Shown: piece by piece, positions 1-64,000 of the stretch
How the letters are laid out: each line of letters begins with the position of its first letter
Position numbering within the stretch: position 1 is the first letter of the stretch
Origin: an uncultured Kiritimatiellota bacterium
Lineage (GTDB): Bacteria; Verrucomicrobiota; Kiritimatiellia; RFP12; DVOR01
Direction of reading: 5' to 3'
Length of the DNA: 64,000 nucleotides
Assembly (NCBI GenBank): GCA_944389565.1
Contig: CALXMV010000001.1
Span: forward strand, 51,924-115,923
Notes under the pieces: model-generated
Told to the model about the DNA's origin: nothing
The model's database searches: none
The model's input: only the letters and a program-made list of their open reading frames with translations
Program-made: the position numbers and the translations under genes

Positions 1-845
1 GCGCGCGCGCCGACCGCCGCGAGCGGGAAGCCGCCGCCGATGACCTTGCCCATCGTCACGATGTCGGGCGTGATCCCGGCGGCCTCGCTGTGGAGGCCCA
101 GGCGGAAGCGCCAGGCGTTGATGACCTCGTCGCAGATGAGCAGGGCGCCGTGCGCGTGGGCGGCGCGTTCGAGCGCGCGGAGGTAACCGGGGCGCGGGGG
201 CACGCACCCCATGTTCCCGGCCACGGGCTCGACGATCACCGCCGCCACGCGGCCCGGGTGCGCGGCGAGGGCGGCCTCCGCGGCTTCCGCGTCATTGTAG
301 GGCACCACGAGCGTCCCCGCCGCGACCGCCGCCGGGATGCCCGCGCTCGCCGGCTGGGAACCGTCGCCCGCCGTCATCGCCCCGCTCCCCGCGGAGACGA
401 GCAGACCGTCGCTGTGGCCGTGGTAGCACCCCTCGCACTTGACGATCAGGTCGCGCCCCGTGACCCCGCGCGCCAGACGGATGGCCGTCATCACCGCCTC
501 CGTGCCGGAATTGACCAGGCGCACCTTGTCGACGAAGGGGACGCGCGCGACGATCCGTTCGGCCAGCTCGGCCTCGGCGGGCGTGGCGATGCCGAAGGTC
601 GTGCCGCGCTCCGCCGCGCGCGCCACGGCCCGCGTCACCCCGGGGTCGGCGTGCCCCAGGATCATCGCCCCCCAGGAGCAGCAGCAGTCCAGCACCTCCC
701 GGCCGTCGGCCAACGTCAGGCGCGACCCCTTGCCGGAGACGGCGAAGACGGGCGTCCCGCCGACGGCGTTGAAGGCGCGCACCGGCGAGTCGACGCCGCC
801 GGGGATGACGGCGCAGGCGCGCGCGTAAAGCGATTCATGTGTCAT
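1..845 (-). CDS. hemL: Glutamate-1-semialdehyde 2,1-aminomutase, N-terminal part; the 3' end runs off the window edge
   Basis: Reverse-strand translation from the ATG at 845..843 gives MTHESLYARACAVIPGGVDSPVRAFNAVGGTPVF...VLDCCCSWGAMILGHADP...VMTAIRLARGVTGR, the canonical HemL N-terminus and PLP-aminotransferase class III pattern. It is not in the ORF track because it is truncated by the window edge. Confidence 0.8.
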   Translation of the reverse strand, partial: MTHESLYARACAVIPGGVDSPVRAFNAVGGTPVFAVSGKGSRLTLADGREVLDCCCSWGAMILGHADPGVTRAVARAAERGTTFGIATPAEAELAERIVARVPFVDKVRLVNSGTEAVMTAIRLARGVTGRDLIVKCEGCYHGHSDGLLVSAGSGAMTAGDGSQPASAGIPAAVAAGTLVVPYNDAEAAEAALAAHPGRVAAVIVEPVAGNMGCVPPRPGYLRALERAAHAHGALLICDEVINAWRFRLGLHSEAAGITPDIVTMGKVIGGGFPLAAVGAR

Positions 846-864
846 GGCATATCCTCTCTCGGTG

Positions 865-1302
865 TCACAGGCCGGAAGACCCGAACCCGCCCGCGCCGCG
901 CTCCGTGGCGCAGTCCACGGGCGCCTCCGTCACCTCCGGCCGCAGGACCGGCGCGACGACCAGCTGGGCGATGCGCATCCCGCGCTCCACGGCGAAGGAT
1001 TCCTGCCCCAGATTGATCAGCAACACTTTCAGCTCGCCCCGGAACCCCGCGTCGATCGTCCCCGGGGCGTTGGCGACGGTCACGCCATGGCGGAGCGCCA
1101 GGCCGCTCCGCGGCCGCACCTGCCCTTCCGTCCCCTCCGGGAGCGCCACGCGCAACCCCGTCGGGATGGCCGCCCGCCCCCCCGGCCCCAACGTCGCCGC
1201 GCCATCCGCGAAGAGATCCATCCCCGCGTCCCCCGCGTGCGCGTAACGCGGCAGGATGGCCGTCGGCGTCAATCGCTCGAAACAAATCCTCATGCGCCCC
1301 AT
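865..1302 (-). CDS. dut: dUTP diphosphatase
   Basis: C-terminal 146 codons of the 865..3696(-) ORF read [32 protein letters not shown]...[36 protein letters not shown]...GGFGSSG, the dUTPase motifs. The rest of that 943-aa ORF is antisense to nusA/infB and is spurious. Confidence 0.85.
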
Positions 1303-1327
1303 TATAGCACACGGCGCGACGCGTGCG

Positions 1328-1357
1328 TTTGACAAACGGGGCGGGATTGTGGTATCG
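1328..1357 (+). promoter_or_regulatory. Sigma70-like promoter upstream of nusA (TTGACA, 18-nt spacer, TGG-TATCGT extended -10)
   Basis: The sequence gtTTGACAaacggggcgggatTGTGGTATCGTgtg is seen directly. The TTGTGGTATNNT element recurs upstream of other genes in this window. Confidence 0.5.
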
Positions 1358-1437
1358 TGTGCGCGTTTTCTTTCGGACGTAGGAAAGCGTGGGCGACCGC
1401 CCGCGCTTTTTTGATAACCAGGCAAAGGAGTTTCGAG

Positions 1438-2733
1438 ATGGCGGCCAACGCAGAGTTCGCAGCGGTAATCGGGTATCTGGAGCGTGATCGCGGGGTGGAT
1501 CGCGAGACGATCCTGCAGGCCATCGAGAGCTCGGTGGCGCAGGCGGCGCGCAAGAACACGCGCGTCTCGGCGGACTTCACGGTGAAGATCGACCGCGACA
1601 CGCTGGAGATCAAGGCGTGGGACGTTTTCGCGGTGTCGGACACGGAGCGCGGGCCCGGCATCGTGACGGTGGAGCAGGCGCGGCGCTTCGCCCCTGACGC
1701 GCAGGAAGGCGACACCGTGCGGGTGCCCCTGCCGGCCTCGAAGCTGGGGCGCATCGCGGCGCAGACCGCCAAGCAGACGATCATGCAGAAAATCCGCGAC
1801 GCCGAGCGCGCGAACGTCTATAACGCCTTCAAGGACCGCGTGGGCGACATCGTGACCGGCACGGTGAAGATGCTCGCGCGGCGCGACATCTACGTGGAGC
1901 TGAACAAGACCGAGGCCGTGCTGCCGGCGAAGGAAAGCATCCCGATGGAGCGCTATGAGATCGGCGATGTGATCCGCGCCTACGTGAAGTCGGTGCAGAA
2001 CGACGGCGCCGGCCCGGCGGTGACGCTCTCGCGCGCCTGCCCGGAGTTCGTGAAGGCACTCTTCCGCCTGGAGGTGGCCGAGGTGGCCGACGGCGAGGTC
2101 GAGGTGGTGGCCGTGGTGCGTGACCCGGGGCGGCGCTCGAAGGTCGCCGTGCGCGCGTTGGTGCCCGGCCTCGACGCCGTGGCCGCGTGCGTGGGCAGCC
2201 GCGGCGTGCGCGTCCACAACATCGTGCGCGAGCTGAACAACGAGAAACTCGACGTGGTGGGCTACAGCGATGACCCCTTGGTCTACGCCCGCGAGGCGCT
2301 CAAGCCCGCCAAGGACCTGACGCTGACGCTCGACGAGCGCACCCACACCGTCCATGCCACGGTGCCCGCGGGCAAACTCTCGCAGGCCATCGGCCAGCGC
2401 GGGCAGAACGTCCGCCTGGCCTCGCAGCTCACCGGCTGGAAAATCTCCATCACCGAGAGCCAGGAGGCCGGCGCGACGATCGACGACGTGCTCGGCCCCG
2501 TGCCTACGGAGACCTTCCAGGACCAGCGTGCGAAAATGGTGAGCGACCTCTCCGCGATGCTGGGCGTCTCGGACGACGCGGCCGAACGGCTCGTCGATTG
2601 CGGCTTCCACTCGCCGGAGGGCATCCTGGCGACGGAACGGGCCTACTTCCAGTCCCAGACGGGGCTGGACGATGCCACGGTGAACACCATCTGCGAACAC
2701 GCGCAGGCGATTGTCGACGAAAAGGGGGAGTGA
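1438..2733 (+). CDS. nusA: Transcription termination/antitermination factor NusA
   Basis: An aaaggag RBS lies 8 nt upstream of the ATG at 1438. The product reads [33 protein letters not shown]...[10 protein letters not shown]...(S1)...[21 protein letters not shown]...[20 protein letters not shown] (KH domains). Confidence 0.9.
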
Positions 2734-2737
2734 GCGT

Positions 2738-5383
2738 ATGACGAGGGTTGCCGATTTCGCGAAGACGGTGGGGCTGCCCGCCGGCATCGTCCTGGCCCAG
2801 GCCAAGACGCTCGGGTTGGAGGTCACCACCACGCTCTCCGCGCTTGACGAGGAGGAGCTGGGCACGTTGCGCGGTTGGGCCGGGGGCCTGAGCGCCGCGG
2901 ACAAGGCCGCGCTCGTGGACAAGGCCGAGACCGATCGCCGCGCGCGCCGCGCCAAGGCCGCGACCGCGCGCTCCGAGGAGGCTCGCAAGAACCGCGAGGC
3001 GGTGGAGGAGCACCGCCGGCTGGCGCTCGCCGCCGAGGCCGGCAAGCCGATCCCCAAGCCGACCACCGAAGCCGCCGAGCCCCCGAAGCCGGCGGTGCGG
3101 AAGCCCGCCCAGGAGCCGAAGCCCGCCACGGAGCCGAAGCCCGCGCCGGCGGCCGAGCCCGAGAAACCTGCCGAGCCGAAACCCGCGCCCGCCACGGAGC
3201 CGAAGCCTGTCGAGCCCCCGAAGCCGGCGGAGCCGAAACCCGCCGCCGAGCCCCCGAAGCCGGCGCCGGTCGCCGCGCCGGAGCGCAAGAAGCCCACGTT
3301 GACGCCTACGCCGGCGCCTTCCAAACCCGCGGCGCCCGCCCCGTCGCGGCCCACGCTGGTCGGCCTCGCGCCCACCAAGCCCGCCACGTCGCGGCCCACG
3401 TTGGTCGGCCTCGCGCCCACCAAGCCCGCGCAGAAGGACGGCGGGCGGGGACGCGTCGCCAAGAACGAGCGCGGCCCCCATGGGGACCGCCGCGGCGAGC
3501 ATGACCGCCGTGGCGCGGAGCGCGCGCCGACGCAGCCGCCGCGCCTCGGCGCGGCCGCCCCGGCGGCCGTCAAGACCGGCAAGACGCTCAACATCCAAGG
3601 GCCCATGCCCGTCAAGGAGCTCGCCGAATTGCTCGAGATGCGCCCGAACGTGCTCATCATGGAGCTCATGGGCCTGAACATCCTGGCCTCCATCAATCAG
3701 ACCTTGGAGCCTGGCATCATCGGCAAGATTGCCGAGAAGCATGGTTACGCCGTCGCGGTCGAAACGCACACCGCCAAGACCCGCAGCGCCGAGCGCAAGC
3801 CGCAGCTGAAGAGCGTGGACGCCGACGACGAGATCCCCGAGGACAAACCGGAGGACATGAAGCTGCGCCCGCCGGTGGTGACCTTCCTGGGGCACGTCGA
3901 CCACGGCAAGACGACGCTCATGGATTACATCCGCCACACGCACGTGGCCGCGGGCGAGGCCGGCGGCATCACCCAGCACATCGCCGCCTACACCATCGAG
4001 GTCGACCAGCGCGACGAACAGGGCAACAAGCGCCTCATCACCTTCGTGGACACGCCCGGCCACGCGGCCTTCGAGTCCATGCGCGCCCGCGGCGCGAACA
4101 TCACCGACATCGCCGTCATCATCGTGGCGGCCGACGACGGCGTGATGCCCCAGACGCGCGAGGCGATCAAGCACGCTCGCAACGCCGGCGTCCAGATGCT
4201 CGTGGCCATCACCAAGTGCGACAAGCCCGAGGCCAACACCATGCGCGTCTATCAGATGCTCCAGGCCGAGGGGCTCACCCCCAGCGCGTGGGGCGGCGAC
4301 ATCGAGTGTTGCGAGGTCTCCGGCGTGACCGGGCAGGGCGTGGACGAATTGCTGGAGGTCATCCTGCTGCAGGCCGACGTCATGGAACTGCAGGCGAACC
4401 CGAACCGCCGCGCGAACGGCGCGGTCATCGAGTCGCAGCTCGAGCAGGGCCTCGGCCCGACGGCCACGCTGCTCGTCAAGGGCGGCACGCTCCATGTGGG
4501 CGACGTGGTGCTCTGCGGCGAGCATTACGGCAAGGTGCGCACGCTCATCGACGAGCGCGGCAAGCAGGTCAAGGCCGCCGGCCCCTCCATCGCCGTGAAG
4601 TGCACGGGGCTCTCGGGCGTGCCCGAGGCGGGCTCCGAGTTCCGCGTGATGCTCACCGAGAAGCGTGCCCGCGAGCTCGCCGAGGCCACCGCCGAGGCGA
4701 ACAAGGTCGAGGCTCTCTCCGCCGCGCAATCCTCCGCCATGGCCGATTGGACCAAGGTGTTGGCGGGCGGCGAGACGGCCCAGCTCGACGTCATCGTCAA
4801 GGGCGACGCGCAGGGCACGGCCGAGGCGGTCGTCGAGTGCCTCAAGGCCATCGAGTCCAAGAAGGTCTCGCTCAAGGTGCTCTATTCCGGCGTGGGGTCC
4901 GTCACGGCGGCCGACGTCCAGCGCGCGAAGGGCGCGATCGTCGTCGGCTTCGGTGTGAACTGCGAGCCGGGCGTGCAGGCGATGGCCCGCCAGAACGGCG
5001 TGCGCATCAACACCTTCCGCATCATCTACGAGCTCATCGAGCACGTGAAGCGGTGCATGCTCGACCTCATCCCGCCGGAGTACAAGGAGGTCGTGCGCGG
5101 CCATGCGGAGGTGCGCCAGGTCTTCGACATCAGCAAGCTGGGCAAGATCGCCGGCTGCCAGATGCTCGACGGCACGCTCAAGTTCAAGGGCAAGTTCCGC
5201 ATCTTCCGCGGCAAGCACCAGATCTTCGACGGCGCGGTCGCCACGATGAAGCACTTCAAGGACGACGTCAAGGAGATCGCCCCCGCGCAGGAGTGCGGCC
5301 TCGGCTTCGGCTCCTTCGAGGCGTTCCAGGAGGGCGACATCGTCGAGTGCTACGAGATGGAAGAGTTGCCCAAGACCCTCTGA
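2738..5383 (+). CDS. infB: Translation initiation factor IF-2
   Basis: A gggggag RBS precedes the ATG at 2738. The N-terminal Pro/Lys/Ala/Glu-rich low-complexity region is followed by the GTPase domain ([17 protein letters not shown]...DTPGHAAF...NKCDK) and the conserved C-terminus. Confidence 0.9.
3345..3428 (+). repeat. Perfect-length 42-bp tandem duplication inside infB coding sequence ([15 protein letters not shown] / [15 protein letters not shown])
   Basis: Two adjacent 42-nt units differ at 3 positions and encode a 14-aa tandem repeat. The surrounding region is an (E/K)PKPA-type low-complexity linker. Confidence 0.7.
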
Positions 5384-5384
5384 G

Positions 5385-5789
5385 GTGACCCCCATGCCCG
5401 TCAACCGACTCGACCGCGTGAACGCCCTGCTCCTGCGCGAGATCGCCGACGATCTCTACCGCGTGCTCCAATCCGAGCCCGACGTGGACGCGGGGAAGGT
5501 CACCGTGACCAAGGTGGAATGCGCCCCGAACCTGCGCGACGCGACCGTCTGGGTCTCCATCGTGGACGCGGCCGACCACCCCGCGTGGCTCCGCCGCCTC
5601 TCCAAGCACGCCAAGGACGTCCAGGCGCTCATCAACCGCAACCTCACGCTCCGCTTCACCCCCCGCCTCCGATTCCGCCTCGACAAAGGCATCGCCCTCG
5701 GCGACCACGTGCTTGACCTGCTCAACCACCTGCCCCCGCCCGTCTCGGACGACGCCCCCGACGCCGCGCCCCAGGAGCCCGCCCCGTGA
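5385..5789 (+). CDS. rbfA: Ribosome-binding factor A (start may be GTG at 5385 or ATG at 5394)
   Basis: NRLDRVNALLLREIADDLYR...VTVTKVECAPNLRDATVWVS is typical RbfA. It overlaps the truB start (GTGA). Confidence 0.8.
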   Translation: MTPMPVNRLDRVNALLLREIADDLYRVLQSEPDVDAGKVTVTKVECAPNLRDATVWVSIVDAADHPAWLRRLSKHAKDVQALINRNLTLRFTPRLRFRLDKGIALGDHVLDLLNHLPPPVSDDAPDAAPQEPAP

Positions 5790-6523
5790 ACGACGTCTAC
5801 CCCGACCCCGACGGCATCCTTCCCGTGGACAAGCCCGCGGGGATGCCCTCGCACGTCATCGTCACCACCCTCCGCCGCAAGTTCGGCTTCGCCAAGGTCG
5901 GCCACGGCGGCACCCTCGACCCCGACGCCACCGGCCTCCTGCTCATCCTCTTGGGCAAGGGCACCAAGATCTCCGACCGCGTCATGGGCGGCGACAAGAC
6001 CTACCGCGGCACCATCCGCTTCGGCGTCGTCACCGCCACGCAGGACCGCTTGGGCGACGTCCTCTCCGAACACCCCACCGAAGGCCTCACGCAGGCCTCC
6101 ATCGAGGCCGCCATCGACAAGGATTTCCTCGGCGACCTCTTCCAGCGGCCGCCCATGTACTCCGCCGTCAAAATCGCCGGCCAGCCCCTCTACAAGATGG
6201 CCGTCCGCGGCGAGGAATGCGAGCGCGAGGAGCGCTTCATCCATATCTACGACTTCCGTATCCTCGCCTTCCGCCCCGCGCCTGAGCGCGCCGAGGCCGA
6301 CTTCGAGGTCCGTTGCTCCAAGGGCACCTACGTCCGCACCCTCGCGCACGATTTGGGGCAGACGCTCGGTTGCGGCGCGCACCTCTGCGCCCTTCGCCGC
6401 GTCGCCTCCGGCAAGGTCACCCTCGCCCAGGCGACGCCCTTCGCCGACCTGCTCGAGATGCCCCGGGCCGAGGTCGTCCGCCGCGTCATCCCGTGCCCCG
6501 CCTACCTCGCGGGCACTTTCTGA
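5786..6523 (+). CDS. truB: tRNA pseudouridine(55) synthase
   Basis: GILPVDKPAGMPSHVIVTTLRRKFGFAKVGHGGTLDPDATGLLLILLGKGTKI is the TruB catalytic-Asp motif. It has a GTG start overlapping the rbfA stop. Confidence 0.85.
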   Translation: MNDVYPDPDGILPVDKPAGMPSHVIVTTLRRKFGFAKVGHGGTLDPDATGLLLILLGKGTKISDRVMGGDKTYRGTIRFGVVTATQDRLGDVLSEHPTEGLTQASIEAAIDKDFLGDLFQRPPMYSAVKIAGQPLYKMAVRGEECEREERFIHIYDFRILAFRPAPERAEADFEVRCSKGTYVRTLAHDLGQTLGCGAHLCALRRVASGKVTLAQATPFADLLEMPRAEVVRRVIPCPAYLAGTF

Positions 6524-6524
6524 G

Positions 6525-7448
6525 ATGATCGCCGCCCGCCCTGACACGCTTGAGGCGCTCCCGCCGCGTGCCGTCGTCGCCGTCGGGACCTTCGACGGCC
6601 TCCATCTGGGGCACCGCGCGCTTCTGCGCGCGGCCGCCGCCCATGCCCTTGCGGCGGGGCGTCCCTTTTGCGTGCTGACCTTCACGGGCTCCCCGCTGGC
6701 CTTGCTCGACCCCGCGCATATGCCGGGGCTCATCCTCGACCGCGCCGCCCTGTGCGCCGCCCTGCGTGCCGCTTTCCCTGGCGCGACACGCCTCTTCCAA
6801 CCCTTTGACCCAGCCTTCGCGGCGATGCCCGCCGAGGTCTTCGCGGACGCCCTGCGCGGCGCCACCGTCTTCTGCGGGGAGGATTGGCGCTTCGGCGCGG
6901 GCGCGCGCGGCGACGCCGCCTTCCTCCGGTCGCGCGGGCTGGAGGCGTACGTCGTCCCCTACGCGCTTTGGCGCGGCGAACGCGTCTCCTCCAGCCGTAT
7001 CCGCCAAGCCCTCGCGGCGGGCCGTCTCGACGATGCCTCCGCCATGATGGGCCGTCCGTGGGCATTCCGCGGCACGGTCGTCCATGGGCGCGGGCTTGCC
7101 GGCCCGCGGCTTGGCGTCCCCACCGCGAATCTCCGCTTCCGCGGGCGAGACGGGGAGCGGTTGGCCCCGCTCGCGCGCGGCGTTTACCGCGCCACCGCGC
7201 ACCTCCACGAAATCGCCTGGCCCGCGTTGGTCAATTTCGGCGTCGCGCCGAGCCTGAAGGGCGAGCCCGAGCCTTTGCTGGAGGCGCACCTCATCGGCGC
7301 GGCCGGCGATCTCTACGGCGCCACGCTCACCCTGACCATCGACACGCCCCTCCTGCGCCCGGAGCGCAGGTTCCCGGACGTCGCCGCCCTGCGCGCCCAA
7401 ATCCATGCCGACCTTGCCGCCCTGCGCGGCGGCGCACCCACGCCATGA
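6525..7448 (+). CDS. ribF: Bifunctional riboflavin kinase / FAD synthetase
   Basis: VVAVGTFDGLHLGHRALL is the FAD-synthetase nucleotidyltransferase motif. The C-terminus has the riboflavin kinase region (GRGLAGPRLGVPTANL...LEAHLI). Confidence 0.85.
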   Translation: MIAARPDTLEALPPRAVVAVGTFDGLHLGHRALLRAAAAHALAAGRPFCVLTFTGSPLALLDPAHMPGLILDRAALCAALRAAFPGATRLFQPFDPAFAAMPAEVFADALRGATVFCGEDWRFGAGARGDAAFLRSRGLEAYVVPYALWRGERVSSSRIRQALAAGRLDDASAMMGRPWAFRGTVVHGRGLAGPRLGVPTANLRFRGRDGERLAPLARGVYRATAHLHEIAWPALVNFGVAPSLKGEPEPLLEAHLIGAAGDLYGATLTLTIDTPLLRPERRFPDVAALRAQIHADLAALRGGAPTP

Positions 7449-8173
7449 CGCGCCGCGACCTGATCCGTTTCCTGCGCGGCCTGCGCGACGGCCTGCCCAT
7501 CGGCGCGGGGTATTTCGCCGTCAGCTTCGCCTTTGGCATCCAGGCGCGCGAGGTCGGCCTCTCCGCCTTTCAGACCTTCGTCCTCTCCGGCAGCAACCTC
7601 ACCAGCGCGGGGCAGTTTGCGGGGCTTCGGATCATCCAGGCCGGCGGCGCGCTCGCGGCGATGGCCCTCACCCAGCTGGTCATCAACCTCCGCTATTGCC
7701 TGATGTCCTGCGCGCTCTCCCAGAAACTCGCGCGGGACGTCCCCTTCTGGCATCGCTTTTTCATCGCCTGCGGCGTGACGGACGAGATCTTCGCGGTCGG
7801 TGTCGGAGCACCGGGGCCTCTGCGCCCGGCCTATTTCTATGGCCTCACCGCCATTTCGTGGCCGGGCTGGGTCGCCGGCTCCGTGCTTGGCGTGCTGGCA
7901 GGGGATATCCTGCCCGGCTCCGTCTCCCAGGCGCTGGCCATCGCCCTCTATGCCATGTTCGTCGCCATCGTCGTCCCTGCGGCGAAGGCGGATCGGCGGG
8001 TTTTGGCCGTCAGCCTGGCGGCCGTGGCGCTCTCCGTGCTGGGGCAGGCGCTGCCGCTCTTCGGGCCGCGCCATGCGGGGATGCTCATCGTGATCGTCAC
8101 GGTGGTTGTCGCCGGCGTCGCGGCGTTCCTCTTCCCTGTGGGGGAGGCTTCCGGGAAGGGGGGCGAGCCATGA
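7445..8173 (+). CDS. azlC: AzlC family branched-chain amino acid permease
   Basis: GLPIGAGYFAVSFAFGIQAREVGLSAFQTFVLSGSNLTSAGQFAG...LVINLRYCLMSCAL is the AzlC pattern. It has an ATGA overlap with ribF. Confidence 0.75.
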   Translation: MTRRDLIRFLRGLRDGLPIGAGYFAVSFAFGIQAREVGLSAFQTFVLSGSNLTSAGQFAGLRIIQAGGALAAMALTQLVINLRYCLMSCALSQKLARDVPFWHRFFIACGVTDEIFAVGVGAPGPLRPAYFYGLTAISWPGWVAGSVLGVLAGDILPGSVSQALAIALYAMFVAIVVPAAKADRRVLAVSLAAVALSVLGQALPLFGPRHAGMLIVIVTVVVAGVAAFLFPVGEASGKGGEP

Positions 8174-8478
8174 CGGGGGGGCACGTCTGGCTCTGCGTCG
8201 CCGTCATGGCCGGCGTCACCTACGCCATCCGCCTCCTGCCGCTCATCCTCCTGCGGCACGAGATCCGGAACGTCTGGTTCCGCTCCTTCCTTCATTACGT
8301 CCCCTACGCGACGCTCAGCGCGATGACCATCCCCGCCGCGTTGCTCGACGCCCCCACGCCGCTCGCCGGCGCGGCCGGGCTCCTCGTCGCCGGGGCGTTG
8401 GCCTACCTGGGGCGCAACCTGCTCCTCTCCGCCGCCGCGGCCTCCCTGGCCGTCTGGCTTGTCGGCCTGCTCGCCTGA
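8170..8478 (+). CDS. azlD: AzlD family branched-chain amino acid transport protein
   Basis: A small hydrophobic 102-aa protein (MTGGHVWLCVAVMAGVTYAIRLLPLILL...) translationally coupled (ATGA) to azlC. Confidence 0.7.
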   Translation: MTGGHVWLCVAVMAGVTYAIRLLPLILLRHEIRNVWFRSFLHYVPYATLSAMTIPAALLDAPTPLAGAAGLLVAGALAYLGRNLLLSAAAASLAVWLVGLLA

Positions 8479-8702
8479 GCGAAAAAAGGGACCTCGCTCG
8501 GCATGACGCCGAGGAGGCCGCCTTGGCCGCCGCACAACCCTGCGTCCAGACACAGATGGGCGGCCGAGAAGGCCCCCACACGAACCCTCTCACTTTTATA
8601 TACGCAGCCACATGCCGAAAAATGACACGGGACGGCAAAAAAAATCCCATCCCCCGCAAGACGGCCGGATGGTGGGGGCGTCCCGCCCGCGTGCGCGTTT
8701 TA

Positions 8703-8711
8703 TGGTACAAT
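8703..8711 (+). promoter_or_regulatory. Extended -10 element TGG-TACAAT 10 nt upstream of the trkA ATG (short or leaderless transcript)
   Basis: cgcgttttaTGGTACAATgcggccatcATG lies within a 240-bp intergenic region. Confidence 0.4.
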
Positions 8712-8720
8712 GCGGCCATC

Positions 8721-9392
8721 ATGATCAAACGCATTGGCATCATCGGCTCGGGCCGGTTCGGGGAGGCGCTTGTGCAGGCTCTGGCCGCGCAGGGCGCCGA
8801 GGTCGTGCTCATGGACACCGACCGCGGGAAGATCCAGGAGCTCTCCGACTACGTGACGAAGGCGATCGAGGGCGACGCCGCCAACATCCACGCCTTGGAG
8901 GAGGCCGGGTTCGCCAGCTGTGACACGGTGGTGGTGGCCATCGGCGAGAACGTCGAGGGCAGCATCATGGCCACGGTCAACTGCAAGGACCTCGGCGTGC
9001 GCACGGTGGTCGCCAAGGCCTCCACCGAGGCCCATGGCCGCGTCCTCCGCCGCGTGGGCGCCGACGTGGTGATCTTCCCCAACCGCGACCGCGCCCAGCG
9101 TCTCGCCCGCAGCCTCCTGACCGTCAGCCAGGTGGATCTCTTCGAGATCGCCGACGGTCTCTGCGCGGCCGAGGTGCCCACCCCCGACGTCCTGGCGGGG
9201 AAGACCTTGGCCGAGGCGGACGTGCGCCGCGCCTTCGACGTGACGGTGCTGGCGATCCGCCGGTTGGACGATGTGGACCCCGCCGCGCCGCGCCGTCTGC
9301 TCATCCCGCAGGCCGACACCCCCATCCGCGGCGACGACCATTTGCTTATCTGCGGCGCGTCGGACAAAATCGACGATTTCGCGCAGGCGTGA
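8721..9392 (+). CDS. trkA: TrkA/KtrA-family potassium transporter NAD-binding subunit
   Basis: IGIIGSGRFGEALVQALAAQGAEVVLMD is the Rossmann/TrkA-N motif and a TrkA-C-like C-terminus is present. Confidence 0.75.
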   Translation: MIKRIGIIGSGRFGEALVQALAAQGAEVVLMDTDRGKIQELSDYVTKAIEGDAANIHALEEAGFASCDTVVVAIGENVEGSIMATVNCKDLGVRTVVAKASTEAHGRVLRRVGADVVIFPNRDRAQRLARSLLTVSQVDLFEIADGLCAAEVPTPDVLAGKTLAEADVRRAFDVTVLAIRRLDDVDPAAPRRLLIPQADTPIRGDDHLLICGASDKIDDFAQA

Positions 9393-9400
9393 GGAGGAAC

Positions 9401-9898
9401 ATGATGGACGCATTGGACGACACGGTCATCCGCCGGGCGACGTTGGAGGATGTCTTCGCCATCCACCGCCTGATCCAGAGCTACCCGCATGAGCTGATCC
9501 TCCGCCCCGTGAACAACATCGTGGAGAACATCGACCGCTTCACGGTGGCCACGCGCGGCCGGGAGCTCCTGGCGTGCGCCTGCTGGCAGATCCTCCCCGA
9601 GATCGGCTGCCCCGAGGGCGCCACCGTGGAGCTCCAGTCCGTGGCCGTCAGCCAGGCCCACCGCGGCAAAGGCATCGGCGCGCGCCTGGTGCGGTTCGTC
9701 CTCCAGCGCATCGACGGCTTCAAGCCCGCCCAGGCGCTCGTCCTCACCTTCGAGCCCGGCTTCTTCGGCAAGCTCGGCTTCCGCGAGATCCCCAAAACGC
9801 AGATCATCCACAAAATCTACCGTGGGTGCGTCTACTGCACCAAGCACACCAATCCCTTCACCTGCCCCGAGATCGCGATGGCCCTCCCCCTCCGCTGA
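9401..9898 (+). CDS. GNAT N-acetyltransferase resembling the short-form N-acetylglutamate synthase (ArgA GNAT domain)
   Basis: The pattern TLEDVFAIHRLIQ...NIDRFTVATRGRELLACA...VELQSVAVSQAHRGKGIGARLVRFVLQRI...LVLTFEPGFFGKLGF follows the C-terminal GNAT domain of ArgA. A gaggagg RBS lies upstream. Confidence 0.6.
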   Translation: MMDALDDTVIRRATLEDVFAIHRLIQSYPHELILRPVNNIVENIDRFTVATRGRELLACACWQILPEIGCPEGATVELQSVAVSQAHRGKGIGARLVRFVLQRIDGFKPAQALVLTFEPGFFGKLGFREIPKTQIIHKIYRGCVYCTKHTNPFTCPEIAMALPLR

Positions 9899-9935
9899 AC
9901 GCGCCGAGGGCCGCCCTTCCCGGCACGAACCGAAC

Positions 9936-10965
9936 CATGAAAAGCGAAGTTCTCTCCCTGCCCGGGGCGATGGCCGCCTCGCCCCTCGCCTGCCTCCTGC
10001 TCGACAAGGCCATCAAGCGCGCCCGCGCCGAGCGCGTCGCCCCCCGCGAGGTCGTCATCTCCGACCAACGCCTCCCCGACGCCCGCCTCCGCAACCGCCT
10101 CATCGCCGAGGCCGCCCTCAACGGTCTCGCCTGCCGCTTCGGCTCCGTGCCCGCCGGCGACACCCCCGACGTCTTCTTCCTTGGCGACCGCCCCCTCTCC
10201 CTCCGCCTCCCCCCCGGCCTGAACGACTGGCACGCCCACACCCAATTCGCCTACTGCGGCCGCGGCATCGACCTGACGGACGCCGCGCGCCTCGCCCTCC
10301 ACCTGGGCGTGGAGACCCAGGGCTTCTCCGAGCACGCCTTCGCCCTCTACTTCCCCTCCGACGCGCTCAAGTTCCGCTGGCAGGGCGACCCAGACGCCGT
10401 GGAGCGCGTCTGGGCCACCCCCGGCCGCGGGCGCATGGCCGCCTACCGCGCCTGGGTGCGCGACCTGCGCCCCCTCCTGGGCCCGCGCGTCCGCTTCGGG
10501 CTGGAGGTGGATCTCTTCGGCGGCGGCCGCTTCTGCCTCGCCCCCGAGGATCTGGAGGGCTGGGACTATCTGATCGGCGCCATCCATGCCGTCGAAGGCC
10601 TTTCCCCCGGCGCCACGCAGGCGCAGGCCGAGGCCGCCTGGATGCGCGACGTCGAGCGCCTCCTCCAACAGCCCATCGCCATCCTCGCCCATCCCCTGCG
10701 TTTCTTCCCGTGGGATGGCCGCCCCACGCCCACCCACCTCTACCGCCCGTTGGCGCGGATGCTTGCCCAGGCGCGCGTCGCCGCCGAGATCAACCACCAC
10801 AAAAACCCCGTCGACCCCGCCTTCTTCCGCATCTGCCTGGAGGAGGGCGTGCGGATCTCCCTTGGCACCGACGCCCACGTCACCCGTTCCGCCGGCGACC
10901 TCCTCCCGCACCTCGAGACCCTCCGTCAGCTCGCCCTCTCCCCCTCCGCCACGCTCCATCCCTAA
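9936..10965 (+). CDS. PHP-domain phosphoesterase (histidinol-phosphatase-like)
   Basis: It contains HAHTQFAYCGRG, GTDAH and other His-rich metal-binding motifs typical of the PHP family. The stop codon lies within a palindromic repeat. Confidence 0.6.
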
Positions 10966-11040
10966 GGGGTTTGCCCCCAAACCCTAAGGGATCCAGCACC
11001 AAACCCTAAGGGGTTCGGGTCGGATCCCTTAAGGGTCAGG
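10958..11040. repeat. Cluster of palindromic repeat units (CCCTAAGGGG / GGGTTTGCCCCCAAACCCTAAGGG / GGATCCCTTAAGGGTCAGG) between convergent genes; likely a bidirectional terminator
   Basis: Seen directly. There are three CCCTAAGGG copies plus one perfect CCCTTAAGGG palindrome, and the GGGTTT-GCCCCC-AAACCC stem-loop motif is shared with the 27.4-kb repeat block. Confidence 0.7.
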
Positions 11041-12265
11041 CTGTTTTCGGGGTCAGAGAGAGGGTGGGGAGGGGGTTGGAGCCGTCGAGGGCGTAGGTGG
11101 TGGCGGTGAGGGTGGTGGGGGTGGCGGCGATGAGGGTGACGGTGGCGGAGGATTCCTTGGGGCCGCCGCCGATGAGGGTGGGGTAGGGGCGGCCGGGAGC
11201 GGGCGGGAGGTGGGAGGCGCGGTGGTCGTGGGCGGCGAGGAGGAGGTCGATTTTGCCCTCGGCGAGGGCGGGGGCGAGGTGTTGGCGGAGGCGGGTGGGG
11301 CCGTGCTTGGCGTCGGAGCGCGGGTCGCCGTTGGTGGGGGGGATGTGGCAGAGGGCGAGGCGTTTCTTGCCGGTCCGCCAAGCGGGGGAACGGACGAGCG
11401 CTTGGGCCCAGGCGCCCTCCTGGGCGATGAGTGCCTCGCATTCCAGGAGGCCGCAGTATTCGCGGTGGGAGTCGACCTTGTCCTCGCCGCTGTCGAGGAT
11501 GAGCAGGCTGAGGGGGCCGAGGTCGAAGGCGGCGTGATAGGCGTCGGTGCCGGCGTAAGGGGCGAAGGCCTCGCGGAGGCGGCGTGCCATGACGCCGCGG
11601 TATTCGTGGTTGCCGCGGGCGAAGAGAAGGGGGATGCCCTGCGCGGTGAGGTCGGCCATGGGGCCGAGGAGGGCTTTGCGGAGGCCCTCGGGGCCGGGCA
11701 CGTTCCCGGCGCAGTCGCCGTTGAGCGCGACGAATGCGGGTTTGGCGGCGGCCACGGCGGGGATGGCGAGGAGTTTGGGGATGAGGGCGGTGTTGGCGTG
11801 GAGGTCGTTGAGCACGGCGAAGGTGAGGGCGCCGTCGGGGCGGATAAGGGCGGGGACGGTGACGATGCCGCCGGCGGATCGCTCGCCGAAACGGGTCCAC
11901 CAAGGATCCATCGTGGTGGCGACGCTTTCGACCTCGAAGCGGAGGGGTTTGGCGAAGTCGACGCCACGGAGGGTGACGAGGTGGTCGGGGCGGTTGGAGG
12001 CGACGAGCCCGTCGACGACGCGGCGGGCGCGGGGCCAGCGGTCGCGCGGGAGGTCGGGGTCTTGGGTCCAGCGGACGGTGCCGGCGCTGGGGGTGGCGGT
12101 GCGCCAGCAGATGGCGAGGGCGTCGCCGCCGACGATCTGGGCCGTGGGGGGCTGGACGAAGGCTGCTTGGTTTTGGGCGGGGGCTTTCTTGGCGGTGGCC
12201 TCGGCGGAGAAGGCGGGGAGGGTGGCGGCGGCGCCGAGGGTGGCGAGGAAGGTGCGGCGGTTCAT
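11036..12265 (-). CDS. Secreted metallophosphoesterase (calcineurin-like / purple acid phosphatase-like) with Tat signal
   Basis: MNRRTFLATLGAAATLPAFS is a twin-arginine signal. GDCAGN, GNHEY and AHDH are metallophosphatase motifs. Confidence 0.7.
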   Translation of the reverse strand: MNRRTFLATLGAAATLPAFSAEATAKKAPAQNQAAFVQPPTAQIVGGDALAICWRTATPSAGTVRWTQDPDLPRDRWPRARRVVDGLVASNRPDHLVTLRGVDFAKPLRFEVESVATTMDPWWTRFGERSAGGIVTVPALIRPDGALTFAVLNDLHANTALIPKLLAIPAVAAAKPAFVALNGDCAGNVPGPEGLRKALLGPMADLTAQGIPLLFARGNHEYRGVMARRLREAFAPYAGTDAYHAAFDLGPLSLLILDSGEDKVDSHREYCGLLECEALIAQEGAWAQALVRSPAWRTGKKRLALCHIPPTNGDPRSDAKHGPTRLRQHLAPALAEGKIDLLLAAHDHRASHLPPAPGRPYPTLIGGGPKESSATVTLIAATPTTLTATTYALDGSNPLPTLSLTPKTA

Positions 12266-12268
12266 GGC

Positions 12269-12916
12269 TCAGAATCCGGGATCGGGCTGGAGATAGGGGT
12301 TGGAGCGGAGTTCGCGTTCGAGGGTGGTGGCGGGCCCGTGCCCGGGCAGGAGGGTGGTCTCGGGCGGGAGGGCCTGGGCGAGGTGCCTGACCGAGGCGTC
12401 GAGGGCGGCGAAGGAGCCGCCGGGCAGGTCGGTGCGGCCGACGGAGCCTTGGAAGAGGGTGTCGCCGGTGAGGCAGATGGGGGAGGGGACGTCGCGGGTG
12501 AGGAGGACGCACTGGCCGCCGGGGGTGTGGCCGGGGGTGTGGATGAAGGTGGCCTCGATGCCGCCGCGCGCCCAGGTCTCGCCCGGCGCGAGGCGGGTGG
12601 CGGGAGGCTTTTGGTGGGCGTAGAAGGGAGGATACTGGTTCATCGGGTGGGTGAAGGCCCATTGGGCGTCCTCGTCGCGCAGGAGGACGGGCAGATCGGG
12701 CCATTTGGCCAAGAGCGCGTCCAACGCGCCCACGTGGTCGAAATGCCCATGGGTGAGCACGATGGCGCAGGGGGTGAGGCCGCGCGCGGCGATCTCGCCC
12801 AAAATCAGGTCGGGGTCGGCGCCGGGATCGACGACCCAGGCCTGCCTGCCCGCGCCCCAGAGCAGGTAACAATTCTCGGCGAGCGGGCCGGTCTCGACGA
12901 CGGAATATTCGATCAT
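12269..12916 (-). CDS. MBL-fold metallo-hydrolase (hydroxyacylglutathione hydrolase-like)
   Basis: THGHFDHVG, TPGHTPG and GDTLF are classic metallo-beta-lactamase fold motifs. Confidence 0.75.
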   Translation of the reverse strand: MIEYSVVETGPLAENCYLLWGAGRQAWVVDPGADPDLILGEIAARGLTPCAIVLTHGHFDHVGALDALLAKWPDLPVLLRDEDAQWAFTHPMNQYPPFYAHQKPPATRLAPGETWARGGIEATFIHTPGHTPGGQCVLLTRDVPSPICLTGDTLFQGSVGRTDLPGGSFAALDASVRHLAQALPPETTLLPGHGPATTLERELRSNPYLQPDPGF

Positions 12917-12935
12917 GGCGGGGGTTCCTTGTGGT

Positions 12936-14882
12936 TCAGCGGACGGAGAGACGGTATCCGGGGGAGTGCGGCGCGAGGGCGCCGAGGGTTTTTCGGAGCG
13001 GGCGGCCGTCGAGGCCGGTCTCCGGGCAGGTGTGCGCGGCCGTGCAGGGGAGCGCGCCGGCGGGGCGCGGGGCGTCGGCGTCCACGCCCTCGCGGTTGCC
13101 GCCGCCGTCCGTGCCGTCGCCCAACGTGCCCACGAACGAGCAGTGCTTCGCCGTGCATCCGGGGAGGGCCTGGGCGCCGGCGTTCAGGAGGAGGCAACAG
13201 GTGAGGGCGGCGTTTTGCGCCACATAATTGTTGCGGCCGCCGGAGAGAACGCAGCCGGTGAGGGTGGCGGAGGCCTCCTTCGCGTCATCGTCGGGCAGGA
13301 TCAGCCAATTGGCCGCTTCGCCCCCATGGAGCGTCAGGCCGTCGAGCGTCACGCCCGCGCCGAAGGCGATCATCGGGGAGAGCGGCGCCGAGGCCGCCGA
13401 GGCCGTGAGGGTGGAGGGGGAGGCGAGGGGGTCGCGCACGCCGGTGGCGGGGTCGTACCCGCCGAGAAGCGTCGCGCCCGCGGGGAGGGTCAGCTTGGCG
13501 GTGAGCGTGTAGGTGCCCGCGGCGAGGCGGATGGGGCGCACGGCGCCGAGGATTTCCGGCGCCCACGCCATCGCGTTCGCCCAGGAGTCGCCGCTCCTGT
13601 CGCCCGCGCCCTCCGGCGAGACGCACAGCGCCTCGCCCTCCAGCGTGAAGTCCGCCACCGTGCCGCCGTAGGCCCACGGGAAGAGCGGCGGGGGTTCGTC
13701 CGCCTTGCCCTTGTCTTTTTCTTCCCAGGCGTCGTTTTTGGCGGCGCGGGTCTCGTCGTCGATGTAGGGGTCGAGGGTGACGTCGCGCGCGGCGGCGAGG
13801 AATCCCTCGGCCGTGACGGCGACGGTGTAGGAGGCGGTGGGGAGGGCTTGCGTGGGGTCGTCGTAGGCCGTGTGGTCGACGCGGGGGAGGCCGGTGAAGA
13901 CGTAGCACCCGGCGTCGTCGGTCTCGGTCTCGCGGAGCGTTTCGCCGTCGGCGCCGCGCAGGGAGACGCGCGCGCCGGCGACGGGGGCGTGGGTCGTGTC
14001 CGCGACGCGCCCGGCGACGATGCCGCCCAGGTCGTCCGGGTGGACATTGACGTTGAGGTAACGGTGTTCGCTCAGCACGGAGAGGCACTGCTCGAAGTCC
14101 CACCATTTGTTCGCGGCGTTCCCGCTTCCCCACCCGTAATCCACATGGAACCACTCCTTGCCCTCCGCGTCGACGCCCCACCCGTCGATGACGACGACGT
14201 GCCCGCCGGAATCGACGTAGACGCCCACGACGAGCGGCGCCTCGGCCTGCAGGGAGCATCGCAGCATCCGGTGCAGCTGATCCTCCCAGTAATCGGTGAC
14301 CTTGCCGTATTCGAGGGCCGTGCTGTAGAAAAGCCCGTCCTTGAAGCCGAAATGCCCGCGGACGCTCCCGACGCCCACGGTCCCGGCGGCGCCGTAGTCG
14401 CCGGCGTATTCCGTGTGGCCGAGGATGCCGAGATTCCACATCAGCCGCGCCACCGGGATGTCGCCGTCGGGGGAGGTCGCTTTGGCGCGCACGGCCTCCC
14501 AGTCGAAGGGCCCGGGGAGAAGCGCGCGCGGGATCTTTTCGCTTTTGAGCTGGACGTAGGCCTCATCCTCCGCGATGGCCGGCGGTTCCCAGTCGGCCGC
14601 GGGCGCCCCGTGGTTGATGGCGTGATAGGTGACGACCTGCCCCCAGGCCAGCGGGTCGCACCCGCAGACCGCGCCAAGGATGCCCTTGTGGGTCTCGCCG
14701 CGATAGGTGAAGGAGTCGGCGCCGACGTAGGCGTTCAGCTTGCCGGCCTGATTCCAGTCGGTCGCCTGGCAAACGGGCTCCAGCACCGTGTGCGCCGGGC
14801 GCCAGGTGTTGGCCTGCGTCGCCGCGGACAGGCCGGCGGCGGTGAACGCCGCGCAACACAAAGCAATCGTTCTCATACGCAT
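12936..14882 (-). CDS. Secreted multi-domain protein: C10 (streptopain-like) cysteine peptidase-like domain, carboxypeptidase-regulatory-like domain and C-terminal beta-helix-like region
   Basis: It has the signal peptide MRMRTIALCCAAFTAAGLSAA. GGHVVVIDGWG resembles the C10 catalytic-His region. GRVADTTHAPVAGARVSLRGADGETLRETETDDAGCYVF is a CarbopepD_reg-like fold. Confidence 0.5.
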   Translation of the reverse strand: MRMRTIALCCAAFTAAGLSAATQANTWRPAHTVLEPVCQATDWNQAGKLNAYVGADSFTYRGETHKGILGAVCGCDPLAWGQVVTYHAINHGAPAADWEPPAIAEDEAYVQLKSEKIPRALLPGPFDWEAVRAKATSPDGDIPVARLMWNLGILGHTEYAGDYGAAGTVGVGSVRGHFGFKDGLFYSTALEYGKVTDYWEDQLHRMLRCSLQAEAPLVVGVYVDSGGHVVVIDGWGVDAEGKEWFHVDYGWGSGNAANKWWDFEQCLSVLSEHRYLNVNVHPDDLGGIVAGRVADTTHAPVAGARVSLRGADGETLRETETDDAGCYVFTGLPRVDHTAYDDPTQALPTASYTVAVTAEGFLAAARDVTLDPYIDDETRAAKNDAWEEKDKGKADEPPPLFPWAYGGTVADFTLEGEALCVSPEGAGDRSGDSWANAMAWAPEILGAVRPIRLAAGTYTLTAKLTLPAGATLLGGYDPATGVRDPLASPSTLTASAASAPLSPMIAFGAGVTLDGLTLHGGEAANWLILPDDDAKEASATLTGCVLSGGRNNYVAQNAALTCCLLLNAGAQALPGCTAKHCSFVGTLGDGTDGGGNREGVDADAPRPAGALPCTAAHTCPETGLDGRPLRKTLGALAPHSPGYRLSVR

Positions 14883-14934
14883 AGTTTACCAAATCGCGTG
14901 CGCCGTGGCGGCGGGTAATTCGCCGCGGGCACGA

Positions 14935-14963
14935 AAAAAGCCCCCGGATCGGGGGCTTTTTGG
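14935..14963 (-). terminator. Rho-independent terminator (bidirectional hairpin) downstream of pnp
   Basis: The plus-strand sequence aaaaaaGCCCCCGgatCGGGGGCtttttgggggg shows a GC stem flanked by an A-run and a T-run. Confidence 0.7.
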
Positions 14964-14980
14964 GGGGCGCGGGGCGCGGC

Positions 14981-17116
14981 TCAGCGGTCGCGGGACTGGC
15001 GGTCGAGGTCGCGCATGGCCTCGCGGCGGGAGAGCTTGATGCGGCCGCGCTCGTCGATGCCGATGCACTTGACCATCATCTTGTCGCCGACCTTGCAGAC
15101 GCTCTCGACGGAGGGGATGCGGCGGTCGGAGAGCTCGGAGATGTGGCAGAGGCCGTCCTTGCCGGGGAGGATCTCGACGAAGGCGCCGAACTCCTTGATG
15201 CCGGTGACGGTGCCTTCGTAGATCTTGCCTTCCTCGGCTTCGGCGCAGATGGCCTGGACCTCGCGCTTGGCGGCCTCCATGGCCTCGGCGGAGACGGCGA
15301 AGATGGAGACGGTGCCATCCTCGGCGATGTCGATCTGGGCGCCGGTGGCGTCGGTGATGCGGCGGATTTCCTTGCCGCCGGGGCCGATGAGCGCGCCGAT
15401 CTTGTCGGTGGGGATCTGGACGGTGGCGATGCGCGGGGCGTAGGGCGAGAGCTCGGCGCGGGGGGCGGGGATGACGGTGGCCATGTAGTCCAGGATGGTG
15501 TTGCGCCCGACGCGGGCGGCGTCGAGGGCGCCCTCCACGAGATCCCAGGTGAGGCCGCGGATCTTGAGGTCGACCTGGAAGCCGGTGATGCCCTTGCGGG
15601 TGCCGCCGATCTTGAAGTCCATGTCGCCGCAGTGATCCTCGGCGCCGAGGATGTCGGTCACCAGCACCTTCTTGCTCAGGTCGGGGGTGGTGAAGAGACC
15701 CACGGAGATGCCCGCGACGGGGGCGGTGATGGGCACGCCCGCGTCCATGAGCGCCAGGCAGCCGCCGCAGATGGAGGCCATCGAGGAGGAGCCGTTGGAG
15801 CCCATGATCTCGGAGACGACGCGGACGGAGTAGGGATAGTCGGCGGGGATGACCTCGGCGAGGGAACGCTCGGCGAGCGCGCCGTGGCCGATCTCGCGGC
15901 GGCCGGTGGTGCCCAGACGCCCGACCTCGCCCGTACAGTAGGGCGGGAAGTTGTAGTGCAGGATGAAGCGCTTCTGCTTCGGGCCGCCGGCCACGGAGTC
16001 GAGATCCTGGGCGTCCTTGGAGGTGCCGAGGGTGACGGTGGCGAGGTTCTGCGTCTCGCCGCGGTTGAAGATGGCCGAGCCGTGGACGCGGGGGAGCACG
16101 CCGACCTGGGCGGCGAGGGGGCGGATCTCGTGCTGGGCGCGGCCGTCGATGCGCTTGCCGCGCTCCAGGAAGTTGGCGCGGACGGTCTCGATCTCGAGCG
16201 CGTCGAAGAGGTGGACGAACTTGACGTCGTCGATGACCCAGAGGCCGTTCTCGTCCTTGCCGTACTTTTCCTGGCAGGCGGCGAGGAGCTCGTCGCGGAT
16301 GGCCTTGACGGCGGCCTCGCGCTCGAGCTTGCCGGGGATGACGAGGGCGTCGGCGAGCTTGGCGCCGCCGAGGCCGCGGATGAAGGCCATCTTCTCGGGG
16401 TCCTCGGGCTTGTCGGCGATGACCTTGTCGGGCTTGCCGAGGGCGCGGCGCATCTCGATCTGGAGGTCGATGATCTTCTCGACCTCCTCATGGGCGCGCT
16501 TCATGGCGGCGAGGAAGTCGGCCTCGGAGATCTCCTTGGCGGAGCCTTCCATCATGAGGAACTTGCCGCGGAGCCCGGCGTAGAGGAGGTCGAGGTCGGA
16601 CTGGGCGCGCTGGGCGTGGGTGGGGTTGATGACCCACTGGCCGTCGATGCGGCCGATGCGCACGCACCCGATGGGGCCCATGAAGGGGACGTCGGAGATG
16701 TGGAGGGCGGCGGAGGCGGCGTTGACGGCCAGGACATCGCCGTCGATCTCGCCGTCGCAGCTGATGAGCATGGAATTGACCTGGACGTCGTTGTAGTAGC
16801 CGTCGGGGAAGAGGGGGCGGATGGGGCGGTCGCACATGCGCGCGGTGAGGGTCTCCTTCTCGGAGGGGCGGGCCTCACGCTTGAAGAAGCCGCCGGGGAA
16901 ACGGCCGGCCGCGTAGAACTTCTCGCGGTATTCGCACTGCAGGGGGAAGAAGTCGATGCCCTCGCGCGGCTTGTCGGTGCAGGTGACGGCGCAGAAGACG
17001 GCGGTGTCGCCCAGGGAGACGACGACGGAGCCGGCGGCCTGGCGCGCCAGGAGGCCGGTCTCGATCGTGAGGGTGCGGCCGGCGATCTCCGTGGAGAATT
17101 GCTTGCTGTTTTGCAT
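14981..17116 (-). CDS. pnp: Polynucleotide phosphorylase
   Basis: It starts [21 protein letters not shown]. Two RNase PH domains, a KH domain and an S1 domain ([38 protein letters not shown]) are present. The 5' part of the 745-aa ORF, upstream of MQNSK, is untranslated leader. Confidence 0.9.
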
Positions 17117-17242
17117 GGTTGGTGTCGATTGTGTCGCGGGTCGTGGCCGGAAAGAGCGAGATGCCACCCTGTCCGCGTCGAAGTTTCGTTCGTGTCTTTC
17201 CGCGCGATACAATAGCAAAAAGCGGCGGCCCCGCGCAAGGGG

Positions 17243-18604
17243 TCAGTCGATCAGGCGGATGGCCTTCCAGCGCCCGCGGAGGAAGCGCGCCAGGAGGCCC
17301 GCGGCGGCGACGATCACGTAGACGAGCATGGTGAGCCAGAGCGTCTCGATGGAGGCGCCCAGCGCGTACGCGCCGAAGAGGAGCGGCATCCAGAAGAGGA
17401 TCGCCGAGCCGCCGACCCAAAGCACCACGAAACGCGTGTCGCCCGCGCCCTTGAGCGCGCCGCCCAGCACGATGTTCAGCACGTCGAAGAAGGACCACGC
17501 CAGGAAGATCGCGATGAGCCGCCGCCCCAACGGCTCGAAGGCCTCCAGCGTGAAGTCCGCGTCGGCCGGGTAAAAGAGGTCGAGGATCGCGGCGTTGAAG
17601 CCGCCGATGACGAGCACGCACAGCAGGATGTAGCCCCAGCCGAGGAGGACGCACGCCCACCCGGCCCGCACGGCGCCGTCGGTGTCGCGCTCGCCCATGC
17701 GCCGCCCCACGGCGATGCTCGCGGCCATGCCGAAGCCCATCAGCGGCGCGAAGACCAGCTGGTTGATGGCGAAGGCGATGTTGCTGGCCGCGAAGTCCAG
17801 CGTGCCCATCCAGCCGGTGACGAAGACGAAGACGGTGAAGGTGCCCACGTCGAGCAGCACATGGCCGCCGTTGGGCAGGCCGAAGCGGACGATCCGGCAG
17901 GCGAGCGGGCGTTTCCAGGCCAGCACCACGCGGCGGCGGCGCCCCGTGGCGAAGTGCGGCTGCAGGAAGGCCGCCGCGCCCAGGATGGCCAGAATGAGGA
18001 ACTGCCCGATGGCGGTCGCCACGCCCGCGCCCACGATGCCCCACTCCGGGACCGGCCCCCACCCCCAGATCAGGATCGGGTCGAGCACGATGTTCGCCAC
18101 GTTCCCGCACAGGTTCGCCGCCATCACCAGGCGCGTGCGCCCCTGCCCCGCGAAGAAACCCGAGAAGGCCGCCGCGAAGGGCAGCGCCAGGCCGCCGAAG
18201 ACCAGCGTCAGGTAATACGCCTTCTCCTGCGCCACCACCTCCGGCGCGTGCCCCACCACGTCGAAAAGCCAATTGCCCAGCGGCCACGAGAGCAGGAGCA
18301 GCGGCACGCACAGCCAGGAGAGCCACAGCCCCTGCGACGTCGCCCGCGCGCACGCCGCCCGCGCCCCGGCCCCCGCGTACTGCGCCACGAAGGTCCCCGA
18401 ATACGCCACCACGTTCTGCAGCAGCGCCGTCACCATGAAGCTCACGAGCCCCGCGGGCATCGCCGCCTGGATGCTCACCGCGCTGTAGCGCGACAGGAAG
18501 AGCCTGTCCACGAACATCATCAGCGCCGAGCCCGTCATCGCCAGCACCAGCGGCCAGGCGATGCGCACGCACTCGCGGAAAGTCTGCCGGAACGGCCCGT
18601 TCAT
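17243..18604 (-). CDS. MATE family efflux transporter
   Basis: A 12-TM protein begins MNGPFRQTFRECVRIAWPLVLAMTGSALMMFVDRLFLSRYS, the MATE N-terminal signature. Confidence 0.75.
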   Translation of the reverse strand: MNGPFRQTFRECVRIAWPLVLAMTGSALMMFVDRLFLSRYSAVSIQAAMPAGLVSFMVTALLQNVVAYSGTFVAQYAGAGARAACARATSQGLWLSWLCVPLLLLSWPLGNWLFDVVGHAPEVVAQEKAYYLTLVFGGLALPFAAAFSGFFAGQGRTRLVMAANLCGNVANIVLDPILIWGWGPVPEWGIVGAGVATAIGQFLILAILGAAAFLQPHFATGRRRRVVLAWKRPLACRIVRFGLPNGGHVLLDVGTFTVFVFVTGWMGTLDFAASNIAFAINQLVFAPLMGFGMAASIAVGRRMGERDTDGAVRAGWACVLLGWGYILLCVLVIGGFNAAILDLFYPADADFTLEAFEPLGRRLIAIFLAWSFFDVLNIVLGGALKGAGDTRFVVLWVGGSAILFWMPLLFGAYALGASIETLWLTMLVYVIVAAAGLLARFLRGRWKAIRLID

Positions 18605-18623
18605 GGCGCTTGGGGCCGGCGCC

Positions 18624-19721
<1,098 letters not shown>

Positions 19722-19816
19722 GGGAAATCCTTTCGAGAAAACGAAAACGCCGTCAGTATACCAAATCCGCCCGCCTTTTGGGAATGCGCCCTGCGCGCGC
19801 CCGTTGGCGCCCGGGG

Positions 19817-20563
19817 TCAGAGGACCTTGGCGAGGAAGTCGCGGACGCGGGGGTTGGCGGGGGCGTCGAAGAAGGTGGCGGGCGGGCCCTCGGCGGCGAC
19901 GCGCCCGTGGTCGATGAAGAGGATGCGGTCGGCGACCTCGCGGGCGAAGGCGATCTCGTGGGTGACGACGACCATCGTGAGGCCTTCGGCGGCGAGGTCT
20001 TTCATGAGGGTGAGGACCTCGCCGACCATCTCGGGGTCGAGGGCGGAGGTGGGTTCGTCGAAGAGGACGGCGTCGGGTGCCATGGCGAGGGCGCGGACGA
20101 TGGCGATGCGCTGTTTCTGGCCGCCGGAGAGTTGGGGCGGATAGGCGTCGCGCTTGTCGGCCAGGCCGATGCGTTCGAGGAGGGCGAGGGCCTTGGCTTC
20201 GGCCTCGGGTCGGGAGAGGCGGCCGGTGAGGGTGGGCGCGAGGGTGATGTTGCGCAGGACGGTCAGGTGGGGGAAGAGGTTGAAGTGCTGGAAGACCATG
20301 CCCACGCGGCGGCGGTAGCGGTCCACGTCCGCCCCGCGCGCCAGGATGTCGCGCCCGCGGAAACGGATGGCGCCGGCGTCGGGGCGCTCGAGGAGGTTGA
20401 GGCAGCGCAGGAAGGTCGATTTCCCGGAGCCCGAGGGGCCGATGACGAAGACGGCCTCGCCGCGGCGGACGTCGGCGTCGATGCCGTCGACGACCACGCG
20501 CCCGCCGAAGCGCTTGACGAGGCCTCGGACTTCGAGGAGGGGGGCGTCGGCGGGGTCAGCCAT
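19817..20563 (-). CDS. Polar amino acid ABC transporter ATP-binding protein
   Basis: It carries [17 protein letters not shown] and [10 protein letters not shown], a GlnQ/HisP-type ATPase. Confidence 0.85.
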
Positions 20564-22157
20564 GGCGCGTGAGTCTCCTTTCCAGTTTGCCGAGCAGCCA
20601 GGCGAAGAGGGAGACGGCCGCGAGGTAGATGGCCGCCACCGCCAGCAGGGGCATGAAGGCCGTGTAGGTCTGGCTGCGGATGATGTCGCCGGCCTTGGTG
20701 AGGTCCATCAGGGCGATGTAGCCGGCCACGGAGGTCTCCTTCAGCAGCACGATGAACTCGTTGCCCAGCGCGGGCAGCACGTTGCGCAGCGCCTGGGGCA
20801 GGATGACGAAGAGCATCGTGCGCCCGTGCGAGAGGCCCAGCGAGCGCCCCGCCTCCGTCTGCCCCCGGTCGATGGCCATGATGCCCCCGCGCACGATCTC
20901 GGCCACGTAGGCCCCCGAGTTGAGCCCGAAGGCCACGACGGCCACGAAGACCTTGCTCACGTCCTGCGAGCCGAAGATGACGAAATAGAGGATGAGCAGC
21001 TGCACCACCACCGGCGTCCCGCGGATGACGGTGAGGTAGACGCGGCAGAGCGCGTCGGCCACGCGCAGGCGCCCCGTCATGTCGCACGTCGCGCGGACCG
21101 TCGCCACGCCGAAGCCGATGAGCAGCCCCAGCAACGTCGCCAACGCGGCGATCTCCAGCGTCACGGCGAAGCCCTCGGCCAGATAACGCCAACGCCCGCC
21201 CTCCACGAAGTTCGCCCGCGCGTTCGCCGCCAGGCGCCGCCACAGGCCGGGGCGCGCCTCGGCCCCCAGCTCGTCCGCGCGCGCCTCCAGCGCGTCGAGC
21301 GCGGCGCGGAGCGCGGGGTCCGCGGCCATGCGCGCCACGAGGTCGGAGACGTCGACCCGCGTGCCGATCGCCTCGTCCGAGCCCTCGCGCTGGCGGGCCA
21401 TCGCGTCGGTGTAGCGGGCGATGAGGGCCTCGAGCGTGCCGTTGGCCCGCATGGCCGCGAGGATGGCGTCGGCCTGGGCGCAGAGCAGGGCGTTGTCGCG
21501 CCGGAAGGCGAGGGCGTAGGTCTCGCGCGAGACGGGCTCGGGGAGGATGCGCAGCCCCGGGGTCTTGGCCACGAAGACCTGCGCCGGCTGGCGGTCGACC
21601 ACCGAGACGTCGACCTTGCCGGTGAGCGCGGCGGTGGCCGCGAAGATGACGTTCTGGAAACGCTCGGGCTCGCCGAAGGTCCGGGTGACGTAGAGGTCGC
21701 CCGTCGACCCGCTCTGCACGCCGATGCGCCGCCCCTTGAGGTCCGCGGGCGAGCGGAGGGGGCTGCCCACCGGCACCACGGCCACCTGCGCGGCCTCGAC
21801 GTAAGGCTCGGAGAAACGCACCTGGCGCGCGCGTTCGGGCGTGACGGTGAGGCCGCTGGCGGCGATGTCGGCCTTGCCGGTGGCGACGGCGGGGATCACG
21901 GCGTCGAAGGCCATGTCCTGCACCTCCAGCGGGCGATCCAGGCATTTGGCGATGATCGTGCAGAGCGCCGGGTCGATGCCGTCGATGCCGCCCTGCACGT
22001 GGTATTCATAGGGCGGGAAGGTCGCCTCGCAGATCATGCGCAGGGGCTCGGGCCCGCGCTCCTCCTCCCCGCACCCGGCAAGAAAGAGCCCCATGCCAAC
22101 CAACGCGAGCGACGCGACCGTTCGCCGAAGACAACCGCTAACCATTGAGGTGATCAT
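20556..22157 (-). CDS. Fused amino-acid ABC substrate-binding lipoprotein domain plus permease domain
   Basis: The N-terminus has a lipobox (LFLAGCG), followed by an SBP type-3 domain and then a permease with the EAA-like loop ([15 protein letters not shown]). The start at 22157 (MITSM) is inferred. Confidence 0.7.
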
Positions 22158-22339
22158 GCAAAAGTTTTTGATTGTGTCCTGCGCGGTCACCGTCACGCGA
22201 TTCGGCCAGAACGCGACATCCGAAATCATGCCGGAATCGAATCGCGAGGTCAATGTGTCACTGACATAAAGCGCCTCGGACGTGATATCGCGTTTGCCCA
22301 GCGGCGCCGCTTGGCATGGCGTGAACCGAACGGCGCGCC

Positions 22340-23599
<1,260 letters not shown>

Positions 23600-23685
23600 G
23601 CAACCGTCCTTTCATGCTGAAAAACGTCTTCTATTTTACCCGATTTCATCCTTCCTCGGCAACCGCGCCAGCCCCGTCTTGGGGT

Positions 23686-23720
23686 AAAAAAGAAGCCCCC
23701 CGGCTTCCCGGGGGGCTTCC
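23686..23720 (-). terminator. Rho-independent terminator downstream of the PEP-CTERM gene
   Basis: aaaaaaGAAGCCCCCCGGcttcCCGGGGGGCTTC is a strong GC hairpin with an A-run on the plus strand (a T-run on the minus strand). Confidence 0.7.
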
Positions 23721-23750
23721 TGAAGGTCGCGTCGTGTCAGCCCGCCTGGA

Positions 23751-24495
23751 TCAGGCCGCGCGGCGGCGGAGGGCGAGGCCCGCCGCGCCGAGGGCCAGGA
23801 GCGCCAGCGCCGTCGGCTCGGGCACGCCGCCCGGATCGGGGTCGGGCCCCGCGAGCAGATCCTCGTAGGATTCGCCCTCGAAGACGTAGAGGTCCTGCGT
23901 GATGTTGCCGGCCGTCTGGTTGTTGTAGAGGTTCATGTTGTCGGGATTTTCCCCATCGAAGCCCTGCTTGCCGTAGACGATCTCCTCGAAGGTCCCATCC
24001 GCCGTGAGCGTCCCGTAGAGCACGCCGTTGAGGTAGAAGCCGAGATTACCCCCCCGTATGGGAGATGACGAACTCGTAGGAGACGGGGCCGTCGGCGCTC
24101 CCTTGGAAGGTGACGTCGGGTGCGTCGGTCCGGGTCGCGAGATCGGCGTTTCCGGTAACGGTGGCAAAGCCAATCGTCCCGCTGTTCTTGCCATCTGCGT
24201 TCACGTTGAAGCGCGAGGCGGTGCCGCTCGTGTTCGAGGTGGTGACGCCGATGATGGAGGGATACTTCTGGCCGCCGTTGCTGTACGCGTTGAGCGGGCC
24301 GTTGACGGTGACGATGCAGGCGATGGTCCAGCTGTCCGAGCCCAGGGAGACCTCGGTGCCGTTGGCCGAGATGTGCCCGGCGGAGGTGATGCCCGTCTTG
24401 GAATAATCCGCGTCGAGCGTCCCCCAGTCGAGGGAGGCGGCCTGAAGCAGGCCGACGGCGAATGCGGCAAAGGCCGTGAAAAGCGATTTACGCAT
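23751..24495 (-). pseudogene. PEP-CTERM domain secreted protein, interrupted by a frameshift in a G7 (plus-strand C7, 24049..24055) homopolymer
   Basis: ORF 24046..24495 carries the signal peptide plus the N-terminal part, ending ...ISHTGG*. ORF 23751..24194 in another frame continues GNLGFYLNG...[25 protein letters not shown], the PEP-CTERM anchor. Removing one G restores a single reading frame. Confidence 0.7.
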
Positions 24496-24689
24496 GACAA
24501 ATCCTTTCGTTGTTTATGGGCATTCATCGGCGCGACAACACTAAACTAACATGTTTCACGCACGGCCGCACGAAAAATAGGGTGAAGCGGGGCGCCTTCC
24601 GCTTGGTTCGCCCCGTTGCCGGCACCTCCTCCTTCCGACCGTGCGGGTGCGCCGAAGGCGCCCGGTTTGCAGGGGGCGTGCGCGTTTTG

Positions 24690-24695
24690 TATACT
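24690..24695 (+). promoter_or_regulatory. Candidate -10 element (TTG-TATACT) upstream of the FGE-domain gene
   Basis: gcgcgttttgTATACTcatgc lies 27 nt upstream of the ATG at 24722, with a ggagga RBS. This is a weak call. Confidence 0.3.
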
Positions 24696-24721
24696 CATGC
24701 GCAATCCTGGAGGACCATGAG

Positions 24722-27409
24722 ATGAAGCGACTCTTGGCTTTGTTGGCGTCCCTGACCGTCGTGGCCACCGCCTCGGCGGAGCGGGAGTACATCGTCTACG
24801 ACCTGACGGCCCGTGAGGCGACGGCGGTCGAGAACCCCGACCCGAAGGACAAACGGTACCATGAGGGGACGGAGATGCTCTTCGTCCGCGACACCGCCGT
24901 CGGCGAGGCCTTCTACATCGGCGTCTGGGAGGTGACGTGCGCCCAGGCCGTCCACCTGGGGTGGGCCACGGCCAATGCGGGCGTGGGGCAGGCGTACGTC
25001 ACGCGGGGCGACGCCGCCACCTACGACTTCGCCCAGAACCATTCGCTCTCCGGTTTCACGGGGCTGAGCCTGCCGACCTTGGGGCAATGGAAGGCCTACG
25101 CGGAGGACGTCCAGCCGCAAGACTCGGTGAACGTGTTTCGCGGAAACTACAATTACGGGATTCGGACCATCGCGGAGTGGTACGGCAAGTACCAGGCGGA
25201 CGTCGAGCCCAACGCCTTTGGCGTCTACGACATCTTCGGCAACGCGGCGGAGTACGCCTCCACCGACGGCCTCTTCCACGGCGGCTACGCGCAGAGCTCG
25301 TGCGACTACTCCGACTCCCACGACGCCGTCGCGTACGCGGGGAAGACGGCCTCGGCCCTTTCCGCCCTCGGCGATTTCCTCGGTGCGCGGCTTGTCTACA
25401 CGCCGCCGGCGGAGCGCACCTACACCGTGACGGTCACGCTTGACGGCGAGCCCGTGGCGGGGTGGGACGCCTCGCACGGCTACAAGGCCGGCGAGCGGGT
25501 GACGCTCCCCGAGCCGACCCTCGCGGCCTTCCACCGCCTCGCCGAGCCGACCGTCACGCCCGAGGGGCTCGAGATCGACGCGGATCGCTCCTTCCTCATG
25601 CCGGCGGAGGATGTCACGGTCGCCTACGCGTCCGTCCCTTACGCCATCGTCCAGGCCGTCGACGCCACCGTCTCCGACCCCACGCCTGCCGCGGGGGCGA
25701 CCGTCACCCTCACCGCCGCCGCCTCGGAGCCGTGGCGCACCCTCGCCGGCTGGGAGGCCTCCGAGGGCGCCACCGCCCCCGAGGGCGCGCCCGCCACCTT
25801 CGAGTTCCGAATCCCCGAGACGATCCAAGGCGGCGAGACGTACACCTTCACCGCCCGCTTCGTCACCGCCCCACGCGTCCTGGTCTACGGCGGCACCGTC
25901 GCGGTCGGTGAGGGCGAGGATCTCGGCGACGGCTTCTACTCCGTCGGCGCGGCACTCACCCTCACCGCCCCGGCCACCCTCAATGGCGGCGAGTACCGTT
26001 TCGAGGCCTGGGTCGACGCCACCGGCGAGCCGATCCCCACCCGTGCCACCTGCCAGGTCACCGCCGGCGCCAACGGCACCGTCGCCACCTACGCCGCCAC
26101 CTATGCCCTCGACGAGGAGGGCGTCCAGGGTGCCGTCATCGACATCGCCTCCACGACGGACGAGGAGGGCGCCCCCGCCGCCTGGCCGCTCTTCGGCTCC
26201 CTGCCCGACGAACGGCAGACCTCCGTGCCCGACCCTTACGGCAACACCTATCGCCATTTTTCCTATCACGATGCCGGCCCGCTCGCCAGCTTCTCCCTCG
26301 ACGATGGCACCCTGACCTATCCCGAGGCGGCCTCCGAGGGCGGCGTCCCCACCGTCGACACCACCGACGAGGGGCTGACCCGGAAACTCCAACTCCGCCG
26401 CGTGGCGCCCGCCGAGGGCAAGGACTTCTACCTCGCCGTCCATGAGGTGACCATCGGCCAAATGGCGCGTGCCTACAAGCGCACCGGCACCACGCTGCAC
26501 TATGATTCCGGCGATGCCTGCGTCGCCTGCACCGCCAATGAGTTCTACCTGCCGGGCTATGAGGATCCATGGCCCACCAAGGTCACGGCGACGATCGCCA
26601 AGGCATTGGGGCGCGACTTCCGCCAGCCCACCAAGGCGGAGATCCGCGCCATCGGCGATTCGGCGCGCGAGACCAACGCGAACGCCGGCCTCGGCGCCGA
26701 GCGCGATGAGGAGATCACGCGGAAGATGGTCGTCTGCCATCCCTCCGCCATCGCCAAACCCGCCTCGAGGGAGGCGGATCCCTACGGTTTCTACGACCTC
26801 TGGGGCAATGGCTATGAGTACGCCGGCGATGGCACCGTCTTCGGCGGCTGTTACGGGAGCCAGTTCGGCGAATGCAATCTCGACACGGTCTTTAATCATC
26901 CCTCCAACACGCTTCTTGCCGCGCGGCCGTTGCTGGAGGTGGAGACGCCCGTGACGCTTCGCTTGGAGGATGAGGACGGGCGGACGCTCCAGGGCATCGC
27001 CGGCAAGCGCCTCTTCCCCGAGGGCGTGGCCACGCCCGAACGCGCGGGCCATGCCTTCGCCGGCTGGACGCTCGGCGGCGAGGCCATCCCCCTCGATCAC
27101 GTGCTCCGGGCCGAGGACGACGGCAAGGTCCTCGCCGCCACCTGGACGCCAAACGCCACGGCCATCAAGGTCATCTACCACGACGGCCTCTCCGGCCCGG
27201 AGACCGTCTATCCCGGCATGGCCACCCGCATCTACGCCCCCGCGGGCAAGACCATCGCCACCCTCACCGTCCGGGGCACCGAGAGCGCCGTGTGGGACCC
27301 CGAGACCCAGACCCTCACCATCCCCGCCGACGCCCCCGACACCCTCACGGTCAACGCCACCTTCGCCGAGCCCGCCCCCACGCCCGGCTTCCGCCTCATC
27401 CTGCGCTGA
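24722..27409 (+). CDS. Secreted protein with two formylglycine-generating-enzyme (FGE/SUMF1)-like domains and Listeria-Bacteroides-repeat-like beta domains
   Basis: It has the signal peptide MKRLLALLASLTVVATASA. Domain 1 is FYIGVWEVTCAQA...FGVYDIFGNAAEYA and domain 2 is KDFYLAVHEVTIGQMARAY...YGFYDLWGNGYEYAGDG, both with the FGE-sulfatase fold pattern. HAFAGWTLGGEAIPLDHVL is a Flg_new-like repeat. The listed ORF start at 24641 (GTG) is probably upstream of the true start. Confidence 0.65.
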   Translation: MKRLLALLASLTVVATASAEREYIVYDLTAREATAVENPDPKDKRYHEGTEMLFVRDTAVGEAFYIGVWEVTCAQAVHLGWATANAGVGQAYVTRGDAATYDFAQNHSLSGFTGLSLPTLGQWKAYAEDVQPQDSVNVFRGNYNYGIRTIAEWYGKYQADVEPNAFGVYDIFGNAAEYASTDGLFHGGYAQSSCDYSDSHDAVAYAGKTASALSALGDFLGARLVYTPPAERTYTVTVTLDGEPVAGWDASHGYKAGERVTLPEPTLAAFHRLAEPTVTPEGLEIDADRSFLMPAEDVTVAYASVPYAIVQAVDATVSDPTPAAGATVTLTAAASEPWRTLAGWEASEGATAPEGAPATFEFRIPETIQGGETYTFTARFVTAPRVLVYGGTVAVGEGEDLGDGFYSVGAALTLTAPATLNGGEYRFEAWVDATGEPIPTRATCQVTAGANGTVATYAATYALDEEGVQGAVIDIASTTDEEGAPAAWPLFGSLPDERQTSVPDPYGNTYRHFSYHDAGPLASFSLDDGTLTYPEAASEGGVPTVDTTDEGLTRKLQLRRVAPAEGKDFYLAVHEVTIGQMARAYKRTGTTLHYDSGDACVACTANEFYLPGYEDPWPTKVTATIAKALGRDFRQPTKAEIRAIGDSARETNANAGLGAERDEEITRKMVVCHPSAIAKPASREADPYGFYDLWGNGYEYAGDGTVFGGCYGSQFGECNLDTVFNHPSNTLLAARPLLEVETPVTLRLEDEDGRTLQGIAGKRLFPEGVATPERAGHAFAGWTLGGEAIPLDHVLRAEDDGKVLAATWTPNATAIKVIYHDGLSGPETVYPGMATRIYAPAGKTIATLTVRGTESAVWDPETQTLTIPADAPDTLTVNATFAEPAPTPGFRLILR

Positions 27410-27453
27410 ACGTCGGCGACTTGAAACCTCCCGGAGGGTTTGGGGCCACCCCC

Positions 27454-27573
27454 GAACCCTCCCGACTTTCACCCCGAACCCTCCCGACTTCCGGGTCAGA
27501 CCCTTAAGGGTTTCGCCCCAGACCCTCCCGACTTCCGGGTCAGACCCTTAAGGGTTTCGCCCCAAACCCTCCC
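27454..27573. repeat. Tandem palindromic repeat block (unit about 44 bp, GACCCTCCCGACTTCCGGGTCAGACCCTTAAGGGTTTCGCCCCA, two full copies plus partial copies)
   Basis: Seen directly. It contains the perfect palindrome CCCTTAAGGG and the GACCC...GGGTC inverted repeat, and shares GGGTTTCGCCCCAAACCCT with the 10.96-kb repeat. Confidence 0.8.
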
Positions 27574-27582
27574 ATGCGGGAT

Positions 27583-27593
27583 TGTGGTATCAT
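27583..27593 (+). promoter_or_regulatory. Extended -10 promoter element TTGTGGTATCAT placed about 7 nt upstream of the ATG at 27601 (predicts a leaderless mRNA for the giant gene)
   Basis: gggaTTGTGGTATCATgcatggcATGAGACTG is seen directly. The same element occurs in front of nusA, gpmI and the VWA gene. Confidence 0.5.
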
Positions 27594-27600
27594 GCATGGC

Positions 27601-30600
27601 ATGAGACTGTGGCGCACGGGTCGGTTGCTGACGTGGGCGATGGCGTTTGCCGTCGTGGGCGGCGCGCGCGGCGTTGGGTTGGCGCCGGGGGTGTGCCCGA
27701 CGAATCTGACTTGGGCGGTGGAGGCCTATGCGGGGGCGGATTGGGGCGCCTGGGAGGCGCGTGTGGCCGCGGACGCGGAGGGGCTGGCGGCGGTGGCACG
27801 CGAGATCCCACCCACGCCGCCGGGGATGGTGACCTACATCGAGCAAACGGCCGAGGAGTTGCCGGAGGCGTTGGCGGCGTGCACGAACGCGGCGCCAAGC
27901 GTGTTGGTGGGGGGCGTCCGGGCGTGGGATTTCCGGGTGGCGGAGCGGGTGGCCGCGGATGGCGCGCGGGCGTTTCTGACGTTTGCGGGGGAGACGGTCT
28001 TCCATGCGCAGGGGGTGCCGGCCGACTTCGACGCGGAGGCATGGGCGTTGGCGGCCTACACGGAGGATGGGCGCCTGCCGGAGACGGTGGCCGGCGACGC
28101 GGCGCGGCGGGAGGAGTGGTTCGCCATGCGGGGGCGGGAACGGCTGGGCCTGGCGTATACCTTCGTGGAGCGGGGGCGGCTGGAGGATTACGTGGCGGCG
28201 CGCGAGGCGGAGGCCGCGGCGCGTGAGGAGGCCTGGGAGGAGGAGGGCGCGGCGGGGGCGTGGGGCTTCGGGGTGCGGGAGATGGAGGTGGGCGCCGGGG
28301 AGATGGCGTTCGGCTTCTGCGACCCGGCGGGGTCGGATCTGTACGTGTTGGGGCGGAAGAGCCTGGAGGCGTGGGACGATTGGGCGCTCATCGGCAAAGT
28401 CGAGGCGGAGGGGCGGCGATGGGTGGCCTTCGGGTTGCCGATGGACATGCATTTCTGGAAGTTCCTGGATGCCTCGCTGGACAGCGACGGGGACGGCATC
28501 GCGGACGGTCTGGAGGTGGGGTGGTTCGGGACGGACCCCCTGCGGGCGGACACGGCCGGAAGCCTGATCGACGACTGGCGGAAAATCTACGTGTATGGCA
28601 TGGACGCGCGGGTGGCGGACACCGACGGGGACGGTCTGCCGGATGGCTGGGAGCTGCTGAACGGCCTCGACCCTTACGCGGCGGACGCGGAGGGGGACCC
28701 TGACGGGGACGGGATCGCCAACCGTCTGGAATTGGCCTATGGGACCGACCCGCAACGGGCGGATTCGGACGGGGACGGTTTGGGCGACCGTGAGGAGACG
28801 GGGTGGGCGGAGGTGACCCATGGCGTGGGGCCGGTGGCGGCGGGCACGGGGCGTGTCGCGCTCGCGGAGGGCGTGGCGGTGGGCCTGCCCTCCCAAATGC
28901 GTCTGGGCGGCCGCGCCTACGCGCGCGTCGAGGCCTCGCGGTCGGGCGTGGTGCGGCTGCTCGGCGAGTTCCCGATCGCCATCCGGGTCTTCCCGGAGGG
29001 GATGGCGTGGCCGGAGGCGTTCCGCGCGGGAATCTTCGCGTGGGAGGCGGAGGAGGGTTTCGTCATCGCCTTCGAGAACGTCGGTCTGCCGGGGGAGCCC
29101 GCGACGACGCTGGGGCGCGCGCAGGTCATCCTTCGGGCGGATTCCGGGGGCGTGGAGGTGCGCTACACGACCCTGCAGGGTGGCCTCGCCGCGCTCACGG
29201 GGGTCGGCGCGAGGCGGCCGGACGGCCGTTTTGGCGAACTGCTCGACCCCGGCACGGTGACCTTGGGCGATTGCGTGACCTACCGCTTCGGCGCGGGCTC
29301 CGACCCGACGCTCCCGGACACCGACGGCGACGGGGTGGAGGATGGCGCGGAGGTCGCGGCGGGCCGGTCGGCCCCAGGCCCGGACGACGACTTCGACGGT
29401 CTGCCCGATCGGTGGGAGCGGCGCTTCGGCCTTGACCCCCTCTCCGCCTCGGGCGCGGATGGCGCGGCGGGCGACCCCGACGGCGACGGGCTCCCGAACC
29501 TGCGCGAGCACGCCCTGGGCACCGACCCGACCGCCGTGGATTCCGACGGCGACGGGCTGGGCGACGCCGCGGAGGTGGGCGCCGTCACGCGCCGCACGCA
29601 CGTCGCCCCCATGGATACCTCCGCGGGGCGGGTGGTGGCGGTCTATGACAGGGAGGCCACCGCCGGCTATGTGTTTTTCGACCTGCCCTTCCCCGTGCGG
29701 GTGGGCGGGGCGGACTATCCGCGCGTGGGGCTCAACATCGACGGCGTGCTCACGTTCGTGCCAGCCGGCGAGACCGCGGTGCGCTTCCCCTCGGCACGGC
29801 GGGCGTTGGGCGAGACGCCCCTGGACACGCGTTACCCCTCCCTCGCGCTCTACTGGGCGGATCTGATGGTGGCGGAGGCCTTCCGCTCGGAACTGCGCGT
29901 CGTGGAGATGCCGGGCGAGACGGTCGTCGTCGAGTGCCTGAACTTGGCCAAGCAGGGCGGTTTCGCCTTCCTGGCCTGGCCGGAGCCCGCGACCTCTTTG
30001 GCGCGTATCCAGGTCATCATCCCGCGCGACGCGGACGCCGCCGGCATCGAGGTGCGCTACACGACCCTGCAGGGCGGTTTCGACGGCGCTGAGGCCACCC
30101 TCGGGGCGCAGTTCGGCACGCAGGCGATCGACCTGGCGCACAATCTGCTCGGCGCCGTCGCCATCGGCGACGCCATCACCTACCACCCCGGCACCGGCAC
30201 GGATCCCGCACGCGCCGACACCGACGGCGACGGGTTGGGCGACGCCGCCGAGTTGCGGCTGGGCCTCGACCCGAAGAACCCGGACCTGGATGGCGACGGC
30301 TTGGCGGATGGCTGGGAGGTCGCCTGGGGGCTTGACCCGCACGTGCCCGATGACCATGCCGCCGATTGGGACGGCGACGGCATCTCCAATTACGTGGAGG
30401 CCCAGTGGGGCACGAACCCGCGCGCGGCGGATTCCGATGGCGACGGCGTCGGCGACGCGGCCGAGATCGCGCAGGGGAGCGACCCCGCCGACGCCTCGGA
30501 CGGGGGCATGGCGGGGCGTTACGTCAAGGTCGCCCTCACGTTCGGCGACCCCAGCGCGAGCGCCTCCGAGAAATACGCCGTCGAGGTGTGCCAGACCGTG

Positions 30601-32682
30601 GGCGAGGGCAGCGGGGAGGCCGCGCCCAAGCGCCTGGAGAACCTGATCTCCGACGGCGCGGAGACGCGCGAGCTCCTCCTCCGCCCCGACGCGGCCTACA
30701 CGGTGACGCTCCGGCACCTCTCCTCGAAGGCCGCGGAGGCCGACCACGACTACACGCTCACCGTCCGCTGCCCGGTCGTCGCCGCGGGCACGCAGGTCGT
30801 CATCGAGGATCCGGAGTCCCTGCTCGGCACGTATGCCACGGGCGGCTCCGCCACGCCCGACACCTACACGGGCAAGGCCGTCACGCTCTATTGCCTCACG
30901 CCGACCCTGACCCCGGATCATGACCGCGACCTCACGTTCGGCCCCATCGACGAGGCGTACGTCGCGGCGGGCACCCCCCTGCCGGTGTGGGTCAATTCGG
31001 ATCATGACCATGAGGACCCCGAGGGCGTCAACGACGGTTCGGAGGCCTCGCAACCCCTGCCCGACAACTTCATTGAGGGGATCCTTTCAGGCGCCTTCGA
31101 TTGCGACGACCTAACCGTGAACGGGCAGTCCGACCTGGAGGACTTCTTCCCCGTGCGCCTGCGGTTGGGCGCGGCGCTGACGGCTTTCCTGGCGGCACAC
31201 CCGCAGGCCACCGCGCACTTGGAGACCGGCCCATGGGAGGGGGCGCTGCACGCGTTGTGGTGCCATGACGGCACGGAATCCGTCCAACGCTTCTTCGACG
31301 CGTCCGCGGGTGGCGGCCGCTACGGCGAGGAAGGGCGGGAGGCCCGTTGGGAGGCGGAGGTCGCCGAGCTGACGGACGGGCTGTTCGGGGACAGGACGCG
31401 CATCCCCCCGCAGGTGCTCGCCACCGCCCAGGCCTCGGAGCGCGGCGACGTGCCGCTCTTCGTCGAGGCGTGCGCCGAGGGCACGCTGACGCTCCGCCTG
31501 CGCGTGCGGGAGGAGTCGGTGGAGGCGCTGGGCGAGGAGGGGAGGATCCTGACGGAATGCGCCTTCGACAGCCGTTTCGTCGAGGCGTGCTATGCCGTGC
31601 TGAATCTGCGCGAGGACACGCCGCAACGTGTCGACCCCGCCGTCGAACGCGCTGAAAAGCCCGACGTGACCGTCTGCCTCGTGCATGGGTACAACGTCTC
31701 GGAGACCGACGCGGCCGAGTGGTTCAACGCCGTCTACAAGCGCCTCTGGCGCTCCGGCTCGACAGCCCGCTTCTGCGGCGTCGTCTGGCGCGGCGACGAC
31801 CAAGGCGTCATCCTGCCGGATTACTATCGGAACGTCGCGAACGCCTTCGATGCCGCGGGGGCGTTCGCCACGGCGCTGGATGCGATCCCCGGGCGCAAGG
31901 TCGTCCTGGCGCACAGCCTCGGCAATATGCTCGTCTCCGCCGCGCTGCAGGATCACGACGCCCCCATCGACGCCTACTTCATGCTCAATTCCGCCGTCCC
32001 CGCCGAAGCCTACGACCCCGCACCGTCCTCCCCGGGCTTCTCCGTCGCCGGCGTCCCCGCCGGCCTCATCCACGATGCGTGGCGCAACTATGACCCCAGG
32101 AGTTGGTCCGCGCTCTGGCATCGGCATTTCCTCCCGCATGAGGGCTTCGCGCCGACCGCCGCCGACGCCGCCCGCGCCACCCTCACCTGGAAGGGCCGCT
32201 TCGAGGACGTGCTCACCGGCCGGGGCGCGAAGGTCTTCCACGTCTACTCGCGCGGCGCGGGCGAGACGAGCGGCGACGAGGTCTTCGAGCTCCTGGGCAC
32301 GACCCCCTCCCCGCTGAGCGGTTTCGACTGGACCGACCTCAAGACCAAAGGCCGTCACGCGTGGCAGAAGCAGGAATGCTGGAAAGGCCGCCGCGAGGCA
32401 AGCGCCCTCGCCCTCGCGGCCTCCGAGGAGATGGGATGGGGCTTCGATGGTGCCGCCGCCGACGTCTCCGCGGAAGCCTCCGCCTCGTTGGGCGAGGCCG
32501 CCTACCGCCAAGCACCCCTCTTCTGCCGCCAGCCCCCCGAAATCCTCGGCGACGACCCCAACGCCATCCTCGACCTCCGCAACACCCTCCTCGCCCGCGC
32601 CATCCCCGCACTCTCCAACGCCGCCGGAAAAACGGATCTTCCAGGCCTTGCTGAGGGCGATCAATTCGACTGTCAAACCTAG
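27601..32682 (+). CDS. Giant secreted Ca-binding protein with multiple thrombospondin type-3-like (DxDxDGxxDxxE) repeats, two ~280-aa repeated modules, and a C-terminal alpha/beta-hydrolase (lipase/esterase-like) domain
   Basis: It has the signal peptide MRLWRTGRLLTWAMAFAVVGGARG. TSP3-like repeats include DTDGDGLPDGWE, DPDGDGIANRLE and DSDGDGLGD. The module ...IQVI(L/I)...GIEVRYTTLQGG occurs twice. The C-terminus has VCLVHGY (oxyanion HG) and VVLAHSLGNML (GxSxG nucleophile elbow). The start could alternatively be 27592 or 27574. Confidence 0.75.
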   Translation: MRLWRTGRLLTWAMAFAVVGGARGVGLAPGVCPTNLTWAVEAYAGADWGAWEARVAADAEGLAAVAREIPPTPPGMVTYIEQTAEELPEALAACTNAAPSVLVGGVRAWDFRVAERVAADGARAFLTFAGETVFHAQGVPADFDAEAWALAAYTEDGRLPETVAGDAARREEWFAMRGRERLGLAYTFVERGRLEDYVAAREAEAAAREEAWEEEGAAGAWGFGVREMEVGAGEMAFGFCDPAGSDLYVLGRKSLEAWDDWALIGKVEAEGRRWVAFGLPMDMHFWKFLDASLDSDGDGIADGLEVGWFGTDPLRADTAGSLIDDWRKIYVYGMDARVADTDGDGLPDGWELLNGLDPYAADAEGDPDGDGIANRLELAYGTDPQRADSDGDGLGDREETGWAEVTHGVGPVAAGTGRVALAEGVAVGLPSQMRLGGRAYARVEASRSGVVRLLGEFPIAIRVFPEGMAWPEAFRAGIFAWEAEEGFVIAFENVGLPGEPATTLGRAQVILRADSGGVEVRYTTLQGGLAALTGVGARRPDGRFGELLDPGTVTLGDCVTYRFGAGSDPTLPDTDGDGVEDGAEVAAGRSAPGPDDDFDGLPDRWERRFGLDPLSASGADGAAGDPDGDGLPNLREHALGTDPTAVDSDGDGLGDAAEVGAVTRRTHVAPMDTSAGRVVAVYDREATAGYVFFDLPFPVRVGGADYPRVGLNIDGVLTFVPAGETAVRFPSARRALGETPLDTRYPSLALYWADLMVAEAFRSELRVVEMPGETVVVECLNLAKQGGFAFLAWPEPATSLARIQVIIPRDADAAGIEVRYTTLQGGFDGAEATLGAQFGTQAIDLAHNLLGAVAIGDAITYHPGTGTDPARADTDGDGLGDAAELRLGLDPKNPDLDGDGLADGWEVAWGLDPHVPDDHAADWDGDGISNYVEAQWGTNPRAADSDGDGVGDAAEIAQGSDPADASDGGMAGRYVKVALTFGDPSASASEKYAVEVCQTVGEGSGEAAPKRLENLISDGAETRELLLRPDAAYTVTLRHLSSKAAEADHDYTLTVRCPVVAAGTQVVIEDPESLLGTYATGGSATPDTYTGKAVTLYCLTPTLTPDHDRDLTFGPIDEAYVAAGTPLPVWVNSDHDHEDPEGVNDGSEASQPLPDNFIEGILSGAFDCDDLTVNGQSDLEDFFPVRLRLGAALTAFLAAHPQATAHLETGPWEGALHALWCHDGTESVQRFFDASAGGGRYGEEGREARWEAEVAELTDGLFGDRTRIPPQVLATAQASERGDVPLFVEACAEGTLTLRLRVREESVEALGEEGRILTECAFDSRFVEACYAVLNLREDTPQRVDPAVERAEKPDVTVCLVHGYNVSETDAAEWFNAVYKRLWRSGSTARFCGVVWRGDDQGVILPDYYRNVANAFDAAGAFATALDAIPGRKVVLAHSLGNMLVSAALQDHDAPIDAYFMLNSAVPAEAYDPAPSSPGFSVAGVPAGLIHDAWRNYDPRSWSALWHRHFLPHEGFAPTAADAARATLTWKGRFEDVLTGRGAKVFHVYSRGAGETSGDEVFELLGTTPSPLSGFDWTDLKTKGRHAWQKQECWKGRREASALALAASEEMGWGFDGAAADVSAEASASLGEAAYRQAPLFCRQPPEILGDDPNAILDLRNTLLARAIPALSNAAGKTDLPGLAEGDQFDCQT

Positions 32683-32822
32683 ATTGTGAATGATGCGAAG
32701 CGTCCGTGGGTTCAGCGTTCAGGAGAGTTGAAAGAGCGATGGCTACATTCAGATGTGAAGGATGTGGCTTATCCATTAACGCTCCCACTTTTTCAGTTCA
32801 TGATTCAGAAAGGAAAGTTGAA

Positions 32823-33941
32823 ATGAGAATGTTTGTGGCTTGCCTCTCGCTGTCGGTAGCCGTGGTACTTTACGCGGAGACGCCTTATGAGCGTAATGAA
32901 CGTTATCAAGGTGCGCAGGCAACCCTTCAATTGACCGTTCGGGATGACCGAGGGGAGCCCGTTGAGGATGCTCGTGTGGAGGCTTCTTTTTGGAACCCGT
33001 TTCAGAATCCGACACGTGTGCAAATTGGCCATACCGATGATGCCGGGACAGTCTCTTTTACGGGAGAGGGTTACTCGGACACGCATTATTATGTTGGAAA
33101 AGATGGATATTATGGAAGTCGCGGAAGGGCGGTGCTCGAAAAACCTGACAAGGACCCCGAGCATTTTTGGGAACGGCTCAGGTGGGAGCCGGTGATTCGT
33201 GACATTACGCTCAAGAAAAAGCGGAATCCCATCGAAGGATTCTTGCATATAGGCATCGAACTCAAAACACCGGCGCTCAATCGTCCCGTGTGGTTTGACC
33301 TTGAGGCCTTCGATTGGTTGCCTCCTTATGGCGAGGGGGTTCACCGTGATGTCGCCATAACCTTGCAGACCGCACGCGTGCAAATAAGGGGGTATGAAGC
33401 CGACAGAATCGCCAAGGCGTGTTTTGCTTTTCCCAATCCGCATGATGGCGCACAGCGTTGCGATGCGGATATCCAATCCTATCACGAAGTGGGATATCAT
33501 GTGAATACGGCCAAGCCATTCGTCAACCCCATGATTCTTGAGGCAGATTTTACGAGAAGTCACGACAAATTTCTTCCTTACACAAGCTATCTGACATTTC
33601 GTGTCAGAAGCAAATGCGATGAGAATGGGAACCTCGTCTCCGCACAGTATGGCTTCATGTATCGCTTTTCGGTTACGGAGGAATGCTTCACAGCCTCTCT
33701 GCTTTTCCTCAATCCCACGCCGAATGACACGAACATCGAATACGATCTCAAGCGGAGCCTGGCGAAATCGGATGCCGATCGCAAGTGGGAGGCTAGGCAG
33801 AAATGTCTTGAGAAACGGTTTGAGGAGGAGCGGAAAATGCTGGAGGAGATGGGTGTGGAGAACTTCATCAGGGCGATACGGGCGAAACGGAGCGGCGCTT
33901 CCGGCACGCCCAAGCAGGAAGCGAAGGGAGCGGCGGAATGA
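32823..33941 (+). CDS. Secreted paralog 1 of a three-member tandem family (signal peptide, N-terminal transthyretin/CarbopepD_reg-like beta-sandwich, variable middle, conserved charged C-terminal tail)
   Basis: It starts MRMFVACLSLSVAVVLYA/ETPY and carries an aaaggaaag RBS. It is low in GC (about 50-55%). The N-terminal ~150 aa are identical to paralog 3 and the C-terminal ~70 aa are shared by all three. Confidence 0.7.
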   Translation: MRMFVACLSLSVAVVLYAETPYERNERYQGAQATLQLTVRDDRGEPVEDARVEASFWNPFQNPTRVQIGHTDDAGTVSFTGEGYSDTHYYVGKDGYYGSRGRAVLEKPDKDPEHFWERLRWEPVIRDITLKKKRNPIEGFLHIGIELKTPALNRPVWFDLEAFDWLPPYGEGVHRDVAITLQTARVQIRGYEADRIAKACFAFPNPHDGAQRCDADIQSYHEVGYHVNTAKPFVNPMILEADFTRSHDKFLPYTSYLTFRVRSKCDENGNLVSAQYGFMYRFSVTEECFTASLLFLNPTPNDTNIEYDLKRSLAKSDADRKWEARQKCLEKRFEEERKMLEEMGVENFIRAIRAKRSGASGTPKQEAKGAAE

Positions 33942-35035
33942 GAACGTTTGTGGCTTGCCTCTCGCTGTCGGTGGCCGTTTCCCTTTACGCGGAGACGCCT
34001 TATGAGCGTAATGAACGTTATCAAGGTGCGCAGGCAACCCTCCAGCTGACGGTGCGTGACGACCGAGGGGTGCCAGTGGAAGGGGCCTATGTGCAAGCGC
34101 ATTTTTGGCAGCCGACCTCGGATGCGGCCGCTGTAGGCGCATACACCGACGAAAAAGGGTACGCGAACGTCGTGGGTAATGGGTATACAGATGTCCGATA
34201 TTCTGTGAGCAAAGATGGGTATTACAGGACTCGCGGGAGTGCGCGATTGTCGCTTCCCGAAAATGATCCAACGCCTTTTTGGAAAGATTATCAGTGGGCA
34301 CCCATCATAAGAGAAACCGTGATTAGGAAAGTCCGCCGCCCGGTCTCTGGGGTGCTTCATCTTGGCGAATGGCTGTCGCCTCCCCAGACAGATGTGCCTA
34401 TCGGGTTGGATTTGCAACTTATGGATTGGATGCCGCCCCACGGTCGGGGAAGCCATTGTGATGTCGTGGTCAAGTTTGTGACGCGGACACTGCGTGACAA
34501 TGGGCACGCATGGGAGGTTGTCGATTCAATCGCATTGGAGTTCCCTAATGAGCACGATGGTGTTTTGCTTTGTGATGCGGCACCCTATTCGGCATTCATC
34601 ACTCCCTATCATGTTCCTGAGAACGGAGATTTCGTGGCGTGTTACAGACTGACAGCATCGGAGAAGGAGGGAACCTTTTTTCTGCCAGATACGCAAACAC
34701 TCCTTTTCCGGATTCGGAGCAAAGAGGGTGCAGGCGGTGCAATCGTCTCTGCTCATTATGGCTCAATTTTTCGTTGTGTCATGACGGGTGGAATGGTTTC
34801 CATGGATGTTTTCCTCAATCCCACGCCGAATGACACGAACATCGAATACGACCCCAAGCGGAGTCTGGCGAAGTCGTATGCCGACCGCAGGTGGGAGGCC
34901 ACGCAGAAGCGTCTTGAGGAGGAGCGGAAAATGCTTGAGGAGATGGGCGTGGAGAACTTCATCAGGGCGGTGCGGGCGAAACGGAGCGGCGCTTCCGGCA
35001 CGCCCAAGCAGGAAGCGAAGGGAGCGGCGCAATGA
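33938..35035 (+). CDS. Secreted paralog 2 of the tandem family (divergent after residue ~45, conserved C-terminal tail)
   Basis: It starts MRTFVACLSLSVAVSLYAETPYERNERYQGAQATLQLTVRDDRG and ends ...FLNPTPNDTNIEYDPKRSLAKSYADRRWEATQKRLEEERKMLEEMGVENFIRAVRAKRSGASGTPKQEAKGAAQ. Its start has an ATGA overlap with paralog 1. Confidence 0.7.
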   Translation: MRTFVACLSLSVAVSLYAETPYERNERYQGAQATLQLTVRDDRGVPVEGAYVQAHFWQPTSDAAAVGAYTDEKGYANVVGNGYTDVRYSVSKDGYYRTRGSARLSLPENDPTPFWKDYQWAPIIRETVIRKVRRPVSGVLHLGEWLSPPQTDVPIGLDLQLMDWMPPHGRGSHCDVVVKFVTRTLRDNGHAWEVVDSIALEFPNEHDGVLLCDAAPYSAFITPYHVPENGDFVACYRLTASEKEGTFFLPDTQTLLFRIRSKEGAGGAIVSAHYGSIFRCVMTGGMVSMDVFLNPTPNDTNIEYDPKRSLAKSYADRRWEATQKRLEEERKMLEEMGVENFIRAVRAKRSGASGTPKQEAKGAAQ

Positions 35036-36138
35036 GAACGTTTGTGGCTTGCCTCTCGCTGTCGGTAGCAGTGTCCCTTTACGCGGAGACGCCTTATGAG
35101 CGTAATGAACGCTATCAAGGCGCGCAGGCGACCCTGCAATTGACCGTTCGGGATGACCGAGGGGAGCCCGTTGAGGATGCTCGTGTGGAGGCTTCTTTTT
35201 GGAACCCGTTTCAGAATCCGACACGTGTGCAAATTGGCCATACCGATGATGCCGGGACAGTCTCTTTTACGGGAGAGGGTTACTCGGACACGCATTATTA
35301 TGTTGGAAAAGATGGATATTATGGAAGTCGCGGAAGGGCGGTGCTCGAAAAACCTGACAAGGACCCCGTGCATTTTTGGGAACGGCTCAGGTGGGAGCCG
35401 GTAATCCGTGATGTCACGCTCAAAAAAATACGACACCCAATATCAGGGTTTTTGCATCACAATATTCCACTCACACCTCCTTGTCTCAATCAACCAATAG
35501 GATTGGATTTTGAGCGTTGGGACTGGTTGCCGCCTTATGGGATGGGGAAGCATGAAGATGTCAAAATCACGTTCGAGGCACAACGCGTCGTCCAACCCAA
35601 CTTTTCTAAAGACTTGGTTATTGCCATCCATTTCGCGTTTCCCAATCCAAATGATGGTATGCAAATCTGCCCTGCGGATACTTTTTCAACTTTCGTTCCC
35701 ACTTATCACGTTGATGCCCAAAAACCATTTATGAATACTGTTTCTTTTTATCGGCAAAAACCTTCAGAACAATATCAGTTTCTGGCTCACACCTCTTATC
35801 TGGCTTTTCGGGTTCGTAGTCAGAAAGGTGATGCGGGGATGTTCGTGGCGCATTATGGATTTATATATCAACTTCTTGATATCTCAGATCAAGAGTTTTG
35901 CCCGACTATTGTCTTTTTCAATCCCACGCCGAATGACACGAACATCGAATACGACCCCAAGCGGAGTCTGGCGAAGTCGTATGCCGACCGCAGGTGGGAG
36001 GCCACGCAGAAGCGTCTTGAGGAGGAGCGGAAAATGCTGGAGGAGATCGGCGTGGAGAACTTCATCAGGGCGATACGGGCGAAACGGAGCGGCGCTTCCG
36101 GCACGCCCAAGCAGGAAGCGAAGGGAGCGGCGGAATGA
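35032..36138 (+). CDS. Secreted paralog 3 of the tandem family (N-terminus identical to paralog 1, unique very low-GC middle, conserved C-terminal tail)
   Basis: It has ATGA overlaps with paralog 2 upstream and with the small protein downstream. The middle region is about 43-48% GC. Confidence 0.7.
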   Translation: MRTFVACLSLSVAVSLYAETPYERNERYQGAQATLQLTVRDDRGEPVEDARVEASFWNPFQNPTRVQIGHTDDAGTVSFTGEGYSDTHYYVGKDGYYGSRGRAVLEKPDKDPVHFWERLRWEPVIRDVTLKKIRHPISGFLHHNIPLTPPCLNQPIGLDFERWDWLPPYGMGKHEDVKITFEAQRVVQPNFSKDLVIAIHFAFPNPNDGMQICPADTFSTFVPTYHVDAQKPFMNTVSFYRQKPSEQYQFLAHTSYLAFRVRSQKGDAGMFVAHYGFIYQLLDISDQEFCPTIVFFNPTPNDTNIEYDPKRSLAKSYADRRWEATQKRLEEERKMLEEIGVENFIRAIRAKRSGASGTPKQEAKGAAE

Positions 36139-36650
36139 GGGCGATGTTGGTTTTTGCCATGATGTTGGGGGTGGCGTGGTGCGCGTGGGGCGGGCTCGTG
36201 CCACGATTGCTGATCTTGGAGGCGGCGAGCGTGAAGGGGCAGGACCCGACGGCCCCGTGGACCGTTTACGGGACGTACCCGGCGGGGACGGTGGTGACGG
36301 GGAGCAAGCATTGCGAGGGGGCGGAGGGGACGGTCTGGAAGTTCGGCGTGTATGACTATCTGGGGATCACGCAGAACGTGACCTTCGCGTTGCGCTTCAA
36401 GGGGATGGATTGGACGGGGGAGGTGGGGAGCGCCAAGGTGGAGGGGATCTTCCGCCCGTACACGGACGGGGCCGTGACGTGCACGCTCGCGACGGTCTAT
36501 CAGGTGCGGGACGCCTTCTCGGCGCCCGACCGCGCGCCGACCTCCTATCCCGACGCGGCGATCCTGGAATGGAAGTTCCTCATTTTCTGGGAATGGGAGG
36601 GCGAGCCCGATGGCTCGTCGGGCGCGCTTTCGCCGGTTTCCGAAAAATAG
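36135..36650 (+). CDS. Small secreted protein of unknown function, high GC, translationally coupled to the paralog array
   Basis: It starts MRAMLVFAMMLGVAWCAWGG (signal peptide) and is 171 aa. Its ATGA overlaps the stop codon of paralog 3. Confidence 0.55.
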   Translation: MRAMLVFAMMLGVAWCAWGGLVPRLLILEAASVKGQDPTAPWTVYGTYPAGTVVTGSKHCEGAEGTVWKFGVYDYLGITQNVTFALRFKGMDWTGEVGSAKVEGIFRPYTDGAVTCTLATVYQVRDAFSAPDRAPTSYPDAAILEWKFLIFWEWEGEPDGSSGALSPVSEK

Positions 36651-36745
36651 GGCTTGCCACGGCGGGGGGCGCTTTGCTAGGATATGCATTGTGCGAAGGC
36701 GGATAGGCTGTCTGCGCGCAGACATGAGACCCAAGGAGTACTGAC

Positions 36746-37501
36746 ATGAAGGCAAAACGCAACCAAGGCTTCACGCTGATCGAGCTGCTCGTCGTGATTG
36801 TGATCATCGGCATTCTCGCAGGCTCGCTCTTCGGCCCCGTCACCAACGCCTTGCAATCCGCCCAGCGTTCGGGCATGATGCAGCGTGGCATCCAGATCGT
36901 CCGCGCCATCAACTCCGCCGATATGTCCGGCCGTTACGAGAGCCTTGCGTGGCCGGCCGACGAGAATCAGGACCTCAAGCCCTCCGAGTCCCTCACCGGG
37001 CCGGATATGTACCAGAACTTCACCTCCACCGCCGCCTACTTCCAGGAGGCCCTGTATGTGACGGAGTCCGACGTCAACCGCCGCAACCGCCTGAAGGTGC
37101 TCAAGGACATCGAGCCCTCCACGCTCGTCGCCCCCGGCGTCACCGCCGCCGCCGGCAACACCATCAACGACAACAACTGCGCGTGGGTCATCGCCAAGAA
37201 CACCCGCAACGCGCCGGCCAAGACCCCCGTCCTGGTCTCCCGTAACATCAACTGCTCCACCCTGGCCAGCACCGCCGGCAACGACACCTCCGCCGACGCC
37301 GAGACCCTCCTGACCACCGCCCAGCCCTTCGGCCAGAACGGTTGCGTGCTGATTTACAAGGACAACTCCGGCAAGGACTTCGATGCCGGCAACGTCTACG
37401 CCAAGGCGATGATCTTCGAGGCCGTCGGCTCCGACAACCTCACCAGCATCGAGCAGGGCGACGACGCGTTCGAGTTCCTCCAGAGCGGCTCCAGCAACTA
37501 A
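36746..37501 (+). CDS. Prepilin-type N-terminal cleavage/methylation domain protein (type II secretion pseudopilin-like)
   Basis: MKAKRNQGFTLIELLVVIVIIGILAG is the class III signal peptide with G/F cleavage motif and conserved Glu+5. An aaggag RBS is present. Confidence 0.8.
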   Translation: MKAKRNQGFTLIELLVVIVIIGILAGSLFGPVTNALQSAQRSGMMQRGIQIVRAINSADMSGRYESLAWPADENQDLKPSESLTGPDMYQNFTSTAAYFQEALYVTESDVNRRNRLKVLKDIEPSTLVAPGVTAAAGNTINDNNCAWVIAKNTRNAPAKTPVLVSRNINCSTLASTAGNDTSADAETLLTTAQPFGQNGCVLIYKDNSGKDFDAGNVYAKAMIFEAVGSDNLTSIEQGDDAFEFLQSGSSN

Positions 37502-37526
37502 GCATGCCGTCCATCACCTTCGCGAG

Positions 37527-37555
37527 GGCGGGGCGCCATGGCGCCCCGCCTTTTC
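37527..37555 (+). terminator. Rho-independent terminator after the pseudopilin-like gene
   Basis: GGCGGGGCGCCatgGCGCCCCGCCtttt is seen directly. Confidence 0.7.
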
Positions 37556-37666
37556 CTCGCGTCGGCGCCTCGCGGGTGGGGGCGCGAATTGCCTTTTCGT
37601 GGCTTTTTCGGTATCATTCTTGGGTTTTTGGGGCGCGTGCGGCCCCATCGGAAAGGGTTCGCTTTT

Positions 37667-38725
37667 ATGGTAAAGGTGAAGATTGTCGGGGCCACGGGCT
37701 ATGGTGGCATTGGGCTGATCGAGTTGCTGACGCAGCACCCGGAGGCCGAGATCACGGCCTTGGTGGCGCGGGAGGACGTGGGGCGGCGCGTCTCGGAGGT
37801 CTACCCGCATTTGGAGGGCTTCTGCGACCTGCCGATCCTGGACGCCGCCGACCCGCGCGCGGCGGAGGCCCCGGCGGACGTGACGGTCTTCGCGACGCCC
37901 GACCGCGTGGGGATGTTCGAGGCGGGGGCGGCCCTGGCGCGTGGCTCGAAGGTGTTGGATTTCTCGGGGGATTTCCGCTTCACGACGGCGGAGGCCTATG
38001 CCGATTACGCCACGCGCCATGGGAAGGACCCCCGGCATGGCGCGCCGGAATTGCTGGGGCGGAACGCCTACGGCCTGGCGGAGCTCCATCGCGCGGAGAT
38101 CCGCTCCGCGCCGGTGGTGGGCAACCCGGGATGCTTCGCGTGCAGCTGCATCCTGGGGCTCGCGCCGGCGGCGAAGGCCGCGCTCTTCGACCCGGCGAGC
38201 GTGATCTGCGATTGCAAGACGGGCGTCTCGGGCGCGGGCAAGAAACTGGCCGCCACGCACCACTTCCCCGCGCGCCATGAGAACATGAACGCCTACAAGC
38301 TGGCCGGCCATCAGCACGTCTGCGAGGTGGAGCGCGAGCTCTCCCTGCAGTTCGGCGAGACGGTCCGCCTGACCTTCACGGCGCAGGTGGTGCCGCTCTG
38401 CCGCGGCATCATGAGCACGCTCTACGCGCAGCTCAAGGCGCCGCTCACGGAGGCCGACGCGGTGGCCCTCTACAAGGCGTTCTACAAGGACTCGCCCTTC
38501 GTGCGGGTCTACGGTTCCACGGCGCCCATCGGCACGAGTTGCGTGGCGCGGACGAACTTCTGTGATCTGGTGGTGAGCGTGGACGCGCGGGTGAACCGCC
38601 TGCGGGTGGTCTCGTATATCGACAACCTGATGAAGGGACAGGCGGGATCCGCCCTGCAGAACATCAACCTGATGGCCGGCCTGCCCGAGACGATGGGGCT
38701 GATGCGCCCCGCGTCCTACCCCTGA
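37667..38725 (+). CDS. argC: N-acetyl-gamma-glutamyl-phosphate reductase
   Basis: MVKVKIVGATGYGGIGLIELLTQHPEAEITALVAR... and GNPGCFACSCILGLAP (catalytic Cys) identify it. The 43 codons of the ORF upstream of MVKV are probably not translated. Confidence 0.85.
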   Translation: MVKVKIVGATGYGGIGLIELLTQHPEAEITALVAREDVGRRVSEVYPHLEGFCDLPILDAADPRAAEAPADVTVFATPDRVGMFEAGAALARGSKVLDFSGDFRFTTAEAYADYATRHGKDPRHGAPELLGRNAYGLAELHRAEIRSAPVVGNPGCFACSCILGLAPAAKAALFDPASVICDCKTGVSGAGKKLAATHHFPARHENMNAYKLAGHQHVCEVERELSLQFGETVRLTFTAQVVPLCRGIMSTLYAQLKAPLTEADAVALYKAFYKDSPFVRVYGSTAPIGTSCVARTNFCDLVVSVDARVNRLRVVSYIDNLMKGQAGSALQNINLMAGLPETMGLMRPASYP

Positions 38726-38734
38726 GGAGCCCCC

Positions 38735-39754
38735 GTGAAGAAATCCATGAAGAAGATCCCCGCGAAGGGCAAGCCCGCCGCCCGCCACAACGGTCTGGGA
38801 CGCGGGTTCGACGCGCTCATCGGCGGCCCGTCTCCCGCGCCCGCCGCGCCCGTGCCCGCCCGCCCCGCGCTGGCCGCGGCCATCGCCAAGCCCGCGCCCG
38901 CGCCCGAGGAGCCCCCGCGGGATGGGCGCGTGGTCGGCTCCGTGCTGAAGGTGCCGACGGCCGAGATCGTGCGCTCGCCGTGGCAACCGCGCCAATTCTT
39001 CGACGAGGCGGCGCTGGCCGACCTGGCCGAGTCCATCAAGGCCAACGGCATCATCCAGCCGTTGCTCTGCCGGCGGTTGGACGATGGCCGCTTCGAGCTG
39101 ATCGGCGGCGAGCGGCGTCTGCGCGCGGCGGGCATGGCCGGCCTGGAGCAGGTGCCGGTCATCCTCATCGAGGCCGAGGACCGCAAGGCCGCCGAGCTCG
39201 CGATCGTCGAGAACATCCAGCGTGCCGACCTCAACGCCATCGAAGAGGCGGAGGGCTACCGCACGCTCACCGAGACCTTCGGGCTGTCGCAGGGCGACGT
39301 GGCCGACCGCGTGGGCAAGGCCCGCACCACGATCGTCAACGCCATGCGCCTGCTCGACCTGCCCGACGAGACCAAGGCGATGGTGGCCGACGGCCGCCTC
39401 TCCACCGGCCAGGCCAAGGCCATCCTAGGCCTGCCGCGCACGGAGGACCGCATCCGCCTGGGGCGCCGGGCCGTCTCCGAGAATCTCACGGTGCGCGCGC
39501 TGGAGCGGATCGTCACGCAGCTGACCACGCCCCTGCCCGACCCCGCGCGCGCCGCGGCCAAGAACGACCTGCCGCCCGCCTACCTGCGCGACCTCACCGA
39601 CCGCCTGCACGCGCGCTTCGGCACGGCCGTCCGCGTGACCTCGGGGCGCACCCTGCCGAACGGCCGCCACGCCAAGGGGACCTTGGAGGTGGATTTCTAC
39701 GACAACGCGGACCTGGATCGCATTCTGGCCCTGCTGGGCGTGAAGATGGACTGA
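38735..39754 (+). CDS. parB: ParB/Spo0J family partition protein (no adjacent parA)
   Basis: IQPLLCRRLDDGRFELIGGERRLRAAGMAGLEQVPV is ParB box II, the GERRxRA CTP-binding motif. An HTH (LSQGDVADRVGKARTTIVNAMRLL) follows. The start is GTG at 38735 or ATG at 38747. Confidence 0.8.
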   Translation: MKKSMKKIPAKGKPAARHNGLGRGFDALIGGPSPAPAAPVPARPALAAAIAKPAPAPEEPPRDGRVVGSVLKVPTAEIVRSPWQPRQFFDEAALADLAESIKANGIIQPLLCRRLDDGRFELIGGERRLRAAGMAGLEQVPVILIEAEDRKAAELAIVENIQRADLNAIEEAEGYRTLTETFGLSQGDVADRVGKARTTIVNAMRLLDLPDETKAMVADGRLSTGQAKAILGLPRTEDRIRLGRRAVSENLTVRALERIVTQLTTPLPDPARAAAKNDLPPAYLRDLTDRLHARFGTAVRVTSGRTLPNGRHAKGTLEVDFYDNADLDRILALLGVKMD

Positions 39755-39756
39755 GC

Positions 39757-40623
39757 GTGGCGGGGCTTCGCAAAACCGTTCTGGCCTGTGGCGCGGCCCT
39801 GCTGGCGCTCGCGGCGGGGTGCGCGTGCGCCGGTTGCCGCGAGGCCGGGCCCACGGCGCGTGACCGCGCGATCGGCGCGGAGGCGCTGGCGCACGCGGAG
39901 GCGTTGGTGGCGGCGCATCCCACGCGGGTGGGCGGCGAGGGCTCCGCGGAGGCCGCGGCGTGGATCGCCGCCCGTCTCCCGCGCGAGGGGACGCGCATCG
40001 ACCGTTTCGGGACGCCCTTCGGGCCGATGGCGAACGTGTGGCATTGCCGGGCGGCGCGGCCGGTGGCGGTGCTGGTCTCGCATTTCGACACGAAGGCGGG
40101 CATCCCCGGGTTCGTGGGGGCGAACGACGGCGCGAGCACGACGGGGCTCCTCCTGGCGTTGGCCGGCGAGGGGGCGCTGCCCGTGGCCTATCTGTTCGTG
40201 GACGGCGAGGAGTGCCGTGAGGCCTATTCCGCGCAGGACGGCCTGCAGGGAAGCTGGCGCGCGGCGCGGGCGGGCGCGATTGGCCGCGACACGCCGGTCA
40301 TCGTGCTGGACATGCTGGGGGACGCGGCCTTCAACCCCGGGCTGGCGGCGAACGGATCGCCGCGCCTGAACGCCCTGCTGCGCCGCGCGGGCGAGGCCGT
40401 GGGCGTGCCGTTGGGCGACGCGGGCGACGTGGTGGACGACCATGTGCCCTTCGTGGCCGCGGGGTATCGCGCGGCGGACATCATCGATTTCGATTACGGC
40501 CCCGGGAACGCGTGGTGGCACACCGCGCAGGACACCCCCGACAAGCTGAGCGCGGACGCGTTGGCGCGCGCGGCGGCGTTGGTGCGGCGGGCCGTCGGGC
40601 TTTTGGAGGAGGAACGCGAATGA
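39757..40623 (+). CDS. M28-family peptidase-like lipoprotein (aminopeptidase / glutaminyl-cyclase fold)
   Basis: It has the lipobox LALAAGCA. HFDTKAGIPGFVGANDGASTTGLLLALAGE...FVDGEE matches M28 metal-binding Asp/Glu motifs. The start is GTG at 39757 (inferred) and the stop overlaps the next gene. Confidence 0.55.
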   Translation: MAGLRKTVLACGAALLALAAGCACAGCREAGPTARDRAIGAEALAHAEALVAAHPTRVGGEGSAEAAAWIAARLPREGTRIDRFGTPFGPMANVWHCRAARPVAVLVSHFDTKAGIPGFVGANDGASTTGLLLALAGEGALPVAYLFVDGEECREAYSAQDGLQGSWRAARAGAIGRDTPVIVLDMLGDAAFNPGLAANGSPRLNALLRRAGEAVGVPLGDAGDVVDDHVPFVAAGYRAADIIDFDYGPGNAWWHTAQDTPDKLSADALARAAALVRRAVGLLEEERE

Positions 40624-41438
40624 TTTCCGAGTTGCTGATCGTGTTGGTGGCCTTGGCCGTCGGCGGCGCGCTGACGGCGACGGGCGTCTCGCCGTGGTAC
40701 TGGTCGATCGTGTGGGCGCTGCTCACGTTCGTGGCCGGGCAGGCGGCCCTGGCGTGGGCGCTCCGCCGCCGGATGGGTGGGGTGACGGCGCGGATCCAAG
40801 CGGTGATGGGGCGCGCGCAGGCCGGGATGCAGGCGAAGGTCAATCGTTGGCGCACGCGGCAGATGAGCGACGCCAAGACCGCCGAGGCGGAGCTGGCCAA
40901 GGACCGCGACGCGATGATCGCCGAGGTGCAGGCCATCCTCAGGCCGTTGGAGCGCTATCGCCTGTGGATCCCGCTCCTGGGGCGGCAGTTGGCGACGATG
41001 GAGCTGCAGTTCGCCTGGCAGCGCAAGGACTGGAAGCGGGTGGACGCGCTCCTGCCGCGCGCGTTGCTGATGGAGCCGCTGCTGGTGTGCATGAAGCTGG
41101 CGCGGATGTGGCAACTGGAGGCGCCGACCGAGGCGTTGCGCAAGGTCTTCCGCAAGGCCACGCGCCGCGCCCGCTACGGCACCACCGCCCTCGTCTACGC
41201 CACCTTCTCGTGGATGCTGCTCAGGCGTGGCTTGGTGGACGAGGCGTTCAAGGTGCTCGTGGAGGCCGACACGAAGAACGAGCATGCGACCCTGAAGGCC
41301 AACCGCGACCATCTGGCGAACAACCGCGTGCGGCAGTTCTCCAACGCCGGCTTCGGCGAGGAGTGGTACGCCCTCTGGCTGGAGACGCCCAAGGCCCGCC
41401 CCCAACGCATCCGCGACAATGGCCGATACTTCCGCTGA
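40620..41438 (+). CDS. Hypothetical membrane-anchored protein
   Basis: It has an N-terminal TM segment (MISELLIVLVALAVGGALTATGVSPWYWSIVWALLTFVAG) and an ATGA overlap with the M28 gene. Confidence 0.45.
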   Translation: MISELLIVLVALAVGGALTATGVSPWYWSIVWALLTFVAGQAALAWALRRRMGGVTARIQAVMGRAQAGMQAKVNRWRTRQMSDAKTAEAELAKDRDAMIAEVQAILRPLERYRLWIPLLGRQLATMELQFAWQRKDWKRVDALLPRALLMEPLLVCMKLARMWQLEAPTEALRKVFRKATRRARYGTTALVYATFSWMLLRRGLVDEAFKVLVEADTKNEHATLKANRDHLANNRVRQFSNAGFGEEWYALWLETPKARPQRIRDNGRYFR

Positions 41439-42981
41439 GACGCGTCCGCCGCGGGAGGCTGCCCTGCCCCTGCTCCTGGTCGCCCTGCCGCTGGCCGTGG
41501 CCGTGGCCCGCACGCCGGCGCTCGTGGGGATGGTCTGCGCGGCCGCGTTGCTCCTGGCCTTCCGGGCGGGGTGCCTCAGGGCCTTCGCGGCGATTGTGGC
41601 GGGGGGCTTCCTGCTCAATCTGCTCGTCCCCTCCGGTTTCGCGATCTACAGCGACGCGGACAATTACCTGATCCCGAACATCCGTCTGCTGGCCGCGGGC
41701 GGGGCGTTGGCGATGGATGGCGCGGTCTCGGCCGCGCATTTCACCCTGCCGCAGGGGTTCGTGGGGTGGGGCGCGGCGCTCTATCGGCTCACGGGCTGGG
41801 TGGACGCGGGGAACTGCCTGGTCTTCCTGCTGCTGCCTGCCACGTGGCTGACCCTGCGCCGGACGCTGACGCGTGCGCAGACGGCGCTGCTGGCCGTGGG
41901 GCCGCTCACGTTCGTGAGCCTCTTCTGCGCCCTGCCGGATGGGTGCGTCTACCTGCTGCTCCTCACCGCCCTCTTCGCCCACCGCGCGGGGGACTTCCGC
42001 CTGTCGGTGGTGGCGCTGGTGGTGGCCTGCACGTTCAAGACGACCGCGTGGCTGCCGGCCGCGTTCGTCGGGTTGCTGTTGCTGCGCGATTGGCCGCGGC
42101 GGTGGGGGTGGCTGGCACTGGCCGCGGCGGTGACGGGGGCGATCGTCTTCCCGACGTTGCGGGCGTTGGCGGGCGGCTCGCTCTCCGCCATCTCCGCGGA
42201 TTTCCTGGGGATGGACGCCGCCGCCCGCGAGATGGGCTACTGGCCGCGCCTGGCCTATGCCTATCTGGGCCATTGGCTCGTGCCCGGCGACCCGCGCTTC
42301 AACGTCGCGACGGGGGGCATCGACGGCGGGGGCGTGGACGGGCTCGGACCGGTCTTCCGCCTGGCCGTTTGGGCGTCGCTGGCCGTGTTGACGCTCTGCC
42401 GGCGGCGGTTGACGGGGTGGGGGGGCACGTTGCTCGCGGCGTGGGGGAGCGTGCTGGCGATGCCCACGCTCTACATCGGTTACGCCCGCTATGCGCCCCT
42501 GCTCTACGTGGCGGTGATGCTGCCCTTGGTCCTGACGGTGCGCCGGACGGCCGTGCTCGTGGCGGTGCTGGTCTGCGCCATGCCGGCGGCGTGGGTGGGC
42601 TGGCGCCTGATGCTCGCCTCCGAGAACCTCACCGCGCAACGGCACGCCGAGGCCGTCCGGAGCGACCTCTACAACGTCCGTTGCGCCTTCCGCGGCCGGC
42701 TCGTGGCGGAGCCGCAGCCCACGCTCGCGGGCAACCTGTCCTACACCTATCGCGGCACGGACTTCCCGCCCATGCCGCGCACGCTGGCCGTCGACAACCG
42801 GCTGACCCCCGCCTCCGACAAGGCGCGCGGCATGGCGGCCTACGCCTTGGGCACGTGGCTGCCCTGGGCCTGCCGCCACCTGCCCACGCTCGCCGCGGAC
42901 TGGGCCGCCTATCGCTTTGACACGTTCATGACCTTTCCGCGAGGAACGCATGATGGACTTCCGCCCCCTGCACGCCAATGA
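41419..42981 (+). CDS. Polytopic membrane protein, possible GT-C-fold glycosyltransferase-like
   Basis: It has multiple predicted TM helices, an acidic motif in the first loop (YSDADNYLIP) and a periplasmic C-terminal domain. The family was not recognised with confidence. Confidence 0.4.
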   Translation: MADTSAETRPPREAALPLLLVALPLAVAVARTPALVGMVCAAALLLAFRAGCLRAFAAIVAGGFLLNLLVPSGFAIYSDADNYLIPNIRLLAAGGALAMDGAVSAAHFTLPQGFVGWGAALYRLTGWVDAGNCLVFLLLPATWLTLRRTLTRAQTALLAVGPLTFVSLFCALPDGCVYLLLLTALFAHRAGDFRLSVVALVVACTFKTTAWLPAAFVGLLLLRDWPRRWGWLALAAAVTGAIVFPTLRALAGGSLSAISADFLGMDAAAREMGYWPRLAYAYLGHWLVPGDPRFNVATGGIDGGGVDGLGPVFRLAVWASLAVLTLCRRRLTGWGGTLLAAWGSVLAMPTLYIGYARYAPLLYVAVMLPLVLTVRRTAVLVAVLVCAMPAAWVGWRLMLASENLTAQRHAEAVRSDLYNVRCAFRGRLVAEPQPTLAGNLSYTYRGTDFPPMPRTLAVDNRLTPASDKARGMAAYALGTWLPWACRHLPTLAADWAAYRFDTFMTFPRGTHDGLPPPARQ

Positions 42982-44383
42982 GTTGCCCGCGCTCCGCCCG
43001 TACGTCGCGCGCAACCCCTTTCATCTCAGCGACAATTCCCTGGGCTTCCTGCTCATGTGGCGCCCCTACGCCCACACCGCGATGGCCGAGGCCGAGGGGT
43101 GCCTCATCGTCCGCACCTCCTATGGCGGCAAACTGCGCTTCGCCTATCCCATCCATCCCGAGGCCGACCAGGAGGCCGAGCTGCGCGCGCTCACGGCGGT
43201 CGAGGCCTGGTGCGTCGCCGAGGGGGTGCCCCTGGGGCTCTGCTCCGTGCCGATCGAGCGCCTCCCCCTCCTCACGCGCCGCTACGGCCGCGACATGACC
43301 ATCACCAATCCCCGCACCTGGCGCGACTACCTCTACAACCTCTCCGACTTCGAGGCCTACGCCGGGCGCCGTTTCGCCGGCCAGCGCAACCACGTCTCCA
43401 AGTTCCGCCGGGCCTACCCCGACGCCGCCTACCGCGCCATGACCCCCGGCGACCTCCCCGCCATCCGCGACTTCCTGCGCGCGTACGCCGAGCGCCAATA
43501 CGCCAAGAACTCCTTCCTGGCCAAGGAGGAACTCCACGGCACCGAGACGCTCCTGAGCATGTTCGAGCCCCTCCGCCTCGAAGGCGGCCTCATCGAGCAC
43601 CAGGGCAGGATCATCGCCATCACCGTCGGCGAGCCCATCGGCGACACCCTCATGGTGCACGTCGAGAAGGCGCTCGTCGGCTACGACGGCGTCTATCCCA
43701 CCATCGCCCAGGCCTTCGCCGCCGCCATCCGCCCCGCCCACCCCGAATTGCTCTACGTCAACCGCGAGGACGACGCCGGCGACTGCGGCCTGCGCAAATC
43801 CAAACTCCAATACAACCCCATCCGCCTCCTCGACAAATACACCGTCCTGCCCCGGCGCGTCATCGAGGAGCTCGACGCCCCGCCCACCATCGACACCGAG
43901 CGCCTGCGCCTGCGCCCCGTCCCAGACGCCGACGTCCACGTCTACGCCCGCCTCGCCCGCGACCTCGCGCGCAACCGCTTCTGGGGGTGGGACTGGCGCA
44001 CCGCCTGGGAGGGCGAGGGCGACCCGCGCGACGCCTGGTTCCTCGAACTGCCGCGCAACGACTTCAAGGCCCGCCGCGAGGTCGCCCTCGGCATCTATGC
44101 CGCGGACGCGCTCGTCGGCGAATGCGTCTTCCACAACTTCACCTACGACAACACCGTCGAGCTCGGCGTCCGCCTCCTGCCCGAGGCCGAGCACAACGGC
44201 TACGCCGCCGAGGCCATGCGCGCCATGGCCGCCCACGCCCTGTGCTACTGGGGGCTGGAGAAGGCCGTCGCCAAGTGCTACCGCGACAACCTCCCCTCCC
44301 GCCGGATGCTCCTGGCCTCCGGCCTCCGCGACGACCACGAGGACGACACCTTCTTCTACTTCTCCCGCACCGCCAAAAACTGA
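42950..44383 (+). CDS. Fusion of a DUF2156 (aminoacyl-phosphatidylglycerol-synthase-like) domain and a C-terminal GNAT acetyltransferase
   Basis: The N-terminus (HLSDNSLGFLLMWRPYAHTAMAEAEGCLIVRT...) resembles the DUF2156 / MprF C-terminal domain pattern. The C-terminus (ERLRLRPV...FHNFTYDNTVELGVRLLPEAEHNGYAAEAMRAM) is RimJ/RimL-like GNAT. Confidence 0.5.
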   Translation: MMDFRPLHANELPALRPYVARNPFHLSDNSLGFLLMWRPYAHTAMAEAEGCLIVRTSYGGKLRFAYPIHPEADQEAELRALTAVEAWCVAEGVPLGLCSVPIERLPLLTRRYGRDMTITNPRTWRDYLYNLSDFEAYAGRRFAGQRNHVSKFRRAYPDAAYRAMTPGDLPAIRDFLRAYAERQYAKNSFLAKEELHGTETLLSMFEPLRLEGGLIEHQGRIIAITVGEPIGDTLMVHVEKALVGYDGVYPTIAQAFAAAIRPAHPELLYVNREDDAGDCGLRKSKLQYNPIRLLDKYTVLPRRVIEELDAPPTIDTERLRLRPVPDADVHVYARLARDLARNRFWGWDWRTAWEGEGDPRDAWFLELPRNDFKARREVALGIYAADALVGECVFHNFTYDNTVELGVRLLPEAEHNGYAAEAMRAMAAHALCYWGLEKAVAKCYRDNLPSRRMLLASGLRDDHEDDTFFYFSRTAKN

Positions 44384-44410
44384 CCTTTGGGTTTGCGTGG
44401 GGCGGGTGCG

Positions 44411-44423
44411 TTTGTGGTATAAT
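44411..44423 (+). promoter_or_regulatory. Consensus extended -10 promoter TTTGTGGTATAAT upstream of gpmI
   Basis: gcgTTTGTGGTATAATgggcgg lies 30 nt upstream of the ATG at 44453, with a gagaaagga RBS. Confidence 0.6.
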
Positions 44424-44452
44424 GGGCGGCGATTTTGAGAAAGGACATCGCT

Positions 44453-46012
44453 ATGGCCAATCGCCCTGTTTGCCTGATCATCCGCGACGGTTGGGGGATG
44501 AATCCCCGGTTCGCGGGCAATTCCGTCTTCAACGCCAAGACGCCGGTCATCGACCGTCTGCGCGCGCGTTACCCGTGGAGCCGCATCGAGTGCTCCGGCG
44601 AGGCGGTCGGCCTGCCGGACGGTTACCAGGGCTCCTCGGAGGTGGGGCATCTGAACATGGGTGCGGGGCGCATCGTGGAGCAGGAGCTCAAGCGCATCGA
44701 CGACGGGCTGAAGAGCGGCGAGCTCTTCAAGAGCCCGAAGTGGGAGGCGCTGATCGCCAATTGGAAGGCCAACGGGTCGCAGCTGCACCTGATGGGGCTG
44801 TTGCAGGACGAGGGCGTGCACGCGCACCAGGAGCATCTCTTCAAGATCATGCGCCGCGCGCGCCAGGAGTATCCCGAAGGGCGGATCGTGATCCATCCCT
44901 TCCTGGACGGGCGCGACACGCCGCCGCGCTCGACGCTGGAGTATCTGGCGAAGCTGCAGGGGGTGATGGGCGAGGTCGGCGGGTGCGTCATCGGCACGGC
45001 GATGGGGCGCTATTACGCGATGGACCGCTCCAAGAACTGGGCGCTGACCTCCGAGGCCTTCGAGTGCCTGGTCAACGGCGCGGGCACGCGTTTCGCGACC
45101 GTGGAGGAGGCCGTCAGGACCGCCTATGACACCGCCAAGACGCCCGACGGCGACCCGATGACCGACGAGTACGTCCCCTGCTCCGTCATCGGCGACTACG
45201 CGGGCATCCAGGACGGCGACTCGGTGATGCACACCAATTACCGCCAGGACCGCGCCATCCAGCTCACCCAGGCGTTCGTGTGCGACGATTACGCCGGCAC
45301 GCGCACGCGCCGCCCGAAGATCGTCTATCTGGGCTTCACCCGCTACTGGGACGAGTTCGCCGATTACCTGCTCGGCGCGATGGGCGGCGACGGCGCGATG
45401 GACATGCTCCTGGGCGAGGTCGTCTCCAAGGCCGGGCTCCGCCAGCTGCGCATCGCCGAGACCCAGAAGTTCCGCCACGTGACCAGCTTCTTCAACGGCA
45501 AGAGCACCAAGCCCTATCCCGGCGAGGATCAGGTGGAGGTGCCCAGCCGCTTCGACCCCGCCACCTTCGCCTCGCACCCCGAGATGGAGGCCTACAACGT
45601 CACCGACGCGCTCCTCAAGCGCCTCGAGGACAACCCCTACGGCTTCATCGTCGTGAATTACGCCAACTGCGACATGGTCGGCCACACCGGCAACCTGGAG
45701 GCCGCCACCCGCGCCGTCGAGGTCGTCGACGAATGCGTCGGCAAGCTGCTGGAGCGGCTCCTGGCGCTCGACGCGCACGTCCTCATCACCGCCGACCATG
45801 GCAACGCCGAGCAGATGGTCGATTACGCCACCGGGATGCCCAAGACCTCCCACACCCTCAACAAGGTGGAGTGCATCTACGTGTCGCGCGACGCCGACCT
45901 GCGCGTCATGCGCGCCGACGGTAAGCTCTCCGACATCGCCGTCACCTGCCTGGACCTTCTCGGCATCGAGAAGCCGGCGCAGATGACCGCCGACAACCTC
46001 TTCGTCAAATGA
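44453..46012 (+). CDS. gpmI: 2,3-bisphosphoglycerate-independent phosphoglycerate mutase
   Basis: CLIIRDGWG, SSEVGHLNMGAGR and NYANCDMVGHTG are iPGM metal-binding motifs. Confidence 0.9.
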   Translation: MANRPVCLIIRDGWGMNPRFAGNSVFNAKTPVIDRLRARYPWSRIECSGEAVGLPDGYQGSSEVGHLNMGAGRIVEQELKRIDDGLKSGELFKSPKWEALIANWKANGSQLHLMGLLQDEGVHAHQEHLFKIMRRARQEYPEGRIVIHPFLDGRDTPPRSTLEYLAKLQGVMGEVGGCVIGTAMGRYYAMDRSKNWALTSEAFECLVNGAGTRFATVEEAVRTAYDTAKTPDGDPMTDEYVPCSVIGDYAGIQDGDSVMHTNYRQDRAIQLTQAFVCDDYAGTRTRRPKIVYLGFTRYWDEFADYLLGAMGGDGAMDMLLGEVVSKAGLRQLRIAETQKFRHVTSFFNGKSTKPYPGEDQVEVPSRFDPATFASHPEMEAYNVTDALLKRLEDNPYGFIVVNYANCDMVGHTGNLEAATRAVEVVDECVGKLLERLLALDAHVLITADHGNAEQMVDYATGMPKTSHTLNKVECIYVSRDADLRVMRADGKLSDIAVTCLDLLGIEKPAQMTADNLFVK

Positions 46013-46083
46013 GTGAGGCGCGGTGCGCGGGGGCGTGCGGCGTGCCGCGCGCCCCCGTGCGTCATTCCCCGAGGAACGGACCT

Positions 46084-47163
46084 ATGGACAACGAGCACCT
46101 TTCGCGCATCGAGCGGCTGCAGGCGGCGATGGCCGCCGCCGACATCGACGCGGCCTTCATCTATTCCGCCGTCAACCGCCGCTATTTCACCGGCTTGCAG
46201 ACGAGCAACGGGTTGTTGCTCGTGGAGCGGCAGGGCACGCCGGTCTTCTACACGGATTTCCGCTATCTGGAGGTGGCCCACCGCACGCTGACCGGCGTCG
46301 AAATCCGGAAGTTCAAGCCCTCGAAAGAGCAACTGGCCGACTATGCCGCCCTCGGCAAGGCGTGGCGGACCGTGGGCTACGAGGGCAACCTCACGGTGGC
46401 GCAGTATCTGCCCCTGGCCGAGACCTTCACCGCGGCCAAAATGGTCAGCGTCACCGAGATCATCTCCACCCTGCGCGGCGTGAAGTCCGCCGGGGAGATC
46501 GCGGCCATCCGCAAATCCGCCGCCGCCAACGACGCGCTCCTGGCCGAGCTGATCGACACCTTCCGCCCGGGCATGAGCGAACGGGAGATGCTGCGCCATT
46601 TCCGCATGGCCGAGGCCGCCCGCGGGCTCTCCGAATCCTTCGACCCGATCATCTGCGCCGGCGTCAACGCCGTGGAGTGCCACCATCAGCCCGACGACAC
46701 CATCCTGCGGCCCGACTCGGAGCTGCTCATCGACATGGGGGTCGTCGTCGACGGCTACTGCTCGGACATGACCCGCACGCTCTTCTTCGGCAAGCCGACC
46801 CCGCGCTTCAAGGAGATCTTCGACATCGTGCTGGAGACCAACCGCGCCGTCGCCGAGGCCGTCAGGCCCGGCGTCCGCTGCTGCGACATCGACAGGCTCT
46901 CCCGCGACATCATCGGCAAATACGGTTACGGCGATTATTACGACCACGGGCTCGGCCACAGCGTCGGCATCGAGATCCATGAGATGCCCAGCCTCTCCCG
47001 CACCTGCGAGACGGTCCTCCAGCCCGGCATGGTCCTCACCGACGAGCCCGGCATCTACATCCCCGGCGAGGTCGGCGTCCGCATCGAGGATCTCCTCGTC
47101 GTCACCGAGACCGGGTGCGAAATCCTCTCCCACACCCCCCACGAGATTGTCATCCCATGCTGA
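46084..47163 (+). CDS. M24-family Xaa-Pro aminopeptidase/dipeptidase
   Basis: The creatinase-like N-terminal domain is followed by the pita-bread fold with [16 protein letters not shown] and [13 protein letters not shown]. Confidence 0.8.
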
Positions 47164-47732
47164 GCCAGCCGCCCCCGCCCAATCTCGAACGCGTCGCCGC
47201 CCTGGTGCGCGCGCTCCTCGCCGAGCTTGGCGAGGATCCCGACCGCGAGGGGCTCCTCAAGACCCCTGACCGCGTGGCCCGCGCGTTGGCCTATCTCACG
47301 CAGGGCTATCGCCAGACACCCGCGCAGGTCCTCAACGGCGCCGTCTTCCAATCCGCCGCGAACAACATGGTCATCGTCCGCGACATCGAGGTCTACTCGC
47401 TCTGCGAGCACCATCTCCTGCCGTTCTACGGGCGGTGCCACGTGGGCTACATCGCCGCCGGCAAGGTCGTCGGTCTCAGCAAGATCGCGCGGATCGTCGA
47501 TTGCTACGCCCGCCGCCTCCAGATCCAGGAGCGCCTCACCGAGGAGATCGCCCACGCCATCCAGGAGATCACCCAGGCCGAAGGCGTCGGCGTCGTCATG
47601 AGCTGCTCGCACCTCTGCATGATGATGCGCGGCGTCGAGAAGCAGAACGCCCTCACCGTCACCTCGTCCGTCCTGGGATCGTTCCGGGAGGACGCGGGGG
47701 TGCGCGCCGAGTTCATGGCACTCGTCAAGTGA
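47157..47732 (+). CDS. folE: GTP cyclohydrolase I
   Basis: [50 protein letters not shown] is the FolE signature. It overlaps the M24 gene by 7 nt. Confidence 0.9.
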
Positions 47733-47793
47733 CGGGAAATATGTTATCCTTCCCCCTCAAAGCATCACGTTGAAGCAAAGGAGCACAGAACCC

Positions 47794-49293
47794 ATGATGC
47801 AAAAACAGAATCTCTTCGCGACGGCCGCGGTGGCCGCGATGGTGGCCTTCGGCGCCGGATGCGACAAACCGGAGGCGCCGCAGGGCGAGACGCCGGCGGC
47901 AGAGACCCCGGTCGCCGAGACCGCCGCGGCCGACGACGCCGCGCAGGCGGCCTTGGACGCCCCGGCGGCGCAGCCCGGGATCGCGAGCGACATCGTCGCC
48001 ACGCCGCCCCCGCCGAAAGACACGGACGTCATCGCCTCCGTGGGCGACGCGACCCTGACCTGGGGCGAGCTGAACAAGCGCGTGGACGCGGAAATCGAGG
48101 CCTACCGTAAGGTCGCCGGCTCGATGTTTCCCTCCGAGCAGCTGCCCGCCTTCAAGCAGGAGGCGCGCGCCCAGACGGTCCAGCGCTTCATCTTCACGGC
48201 ACTCATCAAGAACGCCGCCGCCAAGGCCGGCGTGACGGTCGACGATGCCTATCGCGCGGAGAAGATCAAGGAGGTCGAGGCCCAGCCCGCCGCCCAGGGC
48301 AAGACCTTCGACGAGCTGGCCAAGACCTCCCCCCTGGGTGAGGCCCGTATGCGCGAGCTCTTCGAGGAGAGCCTGCTGGCCGAGAGACTCTTCGAGGCGG
48401 AGGTCTTCCCGAAGGCGACCGTCTCCGACGAGGAGATCCAGACCGAGCTGGCCAAGAACACCGCGGAGCGCAAGCTGGTGGAGGACGCGTTGGCCGGCTA
48501 CCAAAAGCAGCTCGCCGACGGCTCGGCGACCTTCGAGGCGCTCGTCCAGGCGAACTCGGTGATGAAGTCGCCCATGTCCGTTCCCGTGGCGGAGCTGACG
48601 CAGGGGCTCCCGCCCGAAGAGGCGAAGGCCTTCCAGGCGGCCATCGACGCGACCGCCGAGGGCGGCGTCACCGCGCCGGTGGAGCTGCCCGGGGTGGAGG
48701 CGATCTTCAAGGTGATCCGCAAGATTCCCGACGATGCCGCCGCCAAGGCGAAGGCCGAGGCGTTGCGCGCCCGCATCGAGAAGGGCGAGGACTTCGCGGC
48801 CGTGGCGCGCGAGGCCTCCGACTGCCCGAGCGGTGAGCGCGGCGGCGACCTGGGCGAGTTCGGCAAGGGCCGGATGGACCCGGTCTTCGAGCAGGCTGCC
48901 TTCACGCAGAAGGTGGGCGAGCTTGGCCCCTTGGTCAAGTCCTCCTTCGGCTACCACATCATCAAGGTGACGGCGCGTGACGACAAGGCCGGCACGGCCC
49001 AGGCGAGCCACATCCTGGTGCGCCCCGCCACGGTGCGCCTGCTGCCCTTGGCCATGCGGAAGCCGGGGGCGCTGGACGCCGAGGAGCTTCGCGCCATGCT
49101 CACCGACCAACGCCGCCGCCTGGCGGTGCGCGACTACATCGAGGCGCAGCGCACCGAGCAGGGCGTGACCTGCTCGCTTTTCCCCGAGCTCGCCGCGCCC
49201 GCGCCCAAGGCGCCTCAGGCCCCCGCCCCCGCGGAGGCCGCCGCCCCTGCGCCCGAGGCCGCGGCCCCTGAGGCCGCCCCGGCCGGGAAATAA
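47794..49293 (+). CDS. Periplasmic parvulin-type peptidyl-prolyl isomerase (SurA/PrsA-like) lipoprotein
   Basis: It has an aaggag RBS and lipobox AFGAGCD. The PpiC domain is ...FGYHIIKVTARDD. Confidence 0.7.
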   Translation: MMQKQNLFATAAVAAMVAFGAGCDKPEAPQGETPAAETPVAETAAADDAAQAALDAPAAQPGIASDIVATPPPPKDTDVIASVGDATLTWGELNKRVDAEIEAYRKVAGSMFPSEQLPAFKQEARAQTVQRFIFTALIKNAAAKAGVTVDDAYRAEKIKEVEAQPAAQGKTFDELAKTSPLGEARMRELFEESLLAERLFEAEVFPKATVSDEEIQTELAKNTAERKLVEDALAGYQKQLADGSATFEALVQANSVMKSPMSVPVAELTQGLPPEEAKAFQAAIDATAEGGVTAPVELPGVEAIFKVIRKIPDDAAAKAKAEALRARIEKGEDFAAVAREASDCPSGERGGDLGEFGKGRMDPVFEQAAFTQKVGELGPLVKSSFGYHIIKVTARDDKAGTAQASHILVRPATVRLLPLAMRKPGALDAEELRAMLTDQRRRLAVRDYIEAQRTEQGVTCSLFPELAAPAPKAPQAPAPAEAAAPAPEAAAPEAAPAGK

Positions 49294-49356
49294 GGGTTGC
49301 GCAACGGCCGCCCGTCGCGAAGACCGGCGGCCGTTTTCGTTTCAGCGGGTCACCGC

Positions 49357-51453
49357 ATGAGCAGACGCAAGAACAACCGTCGCGCCGAATCGCGCCGCAG
49401 GGCCGCCGTCCTCCGCCGGGGACAGCGGCTTCGCGCGCGCTTGCGCCTGGCGCTCGGCGCGGCACGCGCCGGGGTCGCGGAGCGGGCGGGGGAGGGCTTC
49501 TTCGCGGCGGTGCGGCGGCGGGGGATGTTCCCGTTGCCGGCGGCGCTCTTGGCGTGGCCGGCGCTGACGGTGCTCTTGGCGTCGGTGGGGTTCCTCTTTG
49601 GGGGGACGGTCTCGGCGTGGCATGGGGTGGCGGGATTCGTGTTGGCGGGGTGCCTGGCCTTGGTGGGCGGGGGCACGTGGCGGGATGGGTGGCGCCGGGT
49701 GGGGGCGCTCGCCTTGGCGGCGCTCGCGCTCTTCGCGGTGGATCAGAGCGTGGTGCTCTTCTCGTGGTGGGACGCGCAGGCTTATCACCTGACGGCCTCG
49801 CGTCTGCTCCTGGAGGGGTGGAACCCGGTGTTGGACGCGACGCGGGAGGCGATGCTGGCGGCGACGGGCGCGGACCCGACGACCTTCAATTCGTATCACG
49901 TGGCGTATCTGCCGCGGGCGGGGTGGGTCTGGAGCGCGGTGACGGCGGCGCTGACGGGCAATCTGGAGTCGGGCGATTCGCTGATCCTCATCACGGCGGT
50001 GACGCTGGGGGCGGTGGCGTGGGGGGTGACGCCCCTGCTCTTCGGCCAGGGGCGGTGGAAACGGTGGCTCTTCGCCTCGCTCGCCCTGCTGTCGCCGGGG
50101 GTGGTGGCGAGCGCGTTCTGCTTCGCGCAGGACGGGTCGCTCTACGCGTTGCTGATGACCTATCTGTTGGCGGCGTGCGCCTATCGGAAGACGGGGCGTA
50201 CGGCGTGGCTGACGTATCTGGCGTTGGCGCCGGTGCTGGGGTGCAACCTGAAGTTCACGGGGGTGGTCGGTTTCTGCCTCTCGGCGGCCGTCTTCACGAT
50301 CCCGGTGGTGTGGGCGGCGTTGCGCCAGGGGCGTGCGCGGGCTTTCTGGAAGTGGGTGGCGGCGAACGCGGCGGGGTTCCTCTTCGCCTTGGTCGTGGGC
50401 TTCTCGCCCTATCTCACGAATTGGGCGAATCACGGCGGCCCCTTCTACCCGGAGCACTCCTTCTCGAAGGACGAGCCTTTGCCGGCGATGACGGCCGACT
50501 TCGACTTGGTGAACGACGACGCCGCGGCGATGGGCTATTTCGGCCGCGTGACGAACGCCTATCTCTCCAAGTGGCTCGCCCACCGTTATTACGAGTGGAA
50601 GCTGGGGCGGAAACCCTTCAACCCCGTCTTCCACCTGGATCAGGTGAGCGGGTTGGGCTCGGGCTTCCGGATCGTCATGTGCCTGACGCTCCTGACGCTC
50701 TGCTTCACGCGACGGTGCGGGATGCCCTGGCTCTTGCTGGCGATCCTGCTGACCAGTTTCCTGCAACCGACGAAGACGATCGGGTATGTGCGCTACGTGC
50801 CCCAACTGTGGATGTTCCCGGTGTTGGTGGCTTTCAACGCGATGACGCTGAACGTGCCCCGCTCGCCGTGGGTCGGCCGCGCGCTCGGCGTGGCCGTCAC
50901 CGCCATCCTCGCCTCCAGCACCTATCTTTTCGCCATCGGCAAGCTGATCCTGACCTTCGGCATGAGCGCCTACGCGCTCTCGATCGTCGAGACGATGCGT
51001 TCCGAGCCGCACCCGCGCGCCTACGTGCTCTCCCTGCATGACCGCTACCGTGAGGATGGGCGTTGCCTGGCGGCGTGGGAGACGCTCCCGCCGGACATCC
51101 CCGCCCCGCACGTCTTCGACGACTATTATCACACCATCCTGCCCGCGAGCGGCGTGCGCGGCATCGCCTGGCAATCCCCCGCGCAGATGCGCGACCTGCG
51201 CGCCGCCGGCGAGCCGTGCTTCTACCTGGGCGAACACCTGTGGTATTGGCCGGAGGATCCCACGCGCATCCGCCACCCCCTCCTGCACCTCTACGCCGGG
51301 CACCCGCGCCGCCCGTACACCGCCGCGAACATCCTGCGCATCGCCTGCGACACCTTGCCCGGCCTCCCCGCCTATCTCTTTCGCGTCGGGCGGTTCCGCT
51401 GGGAGCAATTCCGGGACAATCTGACGGGGGAGGGCCCGCGCCATGCCCCGTGA
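49357..51453 (+). CDS. Large polytopic membrane protein (GT-C-like / unknown function)
   Basis: It has about 14 predicted TM helices and a basic N-terminus. It is first in a three-gene overlapping operon ending with the Lnt-TPR fusion. The start is uncertain (49357 or 49525). Confidence 0.45.
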   Translation: MSRRKNNRRAESRRRAAVLRRGQRLRARLRLALGAARAGVAERAGEGFFAAVRRRGMFPLPAALLAWPALTVLLASVGFLFGGTVSAWHGVAGFVLAGCLALVGGGTWRDGWRRVGALALAALALFAVDQSVVLFSWWDAQAYHLTASRLLLEGWNPVLDATREAMLAATGADPTTFNSYHVAYLPRAGWVWSAVTAALTGNLESGDSLILITAVTLGAVAWGVTPLLFGQGRWKRWLFASLALLSPGVVASAFCFAQDGSLYALLMTYLLAACAYRKTGRTAWLTYLALAPVLGCNLKFTGVVGFCLSAAVFTIPVVWAALRQGRARAFWKWVAANAAGFLFALVVGFSPYLTNWANHGGPFYPEHSFSKDEPLPAMTADFDLVNDDAAAMGYFGRVTNAYLSKWLAHRYYEWKLGRKPFNPVFHLDQVSGLGSGFRIVMCLTLLTLCFTRRCGMPWLLLAILLTSFLQPTKTIGYVRYVPQLWMFPVLVAFNAMTLNVPRSPWVGRALGVAVTAILASSTYLFAIGKLILTFGMSAYALSIVETMRSEPHPRAYVLSLHDRYREDGRCLAAWETLPPDIPAPHVFDDYYHTILPASGVRGIAWQSPAQMRDLRAAGEPCFYLGEHLWYWPEDPTRIRHPLLHLYAGHPRRPYTAANILRIACDTLPGLPAYLFRVGRFRWEQFRDNLTGEGPRHAP

Positions 51454-52984
51454 CGCGGAGCGCGAGGCCCAGGGCCTCCGCCGGTGGGCCATGGCCGCGG
51501 TGGCGCTCACCGTGGCGTGTTATCTGGCCAACATCCTTCTCGGCCCGCTCAATCAGGACGAGGGCTGGTACCTTTACGCCGCGCGGCGCCTGATGGCCGG
51601 CGACATCCCCCATCGCGACTTCTTCTTCACCCAGGGGCTGGTCATGCCCGCCGTCTACGCGCTCCTCGGTTGGCTCTGGTCGCCCTTCGGCGTCTTGGGC
51701 GGACGTGTCGTCACGGCGATCCTCGGCCTCACGGCGATCTTCCTGGCGGACGGCGCGCTCGTCTCCTGCTTCCGCCGCGACGACGAACGCTGGACGGCGC
51801 GTGTGGCGCTGTGGGCGTTCGTGGGGCTCTCCCTCTGGTACACCTACTTCACCGCCATCCCCAAAGCCTATGCCCTCTGCGCCCTCGGTCTGGCCGGCGG
51901 TCTGCGCCTGCTCACCTGCCTGCGCACGGAGGGCGAGACGGACGCGACGTGCGGGATCGACCCGCTCTGCGCGGCGGCTGCGGGGTTCCTCTTCGCGCTC
52001 TTGGCGGACGTCCGCCTCTCGATGGGCGTGCTGCTGCCCGTGGTGGCGCTGTGGCTGCTGTGGCGGCGGGCTTGGGCCGGGGCTTGGACGTGGCTTTGGT
52101 TCGGCCTGGGCGGCGGGGTGGGGGCGCTTCTCGCCTTCGGCCCGGAACTCCTCCTTTGGCCGCAGGCGTTTTTCGAGACGCAGGCCTTCCATGCCGCGCG
52201 TGCGCCGATGGGGCCGCTGGGCGTGGCGGGGTGCGTCGCGCGTTTCCTGCGCCACAACGCGCTGCTGGCCTTTGTCGGGGCGCTGGCGGCGTGGGTGTGG
52301 TGGGCGCGCCGCCCCGCGCCCAAACGCCCGCCCGCGGATCGGGCGGGTTTCCTGGGGCTGTGGCTCTGCGTCGGGCTCGCGCTCGCGGCGGCGCATCTCC
52401 TCGCGCCCGTCCCTTACGACGACTATCTCGTGCCGGCCCTTCTGCCGCTGGGCATGGCGGGGGCCTTCGCCTTCGCGCTCCTCCCCTTCGAGTCGATGCG
52501 CCAGGCGCTCGCGCGCGCGTTGCTGCTCGCCGCGGCGGCGGTCACCGTGGCGGGGTCGCCCATCGCCGAGGGGTGGTTCTCGCTCGGGCAGGACCGTTTT
52601 TGGGTGAATCTCAAGGAGGAGCCGGATCTGATGCGTCTGCGCCGCGCCGCGGCGATCGCGCGGGACGCCGCACTCCGCCTCGGCACGGACACGATCTGGA
52701 CGCAGGACACCTACCTCGCCGTCGAGGCGGGGCTGGAGGTCCCGCGGGGGCTGGAGATGGGGCCCTTCTCCAAGCCCGTGCCGTTTGACACTTCCGCGGC
52801 CCCGCTCGCCGCCTGGTCCGGCTACACCCATGCCCTGCGCTTCCCCGACCTCACCCCCGCGCCCGACAGGGAATCCCGCCTCGCGGGGTTGCGCGCCGCC
52901 TATCCCCGCGTCCTCGCCGTCATCCCCCGTTTCGGCCAACAGCACACCACGCTCGTCATCGCCGAGAGGAGCCGTGCCCCATGA
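51443..52984 (+). CDS. GT-C-fold glycosyltransferase (ArnT/PMT family, GT39/GT83-like)
   Basis: GPLNQDEGWYLYAARRLMAGDIP carries the first-loop DE(x)xY-type acidic motif after TM1, with about 12 TM helices. The gene overlaps both neighbours. Confidence 0.55.
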   Translation: MPRDAEREAQGLRRWAMAAVALTVACYLANILLGPLNQDEGWYLYAARRLMAGDIPHRDFFFTQGLVMPAVYALLGWLWSPFGVLGGRVVTAILGLTAIFLADGALVSCFRRDDERWTARVALWAFVGLSLWYTYFTAIPKAYALCALGLAGGLRLLTCLRTEGETDATCGIDPLCAAAAGFLFALLADVRLSMGVLLPVVALWLLWRRAWAGAWTWLWFGLGGGVGALLAFGPELLLWPQAFFETQAFHAARAPMGPLGVAGCVARFLRHNALLAFVGALAAWVWWARRPAPKRPPADRAGFLGLWLCVGLALAAAHLLAPVPYDDYLVPALLPLGMAGAFAFALLPFESMRQALARALLLAAAAVTVAGSPIAEGWFSLGQDRFWVNLKEEPDLMRLRRAAAIARDAALRLGTDTIWTQDTYLAVEAGLEVPRGLEMGPFSKPVPFDTSAAPLAAWSGYTHALRFPDLTPAPDRESRLAGLRAAYPRVLAVIPRFGQQHTTLVIAERSRAP

Positions 52985-55900
52985 AGAAACGTCTGCTTCA
53001 GTTGTTCGCCGCCCTGCTTTCCGCGGCTTTCGTGATCTCCCTGTGGCCGCCCTTCGGGCAGAACGGCAATGCGTGGTTCGCGTTGGTGCCGTTGCTGTTG
53101 CTCGTGCGGCAGGCGTCGGTGCGGTGGGCGTTGGCGTTGGGGTGGGTCTCCGGTTTCGTGGCGTGGGTGGGGCAGCTGTGGTGGATGCTCGCCCTCACCG
53201 ACAACGGCGGCCCCTGGCCGCTCATCGTCCCCGCCCTGCTCGGGCTGAGCGCGGTCCTGGCCTGCTTCGTCGCCGCCTTCGCCGGGCTCGCGGCCGCGCT
53301 TCGCCGCCGCTGCGCGGGGCGGCCCGGATGGGTACGGATCGGACTCGCGCTCGTGGTCGAGCCCGCGCTCTGGGCGGGCTTGGAGTGCCTGCGCGCCAAT
53401 CTCTTCACCGGCTTTGCGTGGAACCCGCTGGGCTTGGCGTGCGCGGCATGGACGCCGCTGCTCCAGACCGCGGCGCTGGGCGGCGCGGCGCTCACCTCGG
53501 CCGTCCTCGTCGCGGCCAACGGCGCCATCGCCACGCTCCTGGAGCGGCTGTGGTGGGCCGTTATCCGTCAGGCGCCCACGCGCTTCGCCGAGCGGCTCGC
53601 CCTGACGCTTGAGAGCATCCTGCCCTTGGCGGTCGTGCTGGCCGCCTTCGTCTGGGGGTTGGGGCGCATCCGCGCCTACGACGCGCTCTCGCCCGACGGG
53701 ACGGCCACGGTGGTCGTGGAGCGCACGGACGTGCCGTGCGTCTTCGCGCGTGGGGAGACCTACACGCCGCCGTGGCTTGAGGCCGACGGGGTCGCGGCGA
53801 TGGTCGGTTACGTCCATGCCGACCTGTGGCTGTGGCCTGAGAGCGCGCTCGCCGGGGTGCCCTCGCCCATGCCTGCCGCCGTCGCGCGGCATCTGGCCCG
53901 CCTTGCCGGGTTGGCGCGCGCGCCGCTCCTGATGGGTGGGCTCCACCGCGACGGGGAGGGCCGCGCCCACAACGCCGCGCTCCTCCTCACCGCGGATGGG
54001 CCAGACGCTGGGCAGGTCTACGCCAAGCGCCACCTCGTCCCCTTCGGTGAGTACATCCCCTTCGACAAGGCCTTCCCAGCGCTCCAACGCCTCGTCCCCA
54101 CCGGCGCCAGCCTTTACCCCGGCGAACGCGTCACCGCCGTGCGCCTCCCCTCCGGCCTGACCGTCGGCCCGCTCATCTGCTTCGAGGACACCGTCGCGGA
54201 GGTCGCCCGGCAGTCGGTGAACGACGGCGCGCGTGTCCTCGTGAACATGAGCAACGACGCTTGGTACGCTCCCTCCGCCCAACCTGCCCAGCACGCCCAG
54301 CAGGCCATCCTCCGGTGCGTCGAGACGGGCGTCCCCATGTTCCGCTCCACCAACCGCGGCGACAACACCGCCATCGACGCCGTGGGCCGCGCCGTCCCCA
54401 TCACCCTCTTCCCCACGCGCCTCCCGCTCACCGCCGCGCCCTATGCCTCGCTTTATCTCCGATACGGCGAATTGGTCTTCGGCGCGCCTTGCGCGCTCTT
54501 CGTCCTCTGCCTGGCCGCGTGGCTACTGCTTGCCCGTTTCCTCCGCCGGCCCGCGCCGGCCGCGGTACCGCTCGCCCTGCTGTGCCTCCTGGCCGCGCCG
54601 GCCGTGCGCGCGCGGTCGGCCCAAGACCTCCTCCCCACCGCCGGCATGGCCTTGGACGACGGCAACGTGAGCCTCGCCGAGAAGACCGCCTCCGCCATCC
54701 TCTCCACGCTCGGCATCTCCTCCGAGGAACGGGCTCGCGCCCAGGAGATCCTCATCCGCGCCGATCTGGAGCGCGGCGACGCCGCCGGCGCGCTCGCCCG
54801 CATCGAGGCCACGCCCGAGCTCCCCGCCGAGCGCCGCCTCGCCCTCTCCCTCGCCGCCTACAACCTGCGCCAGGACTTCGCGAAGACCGAGATCGCCTTC
54901 GCCGAGGCCGCACCCTCCGCCGACACCCCGTGGGGCGTTGCCGCGCTCCGGCTCGTCCTTCAGGCCGACCTGGAGCTCGGCCGCTCCGTCGAGGCCGCTG
55001 AGCGCTTCGCGGCGGTGGATGCCGCCAAGGGCGCGGACGCCCGCGCCCGCGCCGAGAACGCCCTGCTCTGGGTGCGCCGTTTCCCGAACCCGCGTTCCCG
55101 CGCCGCGCTCCTGGCCGCCGCGGCGCGGGCGGATCTGGGGGGCGTCTATCTGGAGTGCGCCTTGGCGCTTCCCGAGGCCTTCGCCGAGGCCGAGGACCGC
55201 TCCGTCGCGCTCGCCGCGCTGGACCGCCTGCTCGCGGAGGACGGCATCGGCTCGACCATCGAGGCGCGGTTGGCGTTGGCCGCCGCCGCGCTCGATCCGG
55301 ACGCCGCCGACGCCGTGTCCTATGCCCGGCGGGCCGTCGAGGTCGCCCGTGCGCCGGAGGTCCGTCAGGCGGCGCTCGCCATGCTCGGCGATCTGCTGTG
55401 CGACCGGACCGACGACGCGGCGTCCGTCGACGAGGGGCTCGCCTTGCTCGACCGCGCCGTGCGTCTTGACCCCTCCGCCGCGGACGCCCCCGCCCTGCAA
55501 TTGCGCATCGCCGAGACGCTGGCGCGGATCGGGCGCATGGACGACGCGCTCGCCGCCTACGACCGCTGGATCGCGAGCTATGACCTGCCCGCCCTGCGCA
55601 TCCGCGTCCGCCAAGGCCGGGGACGCGTCCTGCTCGCCGCCGGTCGCGCCGACGAGGCGCTTGCGGCGTTCGACGAGGCGCTGGCCTTGGCCGACACCGC
55701 GACCTTGCGCCACGACCTCATGGTCGAGGCCGTGGACGCCGCCATCGCCGCCGGGCGCCATGCCCGCGCCGAGACCCTGTGCCGCGACATCCTCGCCCAA
55801 GGCCGCGACCCGGCCGTCTCCCTGCGTCTGGCCCGCGCGCTCGAGGCGACCGGCGACGTGGAATCCGCCCGCAAGGCCTATGCCGACACCCGCGACGACC

Positions 55901-56955
55901 CGGCCGCCACCGAGGAGGACGCCTTCGTGGCGGCCATGCGCCTCGGCGCCCTCATGGCCGCGCAGAACCGCCCGCAGGAGGCCATCGCCGAGTTCACGCG
56001 CTTCCTCCCGCGCGCCCAGGGCCAGGCCCATCGCGACGCCCTCCTCCTCGAACGCGGCCGCACGTATTACGCCCTGGGGCGGATGGAGGCCGCGCGCGAC
56101 GACTTCGCCGCCGTCTCCGCCGCCGACCCCGGGCTCGCCTCCGAGGCGCGCTTCTTCACCGTCCTGTGCCTTTACGGCTTGGGCGACGACGACCGTGCCC
56201 GCACCCTCGCCCAGGAGTATGTGGCCGCCTATCCCGACTCCAAGCGCATCCCCGATATGCTCCTCTGGATCGCCAAGAGCGACTTCAACCGCGGCGACTA
56301 TGCCGCCGCCGGCGATGCCTTCCTCCAGTTCGCCGACCGCTGGCCGCAGGAGCCGCGGGTCCCCACCGCGCTCTACCTCGCCGCGCGCGCGGCCTTCCTC
56401 GACCAGGATTACGCGCACGCCGTCGAGCGGGTGAGCCGCCTGGCGCAGGCCTTCCCGCAGGCCGCCGTCCTGGCCGACGCCCGTTTCCTGCAGGCCGAGG
56501 CGCTCATCGAGTTGGCGCGCCATGGCGAGGCGGTCGACTTGCTCACCGCGCTCGTCCGCCGCTCCCCCAACGCCGCCTGGGTCGGCGAGGCTTACGGCCG
56601 CCTCGGCGATTGCCTGCTCATCACCGCCACGGACGACCCGGGGCGCTACGCCCAGGCCATCGACGCCTACCGCGAGGCATTGGCGCGTCTGGACTCGGAT
56701 CCCGACGCGAGCGTCCGCTACGCGGCCAAGATCGGCCGGGCGAACGAGAAGCGCAACCGTCTCGACGAGGCCGCCGAGCAATACACCCGCCTGCTTTATC
56801 GCGCGATCGCCGATCCGGGGCGTTACGCCGAGGAGGGGCGCGATTGGATTCGTCGCGCGGCGACCCGCCTGCGGGCCATCGAGGTCGCGCGCGGCAATCG
56901 CGCGGGCTATGAGACGCTCTCCCGGCGGCTTCGCGCTGCGGGGCTGCTTGACTGA
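52981..56955 (+). CDS. lnt: Apolipoprotein N-acyltransferase domain fused to an ~800-aa C-terminal TPR-repeat domain
   Basis: The N-terminal 8-TM plus CN-hydrolase domain carries the Lnt catalytic motifs WPESA (Glu), KRHLVPFGEYIP (Lys) and LICFED (Cys). A predicted TM follows, then Ala/Leu/Arg-rich TPR-like repeats through the stop. Confidence 0.7.
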   Translation: MKKRLLQLFAALLSAAFVISLWPPFGQNGNAWFALVPLLLLVRQASVRWALALGWVSGFVAWVGQLWWMLALTDNGGPWPLIVPALLGLSAVLACFVAAFAGLAAALRRRCAGRPGWVRIGLALVVEPALWAGLECLRANLFTGFAWNPLGLACAAWTPLLQTAALGGAALTSAVLVAANGAIATLLERLWWAVIRQAPTRFAERLALTLESILPLAVVLAAFVWGLGRIRAYDALSPDGTATVVVERTDVPCVFARGETYTPPWLEADGVAAMVGYVHADLWLWPESALAGVPSPMPAAVARHLARLAGLARAPLLMGGLHRDGEGRAHNAALLLTADGPDAGQVYAKRHLVPFGEYIPFDKAFPALQRLVPTGASLYPGERVTAVRLPSGLTVGPLICFEDTVAEVARQSVNDGARVLVNMSNDAWYAPSAQPAQHAQQAILRCVETGVPMFRSTNRGDNTAIDAVGRAVPITLFPTRLPLTAAPYASLYLRYGELVFGAPCALFVLCLAAWLLLARFLRRPAPAAVPLALLCLLAAPAVRARSAQDLLPTAGMALDDGNVSLAEKTASAILSTLGISSEERARAQEILIRADLERGDAAGALARIEATPELPAERRLALSLAAYNLRQDFAKTEIAFAEAAPSADTPWGVAALRLVLQADLELGRSVEAAERFAAVDAAKGADARARAENALLWVRRFPNPRSRAALLAAAARADLGGVYLECALALPEAFAEAEDRSVALAALDRLLAEDGIGSTIEARLALAAAALDPDAADAVSYARRAVEVARAPEVRQAALAMLGDLLCDRTDDAASVDEGLALLDRAVRLDPSAADAPALQLRIAETLARIGRMDDALAAYDRWIASYDLPALRIRVRQGRGRVLLAAGRADEALAAFDEALALADTATLRHDLMVEAVDAAIAAGRHARAETLCRDILAQGRDPAVSLRLARALEATGDVESARKAYADTRDDPAATEEDAFVAAMRLGALMAAQNRPQEAIAEFTRFLPRAQGQAHRDALLLERGRTYYALGRMEAARDDFAAVSAADPGLASEARFFTVLCLYGLGDDDRARTLAQEYVAAYPDSKRIPDMLLWIAKSDFNRGDYAAAGDAFLQFADRWPQEPRVPTALYLAARAAFLDQDYAHAVERVSRLAQAFPQAAVLADARFLQAEALIELARHGEAVDLLTALVRRSPNAAWVGEAYGRLGDCLLITATDDPGRYAQAIDAYREALARLDSDPDASVRYAAKIGRANEKRNRLDEAAEQYTRLLYRAIADPGRYAEEGRDWIRRAATRLRAIEVARGNRAGYETLSRRLRAAGLLD

Positions 56956-56964
56956 CCCGGCGGG

Positions 56965-57008
56965 AAACGCGCGTGGCGCGCCCATTTGGGTGCGCCACGC
57001 GTTTTTTT
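56965..57008 (+). terminator. Bidirectional rho-independent terminator between convergent lnt-TPR and flavoprotein genes
   Basis: aaACGCGCGTGGCGCgcccatttgggtGCGCCACGCGttttttt is seen directly. Confidence 0.65.
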
Positions 57009-57019
57009 GTCCTTCGCGG

Positions 57020-57556
57020 TCAGAGCGCGCGGCCGAGGGTCTTGGCCTGTTCGAGGTAGGGGGAGGCCTTGGCCTCGGCAGGGTGGGTGAGGCCGGCGGC
57101 GCGGAGGGCGAAAGCCTCGCGGGGGGCGTCCAGGCAGGCGAGGTAGCCACGGAAGGCCTCCAGCGTGCGGTCCATGCAGGCGGGGTCGTCGTCGGCGGAG
57201 GTCATGACGAAGCCAAAGGTCTTGCCGCCCATCCGCTCATAGTAGGGGCAGGAACGGTCGATGAGCGTCTTCATCTGGGCGGAGAGGCTGTAGAAGTAGA
57301 CAGGGGTGGCCATGACGATGACGTCCGCGGCGAGCATTTTCTCCTGGATGGCCTTGGCGTCGTCCTGGATGGGGCAGGGCTTGCCGTGGAAGGAGCAGAG
57401 CCCGCACCCGGTGCAGGGGGCGATGCGATGATGGCCGAGGAAGAGGTACTCCACGTGGTGGCCGGCCTCGCGCGCGCCTTCGGCGAGGGCTTGGCAGAGG
57501 GTGTCGGAATTGCCGTCCTTGCGCGGCGAGGAGGAGAGGATGAGCACGTTTTTCAT
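57020..57556 (-). CDS. NADPH-dependent FMN reductase / iron-sulfur flavoprotein family
   Basis: MKNVLILSSSPRKDGNSDTL has the flavodoxin-like SPR motif, and a 4-Cys cluster (CTGCGLCSFHGKPC) is present. Confidence 0.7.
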   Translation of the reverse strand: MKNVLILSSSPRKDGNSDTLCQALAEGAREAGHHVEYLFLGHHRIAPCTGCGLCSFHGKPCPIQDDAKAIQEKMLAADVIVMATPVYFYSLSAQMKTLIDRSCPYYERMGGKTFGFVMTSADDDPACMDRTLEAFRGYLACLDAPREAFALRAAGLTHPAEAKASPYLEQAKTLGRAL

Positions 57557-57613
57557 GGGCGAAGGCCTTTCATGGGTTCAGGATGGCGCATACTTTACAC
57601 CTTGGCGCGCGCT

Positions 57614-58364
57614 TCAGGTCAAGGGTCGGTTTTGCTCCTGCTCCTGTTCCGCCTTTTTCTGCGCGCGGCGCAGGCGGCGGGCCTTGAGGCGCTCCAGGAC
57701 ACGCGCCTGCCGGGCGCGGCGTTCGCCGGTGATGCGGCGCATGGCCGCGCGGGCGACGTAACCCTGGGCCACGCCGAAGGCCACGAAGAAGGCCGTCACG
57801 AGCAGGATCACCAGCCCGGGCCGGTCGGCCCACAGCGCCTTGAGCCACGCGATCGCCGGGGCGTAGAGCGTCGGCATGAAGAAGACCACGATGGCGCTCT
57901 GGAGCAGGCTGGAGAGCGCGGAGTAGAGGACGTAAAGGCCGAAGTGCACGCGGAGCATCCCGGCGGCGAGGAGCGCGGGGGTGCGGATGCCCGGGGTGAA
58001 GCGCACGATGAACATCGTCTTGCCGAGGTGGTTGTCGAAGAAGCGCGCGCAAGCGGCGATCTGCTTCTGGTGGCGGCGCACCCAGCGCAGACGCATGACG
58101 TAACGCATGGCGAAGCGCACCGGCAGGTACATCAGCAGGTCGCCGAGGAAGACCCCCCAGAAGGTGCCGTGGAGCGCGGTGAGCGTGCCCATGATGCCCT
58201 CGGAGATCAGGGGCGGGACGATCGTCCAGCAGACCACGTTCTCGAAGAAGAGCGTGGCGAAGGCCGTGAGGAAACCCTGCGTCCACGGGTAATCGACGGA
58301 GGCCTGGATGGCCTCGACGAGCGCGTCGAGATTGATCCAGGCGGCGGCGAGCAGTTCGTTCATG
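57614..58364 (-). CDS. DedA/SNARE-associated family membrane protein
   Basis: FLTAFATLFFENVVCWTIVP and GKTMFIVRFTPGIRTPALLAAGM are the DedA signatures. The upstream part of ORF 57614..59155 is antisense to ftsI and is rejected. Confidence 0.7.
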
Positions 58365-60177
58365 GCGCGCGCTCCTTGGTGTGCTTGTCGGCGGGGATGC
58401 CGAGGTAGTGGCCGATTTCCTCGGCCACGGCCGCGAAGGTGGGCGCGGCGACGTTCCCGCCAGTGTGATAGGTGCCCCGTGGCCGCTCGATGGTGACCAG
58501 GATGGCCAGGCGTGGGGCCGTGGCCGGGAAGATCCCCACGAAGGTGGCGTTGTAGTCGGTGTTGTTGTAACGGCCGTTGACGGGGATCTGGCCGGTGCCC
58601 GTCTTTCCCGCCACCGTGTAGCTGCGCAGGGCGGCGCGGCGGGCCGTGCCGCCGGCCGCGGGGTCGGTGACGGCCTGGAGCATGTCGAGCATACTGGCGC
58701 AGACGCGCGGGGAGAGCGGGCGGCCGAGCACCTCGGGGGCGTTGGCGCGGATGGGCTCGCCGGTGTGCGAGCGGATCTCCCGGAGGATCGTCGGGCGCAT
58801 CCGCAGGCCGCCGTTGGCGATGGTGGCGTAGGCGTTGCAGAGCTGCACGGCGGTGACGGCGATGCCCTGGCCCAGGGTCATGCGCGTGGGCGAGAGCTTG
58901 CTCCAGCGCGAATAGTGGTGCAGGATGCCCGCCTCCTCGCCGGCGAGCTCGATGCCCGTGCGCTCGCCGAAGCCCATCGCGCGGAAGGCCCGCCACAGGG
59001 GCTCGTACTGGTGCGGCATCCCGTCCGCGGGCCGGGGCTCGGCCATGCGCAGGCCGATCATCGCGGTGCCGATGTTGGAGGATTTGGCGAGGATCTCGCG
59101 GGGCGTGACGATGCCGTAGGCATGGTCGCGGAGCGGCCGCCCGGCGTAATACCACACGCCCGCGCGCCCCACGTCGAAGGTCGTGCGCTCGTCGATGATG
59201 CCGTCCTGCAGCGCCATGGCCACGGTGATCGCCTTCATGGCCGACCCGGGCTCGTAGTTGCGCGAGATGGCGATGTTCTTCCAGAGCGCGGGGTCCACGC
59301 GCCCGTAGTCCTGCGGGTCGAAGCTAGGCAGCGTGGCCATCCCGAGCATCTCGCCGGTGCGCACGTCCTGCACCAGGATGATGCCCGAATCCGCGCGGAA
59401 ACGCTGGATGGCCTCGCCGAGCGCCCGCTCGATGATGTACTGCACGTTGTTGTCGATCGTCAGGTAGACGTCGTGCCCATGGACGGCCGGCGTGTTCTCG
59501 ATCCGCCGTTCGCGCAGCTCGCGCCGCCGGGCGTCCACGACCATCCGGATGAGGCCGTTCGTGCCGGCGAGCGCCCGGTCGAAGACCTGCTCCACGCCGT
59601 ACACGCCGTCGCCCTGGCGGTTCACGAACCCCAGCACGTGCGCCAGGCGCGCGCCGTTGGGGTGGGAACGCACGCTGAGCGTCTCCGAGAAGTTCACGCC
59701 GGCGATGCGGTTCGTCTTCGCCGAGGGGCTGCTTCGCGCGGCGAGCTCGCGGAGGATGGCGTCGTCGGAGACCTCGCAGACGAACGTGGTGTACGTGCGC
59801 CGGCCGCCGCTGGTGTGGTAGCCGTTGAAGGCGTCGAGCAGGCGTTCCTCGTCCACCCGCAGCAGACGTGCCAGATCGAGCGGGAGCGTCGCGCGGTTCA
59901 CCGAGGGCAGTTGCAGCTTCGGGTCGCGCTGGTCGATGTAGATCCGCCGCCCGGAGATGCTCTCGGCCAGCACCACGCCGTTGCGGTCGAGAATCCGGCC
60001 GCGCAGGCCGAGCGGGCGCTGCTCGCGGAAATAATTGTTGCCCGGCGCCTCCTCCCCAGGGGGCTCGATCAGGTGCAGGGCGATGAGCCGGTAGGCGACG
60101 CAGCCGAAGAAGAACAGCACGATGCCCAGGGCCACGCACATCCAGAACCGCGCCGTCTGCCGCTCCGCATGCTCCAT
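58360..60177 (-). CDS. ftsI: Peptidoglycan D,D-transpeptidase FtsI / PBP (class B)
   Basis: It has an N-terminal TM, a dimerisation domain, and transpeptidase motifs SAMK (SxxK), SSN and KTGT. It is the last gene of the mraZ-rsmH-ftsL-ftsI cluster. Confidence 0.85.
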   Translation of the reverse strand: MEHAERQTARFWMCVALGIVLFFFGCVAYRLIALHLIEPPGEEAPGNNYFREQRPLGLRGRILDRNGVVLAESISGRRIYIDQRDPKLQLPSVNRATLPLDLARLLRVDEERLLDAFNGYHTSGGRRTYTTFVCEVSDDAILRELAARSSPSAKTNRIAGVNFSETLSVRSHPNGARLAHVLGFVNRQGDGVYGVEQVFDRALAGTNGLIRMVVDARRRELRERRIENTPAVHGHDVYLTIDNNVQYIIERALGEAIQRFRADSGIILVQDVRTGEMLGMATLPSFDPQDYGRVDPALWKNIAISRNYEPGSAMKAITVAMALQDGIIDERTTFDVGRAGVWYYAGRPLRDHAYGIVTPREILAKSSNIGTAMIGLRMAEPRPADGMPHQYEPLWRAFRAMGFGERTGIELAGEEAGILHHYSRWSKLSPTRMTLGQGIAVTAVQLCNAYATIANGGLRMRPTILREIRSHTGEPIRANAPEVLGRPLSPRVCASMLDMLQAVTDPAAGGTARRAALRSYTVAGKTGTGQIPVNGRYNNTDYNATFVGIFPATAPRLAILVTIERPRGTYHTGGNVAAPTFAAVAEEIGHYLGIPADKHTKERAP

Positions 60178-60222
60178 GCCGCCGACCTCATCCCCGTGCG
60201 TGCGCCCGCCGCCTTGCCGGGC

Positions 60223-60627
60223 TCAGCGTCGCACGCGTGCCATCGGGTCGCCCGTGCGGTGCGCGGCGCGCCCTTGCGCCAGGGTCCGGCGCAACGTCTC
60301 GGGCATCCGCACCTGACCGTCCGCCGCCACGAAGGCCGTGCGCTCGGGCGGGGCGTAACGCAGGCTCAGCCCGTTGCGCGCGATCGCCTCGTCAAGGCGG
60401 CTCGGCTCCGTCAGCCGGTTCCATTCGGCCTGGCACCGCCGCAGGGACTCCTCCTGCGAGCGTTGCTCCTGCTCCAGCATCCGGATCTGCGTGGCCTCCT
60501 GGCTGTTGCCGAGCGTCAGCAGCCCGAGCGTCACCCACGGCGCGGCCATGACCACCACCAACGTGCTCACGCCCACGCCCGCCAGATTGAGATGGAACGT
60601 CCTCCGCTTCCTGTTACGCTTCGCCAT
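60223..60627 (-). CDS. ftsL: Cell division protein FtsL-like
   Basis: A 134-aa protein with a single TM and a coiled coil (QIRMLEQEQRSQEESLRRCQAEWNRL), positioned between rsmH and ftsI. Confidence 0.65.
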   Translation of the reverse strand: MAKRNRKRRTFHLNLAGVGVSTLVVVMAAPWVTLGLLTLGNSQEATQIRMLEQEQRSQEESLRRCQAEWNRLTEPSRLDEAIARNGLSLRYAPPERTAFVAADGQVRMPETLRRTLAQGRAAHRTGDPMARVRR

Positions 60628-61567
60628 TTTCCGCCGCCTCCCGTTTCCGCACGGCCCGCAGCTTCGCGCTTCGGGCCCGCGGGTTCCGCTCGATTTCCTC
60701 CGGCCGCGCCGTTACGGCCTTCCTCAAAACCCAATCCGTGCGCGGCGTCTCCCCGCGCCAGACGCTCCCGCCCTGCTGGAGCGCCACCTCCTGCCCGCAA
60801 TGCGCGCGGAAGAAGGTCTTGACCGCGCGATCCGTCAGGCTCTCGAAGGTGATCACCGCCAGGCGCCCGCCGGGCTTCAGCAGACGCAGGCCGGCCTCCA
60901 GGGCCCGCCGCAGGTCGCCCAGCTCGTCGTTCACGGCCATCCGCAACGCCTGGAAGACGCGCGTGGCCGGGTGCCGGCCCGCCGCGTGCGCGCCGCCCAC
61001 CGCCCCTGCCACGATCTCGGCCAGGCGCAGCGTCCGGTCGATGGGTGCCCTTCGGCGCTCTCGGTCGATCGCCCGGGCGATGGCCGCCGCGCGCCGTTCC
61101 TCCCCCAGGTCGCGGAACAGGCGCGTCAGCGCCTCCGTCGAGAGCGTCGCCACCAAATCCGCCGCCGTGGGCCCGCGGTCGTTGCGCATCCGCATATCCA
61201 GCGGCCCGTCCGCGCGGAAACTGAAGCCGCGCTCCGGCGTGTCCAGTTGGTCGCTGCTCACGCCCAGATCCAGCAAGATTGCGTCCGCCCCGTCGAAACC
61301 GTTGGCCGCGGCGATGGCCCCCAGATCCCCGTGCGCGCCCTGCGCCAGCACGTGCTCGCCGGGGACGCCCGCGCGCACGAGGTTGGCCCGCGCCCGCGCC
61401 AACGCCTCCGCGTCGCGGTCGATGCCCAGGAGGCGCCCCGTGGCCCCGGCCAGGCGCATCACCGCCGAGGCGTGCCCGGCCTGCCCCAGCGTGCCGTCCA
61501 CGTAGACGCACCCGGGCGCGGGCGCCAAGGCTTTCACCGTTTCCTCCAACAAGACGGGGATATGCAT
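60614..61567 (-). CDS. rsmH: 16S rRNA (cytosine1402-N4)-methyltransferase
   Basis: MHIPVLLEETVKAL...YVDGTLGQAGHA...ILLDLGVSSDQLD is the MraW/RsmH signature. Confidence 0.9.
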   Translation of the reverse strand: MHIPVLLEETVKALAPAPGCVYVDGTLGQAGHASAVMRLAGATGRLLGIDRDAEALARARANLVRAGVPGEHVLAQGAHGDLGAIAAANGFDGADAILLDLGVSSDQLDTPERGFSFRADGPLDMRMRNDRGPTAADLVATLSTEALTRLFRDLGEERRAAAIARAIDRERRRAPIDRTLRLAEIVAGAVGGAHAAGRHPATRVFQALRMAVNDELGDLRRALEAGLRLLKPGGRLAVITFESLTDRAVKTFFRAHCGQEVALQQGGSVWRGETPRTDWVLRKAVTARPEEIERNPRARSAKLRAVRKREAAENGEA

Positions 61568-61582
61568 GGCCGCGCCCCTCCG

Positions 61583-62089
61583 TCAGAGATCCAGCGCGTC
61601 CAACGCCGCGCCCAACGCCGCCTGATCCACCGCCGCGGCGGGCTCCAACGCCTCCGCCGCCCACACCTCGCCGTAGGTCACCGCACCCACGAAGGTGATT
61701 TTCGCCCCGATGCCCGCGAAGGCGAGCAGCCGGTCGCTGATCCGGATGCGGCCCTGTACGTCGAGCGGGAGCTGCTCGGTGTTCTGGCCGATCACCCGGA
61801 GCTTCCGCGCCACCTCGGGGTCGGCGAAGCGCCGCGCGCGGAGTTTGGCCTGGATTTCCTGCATCCGCTCCGTGGAGAGCAGGCGCAGGCATTTCGCGTG
61901 GGGATCGGCCATGACGAAGACATAGCGCGGGCCGCCCATCGCGTCGCGCCATCCCGAGGGGATGGTCACGCGCCGCTTGGGGTCCAACGCGTGCGTGGCG
62001 CTGCCGGTGAACACGGCCGCGCCCCGCATCGCCGCGGAGGCCTCGTTGCTTTGCGTCTCGTCTTCCACTTCTGTGACCTTCTTTGACAC
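61583..62089 (-). CDS. mraZ: Transcriptional regulator MraZ
   Basis: It has duplicated SpoVT/AbrB-like halves (LDPKRRVTIPSGWRDAM and LDVQGRIRISDRLLAFAG). The true start is possibly an internal Met. Confidence 0.7.
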   Translation of the reverse strand: MSKKVTEVEDETQSNEASAAMRGAAVFTGSATHALDPKRRVTIPSGWRDAMGGPRYVFVMADPHAKCLRLLSTERMQEIQAKLRARRFADPEVARKLRVIGQNTEQLPLDVQGRIRISDRLLAFAGIGAKITFVGAVTYGEVWAAEALEPAAAVDQAALGAALDALDL

Positions 62090-62224
62090 TATTAAACACT
62101 TTCCCCCACCGTCCCGTCAAGGGAAATCCTTCGGGCTCTCACTTTTTCCCATGAAACGGCAAACGGTTCCGACGGGAGGACGCACCCGTGGCGGGGGCGG
62201 CGGCCCCCGCCGCACGCCCGTGCG

Positions 62225-62238
62225 TTTTGTGGTATCGT
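62225..62238 (+). promoter_or_regulatory. Extended -10 promoter TTTTGTGGTATCGT placed 7 nt upstream of the ATG at 62245 (leaderless-type), in the divergent mraZ/VWA intergenic region
   Basis: tgcgTTTTGTGGTATCGTatgggcATGAGACGT is seen directly. The geometry is the same as at 27583. Confidence 0.5.
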
Positions 62239-62244
62239 ATGGGC

Positions 62245-63054
62245 ATGAGACGTTTGTTGCTGGCAATTTCGCTGATTGTGGCCGGGATGCTCCCCGCCGC
62301 CGAGGAACCGTCCCCCGAGGAACGTTACGGGCCCACTTTCTACGGGGTGGAGTTGCCCGAGACCGGCGCGCGCGTGCTGTTGCTCATCGACGCCTCGAAG
62401 TCGATGGGGCGCAAGGACGGCGCGCGCACGGATGGCGGCACGCGCTGGGACACGCTCGTGGACGAGGTGACGAACATGGCCGCCACGATGCACGACCTCG
62501 CTACCCGCCGCCGCGTCTGCTTCACCGTCTCGCTGCTCTACGAGAGCGGCGAGGGCGCGCACGGCGGCACGGAGCCCTTCGACCTGGCGCAGGCCGGCGC
62601 GGAAGGGCGCGTGGTCGCGGCCCTCCGCGAGAAGAGGCTGGTCCCCGGCGGCGACTTCTCCAACTCCTTCGGCACGCTCTGGCCGCTCGTCGCCCGCCAG
62701 CACATCACCCATGTCTTTTTCCTGGGCGACAACGACATCGCCCGCCACGCGGACGCCGTCCGCCCGATCGTCTCGGGGTGGTATGCCCTGCCGCGGCGCG
62801 ACCCCGCCCCCGACCAACGCGAGCTCTGGAAGCAGAAGGTGGCGTGGTGGGAGCCTTGGGCGAAGTGGCGCCCCCCGCGCCCCGGCCGCCCGGCCTTCCG
62901 CGCGCAGCGCGCCCTCAATCTGCCACCGCCCCCGCGGGACGTCACCTTCTCGTGCATCGCCATCGGCCAGGCTTCGCCCTTCCTGAAGGAGCTGGCGGGG
63001 CTGGGCAAGGGCGAGTACGTGGAGCGCCTCTCCAAGAAACGCCGCTCGAAGTGA
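62245..63054 (+). CDS. Secreted von Willebrand factor A domain protein
   Basis: It has the signal peptide MRRLLLAISLIVAGMLPAA. VLLLIDASKSMG is a MIDAS DxSxS motif. The alternative start is 62239. Confidence 0.65.
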   Translation: MRRLLLAISLIVAGMLPAAEEPSPEERYGPTFYGVELPETGARVLLLIDASKSMGRKDGARTDGGTRWDTLVDEVTNMAATMHDLATRRRVCFTVSLLYESGEGAHGGTEPFDLAQAGAEGRVVAALREKRLVPGGDFSNSFGTLWPLVARQHITHVFFLGDNDIARHADAVRPIVSGWYALPRRDPAPDQRELWKQKVAWWEPWAKWRPPRPGRPAFRAQRALNLPPPPRDVTFSCIAIGQASPFLKELAGLGKGEYVERLSKKRRSK

Positions 63055-63965
63055 CCCTCTCCGTCCTCATCGTCTCCTGGGGGCAGGCGGCGCGTCTCGC
63101 CGCGTGCGTGGGGGCCGTGCGGCGTTTCCTCCCCGGGGCGCGGACGGTCGTCGTCGACAACGGCTCCGCCCCGCCGCTCACCCCCCTGCCGGGGTGCGAC
63201 TGGGTGCGCGCGCCGCGCAATCTCGGCTATGCCGGCGGGTGCGCGCTGGGGTGGGCGCGCTGCGCGGGGGAGGCCGTCCTGCTCCTCAACAACGACGCGC
63301 TCCTGCCCTCCGCCGAGCCGGTTGAGACGCTTCTGGCCTTCCTGGCCGCCCACCCGCGCGTCGCCGCCGCGCAGGCCACCCTGCTCCTCCCCGACGGCAC
63401 GCTCGACGCGTGCGGCGAGTCGCTCACGCCCCTGGGGCTCCTCTTCCACCATGGGTACCGCCGGCCGCCCGGGCCGCACGCCGCCCGCGCCTATCCCGTC
63501 CTCGCCGCGAAGGCCGCCTGCGCGCTCGTGCGCCGTGCCGCGGTGGAGGATGCCGGCGGGCTCTTCCGCCCCGATGCCTTCTGCTATTACGAGGACATCG
63601 ATCTGGGGCATCGCCTGTGGCTCGCCGGCTGGGAATGCTGGTACGTCCCCACCCGGCCCGTCCTGCACGACGAGGCCACCACCGCGCGCACCCTCCCCGC
63701 CCGCGACGTCTGGCGCCGTTACCTCGGCAACATGCTCACCTCCGCGCGGGATCTGTGGGGGTGGCGCCTGTGGCTCACCCTGGGTGCGCCCTTCCTCTGC
63801 GCCCTCGCCCTCGCCGCGCTCCGCCACCGCGTCTGGCCGCGCACGCTCCCTCGCGCCGGTCGGCTCGTCTGCCCGCGCCGCCGCGCCGAGCGCGACCTGT
63901 TGCGCCACGTGCTCGCCCATCCCCCGCCCGCCTACTACCTGGCCCTCGTCACCCGCCGTTTCTGA
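63051..63965 (+). CDS. Family 2 glycosyltransferase
   Basis: LSVLIVSWGQAARLAACVGAVRRF...VVVDNGS...LLLNNDALL...CYYEDIDLGHRLWLAGWE has the GT2 DxD/ED motifs. It has a GTG start overlapping the VWA stop (GTGA). Confidence 0.65.
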   Translation: MTLSVLIVSWGQAARLAACVGAVRRFLPGARTVVVDNGSAPPLTPLPGCDWVRAPRNLGYAGGCALGWARCAGEAVLLLNNDALLPSAEPVETLLAFLAAHPRVAAAQATLLLPDGTLDACGESLTPLGLLFHHGYRRPPGPHAARAYPVLAAKAACALVRRAAVEDAGGLFRPDAFCYYEDIDLGHRLWLAGWECWYVPTRPVLHDEATTARTLPARDVWRRYLGNMLTSARDLWGWRLWLTLGAPFLCALALAALRHRVWPRTLPRAGRLVCPRRRAERDLLRHVLAHPPPAYYLALVTRRF

Positions 63966-64000
63966 CCCCGCCCCGCGGGGCGCCCGTGCGCCGAGGGGCG

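Follow-up and report, generated by a model that had tools for sequence, protein, structure and literature searches.

A length-variable poly-G tract in a PEP-CTERM surface protein gene of a Kiritimatiellota bacterium: a candidate phase-variable locus

The disrupted gene and its predicted product

Is a gene for a secreted protein that is split at a run of identical bases misread, decayed, or switched off? The question is raised by a gene on the minus strand at positions 23751-24495 of the window, i.e., the whole 64,000-nucleotide stretch of DNA analyzed here. On the plus strand, GATTACCCCCCCGTATG contains seven consecutive Cs (24049-24055), which are read as G7 on the coding strand. The sequence confirmed that this run splits the gene, as the initial annotation had stated, and in-silico repair, a family alignment and a structure model were used to describe the whole gene, which is out of frame with G7. 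The upstream part, ORF1 (24046-24495, minus strand), encodes 149 amino acids, ends in EFVISHTGG, as had been noted from the letters, and is closed by a TAA stop codon at 24046-24048. The exact ORF1 protein was found in 13 contigs from independent assemblies, and, judging from the sequence, it is the truncated, OFF product of the G7 allele. The C-terminal part (23751-24050, minus strand) runs from GNLGFYLNG to RRRAA and a stop codon at 23751-23753; it carries no further lesions and is untranslated in the G7 allele. It does lie in another frame, as the initial annotation had said, and only the label needs changing, from -1 to +1 relative to ORF1. When the reading frame was repaired in silico, removal of one G (G6) gave 247 amino acids and addition of two (G9) gave 248, while a G8 allele acquires an out-of-frame tail of 38 amino acids and ends as a product of 186. 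The tract is, then, a simple-sequence repeat inside an open reading frame whose unit changes shift that frame. Runs of seven Gs or Cs are not rare in the raw sequence, six being found in the 64-kb window at 69% GC.

The signals around the gene were read from the sequence. A predicted Sec signal peptide, MRKSLFTAFAAFAVGLLQA (24439-24495, minus strand), has a basic N-terminus, a hydrophobic core and an LQA motif, with cleavage expected before ASLDW; Q18, A19 and W24 of this region are invariant in the family alignment. At the other end, the PEP-CTERM sorting domain (23754-23825, minus strand) of the repaired product was matched by Pfam PF07589 (residues 224-245, E=6.4e-6, 26.5 bits against a cutoff of 20.7) and by TIGR02595 (E=1.8e-5, 25.2 bits against a cutoff of 16). 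The PEP motif, transmembrane helix and basic cluster of a PEP-CTERM substrate are therefore present above curated cutoffs, and P-E-P and the helix after it are invariant in the family. A Shine-Dalgarno-like AAAGGA (24502-24507, minus strand), to judge by its letters, stands 6 nt 5' of the ATG, and 30 nt past the stop codon there is an intrinsic terminator (23686-23721, minus strand), a 14-bp GC-rich hairpin followed by a U-run. This hairpin was absent from the output of a simple scanner and was found by folding (-30.4 kcal/mol, z = -4.0); none of 200 shuffles folded equally well. The Shine-Dalgarno-like motif and the strong terminator together suggested that the gene is a stand-alone, monocistronic transcription unit. 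It is flanked by a guaA-like gene on one side and, on the other, by a divergent pair of very large secreted-protein genes of about 890 and about 1,700 amino acids, the latter with TSP3 repeats. The search for an exosortase, a check proposed in the initial annotation, gave no exosortase match among the 16 proteins from the window that were compared with Pfam, predicted multi-transmembrane ones included. Two multi-transmembrane proteins are encoded at 49441-52984, and these had no Pfam match whatsoever.

A search of 5.8 billion proteins returned 149 homologue matches, almost all of them intact, 220-248 amino acids long and with a PEP-CTERM tail, in line with the earlier description of the gene as encoding a secreted PEP-CTERM protein. 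In species-representative genomes, homologous loci were found in Kiritimatiellota, Lentisphaeraceae and Ca. Spyradenecus metagenome-assembled genomes (MAGs), several of them labelled as gut-type. An alignment of 40 family members showed conservation of the signal peptide, of beta-strand motifs (YEFVIS, LNFYLNG.LYG) and of the PEP-CTERM domain. Short members of the family (P0015, P0016, P0033 and others) cover just an N- or C-terminal piece, and their shortness has no relation to the loop encoded by the tract. Besides PEP-CTERM, the window protein gave no significant Pfam match, and every named NCBIfam PEP-CTERM subfamily scored below its cutoff; several homologues carry a precomputed match to Laminin_G_3 (PF13385). 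The AlphaFold2 model of an intact allele is a beta-sandwich (pLDDT 79.7, pTM 0.77), and Foldseek matches in the PDB were lectin-like jelly rolls with E-values of about 1e-5 and low TM scores of 0.3-0.4, the best being clostridial neurotoxin HCN, sialic-acid-binding CBM40, a trans-sialidase lectin domain, neurexin LNS and PL7 lyases. On the model, the protein is likely a secreted ConA-like/LamG beta-sandwich with a PEP-CTERM anchor, probably serving as a glycan- or ligand-binding module. In the G9 alleles, the tract supplies the three glycines of a beta-hairpin turn (T147-G150) that joins strands 138-146 and 151-156, and in the family alignment this is the most length-variable loop. The position of the tract in a length-variable turn means that in-frame length changes should be tolerated. 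The G7 and G8 alleles, if the model is right, would lose the C-terminal half of the beta-sandwich together with the anchor.

Tract length among strains

The tract was compared in 22 orthologous loci, 96-100% identical to the window and taken from independent ENA and Logan metagenome assemblies of several projects; these had been gathered by exact-protein look-ups and protein-cluster listings. The closest protein match (P0001) is 93% identical, intact, and reads HTGGGN, and the second (P0002) has 186 amino acids with an out-of-frame tail directly after HTGG. Alignment of the DNA showed G7 in the window, G9 in P0001 and G8 in P0002 in sequences otherwise about 96% identical. Among all 23 sequences, tract lengths of 7, 8 and 9 were observed: 12 have G7 (the window, L003-L011, L015 and L016), seven have G8 (L002 and L017-L022) and four have G9 (L001 and L012-L014). 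Both ON and OFF lengths are therefore present among close strains with an otherwise intact gene, and a phase-variable switch, one of the options in the initial annotation, is favored by this G7/G8/G9 polymorphism among near-identical strains. Intact alleles are G9 without exception and read Thr-Gly-Gly-Gly-Asn. The prediction that six Gs would give a continuous protein of 247 amino acids holds, but G6 is not the natural in-frame state; no G6, G10 or G11 allele or product was found in the retrieved sequences and protein clusters. An exact-pattern scan with the tract flanks and a variable gap gave no match in contigs of GTDB-representative genomes or in JGI metagenome contigs.

Flanking haplotypes over 1,570 bp fell into eight groups, and the tract call was reproducible within each. 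Haplotype A, to which the window belongs, had G7 in 10/10 sequences (the window plus nine further assemblies, with 0-1 differences per 1570 bp), and these came from at least five samples, two projects and different assemblers: three ONAT22-1 samples, each as an ENA and a Logan assembly, plus BRZ_SI and BRZ_SM. G8 was seen in all four assemblies of haplotype H and G9 in both assemblies of haplotype C. Haplotypes E, F and G, which are separated by 12-24 differences per 1,570 bp, had G7, G8 and G9/G8, respectively. In-frame tracts were found in haplotype C, haplotype D and L001, i.e., in three of nine haplotypes, or about one third.

Control tracts were analyzed in ten loci that cover 1-15 kb of the window, seven of them from assemblies that also gave G7, G8 or G9 calls at the focal tract. 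The coding G7 at 8175-8181 (azlD codons 2-4) was G7 in 10/10 loci and that at 11336-11342 in 4/4, while the C7 at 10209-10215 was whole in some loci and broken by a substitution in others, its length being constant. Intergenic control tracts did vary in length, with A8/A9 at 8637 and G6/G4 at 14962. The protein clusters of three control genes contained full-length members only, and 8 of the 11 members of the focal clusters were fragments. Moreover, the focal tract is the only homopolymer of at least six bases in the window with a change of GC3 phase inside a gene; at other runs, as judged from GC3-based gene calls, such changes fall at gene boundaries, and one of these, the azlC/azlD junction (8158-8181), was checked directly and has an ATGA overlap at 8170. 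The GC3 phase analysis and the stable control tracts ruled out a generalized sequencing error at homopolymers.

In the roughly 6.7 kb compared among nine haplotypes, the tract is the sole frameshifting coding indel; all remaining indels within genes preserve the frame (3 and 6 nt), and those of 1 nt occur only in intergenic stretches. Neighbor-joining trees of three nested regions combined with parsimony required at least 4-5 changes of tract length among the nine haplotypes. The flanks are mosaic, indicating recombination among strains, and such exchange could have carried a small number of old alleles from strain to strain and so inflated the count of independent length changes. One pair of sequences bears on this directly. 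Around the gene, L001 (G9) and L018 (G8) agree at all of about 2,060 aligned columns, the tract excepted; further upstream, 23 substitutions separate them, showing that they are distinct strains rather than a single sample assembled twice. As their difference is confined to the tract, recombination is not its cause. Collectively, the changes of tract length are recurrent and homoplastic, faster than those of the surroundings and not an artefact; on these comparisons the tract is hypermutable, with slipped-strand mispairing as the presumed mutational mechanism.

The sequence background does not favor such tracts in coding DNA. When the window was compared with shuffles of synonymous codons, 28 coding G/C runs of at least six bases were counted against 65, and five of at least seven against 22.3 expected, an about 4-fold depletion; runs of at least eight and at least nine were absent, against 8.3 and 2.6 expected. 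Given the residues T-G-G-G, codon usage assigns a probability of about 0.04 to ACG GGG GGG GGN. In the closest outgroup homologue (49% identity), the codons used for this loop are GGT GGT, and 14 more distant MAG homologues had no homopolymer of seven or more bases. These two observations ruled out the poly-G as a family-wide trait, and, to judge from the homologues compared, the tract is lineage-specific.

Switching, decay and the remaining explanations

We consider it probable, from the comparison of strains, that the locus carries a genuine slipped-strand on/off polymorphism, arisen repeatedly, and is a candidate phase-variable contingency locus that is OFF in the window. In the proposed mechanism, replication slippage would add or remove a single G in the tract. 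G9, or any length of 3n, would give the full protein of 248 amino acids; G7 would bring the TAA into frame directly past the tract and leave a 149-residue fragment without the anchor; and G8 would give 186 residues with an out-of-frame tail. The tract would in this manner act as a simple-sequence-repeat on/off switch for the surface protein. By inference, switching may be reversible on ecological time scales and may have adaptive value, and the product would be sorted by an exosortase. The fuller proposal, that a poly-G that arose and was retained in the lineage lets a gut Kiritimatiellota bacterium turn an exosortase-sorted, lectin-like surface protein on and off stochastically and reversibly, is put forward tentatively, as somewhat less likely than not.

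The most serious rival is decay, in which a dispensable gene is lost at random at its weakest point, without switching, so that the lineage-fixed G7 of this clone is the dead end of a pseudogene. This reading fits several observations. Haplotype A has G7 in every one of its ten sequences from several samples, looks stably OFF at the consensus level, and in this counts against very fast switching at G7; its return to frame needs the loss of one G or the gain of two, and the ON length actually observed requires two insertions. The share of in-frame haplotypes, about one third, is what neutral drift in tract length would give. Intergenic homopolymers (A8 at 8637 and G5/6 near 27454) also vary, as expected if variation occurs wherever it is tolerated. 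In addition, 7-9 bases is short for a classical phase-variable tract.

Against decay, when the OFF alleles of haplotypes A, B, E, F, L018 and H were reset to G9, all six gave complete open reading frames with no second stop or frameshift, haplotype H being checked as far as its contig extends. The downstream half, untranslated in OFF strains, has a pN/pS (Nei-Gojobori) of 0.56, the same as that of the upstream half, and the PEP-CTERM segment is invariant among strains. Amino-acid-changing codons made up 23 of the 38 segregating ones, against a neutral expectation of about 74% (one-sided binomial p = 0.048). Constraint on the gene is only weakly suggested by these data, as a pN/pS of 0.56 is mild and this p-value marginal. 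Intact G9 alleles occur in three haplotypes, and these are interleaved with the OFF haplotypes on the tree. The tract is uninterrupted in all 23 sequences, whereas control C7 tracts are interrupted in some strains; this contrast is statistically weak and, at 3.7% synonymous divergence, not significant, and non-interruption was dropped as evidence of selection. We regard a fixed pseudogene as less probable than a switch, though for the clone of the window it is a real possibility.

Programmed recoding is far less plausible than decay. Here, full-length protein would be made from the G7 allele, either by ribosomes shifting +1 at GGG-UAA or by transcriptional slippage. The stop codon directly past the tract (GGG GGG UAA U) does form a 'shifty stop', loosely prfB-like, and RNA polymerase is able to slip on homopolymers. 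The orthologues, though, have G8, for which the opposite shift would be needed, or G9, for which none is needed, so that neither the shift site nor the frame is conserved; the spaced upstream SD-like stimulator of the prfB type is absent, and no Rfam element was matched. A prfB-like +1 frameshift or RNA element was rejected on these grounds. As for slippage of the polymerase, the efficient cases described are mostly on A/T runs of at least 9. We consider recoding very improbable. The option of a sequencing or assembly error, with a true sequence in frame and an intact gene, is the least credible of all and is refuted by the data. Homopolymers are a known error mode, and the Logan contig L011 stops immediately past the tract. 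Tract length nevertheless recurred within each haplotype in independent samples, whichever the project or assembler, with the same G7 in the nine further assemblies of haplotype A; the control tracts at 8175, 11336 and 10209 kept a constant length in the same assemblies; and in the 64-kb window no second gene has its frame broken at a homopolymer.

Known phase-variable systems and significance of the locus

A probable on/off polymorphism of this type has precedents in the intragenic poly-G/C contingency loci of Neisseria meningitidis (hmbR/hpuAB), Campylobacter jejuni and Bordetella pertussis (PMC3786947, PMC8355987, PMC1891110). As in those loci, a G tract lies within the open reading frame of a surface or secreted protein, single-nucleotide changes shift the frame, and tract lengths differ among close strains. 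In contrast to them, the present tract is short (7-9), belongs to an uncultured gut-type Kiritimatiellota of about 69% GC, is known from assemblies, and is the one such locus visible within 64 kb. Homopolymer phase variation has also been described in the high-GC Mycobacterium tuberculosis, at the 7C tract of glpK and at others (PMC10334774; bioRxiv 10.1101/717272). Short coding G/C homopolymers of about 7 nt, high GC and recurrent homoplastic indels across strain phylogenies are shared features; in M. tuberculosis, however, the targets are metabolic or regulatory and reversibility was validated in culture, whereas the present case concerns a PEP-CTERM surface protein and is argued from comparison of sequences.

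PEP-CTERM proteins were described as exosortase substrates by Haft et al. 2006 (PMC1569441; TIGR02595, PF07589). Like other such substrates, the protein belongs to a class with many paralogues per genome in bacteria of the PVC group; Akkermansia, a PVC gut bacterium, has 21 PEP-CTERM proteins, and its long G tracts were suggested as sites of phase variation, not linked to PEP-CTERM (PMC3048395). The passenger domain found here differs in being a small ConA-like/LamG jelly roll outside the named NCBIfam subfamilies, and its predicted beta-sandwich resembles the ConA-like lectin/LamG folds (PF13385, CBM40, clostridial neurotoxin HCN) at TM scores of only 0.3-0.4. In the literature searched for PEP-CTERM, exosortase or Kiritimatiellae together with phase variation, no paper linking these subjects was found, and the Akkermansia genome paper treats the topics separately. 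If the proposed switch is real, it would be, within that literature, the first simple-sequence-repeat phase variation documented for a PEP-CTERM protein and also the phylum's first, and a contingency locus detected purely by comparison of strains in metagenomes.

Kiritimatiellota are abundant and nearly uncultured, occur in the gut and in anoxic habitats, and have many PEP-CTERM surface proteins. Papers matched through the accessions of the samples had no bearing on habitat, and a further literature search turned up general work on Kiritimatiellae of the gut. For annotators, the locus means that the split gene is not to be "repaired" or discarded, and, together with the internal control tract, it offers a marker for gauging phase variation in existing metagenome reads. 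A lectin-like surface protein that is toggled in this way would point to selection by phages, by host immunity or by a changing glycan niche, and would bring commensal PVC bacteria, and exosortase sorting with them, within the scope of contingency-locus biology.

Homopolymer tracts in coding and intergenic sequence

G/C homopolymers were strongly depleted in the coding sequences of the whole window when these were compared with synonymous-codon shuffles. The shuffles gave an expectation of 65 coding G/C runs of at least 6 nt, and 28 were observed; for runs of at least 7 nt, we counted 5 against 22 expected, and runs of at least 8 nt were absent (0 observed, 8.3 expected). Outside coding sequence, a C5 run, read as G5 on the minus strand, was located at about 27454, between the end at 27409 of a gene for a secreted protein of about 890 aa and the start, at about 27574, of a TSP3-repeat gene. 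This run was 5 or 6 nt long across the flank haplotypes, with a distribution discordant with the flank phylogeny, and L001 and L018, the two loci that are identical over about 2 kb around the PEP-CTERM gene except for its poly-G tract, were also unlike here. In addition, the comparison of loci among strains showed that an intergenic A8 tract on the plus strand (8637-8644), placed about 80 nt 5' of a trkA-like gene (8721-9392), was A8 or A9 depending on the strain. The locus may thereby have another tract of variable length besides the poly-G run, in this case in a 5' region. The product of the trkA-like gene was annotated by the gene callers as 223, 256 or 289 aa, depending on the assembly.

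Gene neighborhood of the PEP-CTERM gene

Two plus-strand genes lie divergent from the PEP-CTERM gene, and the order of the three was kept across all orthologous loci. In the Pfam analysis, the only match of the protein of about 890 aa (24740-27409) was a sub-threshold one to FGE-sulfatase, and the protein of about 1,700 aa (27625-32682) contained seven bacterial TSP3 repeats and an alpha/beta-hydrolase-like region. On the opposite side, a GMP-synthase-like (guaA) gene was found by Pfam on the minus strand (22340-23599). Its product, of only 419 aa, gave good matches for the ATP-pyrophosphatase and C-terminal domains, and the N-terminal glutamine amidotransferase part was short, with PF00117 scoring 20.4 bits, under the Pfam cutoff of 22.8. 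Haplotypes F and G, the orthologue groups that include L001, L017, and L018, diverged completely from this guaA context starting about 80 nt past the PEP-CTERM stop codon, i.e., from about 23671 and downstream, past the gene terminator; all three contigs terminated 165-177 nt beyond the PEP-CTERM gene. This break next to the locus is a putative structural variant or repeat/mobile-element junction.

Multi-TM genes, an LNT fusion, and a low-GC3 stretch

A plus-strand gene at 53002-56955 encodes a fusion of 1,317 aa, in which Pfam identified an apolipoprotein N-acyltransferase (LNT_N and CN_hydrolase) joined to a long TPR/YfiO-like region. Directly 5' of it, at 49441-52984 on the same strand, are two genes for multi-TM proteins (670 and 513 aa), neither of which gave a match in the Pfam search. 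Three tandem plus-strand ORFs (411, 365, and 368 aa; 32706-36138), with weak Big_1/CarboxypepD_reg-like matches, are omitted from the GC3-based gene calls. The GC3 of this stretch was clearly below that of the remainder of the window, and it may represent acquired DNA.

Follow-up and report, generated by a model that had tools for sequence, protein, structure and literature searches.

The described systems closest to the repeat reported here are the iteron arrays of pPS10, R6K and ori-lambda, the MIRU-type VNTRs of Mycobacterium tuberculosis, the neisserial NIME/dRS3 and Correia repeats, and the RAYT-associated REP/BIME palindromes of Enterobacteria and Pseudomonas. Iteron arrays contain at least four direct repeats at ∼22-bp spacing; pPS10 and ori-lambda are both iteron origins, and in ori-lambda each repeat is a dyad. 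MIRUs are tandem direct repeats of tens of bp, found at several intergenic loci, with unit numbers that are polymorphic between strains. NIME/dRS3 and Correia repeats form mosaics of short inverted-repeat arrays near surface-protein genes, vary between strains, and are hotspots for recombination and mobile-element insertion. REP/BIME sequences are short, imperfect intergenic palindromes that occur in arrays, often right after stop codons, and can give rise to stable stem-loops in read-through RNA. They are also the target of site-specific insertion by IS110-family elements, which recombine at a CT core; IS621 enters REP in this way (PMC11208160).

A repeat with likenesses to each of these systems was found at two places in a 64-kb stretch of DNA (the window) from an uncultured gut Lentisphaerota lineage. 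One copy (block A) lies at 10.96 kb and the other (block B) at 27.4–27.6 kb, between a gene for a secreted protein and a giant gene. We consider it fairly probable that block B belongs to a dispersed intergenic repeat family of the REP/BIME/MIRU/NIME kind, specific to Spyradenecus-type Lentisphaerota, and that it is a copy expanded locally, with a structural role. The family unit is 22 bp long, repeats head to tail, and is built on the palindrome (A)AACCCT-(A/TA/AA)-AGGGTT(T).

In block B, Tandem Repeats Finder reported a period of 44 over positions 27467–27573 (2.4 copies, 93% matches, score 193), with period-22 sub-rows listed within it, and the 43-mer ACCCTCCCGACTTCCGGGTCAGACCCTTAAGGGTTTCGCCCCA occurs there in two exact copies (27478–27520 and 27522–27564) where shuffled sequences are expected to contain none. 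The palindromic repeat block noticed in the first-pass annotation of this DNA is therefore real. Its description as ∼44-bp units occurring twice exactly holds for the 43-mer, but the 44-mers differ at their first base (A versus G, the sole mismatch) and the array naturally divides into units of 22 bp, with six in-phase starts of ACCCT, at 27456, 27478, 27500, 27522, 27544 and 27566, the last copy ending at 27570. Both palindromes that the annotation had placed within the units were located, CCCTTAAGGG at 27501 and 27545, and GGGTCAGACCC at 27493 and 27537. Read on the plus strand, the array consists of a degenerate first 22-bp unit, ACCCTCCCGACTTTCACCCCGA (27456–27477), two copies of the 44-bp unit (27478–27565), and a last partial unit, ACCCTCCC (27566–27573). 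Each 44-bp copy joins two differing 22-bp sub-units, ACCCTCCCGACTTCCGGGTCAG and ACCCTTAAGGGTTTCGCCCCAR, the second reading ACCCTTAAGGGTTTCGCCCCA(G/A) across the copies. The motif GGGTTT..CCCCAAACCCT has four occurrences across the window (10967, 27435 on the minus strand, 27508 and 27552), against an expectation of 0.03. A literature search with the motif strings returned chance primer matches only, and the literature on Lentisphaerae repeats and on Spyradenecus yielded nothing relevant. The block-B-specific pattern ACCCTCCCGACTT-N9-ACCCT-N17-ACCCT had 0 matches in JGI metagenomes; the species was found only in ENA, Logan and NCBI assemblies.

Block A (10958–11040, plus strand) is made of four 22-bp units, CCCTAAGGG at 10960, 10982 and 11004 and CCCTTAAGGG at 11026, which fill the entire gap between two convergent genes encoding a PHP protein (9937–10965, plus strand) and a metallophosphoesterase (11036–12265, minus strand). 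Both stop codons touch it, the TAA at 10963–10965 lying inside unit 1 and the minus-strand stop (11036–11038) right after unit 4. By direct reading, CGGGTC(R)GA(Y)CCCTTAAGGGT is common to blocks A and B at 19 of 21 positions. Further members were sought by scanning one genome per species with the pattern GGGTTTNNCCCCARACCCT, and the matches listed included at least nine loci of Candidatus Spyradenecus faecavium (a high-GC MAG, Lentisphaerota, DVOR01). The window comes from a relative of this MAG, since it shares 80% nucleotide identity with one Spyradenecus contig over 1.45 kb, the only syntenic match between the Spyradenecus loci and the window. The many low-GC Clostridia matches to the same pattern were ruled out as family members, their motif being unrelated, and the core motif had only three matches in viral contigs, which is chance level.

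Each of the at least nine Spyradenecus loci holds one copy of an element of ∼140 bp, the copies being ∼85–90% alike over ∼120 bp. The element begins with a C-rich lead-in, continues with four 22-bp units with unit-specific spacers (cores, in order, CCCTAAAGGG, CCCTAAGGG, CCCTAAGGG and CCCTTAAGGG) and ends in a tail that is conserved and richer in AT, of which there are two variants, one being TTTCGGAAATCCATCnGCACTTATTTCAAATCCGCCCCTC. Because the unit-specific spacers and the 45-bp tail are common to the Spyradenecus copies, the element must have been copied in its entirety. With an HMM derived from the Spyradenecus copies, block A was recovered at E = 2e-14 (nhmmer) and block B at E = 5e-8, the palindromic nature of the units accounting for the better score on the minus strand; both window blocks are without the tail. 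The shared motif, the 22-bp array and the HMM match thus make the 10.96-kb block a member of the family, as had been suggested. Besides the two copies within the 64 kb of the window, the at least nine loci in the related MAG bear out the proposal of a dispersed family.

The family meets the known systems only part of the way. Like REP/BIME it has short units (22 bp, with palindromes of 11–17 bp), and 11 of the 11 copies examined (two in the window, nine in Spyradenecus) are intergenic. Unlike REP/BIME, its units have no GTAG/GGAG head, start with (A/G)AACCCT and follow each other head to tail every 22 bp instead of alternating, and what is copied in S. faecavium is an entire, fixed element of four units with a unique 45-bp tail. 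No RAYT or other transposase was present among the window genes scanned directly or annotated via orthologous contigs. The likeness to MIRUs lies in the variable unit number, block B having 1.5, 2 or 3 copies of the 44-bp unit and block A three or four units; in contrast to MIRUs, the units are palindromic, shorter (22/44 bp) and not in-frame mini-ORFs between operon genes, and whole copies of the family are gained and lost between strains. Compared with the neisserial repeats, the sequence is unrelated, the 20-bp dRS3 flanking structure is lacking, and there is neither the TA target duplication nor the terminal inverted repeats of Correia MITEs.

Variation between strains was followed in five assemblies of the window's own species, reached via a cluster of flanking proteins, by aligning the intergenic region end to end. 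The block B alleles differ by whole 22-bp registers: contigs L110/L111 have 1.5 copies of the 44-bp unit (gap of 161 bp), the window and L184/L185 two copies (182 bp), and L182/L183 three copies (205 bp), L182 having a full 44-bp unit in place of the degenerate first one. Block A has four units in the window and three in other strains of the species. Whole copies vary too. In S. faecavium, one copy lies just upstream of the ruvB promoter in L177/L042 and is absent from L176. A different repeat of ∼200 bp stands at that site in L176, whose PHP protein is the same and whose ruvB is 97% identical in nucleotide sequence. No arrays were seen in 6–21 kb from each of four relatives (66–77% PHP identity). 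From the strain variation, the presence or absence at ruvB and the array-free relatives, it therefore follows that the family is young, lineage-restricted and unstable. The REP/BIME-like and recombination-hotspot readings of the first-pass annotation fit these comparisons, in unit number as in presence or absence. Copying to many intergenic loci, with copies coming and going between strains, and the gain or loss of 22-bp units by slippage or unequal recombination would produce such a pattern.

A separate kind of event has affected block A. In strains L187–L191 of the window's species, its three-unit version is split by an AT-rich insertion with the junctions AAACC-CT/.../CT-TAAGGGTCAG (the slash marks the junction). 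The left junction reads ...CCCAAACC-CT/ATAGATAAGGCGG... and the right one ...ATATAGTTGA/CT-TAAGGGTCAGG; the ends of the insertion, AAACC-CT/ATAGATAAGG... and ...ATAGTTGA/CT-TAAGGG, are not inverted repeats. When the target is rebuilt by comparing these strains with the window, it proves to be the final palindromic unit, AAACCCTTAAGGGT, with a CT on either side, and the circle junction rebuilt by joining the ends reads TTGACT-N15-TAATAT. The contigs of three assemblies stop 78–99 bp inside the insertion on both sides, which in the k87 assembly is less than k-1, and for this reason the insertion is considered multi-copy. Judged from its end sequences it is probably an IS110-family element, since a CT core flanks it on either side, its ends lack inverted repeats and a predicted promoter spans the circle junction, although an IS607-type element, with a serine transposase, could give the same junctions. 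The insertion end had no match in viral contigs. The possibility that the Spyradenecus tail is a remnant of insertion ends was ruled out, there being no significant similarity between them.

The arrays thus appear to be a landing site for a CT-core insertion sequence, possibly a natural IS110/REP-type pairing outside Proteobacteria. One might go further and propose that they persist mainly as safe-harbour landing pads co-evolving with an RNA-guided IS110-type recombinase, AAACC-CT-TAAGGG being the programmed target as REP is for IS621. The CT flanks of a multi-copy insertion that lacks terminal inverted repeats, its position in the last block A unit, the circle junction, and the targeting of REP by IS621 at a CT core (PMC11208160) all point that way. 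We nevertheless hold this to be quite improbable: the insertion was seen at one site only, the contigs end inside it before any sequence for a transposase or bridge RNA is reached, the 95 nt of insertion examined contain no clear guide matching the target, an IS607-type serine transposase could account for the junctions, and the proposal explains the users of the arrays and not the existence of the arrays.

On its 5′ side, block B follows the stop codon of a gene at 24722–27409 (plus strand) encoding a secreted protein of 895 aa with InlB-B-repeat/FGE-like relatives, whose translation is identical to a database protein (P0101). The first-pass annotation called it an FGE gene; its own product has no Pfam match, and FGE-sulfatase matches (PF03781) appear only in some of its distant homologues, which also carry PF18998. 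On the 3′ side lies the giant surface-protein gene (27601–32682, plus strand; ∼1694 aa), with TSP3_bac repeats (Pfam, 2e-38) and an alpha/beta-hydrolase-like region. Gene callers place its start at ATG 27592 (the gene call in L110). Since ATG 27601 is only 7 nt past the −10 element, the giant-gene mRNA is probably leaderless from this codon, the transcription start being a prediction from the promoter sequence; the same leaderless pattern is common to the promoters at 62230, 14891 and 1309.

The predicted promoter (27576–27593, plus strand) consists of an upstream element, GCGGGATTG, and an extended −10, TGGTATCAT. The motif gcg..aTTtg-TGGTAnnnT precedes at least nine other genes of the window, none of them with an array, and in several of these the ATG is 6–7 nt after the −10; examples are the gene starts at 1350, 8703, 44415 and 62230 on the plus strand and at 19763, 17217, 14891 and 1309 on the minus strand. 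The proposal that TTGTGGTATCAT is a promoter element is credible on this account, and its TGn-TAnnnT, which precedes the start here and recurs before other genes of the window, is that of a sigma-70 extended −10. The promoter sequence is invariant among the strains compared except for a T-to-G change in L184/L185. A simple −35/−10 scan found nothing at block B because this promoter has no −35. The further proposal that the block carries the promoter of the giant gene does not stand: GCGGGATTG-TGGTATCAT is generic and unlike the repeat units, which end next to it at about −28 from the inferred transcription start. The promoter is thus a predicted generic extended −10 which the array merely abuts, and the array would not be needed for the gene. 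In the Spyradenecus tail, inspection by eye gave no convincing match to a sigma-54, ECF or Bacteroidetes-type promoter.

The arrangement at this promoter could also be taken as an operator or iteron-like array, in which the palindromes would bind a putative lineage-specific dimer on one face of the helix, with the last site over the −35 region, repressing or activating the giant gene and other array-adjacent genes. The six in-phase ACCCT motifs reach −31 from the inferred start, that of the last partial unit falling on the usual −35 position; the core sequence is kept while the spacers vary; and in seven of the eight Spyradenecus copies that could be scored, the tail points towards a gene start. 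The layout of four palindromic units and an AT-richer tail may be likened to that of iteron origins, and similar ACCCTAAGGGT arrays with family-specific symmetric extensions exist in unrelated metagenomic contigs. Several observations are nevertheless difficult to reconcile with such a role. Block A fills a convergent gap that has no promoter, a copy may be present in one strain and missing from another of its species, one and the same promoter can have differing numbers of units beside it, the at least nine promoters of identical type are array-free, and no regulator gene is nearby. Moreover, the distance from array to promoter is not fixed (from 25 to >300 bp), and the palindrome centre may be TAA, TAAA or TTAA, which shifts the half-site spacing by 1 bp, a change that dimeric regulators rarely tolerate. 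We therefore regard an operator array as unlikely, if worth keeping in mind. A parS or centromere role was also rejected: a parB gene is present in the window, but no parS-like site was found within three mismatches, and the presence/absence polymorphism of the arrays is against it.

The reading we prefer, that of a structural repeat, places the local effect in RNA. A hairpin, GGAGGGTTTGGGG-CCAC-CCCCGAACCCTCC (27433–27462, plus strand; 13-nt arms, 92% complementary), with a predicted MFE of −28.1 kcal/mol (z = −5.1), begins 24 nt past the stop codon of the upstream gene and is made of the family's GGGTTT/AAACCC motifs; it is a candidate 3′-end structure for the upstream transcript. The palindromic sub-units of block B pair into a further helix (−38 kcal/mol, z = −4.2), and block A folds with −46 and −50 kcal/mol on the two strands. 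Folding of the units, which the first-pass annotation had suggested as a check, thus gave stable stem-loops, with z-scores of −3.6 to −5.1 for the arrays overall. RNA reading through from the upstream gene would fold into the 27433–27462 hairpin and the paired palindromic units, and these stem-loops could halt RNA polymerase or make it pause, or could hold back 3′ exonucleases, so that the leaderless promoter of the giant gene would be insulated from read-through. We infer that stem-loop formation in read-through RNA (termination, pausing, 3′-end protection, insulation) is the most likely local effect, because copies sit right after stop codons and because a true terminator is replaced at block A. 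At block A, and probably at L034, L036 and L050, a stop codon is found inside the element or at most 4 bp away; for the last three loci the check relied on stop-to-stop ORF ends. As to the replacement, the relative L174 (same synteny, 74% identity), which offers the only filled-versus-empty orthologous comparison, has a canonical bidirectional intrinsic terminator, AAAAAAAGGGCGGGCCCGGATGGGTCCGCCCTTTTT, exactly at the block A site. In L175 and L179, hairpin terminators follow the PHP gene.

The suggestion that block B terminates the upstream gene is plausible: the hairpins are strong and a true terminator occupies the block A site in a relative, but a canonical U-tract is lacking. After the 27433–27462 hairpin comes only CGACTTTCA, and an intrinsic-terminator test over 27000–28000 found no terminator-like site, strong hairpins notwithstanding. 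Block A gave one marginal match (11023–11037 plus TGTTTT), at chance level, as were the terminator-like matches across the window. Canonical terminators do occur in this clade. The arrays might instead be unusual intrinsic or Rho-assisting bidirectional terminators that arose in place and came to be alike through convergence. Strong stem-loops on both strands, the terminator of L174 at the block A position, the stop codons that abut several copies, and the reading of each unit as A3-CCC-loop-GGG-T3, like a miniature bidirectional terminator, would agree with this. It is improbable, since the unit-specific spacers and 45-bp tail shared by at least nine Spyradenecus copies imply whole-element copying, many copies are in divergent promoter regions, U-tracts are missing, and in L008 the element is already closely preceded by a canonical terminator.

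The folding z-scores of −4 to −5 might further suggest a small structured RNA or riboregulator, be it the array itself or a product encoded by it. This appears very unlikely indeed. Rfam detected no family in the window (gathering thresholds) or at nine related loci (E ≤ 1); RNAalifold, applied to nine Spyradenecus copies, predicted that the units pair with each other but showed no covariation; no dedicated promoter or terminator accompanies the array; and the number of units varies among strains.

Not all observations sit easily with a structural repeat. The missing U-tracts, in a clade that has canonical terminators, and the terminator retained just before the L008 element count against it as well, and about five of the nine Spyradenecus copies adjoin divergent gene starts, a setting in which no transcript should end. 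The bias of the tail towards gene starts would not be predicted for a passive element, and in the nine Spyradenecus copies the core sequence itself is conserved beyond pairing, with no compensatory changes. No transposase or other mobilising function was found for the family, and the element has neither terminal repeats nor target duplications. Finally, a DNA-binding protein phased along the helix would also be served by units set strictly 22 bp, or two helical turns, apart. The arrays as phased binding sites, with one palindrome per two helical turns, for a putative Spyradenecus-clade DNA-binding protein are an idea that we think unlikely. Were it true, the protein could mobilise the 140-bp element or be a nucleoid or regulatory protein, changes in unit number could tune or switch expression of the variable surface-protein locus, and the (T)ACCCTAAGGGT(A) 22-bp arrays found elsewhere could reflect a widespread, undescribed protein–DNA system.

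As a structural repeat, the family is a previously undescribed one of a familiar bacterial kind; no new mechanism is demonstrated, and current concepts would stand unchanged unless a dedicated binding protein were found. It has some practical bearing. The arrays break short-read assemblies, many contigs ending there (L111, L183, L186 and L177 end inside arrays, and three short-read contigs break within block B); they may serve as VNTR-like markers for strain typing, and they mark rearrangement hotspots adjoining the variable surface-protein locus. The predicted promoter consensus of the organism and the suggested frequency of leaderless starts may help annotation.

The likeness to iteron arrays, which in the Spyradenecus copies includes an AT-richer segment alongside the repeats, does not extend to an origin. 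In contrast to iteron origins, the family has many chromosomal copies between housekeeping genes, and neither DnaA boxes nor a true AT-rich unwinding element; the flanks carry housekeeping or surface-protein genes and no rep gene, and the window copies are without the AT-rich segment. A metagenome scan with CCCTAAGGG-N12-ACCCTAAGGG returned 58 loci with GC contents of 0.33 to 0.73. Many of them are arrays of three to nine 22-bp units built on a (T)ACCCTAAGGGT(A) core; the units extend symmetrically in a family-specific way, their flanks are conserved, and the genes next to them are ordinary housekeeping ones among which no partner protein recurs. Since the search pattern itself fixed core and period, these ACCCTAAGGGT arrays are not taken as evidence for a superfamily. 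One of the array-bearing contigs, of 5.4 kb, is plasmid-like, and the arrays there look like true iterons.

At block A, the 22-bp palindromic array at 10958-11040, each flanking gene has its stop codon within a repeat unit or immediately abutting one (window positions 10963-10965 and 11036-11038); the PHP gene, for example, ends at the TAA of CCCTAAGGG. The same arrangement probably exists at two loci from other assemblies, L036 (~199-201) and L050 (~1532), as judged from the ends of stop-to-stop ORFs only. Because of this placement, turnover of the repeats could change the C-termini of the encoded proteins. In other strains of the species, a multi-copy, AT-rich insertion (L187, 11071-11165; L190, 4173-4262; also L188, L189 and L191) interrupts block A within its final palindromic unit, at a point orthologous to ∼11028 of the window. 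The insertion is flanked on either side by CT, no terminal inverted repeats were found at its recovered ends and, judged from those ends, it is IS110-like; joining of the ends would create a TTGACT-N15-TAATAT promoter.

Arrays with a 22-bp period and the core (T)ACCCTAAGGGT(A) recurred in the JGI metagenome contigs (L112-L169), which span GC contents from 0.33 to 0.73. Their spacers are specific to each contig family while the flanks are conserved, housekeeping genes adjoin them, and the core is symmetrically extended as TACCC..GGGTA, GACCC..GGGTC or CACCC..GGGTG. The scan pattern itself fixed both core and period, and this recurrence is either an over-representation or a product of the search pattern chosen. 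One of these contigs, L168 (JAEEGF011095383.1, 5471 bp), is small and plasmid-like, with overlapping ends, and was grouped with L115, L157 and L159; its GGCAACCCTAAGGGGGTTGTGT direct repeats, which adjoin a gene for a 193-aa HTH protein, look like genuine plasmid iterons. A parB gene is present in the window (38735-39754; ParB_N plus HTH_ParB), and canonical parS (TGTTTCACGTGAAACA, allowing up to 3 mismatches) is absent throughout the 64 kb.

Among loci L004-L109, a highly conserved motif consists of cttgGGGTTTCACCCCAAACCCTga followed by a variable hairpin (for example in CAKQPE01 contigs and in L010, L014, L026 and L074). One Clostridia MAG holds more than 35 copies of this motif, which is also found in Bacteroidia, Chloroflexota and Myxococcota MAGs and matches no Rfam family. 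Spyradenecus faecavium-type genomes carry a second dispersed repeat of ∼200 bp, unrelated to the palindromic array (L176, 276-480 on the minus strand and 6790-7000; L178, 1642-1852); the site upstream of ruvB holds this repeat in L176 and the palindromic array in L177 and L042.

Immediately 3′ of the giant gene (27592-32682) lie three tandem paralogous genes (32706-36138), each encoding a secreted protein of ∼365 aa; they share 55-71% identity, and their GC content is 0.50-0.55 versus ∼0.70 for the genome. Copy number differs among strains, with one in L184 and L185, two in L182 and three in the window. The giant-gene orthologues in L184 (8929-14147) and L185 (8893-14111) were each called as two overlapping ORFs (757 and 1001 aa), and the promoter -10 there reads GATCAT versus TATCAT; from sequence, the gene may be inactivated in this lineage.

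Promoters of the window organism follow the consensus gcg(g)aTT(t)g-TGGTAnnnT and lack a -35 element at the window sites (plus strand: 1350, 8703, 27585, 36675, 44415 and 62230; minus strand: 19763, 17217, 14891 and 1309). At several of the genes (62230, 14891, 1309 and 27585) an ATG lies 6-7 nt downstream of the -10, an arrangement suggesting that leaderless mRNAs are frequent in the organism.

Follow-up and report, generated by a model that had tools for sequence, protein, structure and literature searches.

Introduction

Colicin E DNases are plasmid-borne, SOS-induced and released by lysis, and their Im immunity proteins are cytoplasmic, as are CdiI and RhsI, the immunity proteins of the CDI and Rhs systems. 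Russell and coworkers are said to have described, in 2013, the phospholipase effectors Tle1-5 of the T6SS, whose Tli immunity proteins are periplasmic. Lif, of the LipA/Lif pair, is a single-copy, membrane-anchored, all-helical protein. Orphan cdiA-CT/cdiI and rhs-CT/rhsI modules have been described (Poole et al. 2011, PMC3150448). Alpha/beta-hydrolase domains occur among the C-terminal heads of polymorphic toxins, and a class of these toxins that bear only a signal peptide ("T2SS") is recognized, with Lentisphaerae and Verrucomicrobia among its hosts; the immunity partners reported for such hydrolase toxins, SUKH, Imm66 and Imm69, have alpha+beta or predominantly alpha folds (Zhang et al. 2012, PMC3482391).

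Here we describe a locus in the window, that is, the whole 64,000-nucleotide stretch of DNA analyzed, in which the gene for a giant secreted protein ending in an alpha/beta-hydrolase is followed by three coupled paralogous genes, termed partners below. The hydrolase and its partners represent a large family, as yet unnamed, of PVC bacteria from gut and rumen, and the locus is probably a Sec-exported polymorphic toxin system of a kind not yet named. All features lie on the + strand, and coordinates are those of the window.

The giant gene and its hydrolase domain

The gene for the giant protein (27574..32682, 1702 codons) has a likely start at 27601. Counted from the Met encoded there, the product is 1693 aa long and begins with a signal-peptide-like N-terminus, MRLWRTGRLLTWAMAFAVVGG. 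TSP3 Ca-binding repeats alternate with domains of ~200 aa upstream of the C-terminal alpha/beta-hydrolase. The Ca-binding (bacterial TSP3) region spans 28480..30447 and holds 12 DxDxDG-type motifs in three clusters, and a Pfam search matched TSP3_bac to nine stretches of the giant (E 2e-38). The conserved region preceding the hydrolase, marked by DLEDFFPV at 31132, had no sequence match in the PDB. Scans of the giant with Pfam and NCBIfam returned solely TSP3-type matches and a weak match to Abhydrolase_1. The giant of a Lentisphaeraceae MAG is 46% identical to it over the full length.

The conserved hydrolase core (31576..32634) contains the oxyanion HG motif VCLVHGY (31672-31692), the nucleophile elbow AHSLG (31909-31923) and a candidate acid, GDE (32269-32289); the junction motif IPALSNAAGKT (32602-32634) forms its end. 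A first-pass annotation of this DNA had described both the 1,693-aa signal-peptide protein with its TSP3-type repeats and the VCLVHGY and AHSLG motifs of its hydrolase, and all of these were located as it had said. Across the family, Ser, Asp and His are conserved: the fold, nucleophile elbow, oxyanion HG, acid and His come in the canonical order of alpha/beta-hydrolases, and the tail His, H390, is invariant in 57 sequences. The hydrolase structure was predicted from a homologue, P0031. The family is labelled just as generic Abhydrolase_6/DUF900. The search against lipase families that had been recommended earlier gave weak PGAP1 matches in only 15 of the 57 members and no match in any of them to the Tle-type families DUF2235, DUF3274 or Lipase_3; against PDB sequences, the hydrolase profile produced only matches of E about 0.5-0.8.

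An in-frame TAG (32680..32682) truncates the giant ORF ahead of its conserved C-terminal tail, so the ORF as written stops before the invariant His. The 140 bp that follow (32683-32822) had been taken for a spacer with an RBS. Read in frame past the TAG, however, they encode IVNDAKRPWVQRSGELKERWLHSDVKDVAYPLTLPLFQFMIQKGKLK followed by a stop, and in alignments this translation matches the conserved C-terminus of all the homologous hydrolases. By alignment to the homologues, the variable tail (32683..32826) consists of a loop remnant, the invariant motif RWLHSD and a terminal helix, and the TGA that closes it overlaps the ATG of the first partner gene. The His codon of RWLHSD (32746-32748) is downstream of the TAG, and the Ser-Asp-His triad, on which the first-pass annotation had made its reading depend, is therefore incomplete in the window copy as encoded.

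The codon aligned with the TAG is TCA in L001 and TTT in L086, two of the related loci. Recoding was considered as an explanation of the interrupted gene, but TAG is the stop of only 2 of the 39 genes in the window, which speaks neither for nor against it. The TAG could be an error, because some irregularities in sister contigs resemble assembly errors at repeats: the frameshifts in the partner genes of L086 and L088 fall precisely on repeat boundaries, and short contigs break inside the partner array. The TAG itself is placed in unique sequence, 46 nt past the junction, and not at a repeat boundary. Since the window's own putative effector is truncated, the system may be inactive here.

The partner genes

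The hydrolase tail is followed by p1 (32823..33941, 372 aa, type C), p2 (33938..35035, 365 aa, type B) and p3 (35032..36138, 368 aa), and the three genes and a 171-aa ORF are chained by ATGA overlaps over 32823-36650, as had been noted at the outset. p1 has 89.6% nt identity to the third partner of L001, and the middle of p2 is near-identical to that of the L001 type B partner. p3 is a chimera, with a middle of type A (90.9% nt identity to the first partner of L001) and an N-terminal domain identical to that of p1.

Besides its signal peptide, p1 has a transthyretin-like domain and, as its second beta-sandwich, a variable one; it also bears an NPTPNDTN motif, and its tail is helical. Structure prediction modelled the partner as two soluble beta-sandwich domains. 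A CdiB/TPS partner or an outer-membrane barrel is ruled out by this model, and a Lif-type foldase was rejected on the same ground, as well as for the lack of a Pfam match and the occurrence of the partner in arrays of 1-5 copies.

At the DNA level, p1 and p3 are 98-100% identical over alignment columns 121-360, and between p2 and p3 identity is complete (100%) over columns 901-1020; the mosaicism of the three genes is far beyond chance. The near-identical ends of the paralogs were thus confirmed, but their middles, once described as completely different, are diverged and homologous, with 30-63% identity and yet many invariant columns. In the middles of the p1/C and p3/A pairs dS is 0.36-0.44, as against 0.02-0.05 in the flanks. 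Values of dN/dS for the partner genes range from 0.10 to 0.37 (0.24 for p1 against the type C partner of L001), indicating purifying selection. The partner genes are functional, and they are exchanged.

The partner matched no Pfam family, the only hits being sub-threshold ones to Big_1, CarboxypepD_reg, YtkA and DUF4198 in its N-terminal domain, and SUKH, Imm66, Imm69 and the other Pfam immunity families gave no profile match. NCBIfam and PADLOC returned no match either; these searches placed the partner in no housekeeping, chaperone or defence family, in keeping with the first-pass annotation, which had set its reading against a housekeeping role for the paralogs. The partner family comprises at least 1246 clusters at 50% identity (E<1e-30), and it recurs, with the gene order, in dozens of genomes. 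The polar motifs PPYGxG...D, R.R and NPTPNDTN are strongly conserved across it over long distances. Contrary to the immunity reading, such motifs would also fit an enzyme cofactor or a binding subunit.

Exchange of tails and partners at a conserved junction

Four near-identical strains have the giant gene in common up to ...IPALSNAAG(K/R)T (window 32634); throughout this gene, identity among the window, L001/L002 and L086/L088 is 98-99%. Strain identity ends at the junction (32634..32635), where GC falls from ~0.70 to ~0.50, and past it the four strains carry three tail alleles and differently ordered partners. Twelve pairs of related loci or cassettes show the same break: their cores are 85-100% identical, and identity collapses at hmm columns 340-360. 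Between L033 and L036, the tail (0.91) and the partner (0.92) are more alike than the core (0.84). Tail and partner alter together, and the core is conserved. JGI metagenomes, scanned for the exact pattern of the species-specific junction, yielded no match.

The exchanged segment also stands out by composition. The low-GC island in the window extends from 32634 to about 36135. Across the loci, GC3 averages 0.68 for the core, against 0.47 for the tail and 0.51 for the partners, and in 47 of 50 loci partner GC3 falls short of that of the core. The hypervariable loop of the tail and domain 2 of the partner covary with a partial r of 0.25-0.40, a value that linkage and phylogeny confound; the covariation is weak when core identity is controlled (partial r 0.25), and L030/L048 and L035/L062 are among the clear exceptions to it.

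The gene pair in related bacteria

Related loci were collected from MAGs of Kiritimatiellae, Lentisphaeraceae and Verrucomicrobia, the pattern for the genome scan being drawn from an 11-sequence alignment. Fifty-seven loci had enough upstream sequence to be informative (L005 was counted by hand), and in 51 of them the first partner is <300 nt from the end of a hydrolase-terminated protein. At 81 junctions, the partner match mostly begins -9 to +30 nt from the stop codon. The pair is kept with giants of 1511-2345 aa as well as with 395-aa standalone enzymes, several modules are present per genome, and the architecture is repeated in about 75 independent loci from many assemblies. That related genomes might vary in the number and content of the paralogs had been raised before, and they do: loci have 1-5 partners, in differing order and with different alleles.

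Orphan C-terminal fragments of the hydrolase, each followed by a partner gene, are present in eight loci (L010, L012, L024, L049, L057, L061, L064 and L070). The fragments run to the end of the domain, with RW(L/C)HSD intact. In L064, and in L010, whose main gene is frameshifted, the orphan fragment and the main gene do not differ (100% identity) as far as the junction. The window contains orphan partner genes only, without orphan tails. Partner genes with no hydrolase nearby are found in L021, L043 and L051.

The scanned neighbors in the window are all housekeeping genes; none is a T6SS gene (Hcp/VgrG/PAAR) and no delivery machinery is evident among them. Scans of the window for Rfam families and tRNA were empty, and a promoter and terminator scan gave nothing informative inside the operon. 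Elsewhere, one lone partner gene adjoins a transposase in a gammaproteobacterium, glycoside hydrolase genes are near several modules, and restriction-modification genes adjoin modules in three unrelated loci.

Discussion

If the locus is the polymorphic toxin system that we consider probable, the giant would be a Ca-binding surface or secreted protein and its toxic head would be the C-terminal serine hydrolase, esterase- or lipase-like. The last ~55 residues of the head would comprise a hypervariable loop of ~35 aa, the catalytic-His motif RWLHSD and a terminal helix, and this tail, together with the coupled downstream gene, would form an exchangeable cassette, which homologous recombination would replace at the conserved motif GIPAL(S/T)xxxG. 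The partners would be secreted (periplasmic) cognate immunity proteins of two beta-sandwich domains, and their extra copies orphan immunity genes directed at alleles that sister strains carry, with gene conversion and shuffling driven by the identity of the partner genes at their 5' and 3' ends. The toxin of the window would have been disarmed, or interrupted, by the TAG before its His, and three intact partners (C, B and A-like) kept. We infer toxicity, immunity, action in the periplasm, a substrate that is a lipid or an ester, and the reading of the hypervariable loop by domain 2. The effector-immunity reading of the first-pass annotation is in part upheld, by the conserved coupled pair, the orphan modules, the swapping at the junction and the low GC of the cassettes; the window's own effector, cut before the His, speaks against it. 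Its suggestion of a novel export route was not sustained, as Sec-only polymorphic toxins are already a recognized class (Zhang et al. 2012, PMC3482391).

The locus resembles CDI and Rhs systems in having a large exported protein whose body is conserved and whose polymorphic C-terminus is set off by a conserved motif, a cognate gene directly downstream of the toxin gene, downstream orphan modules of a C-terminal fragment and a partner that are homologous to the main gene, and lower-GC cassettes exchanged between strains. It differs from them in that the window giant has no TPS/FHA domain, VENN motif, YD repeat or PxxxxDPxGL motif and there is no CdiB, and in that the partner bears a signal peptide, whereas CdiI and RhsI do not leave the cytoplasm. 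The swap here takes in no whole toxin domain but just the final ~55 residues of one fold, including the catalytic His; contrary to classical polymorphic toxins, only the tip of one conserved fold varies rather than whole unrelated domains. An exported giant, polymorphism at a junction, a coupled downstream gene and, in eight related loci, orphan cassettes were nevertheless all found. With T6SS Tle/Tli pairs the locus shares a GxSxG serine hydrolase and adjacent genes for secreted or periplasmic immunity proteins, often tandem paralogs, but the effector here has its own Sec signal, no Hcp/VgrG/PAAR gene is among the scanned neighbors, the hydrolase matches none of the Tle-type profiles and the partner has no Pfam family. 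The partner also sets the locus apart from the hydrolase toxins of Zhang et al., being a secreted protein of two beta-sandwiches without SUKH, Imm66 or Imm69. As in the colicin E DNase/Im pairs, there is one conserved enzyme fold with a limited specificity segment, and the cognate inhibitors would co-diversify with it; colicin systems, however, lack orphan arrays at a giant gene on the chromosome. LipA/Lif and Serratia PhlA/PhlB likewise consist of a hydrolase gene and a coupled accessory gene acting in the cell envelope, but unlike Lif the partner here is a beta-sandwich protein, multi-copy, allelic and sometimes without an enzyme.

The partner could instead be a cofactor, an activator or a folding or secretion chaperone of the hydrolase (colipase-like, Lif-like or a Tli-like activator), with covariation reflecting a shared interface. 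We regard this as unlikely, although the strict adjacency and the ATGA/GTGA coupling suggest a 1:1 stoichiometry, the polar motifs of the partner are conserved, its genes are under purifying selection and there is a precedent in the Enterobacter cloacae Tle/Tli pair, where the immunity protein also activates its lipase (bioRxiv 10.1101/2023.03.28.534661; PMC10294624). Two to five partners per enzyme, partners beside a truncated enzyme and the lone partners of L021, L043 and L051 are unexpected for a chaperone. The orphan tail-partner modules and the replacement of alleles at strain level indicate a conflict-type diversification, and the beta-sandwich model is not the helical fold of Lif, nor did Pfam return a foldase. 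It is rather improbable that the enzyme is a nutritional carbohydrate esterase or lipase, with the partners as exchangeable CBM-like beta-sandwiches that widen its substrate range. The hosts are gut and rumen Kiritimatiellae and Lentisphaerae, the partner is built of beta-sandwich domains and glycoside hydrolase genes lie close to several modules; this last adjacency is weak evidence, since such genes are abundant throughout the host genomes. A nutritional role leaves unexplained the truncated orphan tails with intact His motifs, the single-junction replacement of alleles among strains 98-99% identical, the low-GC cassettes and the partner genes without an enzyme, and the partner matches no CBM or esterase family in Pfam.

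The mosaic paralogs with identical ends, their recent conversion tracts, the existence of silent-looking tail fragments and the restriction-modification genes beside modules at three unrelated loci, which hint at islands under phage pressure, would agree with surface variation, in which tail and partners are exposed antigens or phage receptors that diversify through gene conversion, with silent cassettes as the source (pilE/pilS-like), and play no part in toxicity or immunity. This we hold to be very improbable: the variable tail bears an invariant catalytic His motif, the partners are full ORFs with signal peptides under purifying selection and not silent cassettes, and the pairing of every orphan tail with a partner gene is a signature of toxin/immunity modules. 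There is a slimmer chance still that the locus is decaying or misassembled, the stop, mosaics and rearrangements being products of pseudogenization or of repeats wrongly joined. The TAG in the enzyme, the frameshifts in the main gene of L010 and, at repeat boundaries, in the partners of L086 and L088, and the short contigs that break inside the array are of this kind. The three paralogs of the window, however, are intact with dN/dS of 0.1-0.37, the architecture is not confined to one assembly but recurs in some 75 independent loci, and the TAG is away from any repeat boundary.

The polymorphic toxin reading, if true, would give a function to two large families so far without one, and it would bring interbacterial antagonism to the Kiritimatiellae and Lentisphaerae, which belong to the gut communities of humans, ruminants and others and are for the most part uncultured; a literature search found no description of toxin systems in these two groups. 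A fixed junction before a hypervariable loop beside the catalytic His would then be a compact natural specificity switch, and the three tail alleles and three partner types of one species allow a cross-immunity matrix. It is a tentative and more doubtful proposal that strains of PVC bacteria (Kiritimatiellae, Lentisphaerae, Verrucomicrobia) in gut and rumen wage war on one another through a large undescribed toxin family, which swaps only a tip of ~55 residues of one conserved serine hydrolase, the hypervariable loop and the catalytic His, together with a new class of periplasmic immunity protein made of two beta-sandwiches, is borne by Sec-exported Ca-binding giants or small standalone enzymes, and is delivered without the known T5, T6 and T7 machineries.

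The 171-residue neighbor

The last gene of the ATGA-coupled chain (36135..36650) encodes a secreted protein of 171 aa. The first-pass annotation had counted it with the cassette, but it is a neighbor, outside the swapped segment. Its GC3 of 0.89 is host-like, compared with 0.52-0.59 in the paralogs, and in the nearest other species its homologue is located upstream of the giant gene.

The hydrolase end of the giant gene

The giant ORF (27574-32682, + strand) encodes 1693 aa when counted from the Met at 27601. Its product begins with a signal-peptide-like segment and contains nine Pfam TSP3_bac repeats (E 2e-38) and 12 motifs of the DxDxDG type, VCLVHGY and AHSLG both lie in its C-terminal region, and ORF, Pfam and motif checks bear out the first-pass annotation on these points. 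The 140-bp spacer with a ribosome-binding site that it placed 3' of the giant gene, however, is coding. An in-frame TAG (32680-32682, + strand) cuts a conserved motif off the annotated ORF; the sequence after it in the same frame, IVNDAKRPWVQRSGELKERWLHSDVKDVAYPLTLPLFQFMIQKGKLK, is the end of the hydrolase with its RWLHSD-type motif, and the closing TGA overlaps the ATG of the first partner gene, p1. In three sister contigs of the same species (L001, L086 and L088) the giant gene reads through this position, giving products of 1739-1749 aa, and is coupled to the first partner gene by GTGA or ATGA. The window copy therefore has either a nonsense codon or an error of sequencing, 22 codons ahead of the presumed catalytic His. 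Only 2 of the 39 genes in the window stop at TAG, a usage that neither supports nor excludes recoding. With its effector ORF truncated, the window locus may be a remnant with immunity genes only; alternatively, the TAG may be erroneous.

Homologs of the hydrolase domain number more than 200. Most are signal-peptide proteins of ~390 aa from Kiritimatiellae or Lentisphaerae, and some form the C-terminal part of other large proteins. When 17 and 57 hydrolase sequences are aligned, HG and the Ser of AHSLG are invariant, the GDE Asp is nearly so, and an invariant His sits in RWLHSDxK near the C-terminus, ahead of a terminal helix. A candidate triad of Ser (after beta5), Asp (after beta7) and C-terminal His agrees with the strand order and with the order of the conserved residues. 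Pfam placed the 57 members weakly in Abhydrolase_6 (46), DUF900 (40) and PGAP1 (15), and none in the Tle1-3 families.

Preceding the hydrolase is a ~200-aa region (residues ~1100-1335; 30870-31575; DLEDFFPV ... LPL..xPVEQMY..NLR) that is kept in other giants and in mid-size homologs of 500-700 aa. It had no Pfam match, nor did a PDB sequence search with 30451-31578 yield any; it may serve as a pre-toxin or translocation module. Separately, a divergent hydrolase-like piece (…GIPAESFAAGANP…), covering hmm positions 191-226 only, occurs in ORFs 3' of a partner gene (L064 5731-6294 and 8931-9341; L077 8934-10190; L075 1683-2531), and may represent a second hydrolase subfamily like that in L061 (GDGIPATSFAAGANP).

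Partner genes in the window

The coordinates of p1 (32823-33941), p2 (33938-35035), p3 (35032-36138) and the 171-aa ORF (36135-36650), all on the + strand, confirm three tandem paralogs and a small ORF chained by ATGA overlaps. The paralogs are mosaic: p1 and p3 share 98-100% DNA identity in alignment columns 121-360, p2 and p3 do not differ in columns 901-1020, and the extreme 3' ends of all three are 92-100% identical. Their near-identical ends are thus real, but the middles, at 30-63% identity, are not completely different as first described; they are homologous, with many invariant residues. Variation is concentrated in the second domain, as it is between swapped alleles elsewhere (e.g. 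L053 vs L069), and the NPTPNDTN hairpin that follows this domain is the most conserved element of the partners. Many homologs outside the window lineage (among P0010-P0022) carry a Pro-rich basic C-terminal tail (...RQCEPPPPPRKKKRKSLWPF) following NPTPNDTNLE; window-lineage partners end instead in a charged helical tail of ~60 aa.

The GC3 of p1-p3 is 0.52-0.59, against a genome value near 0.9, whereas that of the 171-aa gene is host-like (0.89). The sole database relatives of the 171-aa protein are near-identical copies from the same species; a weak homolog in a Lentisphaeraceae MAG lies upstream of the giant gene, and in L001 a 20-nt gap, not an overlap, separates the gene from the last partner. 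The 171-aa gene, previously counted as a cassette member, is a linked neighbour outside the exchangeable cassette (tail plus partner genes).

A conserved hydrolase-partner module

The partner family has no Pfam, NCBIfam or PADLOC assignment, the only matches being sub-threshold ones to its N-terminal Ig/transthyretin-like domain. A word-indexed search returned only 27 matches, which made the family appear rare; by profile search, 1.84 billion representatives yielded 1246 clusters at E<1e-30 and 2736 at E<1e-10, with lengths of about 310-350 aa throughout. Every distant partner for which context was fetched lies directly 3' of a protein with the same hydrolase domain at its C-terminus, be it a giant (2345, 1527 or 1511 aa) or a 395-aa standalone enzyme from Hadza gut metagenomes.

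Scanning for the NPTPNDTN motif, with one genome per species, gave 76 loci, mainly in gut and rumen MAGs of Kiritimatiellae, Lentisphaeraceae and Verrucomicrobia and often several per genome, which we searched with HMMs of both families. The hydrolase end lay at most 300 nt from the first partner in 51 of the 57 loci with at least 1.5 kb of upstream sequence, a count that includes L005, added by hand as its matches overlapped. At 81 junctions the partner match mostly begins -9 to +30 nt from the stop codon. Full partner genes numbered one in 30 of the 57 loci, two in 15, three in 11 and five in one. Restriction-modification genes (an EcoRI-type methylase; MmeI; a DNA methylase with BsaWI) adjoin modules in three unrelated loci (L003 9086-9952; L006 9208-12282; L007 3246-5908), a hint that variable or defence islands house the modules. 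In the gammaproteobacterial isolate Motiliproteus sp. SC1-56 (L021 7932-8900) a partner-family gene encoding a signal peptide stands alone, next to an IS200/Y1-type transposase-like ORF and with no hydrolase within ~8 kb upstream.

Exchange of tails and partners at a fixed junction

Eight loci contain internal C-terminal fragments of the hydrolase. These start anywhere from hmm 165 to 358, all run to the domain end, and every one retains RW(L/C)HSD and the terminal KG(N/G)L(K/R), with its own partner gene after it. In L010 and L064 the fragment matches the main gene at 100% identity as far as ...GIPA(L/M)(T/A)xxxG and diverges afterwards. The same break recurs in 12 pairs of loci or cassettes whose hydrolase cores share 85-100% identity: identity drops to 16-70% in hmm columns 340-360 and is lower to the end, and the adjoining partners are only about 50-65% identical overall. 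The reverse case is L033 vs L036, where tail (0.91) and partner (0.92) agree better than the core (0.84).

Exchange is also visible within a species. Four contigs of the window's species, from different samples, have giant genes 98-99% identical up to 32634 (...IPALSNAAG(K/R)T), past which they hold three unrelated-looking tail alleles. The partner order is C, B and a chimera (C N-terminus with A middle) in the window, A, B, C in L001, and B', C in L086 and L088. The first partner differs with the tail allele (A in L001, B' in L086, C in the window); all three partner types are kept in the window and L001, and only B' and C are seen in L086 and L088.

Purifying selection acts on the partner genes (dN/dS 0.10-0.37). 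Synonymous divergence of p1/C and p3/A is 0.36-0.44, some ten times the 0.02-0.05 of the flanking genes, and the p2/B middle is almost identical, which indicates that cassettes and chromosome have separate histories. Mean GC3 is 0.68 for the core, 0.47 for the tail and 0.51 for the partners, with the partner below the core in 47 of 50 loci; the G+C drop at the junction is general.

L086 (7912-10004) and L088 (3289-5460) have frameshifts or deletions in both partner genes, placed exactly at NPTPNDTN/IEYD, the boundary from which the identical 3' repeat runs, and the short contigs L089 and L090 begin 25 nt before the 171-aa gene. Both features are probably assembly collapse at repeats, and caution is therefore due with single-base features such as the window TAG.

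A probable polymorphic toxin and its proposed immunity proteins

The reading best supported by these sequences, and one that we consider rather probable, is that the locus encodes a polymorphic hydrolase toxin, exported through Sec, and secreted immunity proteins cognate to it. The additional paralogs would then serve as orphan immunity genes directed at the alleles of sister strains. An observation in keeping with the toxin-immunity reading is that each of the three tail alleles precedes a different first partner type. In a plausible mechanism, partner domain 2 would recognise a hypervariable loop (hmm 336-372) beside the catalytic His, and the conserved partner hairpin would approach the active site. 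Covariation between the loop and domain 2 was weak, with partial r values of 0.25-0.40 and exceptions.

Some of these features could also be explained if the partners were an obligate cofactor or chaperone, if the hydrolase were a nutritional enzyme with binding subunits, or if the locus reflected surface variation, or decay or mis-assembly. However, none of the four covers together the orphan tail-plus-partner modules, the lone partners, such as that beside a transposase in Motiliproteus, and the strain-level replacement of alleles. Taken together, orphan modules, junction swapping and low-GC cassettes match the architecture that defines polymorphic toxin loci carrying orphan CT/immunity modules (Poole et al. 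2011, PMC3150448; Zhang et al. 2012, PMC3482391). Polymorphic toxins paired with immunity proteins are an established concept, Sec-only forms and alpha/beta-hydrolase heads included (PMC3482391), so the Sec-dependent export route, first suggested to be novel, is not so in itself. A literature search on Kiritimatiellae toxin systems, DUF900 toxins and Tox-ABhydrolase found no description of this hydrolase/partner family. What is new is the two families and their abundance in PVC gut bacteria, and the exchange, at a fixed junction, of no more than the tip of one fold, which bears the His.

Setting of the locus

The window has ~70% G+C, and its genes a GC3 around 0.9. The closest species-level relative found is the uncultured Lentisphaeraceae MAG, whose giant protein shares 46% identity along its whole length, which identifies the host, by sequence, as a PVC-group bacterium. 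Housekeeping genes surround the locus, with recA, an ABC ATPase and guaA on the 5' side and a prepilin-type N-methyl protein, asd, parB, iPGM and others on the 3' side; no secretion or delivery machinery was apparent among the neighbouring genes scanned, and tRNA and Rfam scans of the window found neither tRNAs nor Rfam families. Directly 5' of the giant gene (24641-27409, + strand) is a 922-aa protein without Pfam or PADLOC match, whose sole homolog among the fetched loci scanned is in L001; L086 has an 895-aa product at the equivalent position.

Three other window genes are of note. A 647-aa protein (12936-14882, - strand) with Peptidase_C10 (streptopain-like) and CarboxypepD_reg domains resembles a secreted cysteine protease. 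A 477-aa fusion (42950-44383, + strand) joins LPG_synthase_C, the C-terminal domain of lysyl-phosphatidylglycerol synthase, to a GNAT acetyltransferase, and a 1324-aa fusion of unusual architecture (52981-56955, + strand) joins an apolipoprotein N-acyltransferase (LNT_N and CN_hydrolase) to a long TPR/YfiO-like C-terminal region.

Follow-up and report, generated by a model that had tools for sequence, protein, structure and literature searches.

An interrupted giant protein with a lipase-like C-terminus and exported downstream partners: a probable polymorphic toxin-immunity locus in a Kiritimatiellota bacterium

A giant open reading frame in the 64-kb stretch of DNA that we analysed (the window) probably encodes a polymorphic lipase-like toxin accompanied by immunity genes, in a copy that an in-frame stop codon appears to have inactivated. 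We infer these toxin and immunity roles from sequence comparison and a structure model; the features of the locus are collected in Table 1.

Table 1. Features of the hydrolase locus, in window coordinates
Feature	Position	Strand	Remarks
Giant ORF	27574..32682	+	1702 codons as read; terminates at in-frame TAG
DxDxDG (TSP3_bac) region	28480..30465	+	Three clusters, four motifs each: residues 303-397, 582-656, 882-953
Alpha/beta-hydrolase core	31657..32823	+	From EKPDVTVCLVHG to true C-terminus ...QKGKLK, reading through TAG
Oxyanion-hole HG, H1371-G1372	31684..31689	+	After strand beta3; H in 46/48, G in 47/48 homologues
Nucleophile elbow A-H-S1448-L-G	31909..31923	+	Invariant in 48/48; after strand beta5 in homologue model
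E1478	32005..32007	+	After strand beta6; Glu in 48/48; alternative candidate for triad acid
D1568 in SGDEV	32275..32277	+	After strand beta7, canonical triad-acid position; column D 36/48, E 12/48
IPALSNAAG motif	32602..32628	+	Conserved; boundary between constant body and variable tail
Low-GC cassette	32630..36138	+	Hydrolase tail and three partner genes; ~50% GC in a 70% GC genome
In-frame TAG, codon 1703	32680..32682	+	Inside hypervariable loop
Post-stop continuation	32683..32826	+	47 codons (IVNDAKRPWVQRSGELKERWLHSDVKDVAYPLTLPLFQFMIQKGKLK) and true stop TGA overlapping ATG of next gene
H1725 of RWLHSD	32746..32748	+	Predicted catalytic His; downstream of TAG
Partner (immunity-like) gene 1	32823..33941	+	372 aa
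Partner gene 2	33938..35035	+	365 aa; 55% identity to gene 1
Partner gene 3	35032..36138	+	368 aa; 71% identity to gene 1
High-GC gene, exported protein	36135..36650	+	171 aa; homologues come after partner array in closest relatives

The C-terminus of the giant protein is, as conserved motifs and modelling both indicate, an alpha/beta-hydrolase fold, lipase-like to the extent that it can be classified, which bears out the original prediction. That prediction had also described an HG dipeptide followed about 70 residues later by GxSxG: the three peptides that it quoted are all present in the ORF, and S1448 (codon at nt 31915-31917) lies 77 residues past HG, but the pentapeptide reads A-H-S-L-G, and its first position is Ala in every row of our alignment of 48 sequences, one of which is the window ORF. 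AHS1448LG follows the general alpha/beta-hydrolase elbow pattern (small-x-Ser-x-small after beta5), and an AxSxG elbow variant is known from Bacillus lipase A. Conserved as they are over 48 homologues, the HG and AHSLG matches are, at the level of sequence, no chance event. The predicted catalytic set would comprise HG as the oxyanion hole, the serine of AHS1448LG as the nucleophile, D1568 (or E1478) as the acid, and H1725. Ser, an acid (D/E) and His are conserved family-wide; the His column holds H in 47 of the 48 rows, the sole exception being the truncated window ORF, and becomes invariant once the read-through sequence of the window is used. The complete enzyme that had been implied within the ORF is therefore not there: up to 32682, the ORF contains the serine and the acid candidates, with the His beyond the TAG.

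A structure model of P0001, a homologue 54% identical to the window protein, reached pLDDT >90 over the domain, with the core beta-sheet and helices in canonical alpha/beta-hydrolase order. Foldseek searches with this model returned almost exclusively alpha/beta-hydrolases, lipases at the top and phospholipase PlaB among them, and the family profile found its best matches among solved sequences in relatives of pancreatic lipase. The pancreatic-lipase family and minimal bacterial lipases (RavL 7x2p, Lip_vut1 6nkc, Streptomyces lipase 5h6g) are thus the best structural and profile neighbours, and have in common with the window family an xHSLG elbow, the HG oxyanion dipeptide and an equal beta3-beta5 spacing. 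However, identity to this group is just 12-16%, E-values are marginal (best 0.004), the matches score barely higher than those to other alpha/beta-hydrolases, and two large insertions in P0001 (268-339 and 360-484) have no counterpart there. Matches to vitronectin and an acyl transferase in a single-sequence search against solved structures were judged spurious.

Pfam assigned the hydrolase region of the window protein to no family above gathering score (Abhydrolase_1 came closest, at 24.5 bits where 25.8 was required, with other clan models lower); among the 48 relatives, Abhydrolase_6 was matched by 29 and DUF900 (PF05990) by 25. The DUF900 match, which scores 24.3 bits in P0001 against a cut-off of 20.5 and 13.3, under the cut-off, in the window protein, spans only profile positions 23-115 of 232, from beta3 to the nucleophile. 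DUF900 is an alpha/beta-hydrolase, described as an alpha-proteobacterial family with no function assigned (PMC11878206), and our literature searches for DUF900 effectors and Kiritimatiellae toxins found nothing relevant. A proposed relationship to PGAP1/LCAT-like esterases went unsupported: PGAP1 (PF07819) matched a single one of the 48 relatives (E 6e-4), and not the window protein. The hydrolase is a member of a large family without a name, which occurs in Kiritimatiellia, Lentisphaeria and Verrucomicrobiota and includes minimal forms of ~390 aa that consist of signal peptide and enzyme only.

In the giant protein, the hydrolase follows a hydrophobic, signal-like N-terminus and DxDxDG calcium motifs of the TSP3 type, gathered in three clusters. 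Although calcium-binding repeats are present, they do not occupy the whole stretch of roughly 1,350 residues first ascribed to them: Pfam recognised nine TSP3 repeat stretches (TSP3_bac, E 2e-38), and the 12 DxDxDG motifs are confined to the three clusters. The modules between clusters are of non-repeat type, yet internally repeated, with self-matches of 65-70% among segments of the giant gene. A minus-strand ORF overlapping the hydrolase (31111..32676, 521 aa) showed no coding-type GC3 signature and was dismissed as a high-GC artefact.

The hydrolase domain had been taken to end at 32682, but what stands there is an in-frame TAG, and the domain runs on in frame to 32823. The codon aligned to the TAG specifies Ser (TCA) or Phe (TTT) in strains of the same species and Tyr in the homologues P0001 and P0004; two same-species assemblies, 97-98% identical in nucleotides to the window, carry intact genes (L084, 1743 aa; L086, 1739 aa). 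All 47 post-TAG codons stay in frame, align with the family C-terminus, carry the near-invariant RWLHSD and end in the ATGA overlap. Because the TAG precedes the catalytic His codon, by 22 codons, the window copy is predicted to be catalytically dead, unless the TAG is erroneous or bypassed by read-through; the three immunity-like genes are intact.

We consider it somewhat unlikely that the TAG arose in sequencing or assembly, or that read-through yields a full and active enzyme of 1750 residues; either would bear on the inactivation only and would not conflict with the toxin-immunity reading. The following 47 codons are undecayed, retaining every conserved residue and ending exactly at the ATGA junction, but a recent nonsense mutation would likewise be expected to show no further decay. 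TAG stops are scarce here (~2 of roughly 35 confident genes), although the gene at 36135..36650 seemingly terminates normally at one. Strains also differ in the region around the stop, which makes consensus errors likelier there, and L020, another family member, is frameshifted in the same loop, which could mean that consensus errors in metagenome-assembled genomes occur at strain-variable junctions. Against this, the given sequence does read TAG, and no independent assembly of the exact window allele was found: exact look-ups of the giant protein, of partner 1 and of P0105 returned no record, and two exact patterns (one across the TAG, one on a conserved motif) had zero matches in JGI metagenomes. 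Neither tRNA genes nor Rfam families were found within the 64-kb window, so that nothing there supports recoding of the TAG. Annotation of the gene should mark it as interrupted. As called, the product is without the catalytic His, so that an assay of the domain as first delimited would probably give a false negative.

Just upstream of the stop, at about nt 32620-32630 and right after IPALSNAAG, GC3 goes down from 0.9 to 0.5. Three strains have the same DNA as far as GCCGCCGGAA.AAC and diverge thereafter, and protein identity among them is 0.99 in the body versus 0.39-0.52 in the tail. In four independent lineages the changepoint falls at HMM columns 409-416, at GIPAL(S/T)xAAG, and immediately past this conserved motif lies a hypervariable loop of ~25-30 residues. 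The tail is lower in GC than the body in 81 of 82 cases across the family, as is the first partner gene in 77 of 82; because the drop is family-wide, a recent one-off horizontal transfer was rejected as a sufficient account on its own. In identity, the first partner follows the tail and not the body. Such co-variation of tail and partner could come from physical linkage alone.

Partner 1 combines a signal peptide with two beta-rich domains, one of them a transthyretin-like beta-sandwich, and has a helical tail. In a synteny survey of 80 related hydrolase gene copies from Kiritimatiellia, Lentisphaeria and Verrucomicrobiota genomes, members of the partner family were situated directly downstream of 78 (58 single, 11 double and 9 triple). 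N-terminally truncated hydrolase fragments numbered 18: 11 are stand-alone C-terminal pieces, each followed by a partner gene, and three are parts of frameshifted main genes. Orphan modules of fragment and partner are common in relatives (L004, L006, L012, L025, L028, L038, L047, L065 and L076); the window locus has its three partner genes and no hydrolase fragments. A signal-like N-terminus is present in 97 of 107 partners and a lipobox-like motif in ~14, and a search with the partner profile retrieved, at E<=1e-30, the representatives of 1,859 clusters (the family numbers about 1,900 at 50% identity). The gene for the 171-aa protein may also belong to this system.

The same pairing could describe an ordinary secreted or surface-tethered nutrient lipase or esterase whose downstream protein serves in folding, escort or anchoring rather than immunity, as do the lipase-specific foldases encoded beside family I lipases. 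An obligate helper would fit the strict pairing equally well; both proteins have Sec signals, Kiritimatiellia are polymer degraders, and the Foldseek matches of the P0001 model include the A. baumannii LipA:LipB lipase-foldase complex and a P. aeruginosa lipase. However, Lif foldases are helical, whereas the partner is all-beta and does not have the make-up of a membrane-anchored, largely helical steric chaperone. Left unexplained by a helper are the arrays of two to three divergent paralogues per enzyme gene, the orphan tail-plus-partner modules, and the abrupt, strain-specific swap of a cassette with foreign GC, and we consider this account distinctly unlikely. Highly improbable, in our view, is that the locus serves surface variation instead of antagonism, with the tail and partners diversified against phages, predators or host antibodies and the hydrolase activity incidental: the position of the hypervariable loop right behind the conserved motif would suit it, as would the adhesin-like TSP3 architecture and the partial NCBIfam matches of the giant protein to CglD and MtsD, but the catalytic residues are strictly conserved, even in the minimal forms, and orphan tail/partner modules together with multi-copy partner genes are a signature of toxin-immunity loci (PMC3482391). 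A chimeric metagenome assembly of two organisms as the source of both the GC break and the stop is essentially refuted, sharp as the change in GC3 is. The same-species genes L084 and L086 come from independent assemblies that are laid out alike but contain different low-GC cassettes of their own, high GC returns at 36135 with flanking genes shared with both, frame and family alignment continue uninterrupted over the break, and the GC drop of tail and partner is a property of the family.

The reading that we favour, a polymorphic toxin with immunity genes, finds parallels in two groups of known systems. Tle lipase effectors are encoded adjacent to immunity genes with periplasmic or lipoprotein products, and the Tle3 elbow accepts G, S, C or A at its first position (PMC9860674). 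Like Tle1-4/Tli of type VI systems, the window family pairs an alpha/beta-hydrolase, with a predicted Ser-His-Asp triad and an xHSxG-type elbow, with an adjacent gene for an exported partner, to which immunity is ascribed by analogy only. Unlike Tle, the window protein starts with a Sec signal and contains TSP3 repeats; T6SS genes, VgrG, Hcp and PAAR were not seen in the scanned part of the window; Pfam matched the family not to DUF2235, DUF3274 or the other Tle families but to Abhydrolase_6 and, partially, DUF900; and the partner fold is unrelated to that of solved immunity proteins. A delivery machinery was not apparent in the 64-kb window, where Pfam searches on a subset of the neighbours identified housekeeping genes.

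Polymorphic toxins with alpha/beta-hydrolase heads have been described, and, as in CdiA-CT, Rhs-CT and Tox-ABhydrolase-1/2/3 (Zhang et al. 2012, PMC3482391), the window protein is large and exported, with central repeats. Further likenesses to CdiA-CT/Rhs-CT are a conserved motif that divides a constant body from a strain-variable C-terminus, a presumed immunity gene directly downstream, orphan modules of C-terminal fragment and presumed immunity gene (in relatives), and cassette replacement between strains. The variation, however, stops at the tail of the domain: whereas CdiA-CT/Rhs-CT exchange whole toxin domains of varied folds, it is confined here to the last ~65 residues within one conserved enzyme domain, the repeats are TSP3 rather than RHS or filamentous haemagglutinin, and the family also has its minimal forms. 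In the searchable parts of the 2012 survey (PMC3482391), we found neither the PVC-group distribution nor the partner family.

Under the toxin-immunity reading, a Sec-exported TSP3-repeat protein would present a C-terminal lipase-like serine hydrolase that attacks an ester in the envelope of competitors, most likely a membrane phospholipid. The body would stay constant within the species, with GIPAL(S/T)xAAG as the recombination boundary at which the last ~65 residues, made up of the hypervariable loop and the stretch with the catalytic His that ends the enzyme, are swapped together with one to three downstream genes as a single low-GC cassette. The exported beta-rich products of these genes are the presumed cognate immunity proteins: one would block the hydrolase in the periplasm of the producer, and additional paralogues may guard against the variants of neighbours.

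More broadly, and with less confidence, we suggest that an interbacterial toxin system that depends on Sec and not on T6SS may be widespread in Kiritimatiellia, Lentisphaeria and Verrucomicrobiota, and that its specificity could reside in the ~65-residue His-bearing tail and a new family of exported immunity proteins. On this view, stops and frameshifts in the loop, as in the window and L020, would either result incidentally from cassette exchange or act as an off-switch. PVC bacteria, mostly uncultured, abound in guts, rumens and sediments and are generally without the well-studied delivery systems; if the toxin-immunity reading is true, the locus would offer a first handle on competition among members of this group, and would bring in a large pair of enzyme and partner families so far without annotation. 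It would also represent an unusual route to specificity, in which only the C-terminal tail bearing the catalytic His is exchanged on an otherwise constant enzyme.

The window protein is not recognised by Pfam at threshold (Abhydrolase_1, 24.5 bits against a cut-off of 25.8; Hydrolase_4, Ser_hydrolase and DUF900 all lower and likewise sub-threshold), and an NCBIfam search gave no match over its hydrolase domain. A search of a 5.8-billion-protein collection returned 104 homologues of this domain, those with named sources being Kiritimatiellae or Opitutaceae MAGs. In an alignment of 48 homologues, AHSLG is invariant, HG occurs in 46-47, and an invariant Glu comes next (E1478 in the window protein); all 48 have an acidic residue in the column written G[D/E]EV (D 36, E 12; D1568 in the window), and either D1568 or E1478 may serve as the triad acid. 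The AlphaFold model of P0001, a homologue 54% identical (domain pLDDT mostly >90), has two large insertions and keeps the canonical order: HG with beta3, Ser with beta5, the acid with beta7, then His ahead of the final helix. Foldseek matched this model to almost only alpha/beta-hydrolases in the PDB (best E 5e-5), including phospholipase PlaB and Pseudomonas and Acinetobacter lipases, and the top solved-sequence matches of the family profile were pancreatic-lipase relatives (E 0.004). Motifs, model, structural matches and profile matches thus make the alpha/beta-hydrolase fold secure, and the original prediction was right at superfamily level; the lipase-like assignment is reasonable but weak. 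The specific PGAP1/LCAT relationship found no support, as Pfam finds PGAP1 in 1/48 relatives (Abhydrolase_6 in 29/48; DUF900 in 25/48, N-terminal half only).

All three originally quoted peptides lie within the giant ORF, and HG does precede the serine, by 77 residues where about 70 had been given, but the pentapeptide, A-H-S-L-G, lacks the first Gly of GxSxG. Nine TSP3_bac repeats (Pfam) and twelve DxDxDG motifs in three clusters (motif scan) bear out calcium-binding repeats, but these make up only a portion of the 1350 residues upstream, all of which had been ascribed to them. Through these repeats the protein partially matches the Myxococcus surface proteins CglD and MtsD in NCBIfam. The gene is also internally repetitive across 28616-30465 (~28616-28788 matches 29381-29565, and 29094-29574 matches 29982-30465, a pairing drawn from 65-70% cross-matches with the giant genes of sister strains L084 and L086), which agrees with three repeats of a unit comprising a TSP3 cluster and a module. 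An antisense ORF opposite the hydrolase domain (31111..32676, -) was rejected as a high-GC artefact, like many long antisense ORFs in the window.

Features of the giant gene and of the genes that follow it (window positions)
Feature	Position	Strand	Remark
Giant ORF, 1702 residues	27574..32682	+	ORF translation
HG dipeptide, H1371-G1372	31684-31689	+	located in ORF
Nucleophile serine S1448	31915-31917	+	located in ORF
In-frame TAG ending the ORF	32680-32682	+	same frame open beyond
Predicted catalytic H1725	32746-32748	+	after TAG
TGA ending the post-stop stretch	32824-32826	+	same frame as the ORF
Partner gene 1, 372 aa	32823..33941	+	low-GC segment, tandem paralogue
Partner gene 2, 365 aa	33938..35035	+	low-GC segment, tandem paralogue
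Partner gene 3, 368 aa	35032..36138	+	low-GC segment, tandem paralogue
High-GC gene, 171-aa protein	36135-36650	+	signal-like N-terminus; start overlaps end of last partner gene

Homologues all reach ~50 residues past the end of the window ORF, with a near-invariant RWLHSD there. The post-stop stretch of the window, IVNDAKRPWVQRSGELKERWLHSDVKDVAYPLTLPLFQFMIQKGKLK, aligns with the family at every position and carries this motif, whose His is invariant once the stretch is included; its TGA shares bases with the start codon (ATG, 32823) of partner gene 1. As called, the ORF therefore encodes the Ser and both acid candidates without the His, so that the predicted domain, correct in superfamily, was incomplete: a plausible triad exists in the family, but in the window a stop splits the enzyme before the predicted catalytic His. 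The TAG falls 18 codons after the variable segment begins, opposite TCA in L084 and L085 and TTT in L086 (DNA alignment) and opposite Tyr in P0001 and a second homologue, P0004 (family alignment). Sense codons in the three sister strains make the stop specific to the window allele, of which exact protein look-ups and pattern scans of JGI metagenomes found no independent copy. It may be a sequencing error or be read through, as the codons past it are undecayed and TAG is a rare stop in the window (TGA in ~30 of ~35 confident genes, TAG in only ~2); no tRNA gene or Rfam element was found within the 64 kb. Elsewhere in the family, the hydrolase gene of L020 is frameshifted (~10900-11141) within the hypervariable loop that holds the TAG in the window, immediately past IPALSGAVG, and those of L006 (~10730-11030) and L073 (~10640-10810) further upstream. 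These frameshifts could stem from recombination that was imprecise or from consensus errors where strains vary, and the split genes could be pseudogenes or MAG consensus errors.

The window enzyme stands at the head of a low-GC cassette that varies between strains and includes three partner genes. GC content falls from ~70% to ~50% across roughly 32630-36138, and GC3 in the giant-gene frame from 0.8-1.0 to ~0.5 at ~nt 32620-32630, inside the giant gene and ~55 nt 5' of the TAG. A chimeric assembly was rejected because reading frame and alignment run on across this break, the sequence from 36135 is high-GC again and carries the same genes, and the sister strains share the layout but carry different cassettes. 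These strains (separate ENA assemblies, reached by a search seeded with the protein of partner gene 1) share the window's gene order and have flanks 97-98% identical to the window and intact giant genes (1743 and 1739 aa). The three giant proteins are 98-100% identical across ~1690 residues, falling to 43-58% directly after AIPALSNAAG; the DNA is identical as far as GCCGCCGGAA.AAC and diverges from there.

Identity among the partner paralogues is 55-71%. Over the first 300 nt, genes 1 and 3 are 95% identical (gene 2 there only 62-69%), and over the last 244 nt genes 2 and 3 are 94% identical (gene 1 there only 62-69%); the middles differ, and the array is mosaic between strains, with rearranged combinations in L084 and L086, which suggests frequent recombination between conserved gene ends. 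All three proteins have signal peptides and match no Pfam family above threshold; in the confident partner model (pLDDT 88) a signal helix is followed by a transthyretin/CarboxypepD_reg-like sandwich, another beta-rich domain and, at the C-terminus, a helix. The family is large: at E<=1e-30 it has 1,859 cluster representatives, almost every one 310-345 aa long. The 171-aa protein encoded next matches no Pfam family; in L001/L002, L004, L005 and L072 its homologues (32-38% identity) immediately follow the partner array, in L006 the homologue precedes the hydrolase, and it may be a further system component in the window's clade. Elsewhere in the window, a 1324-aa ORF (52981-56955) fuses apolipoprotein N-acyltransferase (LNT_N + CN_hydrolase) to a long TPR/YfiO-like region, an unusual Lnt architecture, and an ORF at 42950-44383, with the phosphatidylglycerol lysyltransferase C-terminal domain (LPG_synthase_C) and a GNAT acetyltransferase domain, may encode a membrane-lipid-modifying enzyme.

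Scanning one genome per species yielded 411 hydrolase relatives; 80 loci were analysed with HMMs of both families. Nearly every locus comes from a Kiritimatiellia, Lentisphaeria or Verrucomicrobiota MAG, and more than one copy is present in several genomes. A partner gene lies directly 3' of 78/80 hydrolase genes with downstream room (58 single, 11 double, 9 triple). The proteins range from ~380 aa (signal peptide plus enzyme) to 2600-aa giants, and 11 of 18 N-terminally truncated fragments are stand-alone and C-terminal, each followed by a partner gene (e.g., L004, L006). Among close pairs from four independent lineages, identity is 0.88-0.99 in the constant body and 0.39-0.63 in the His-bearing tail, with the changepoint immediately past GIPAL(S/T)xAAG, at HMM columns 409-416, and the first partner gene's identity tracks the tail, not the body. 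GC is below that of the body in 81/82 tails and 77/82 first partner genes; 97/107 partners have a signal-like N-terminus, some with a lipobox-like motif.

The family thus joins a constant body to a variable C-terminus across a boundary motif, its exported partner is adjacent and may be arrayed, orphan modules of fragment and partner occur in relatives, and the composition is foreign; such features are the recognised signature of polymorphic toxin-immunity loci (PMC3482391). The alpha/beta-hydrolase head and exported neighbour also resemble the Tle/Tli lipase effectors (PMC9860674). A lipase for nutrient acquisition, assisted by a foldase-like helper, would account for the enzyme/partner pairing but not for arrays, orphan modules or cassette swapping, and the partner is non-helical. 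The signature and the Tle/Tli parallel together make an antibacterial, lipase-like effector and its cognate immunity proteins the preferred reading, and on comparative evidence the window locus is probably of the polymorphic toxin-immunity kind, its toxin being lipase-like; toxicity, immunity, substrate and export route are inferred. Unlike known toxin systems, it has central TSP3 repeats, a new partner fold (from the predicted model) and no T6SS or other delivery genes among the scanned window neighbours, all housekeeping; and whereas those systems exchange whole toxin domains, exchange here is confined to the His-bearing tail of a single conserved enzyme. In the window strain, the nonsense codon would inactivate the effector, and the three immunity-like genes beside it are kept.
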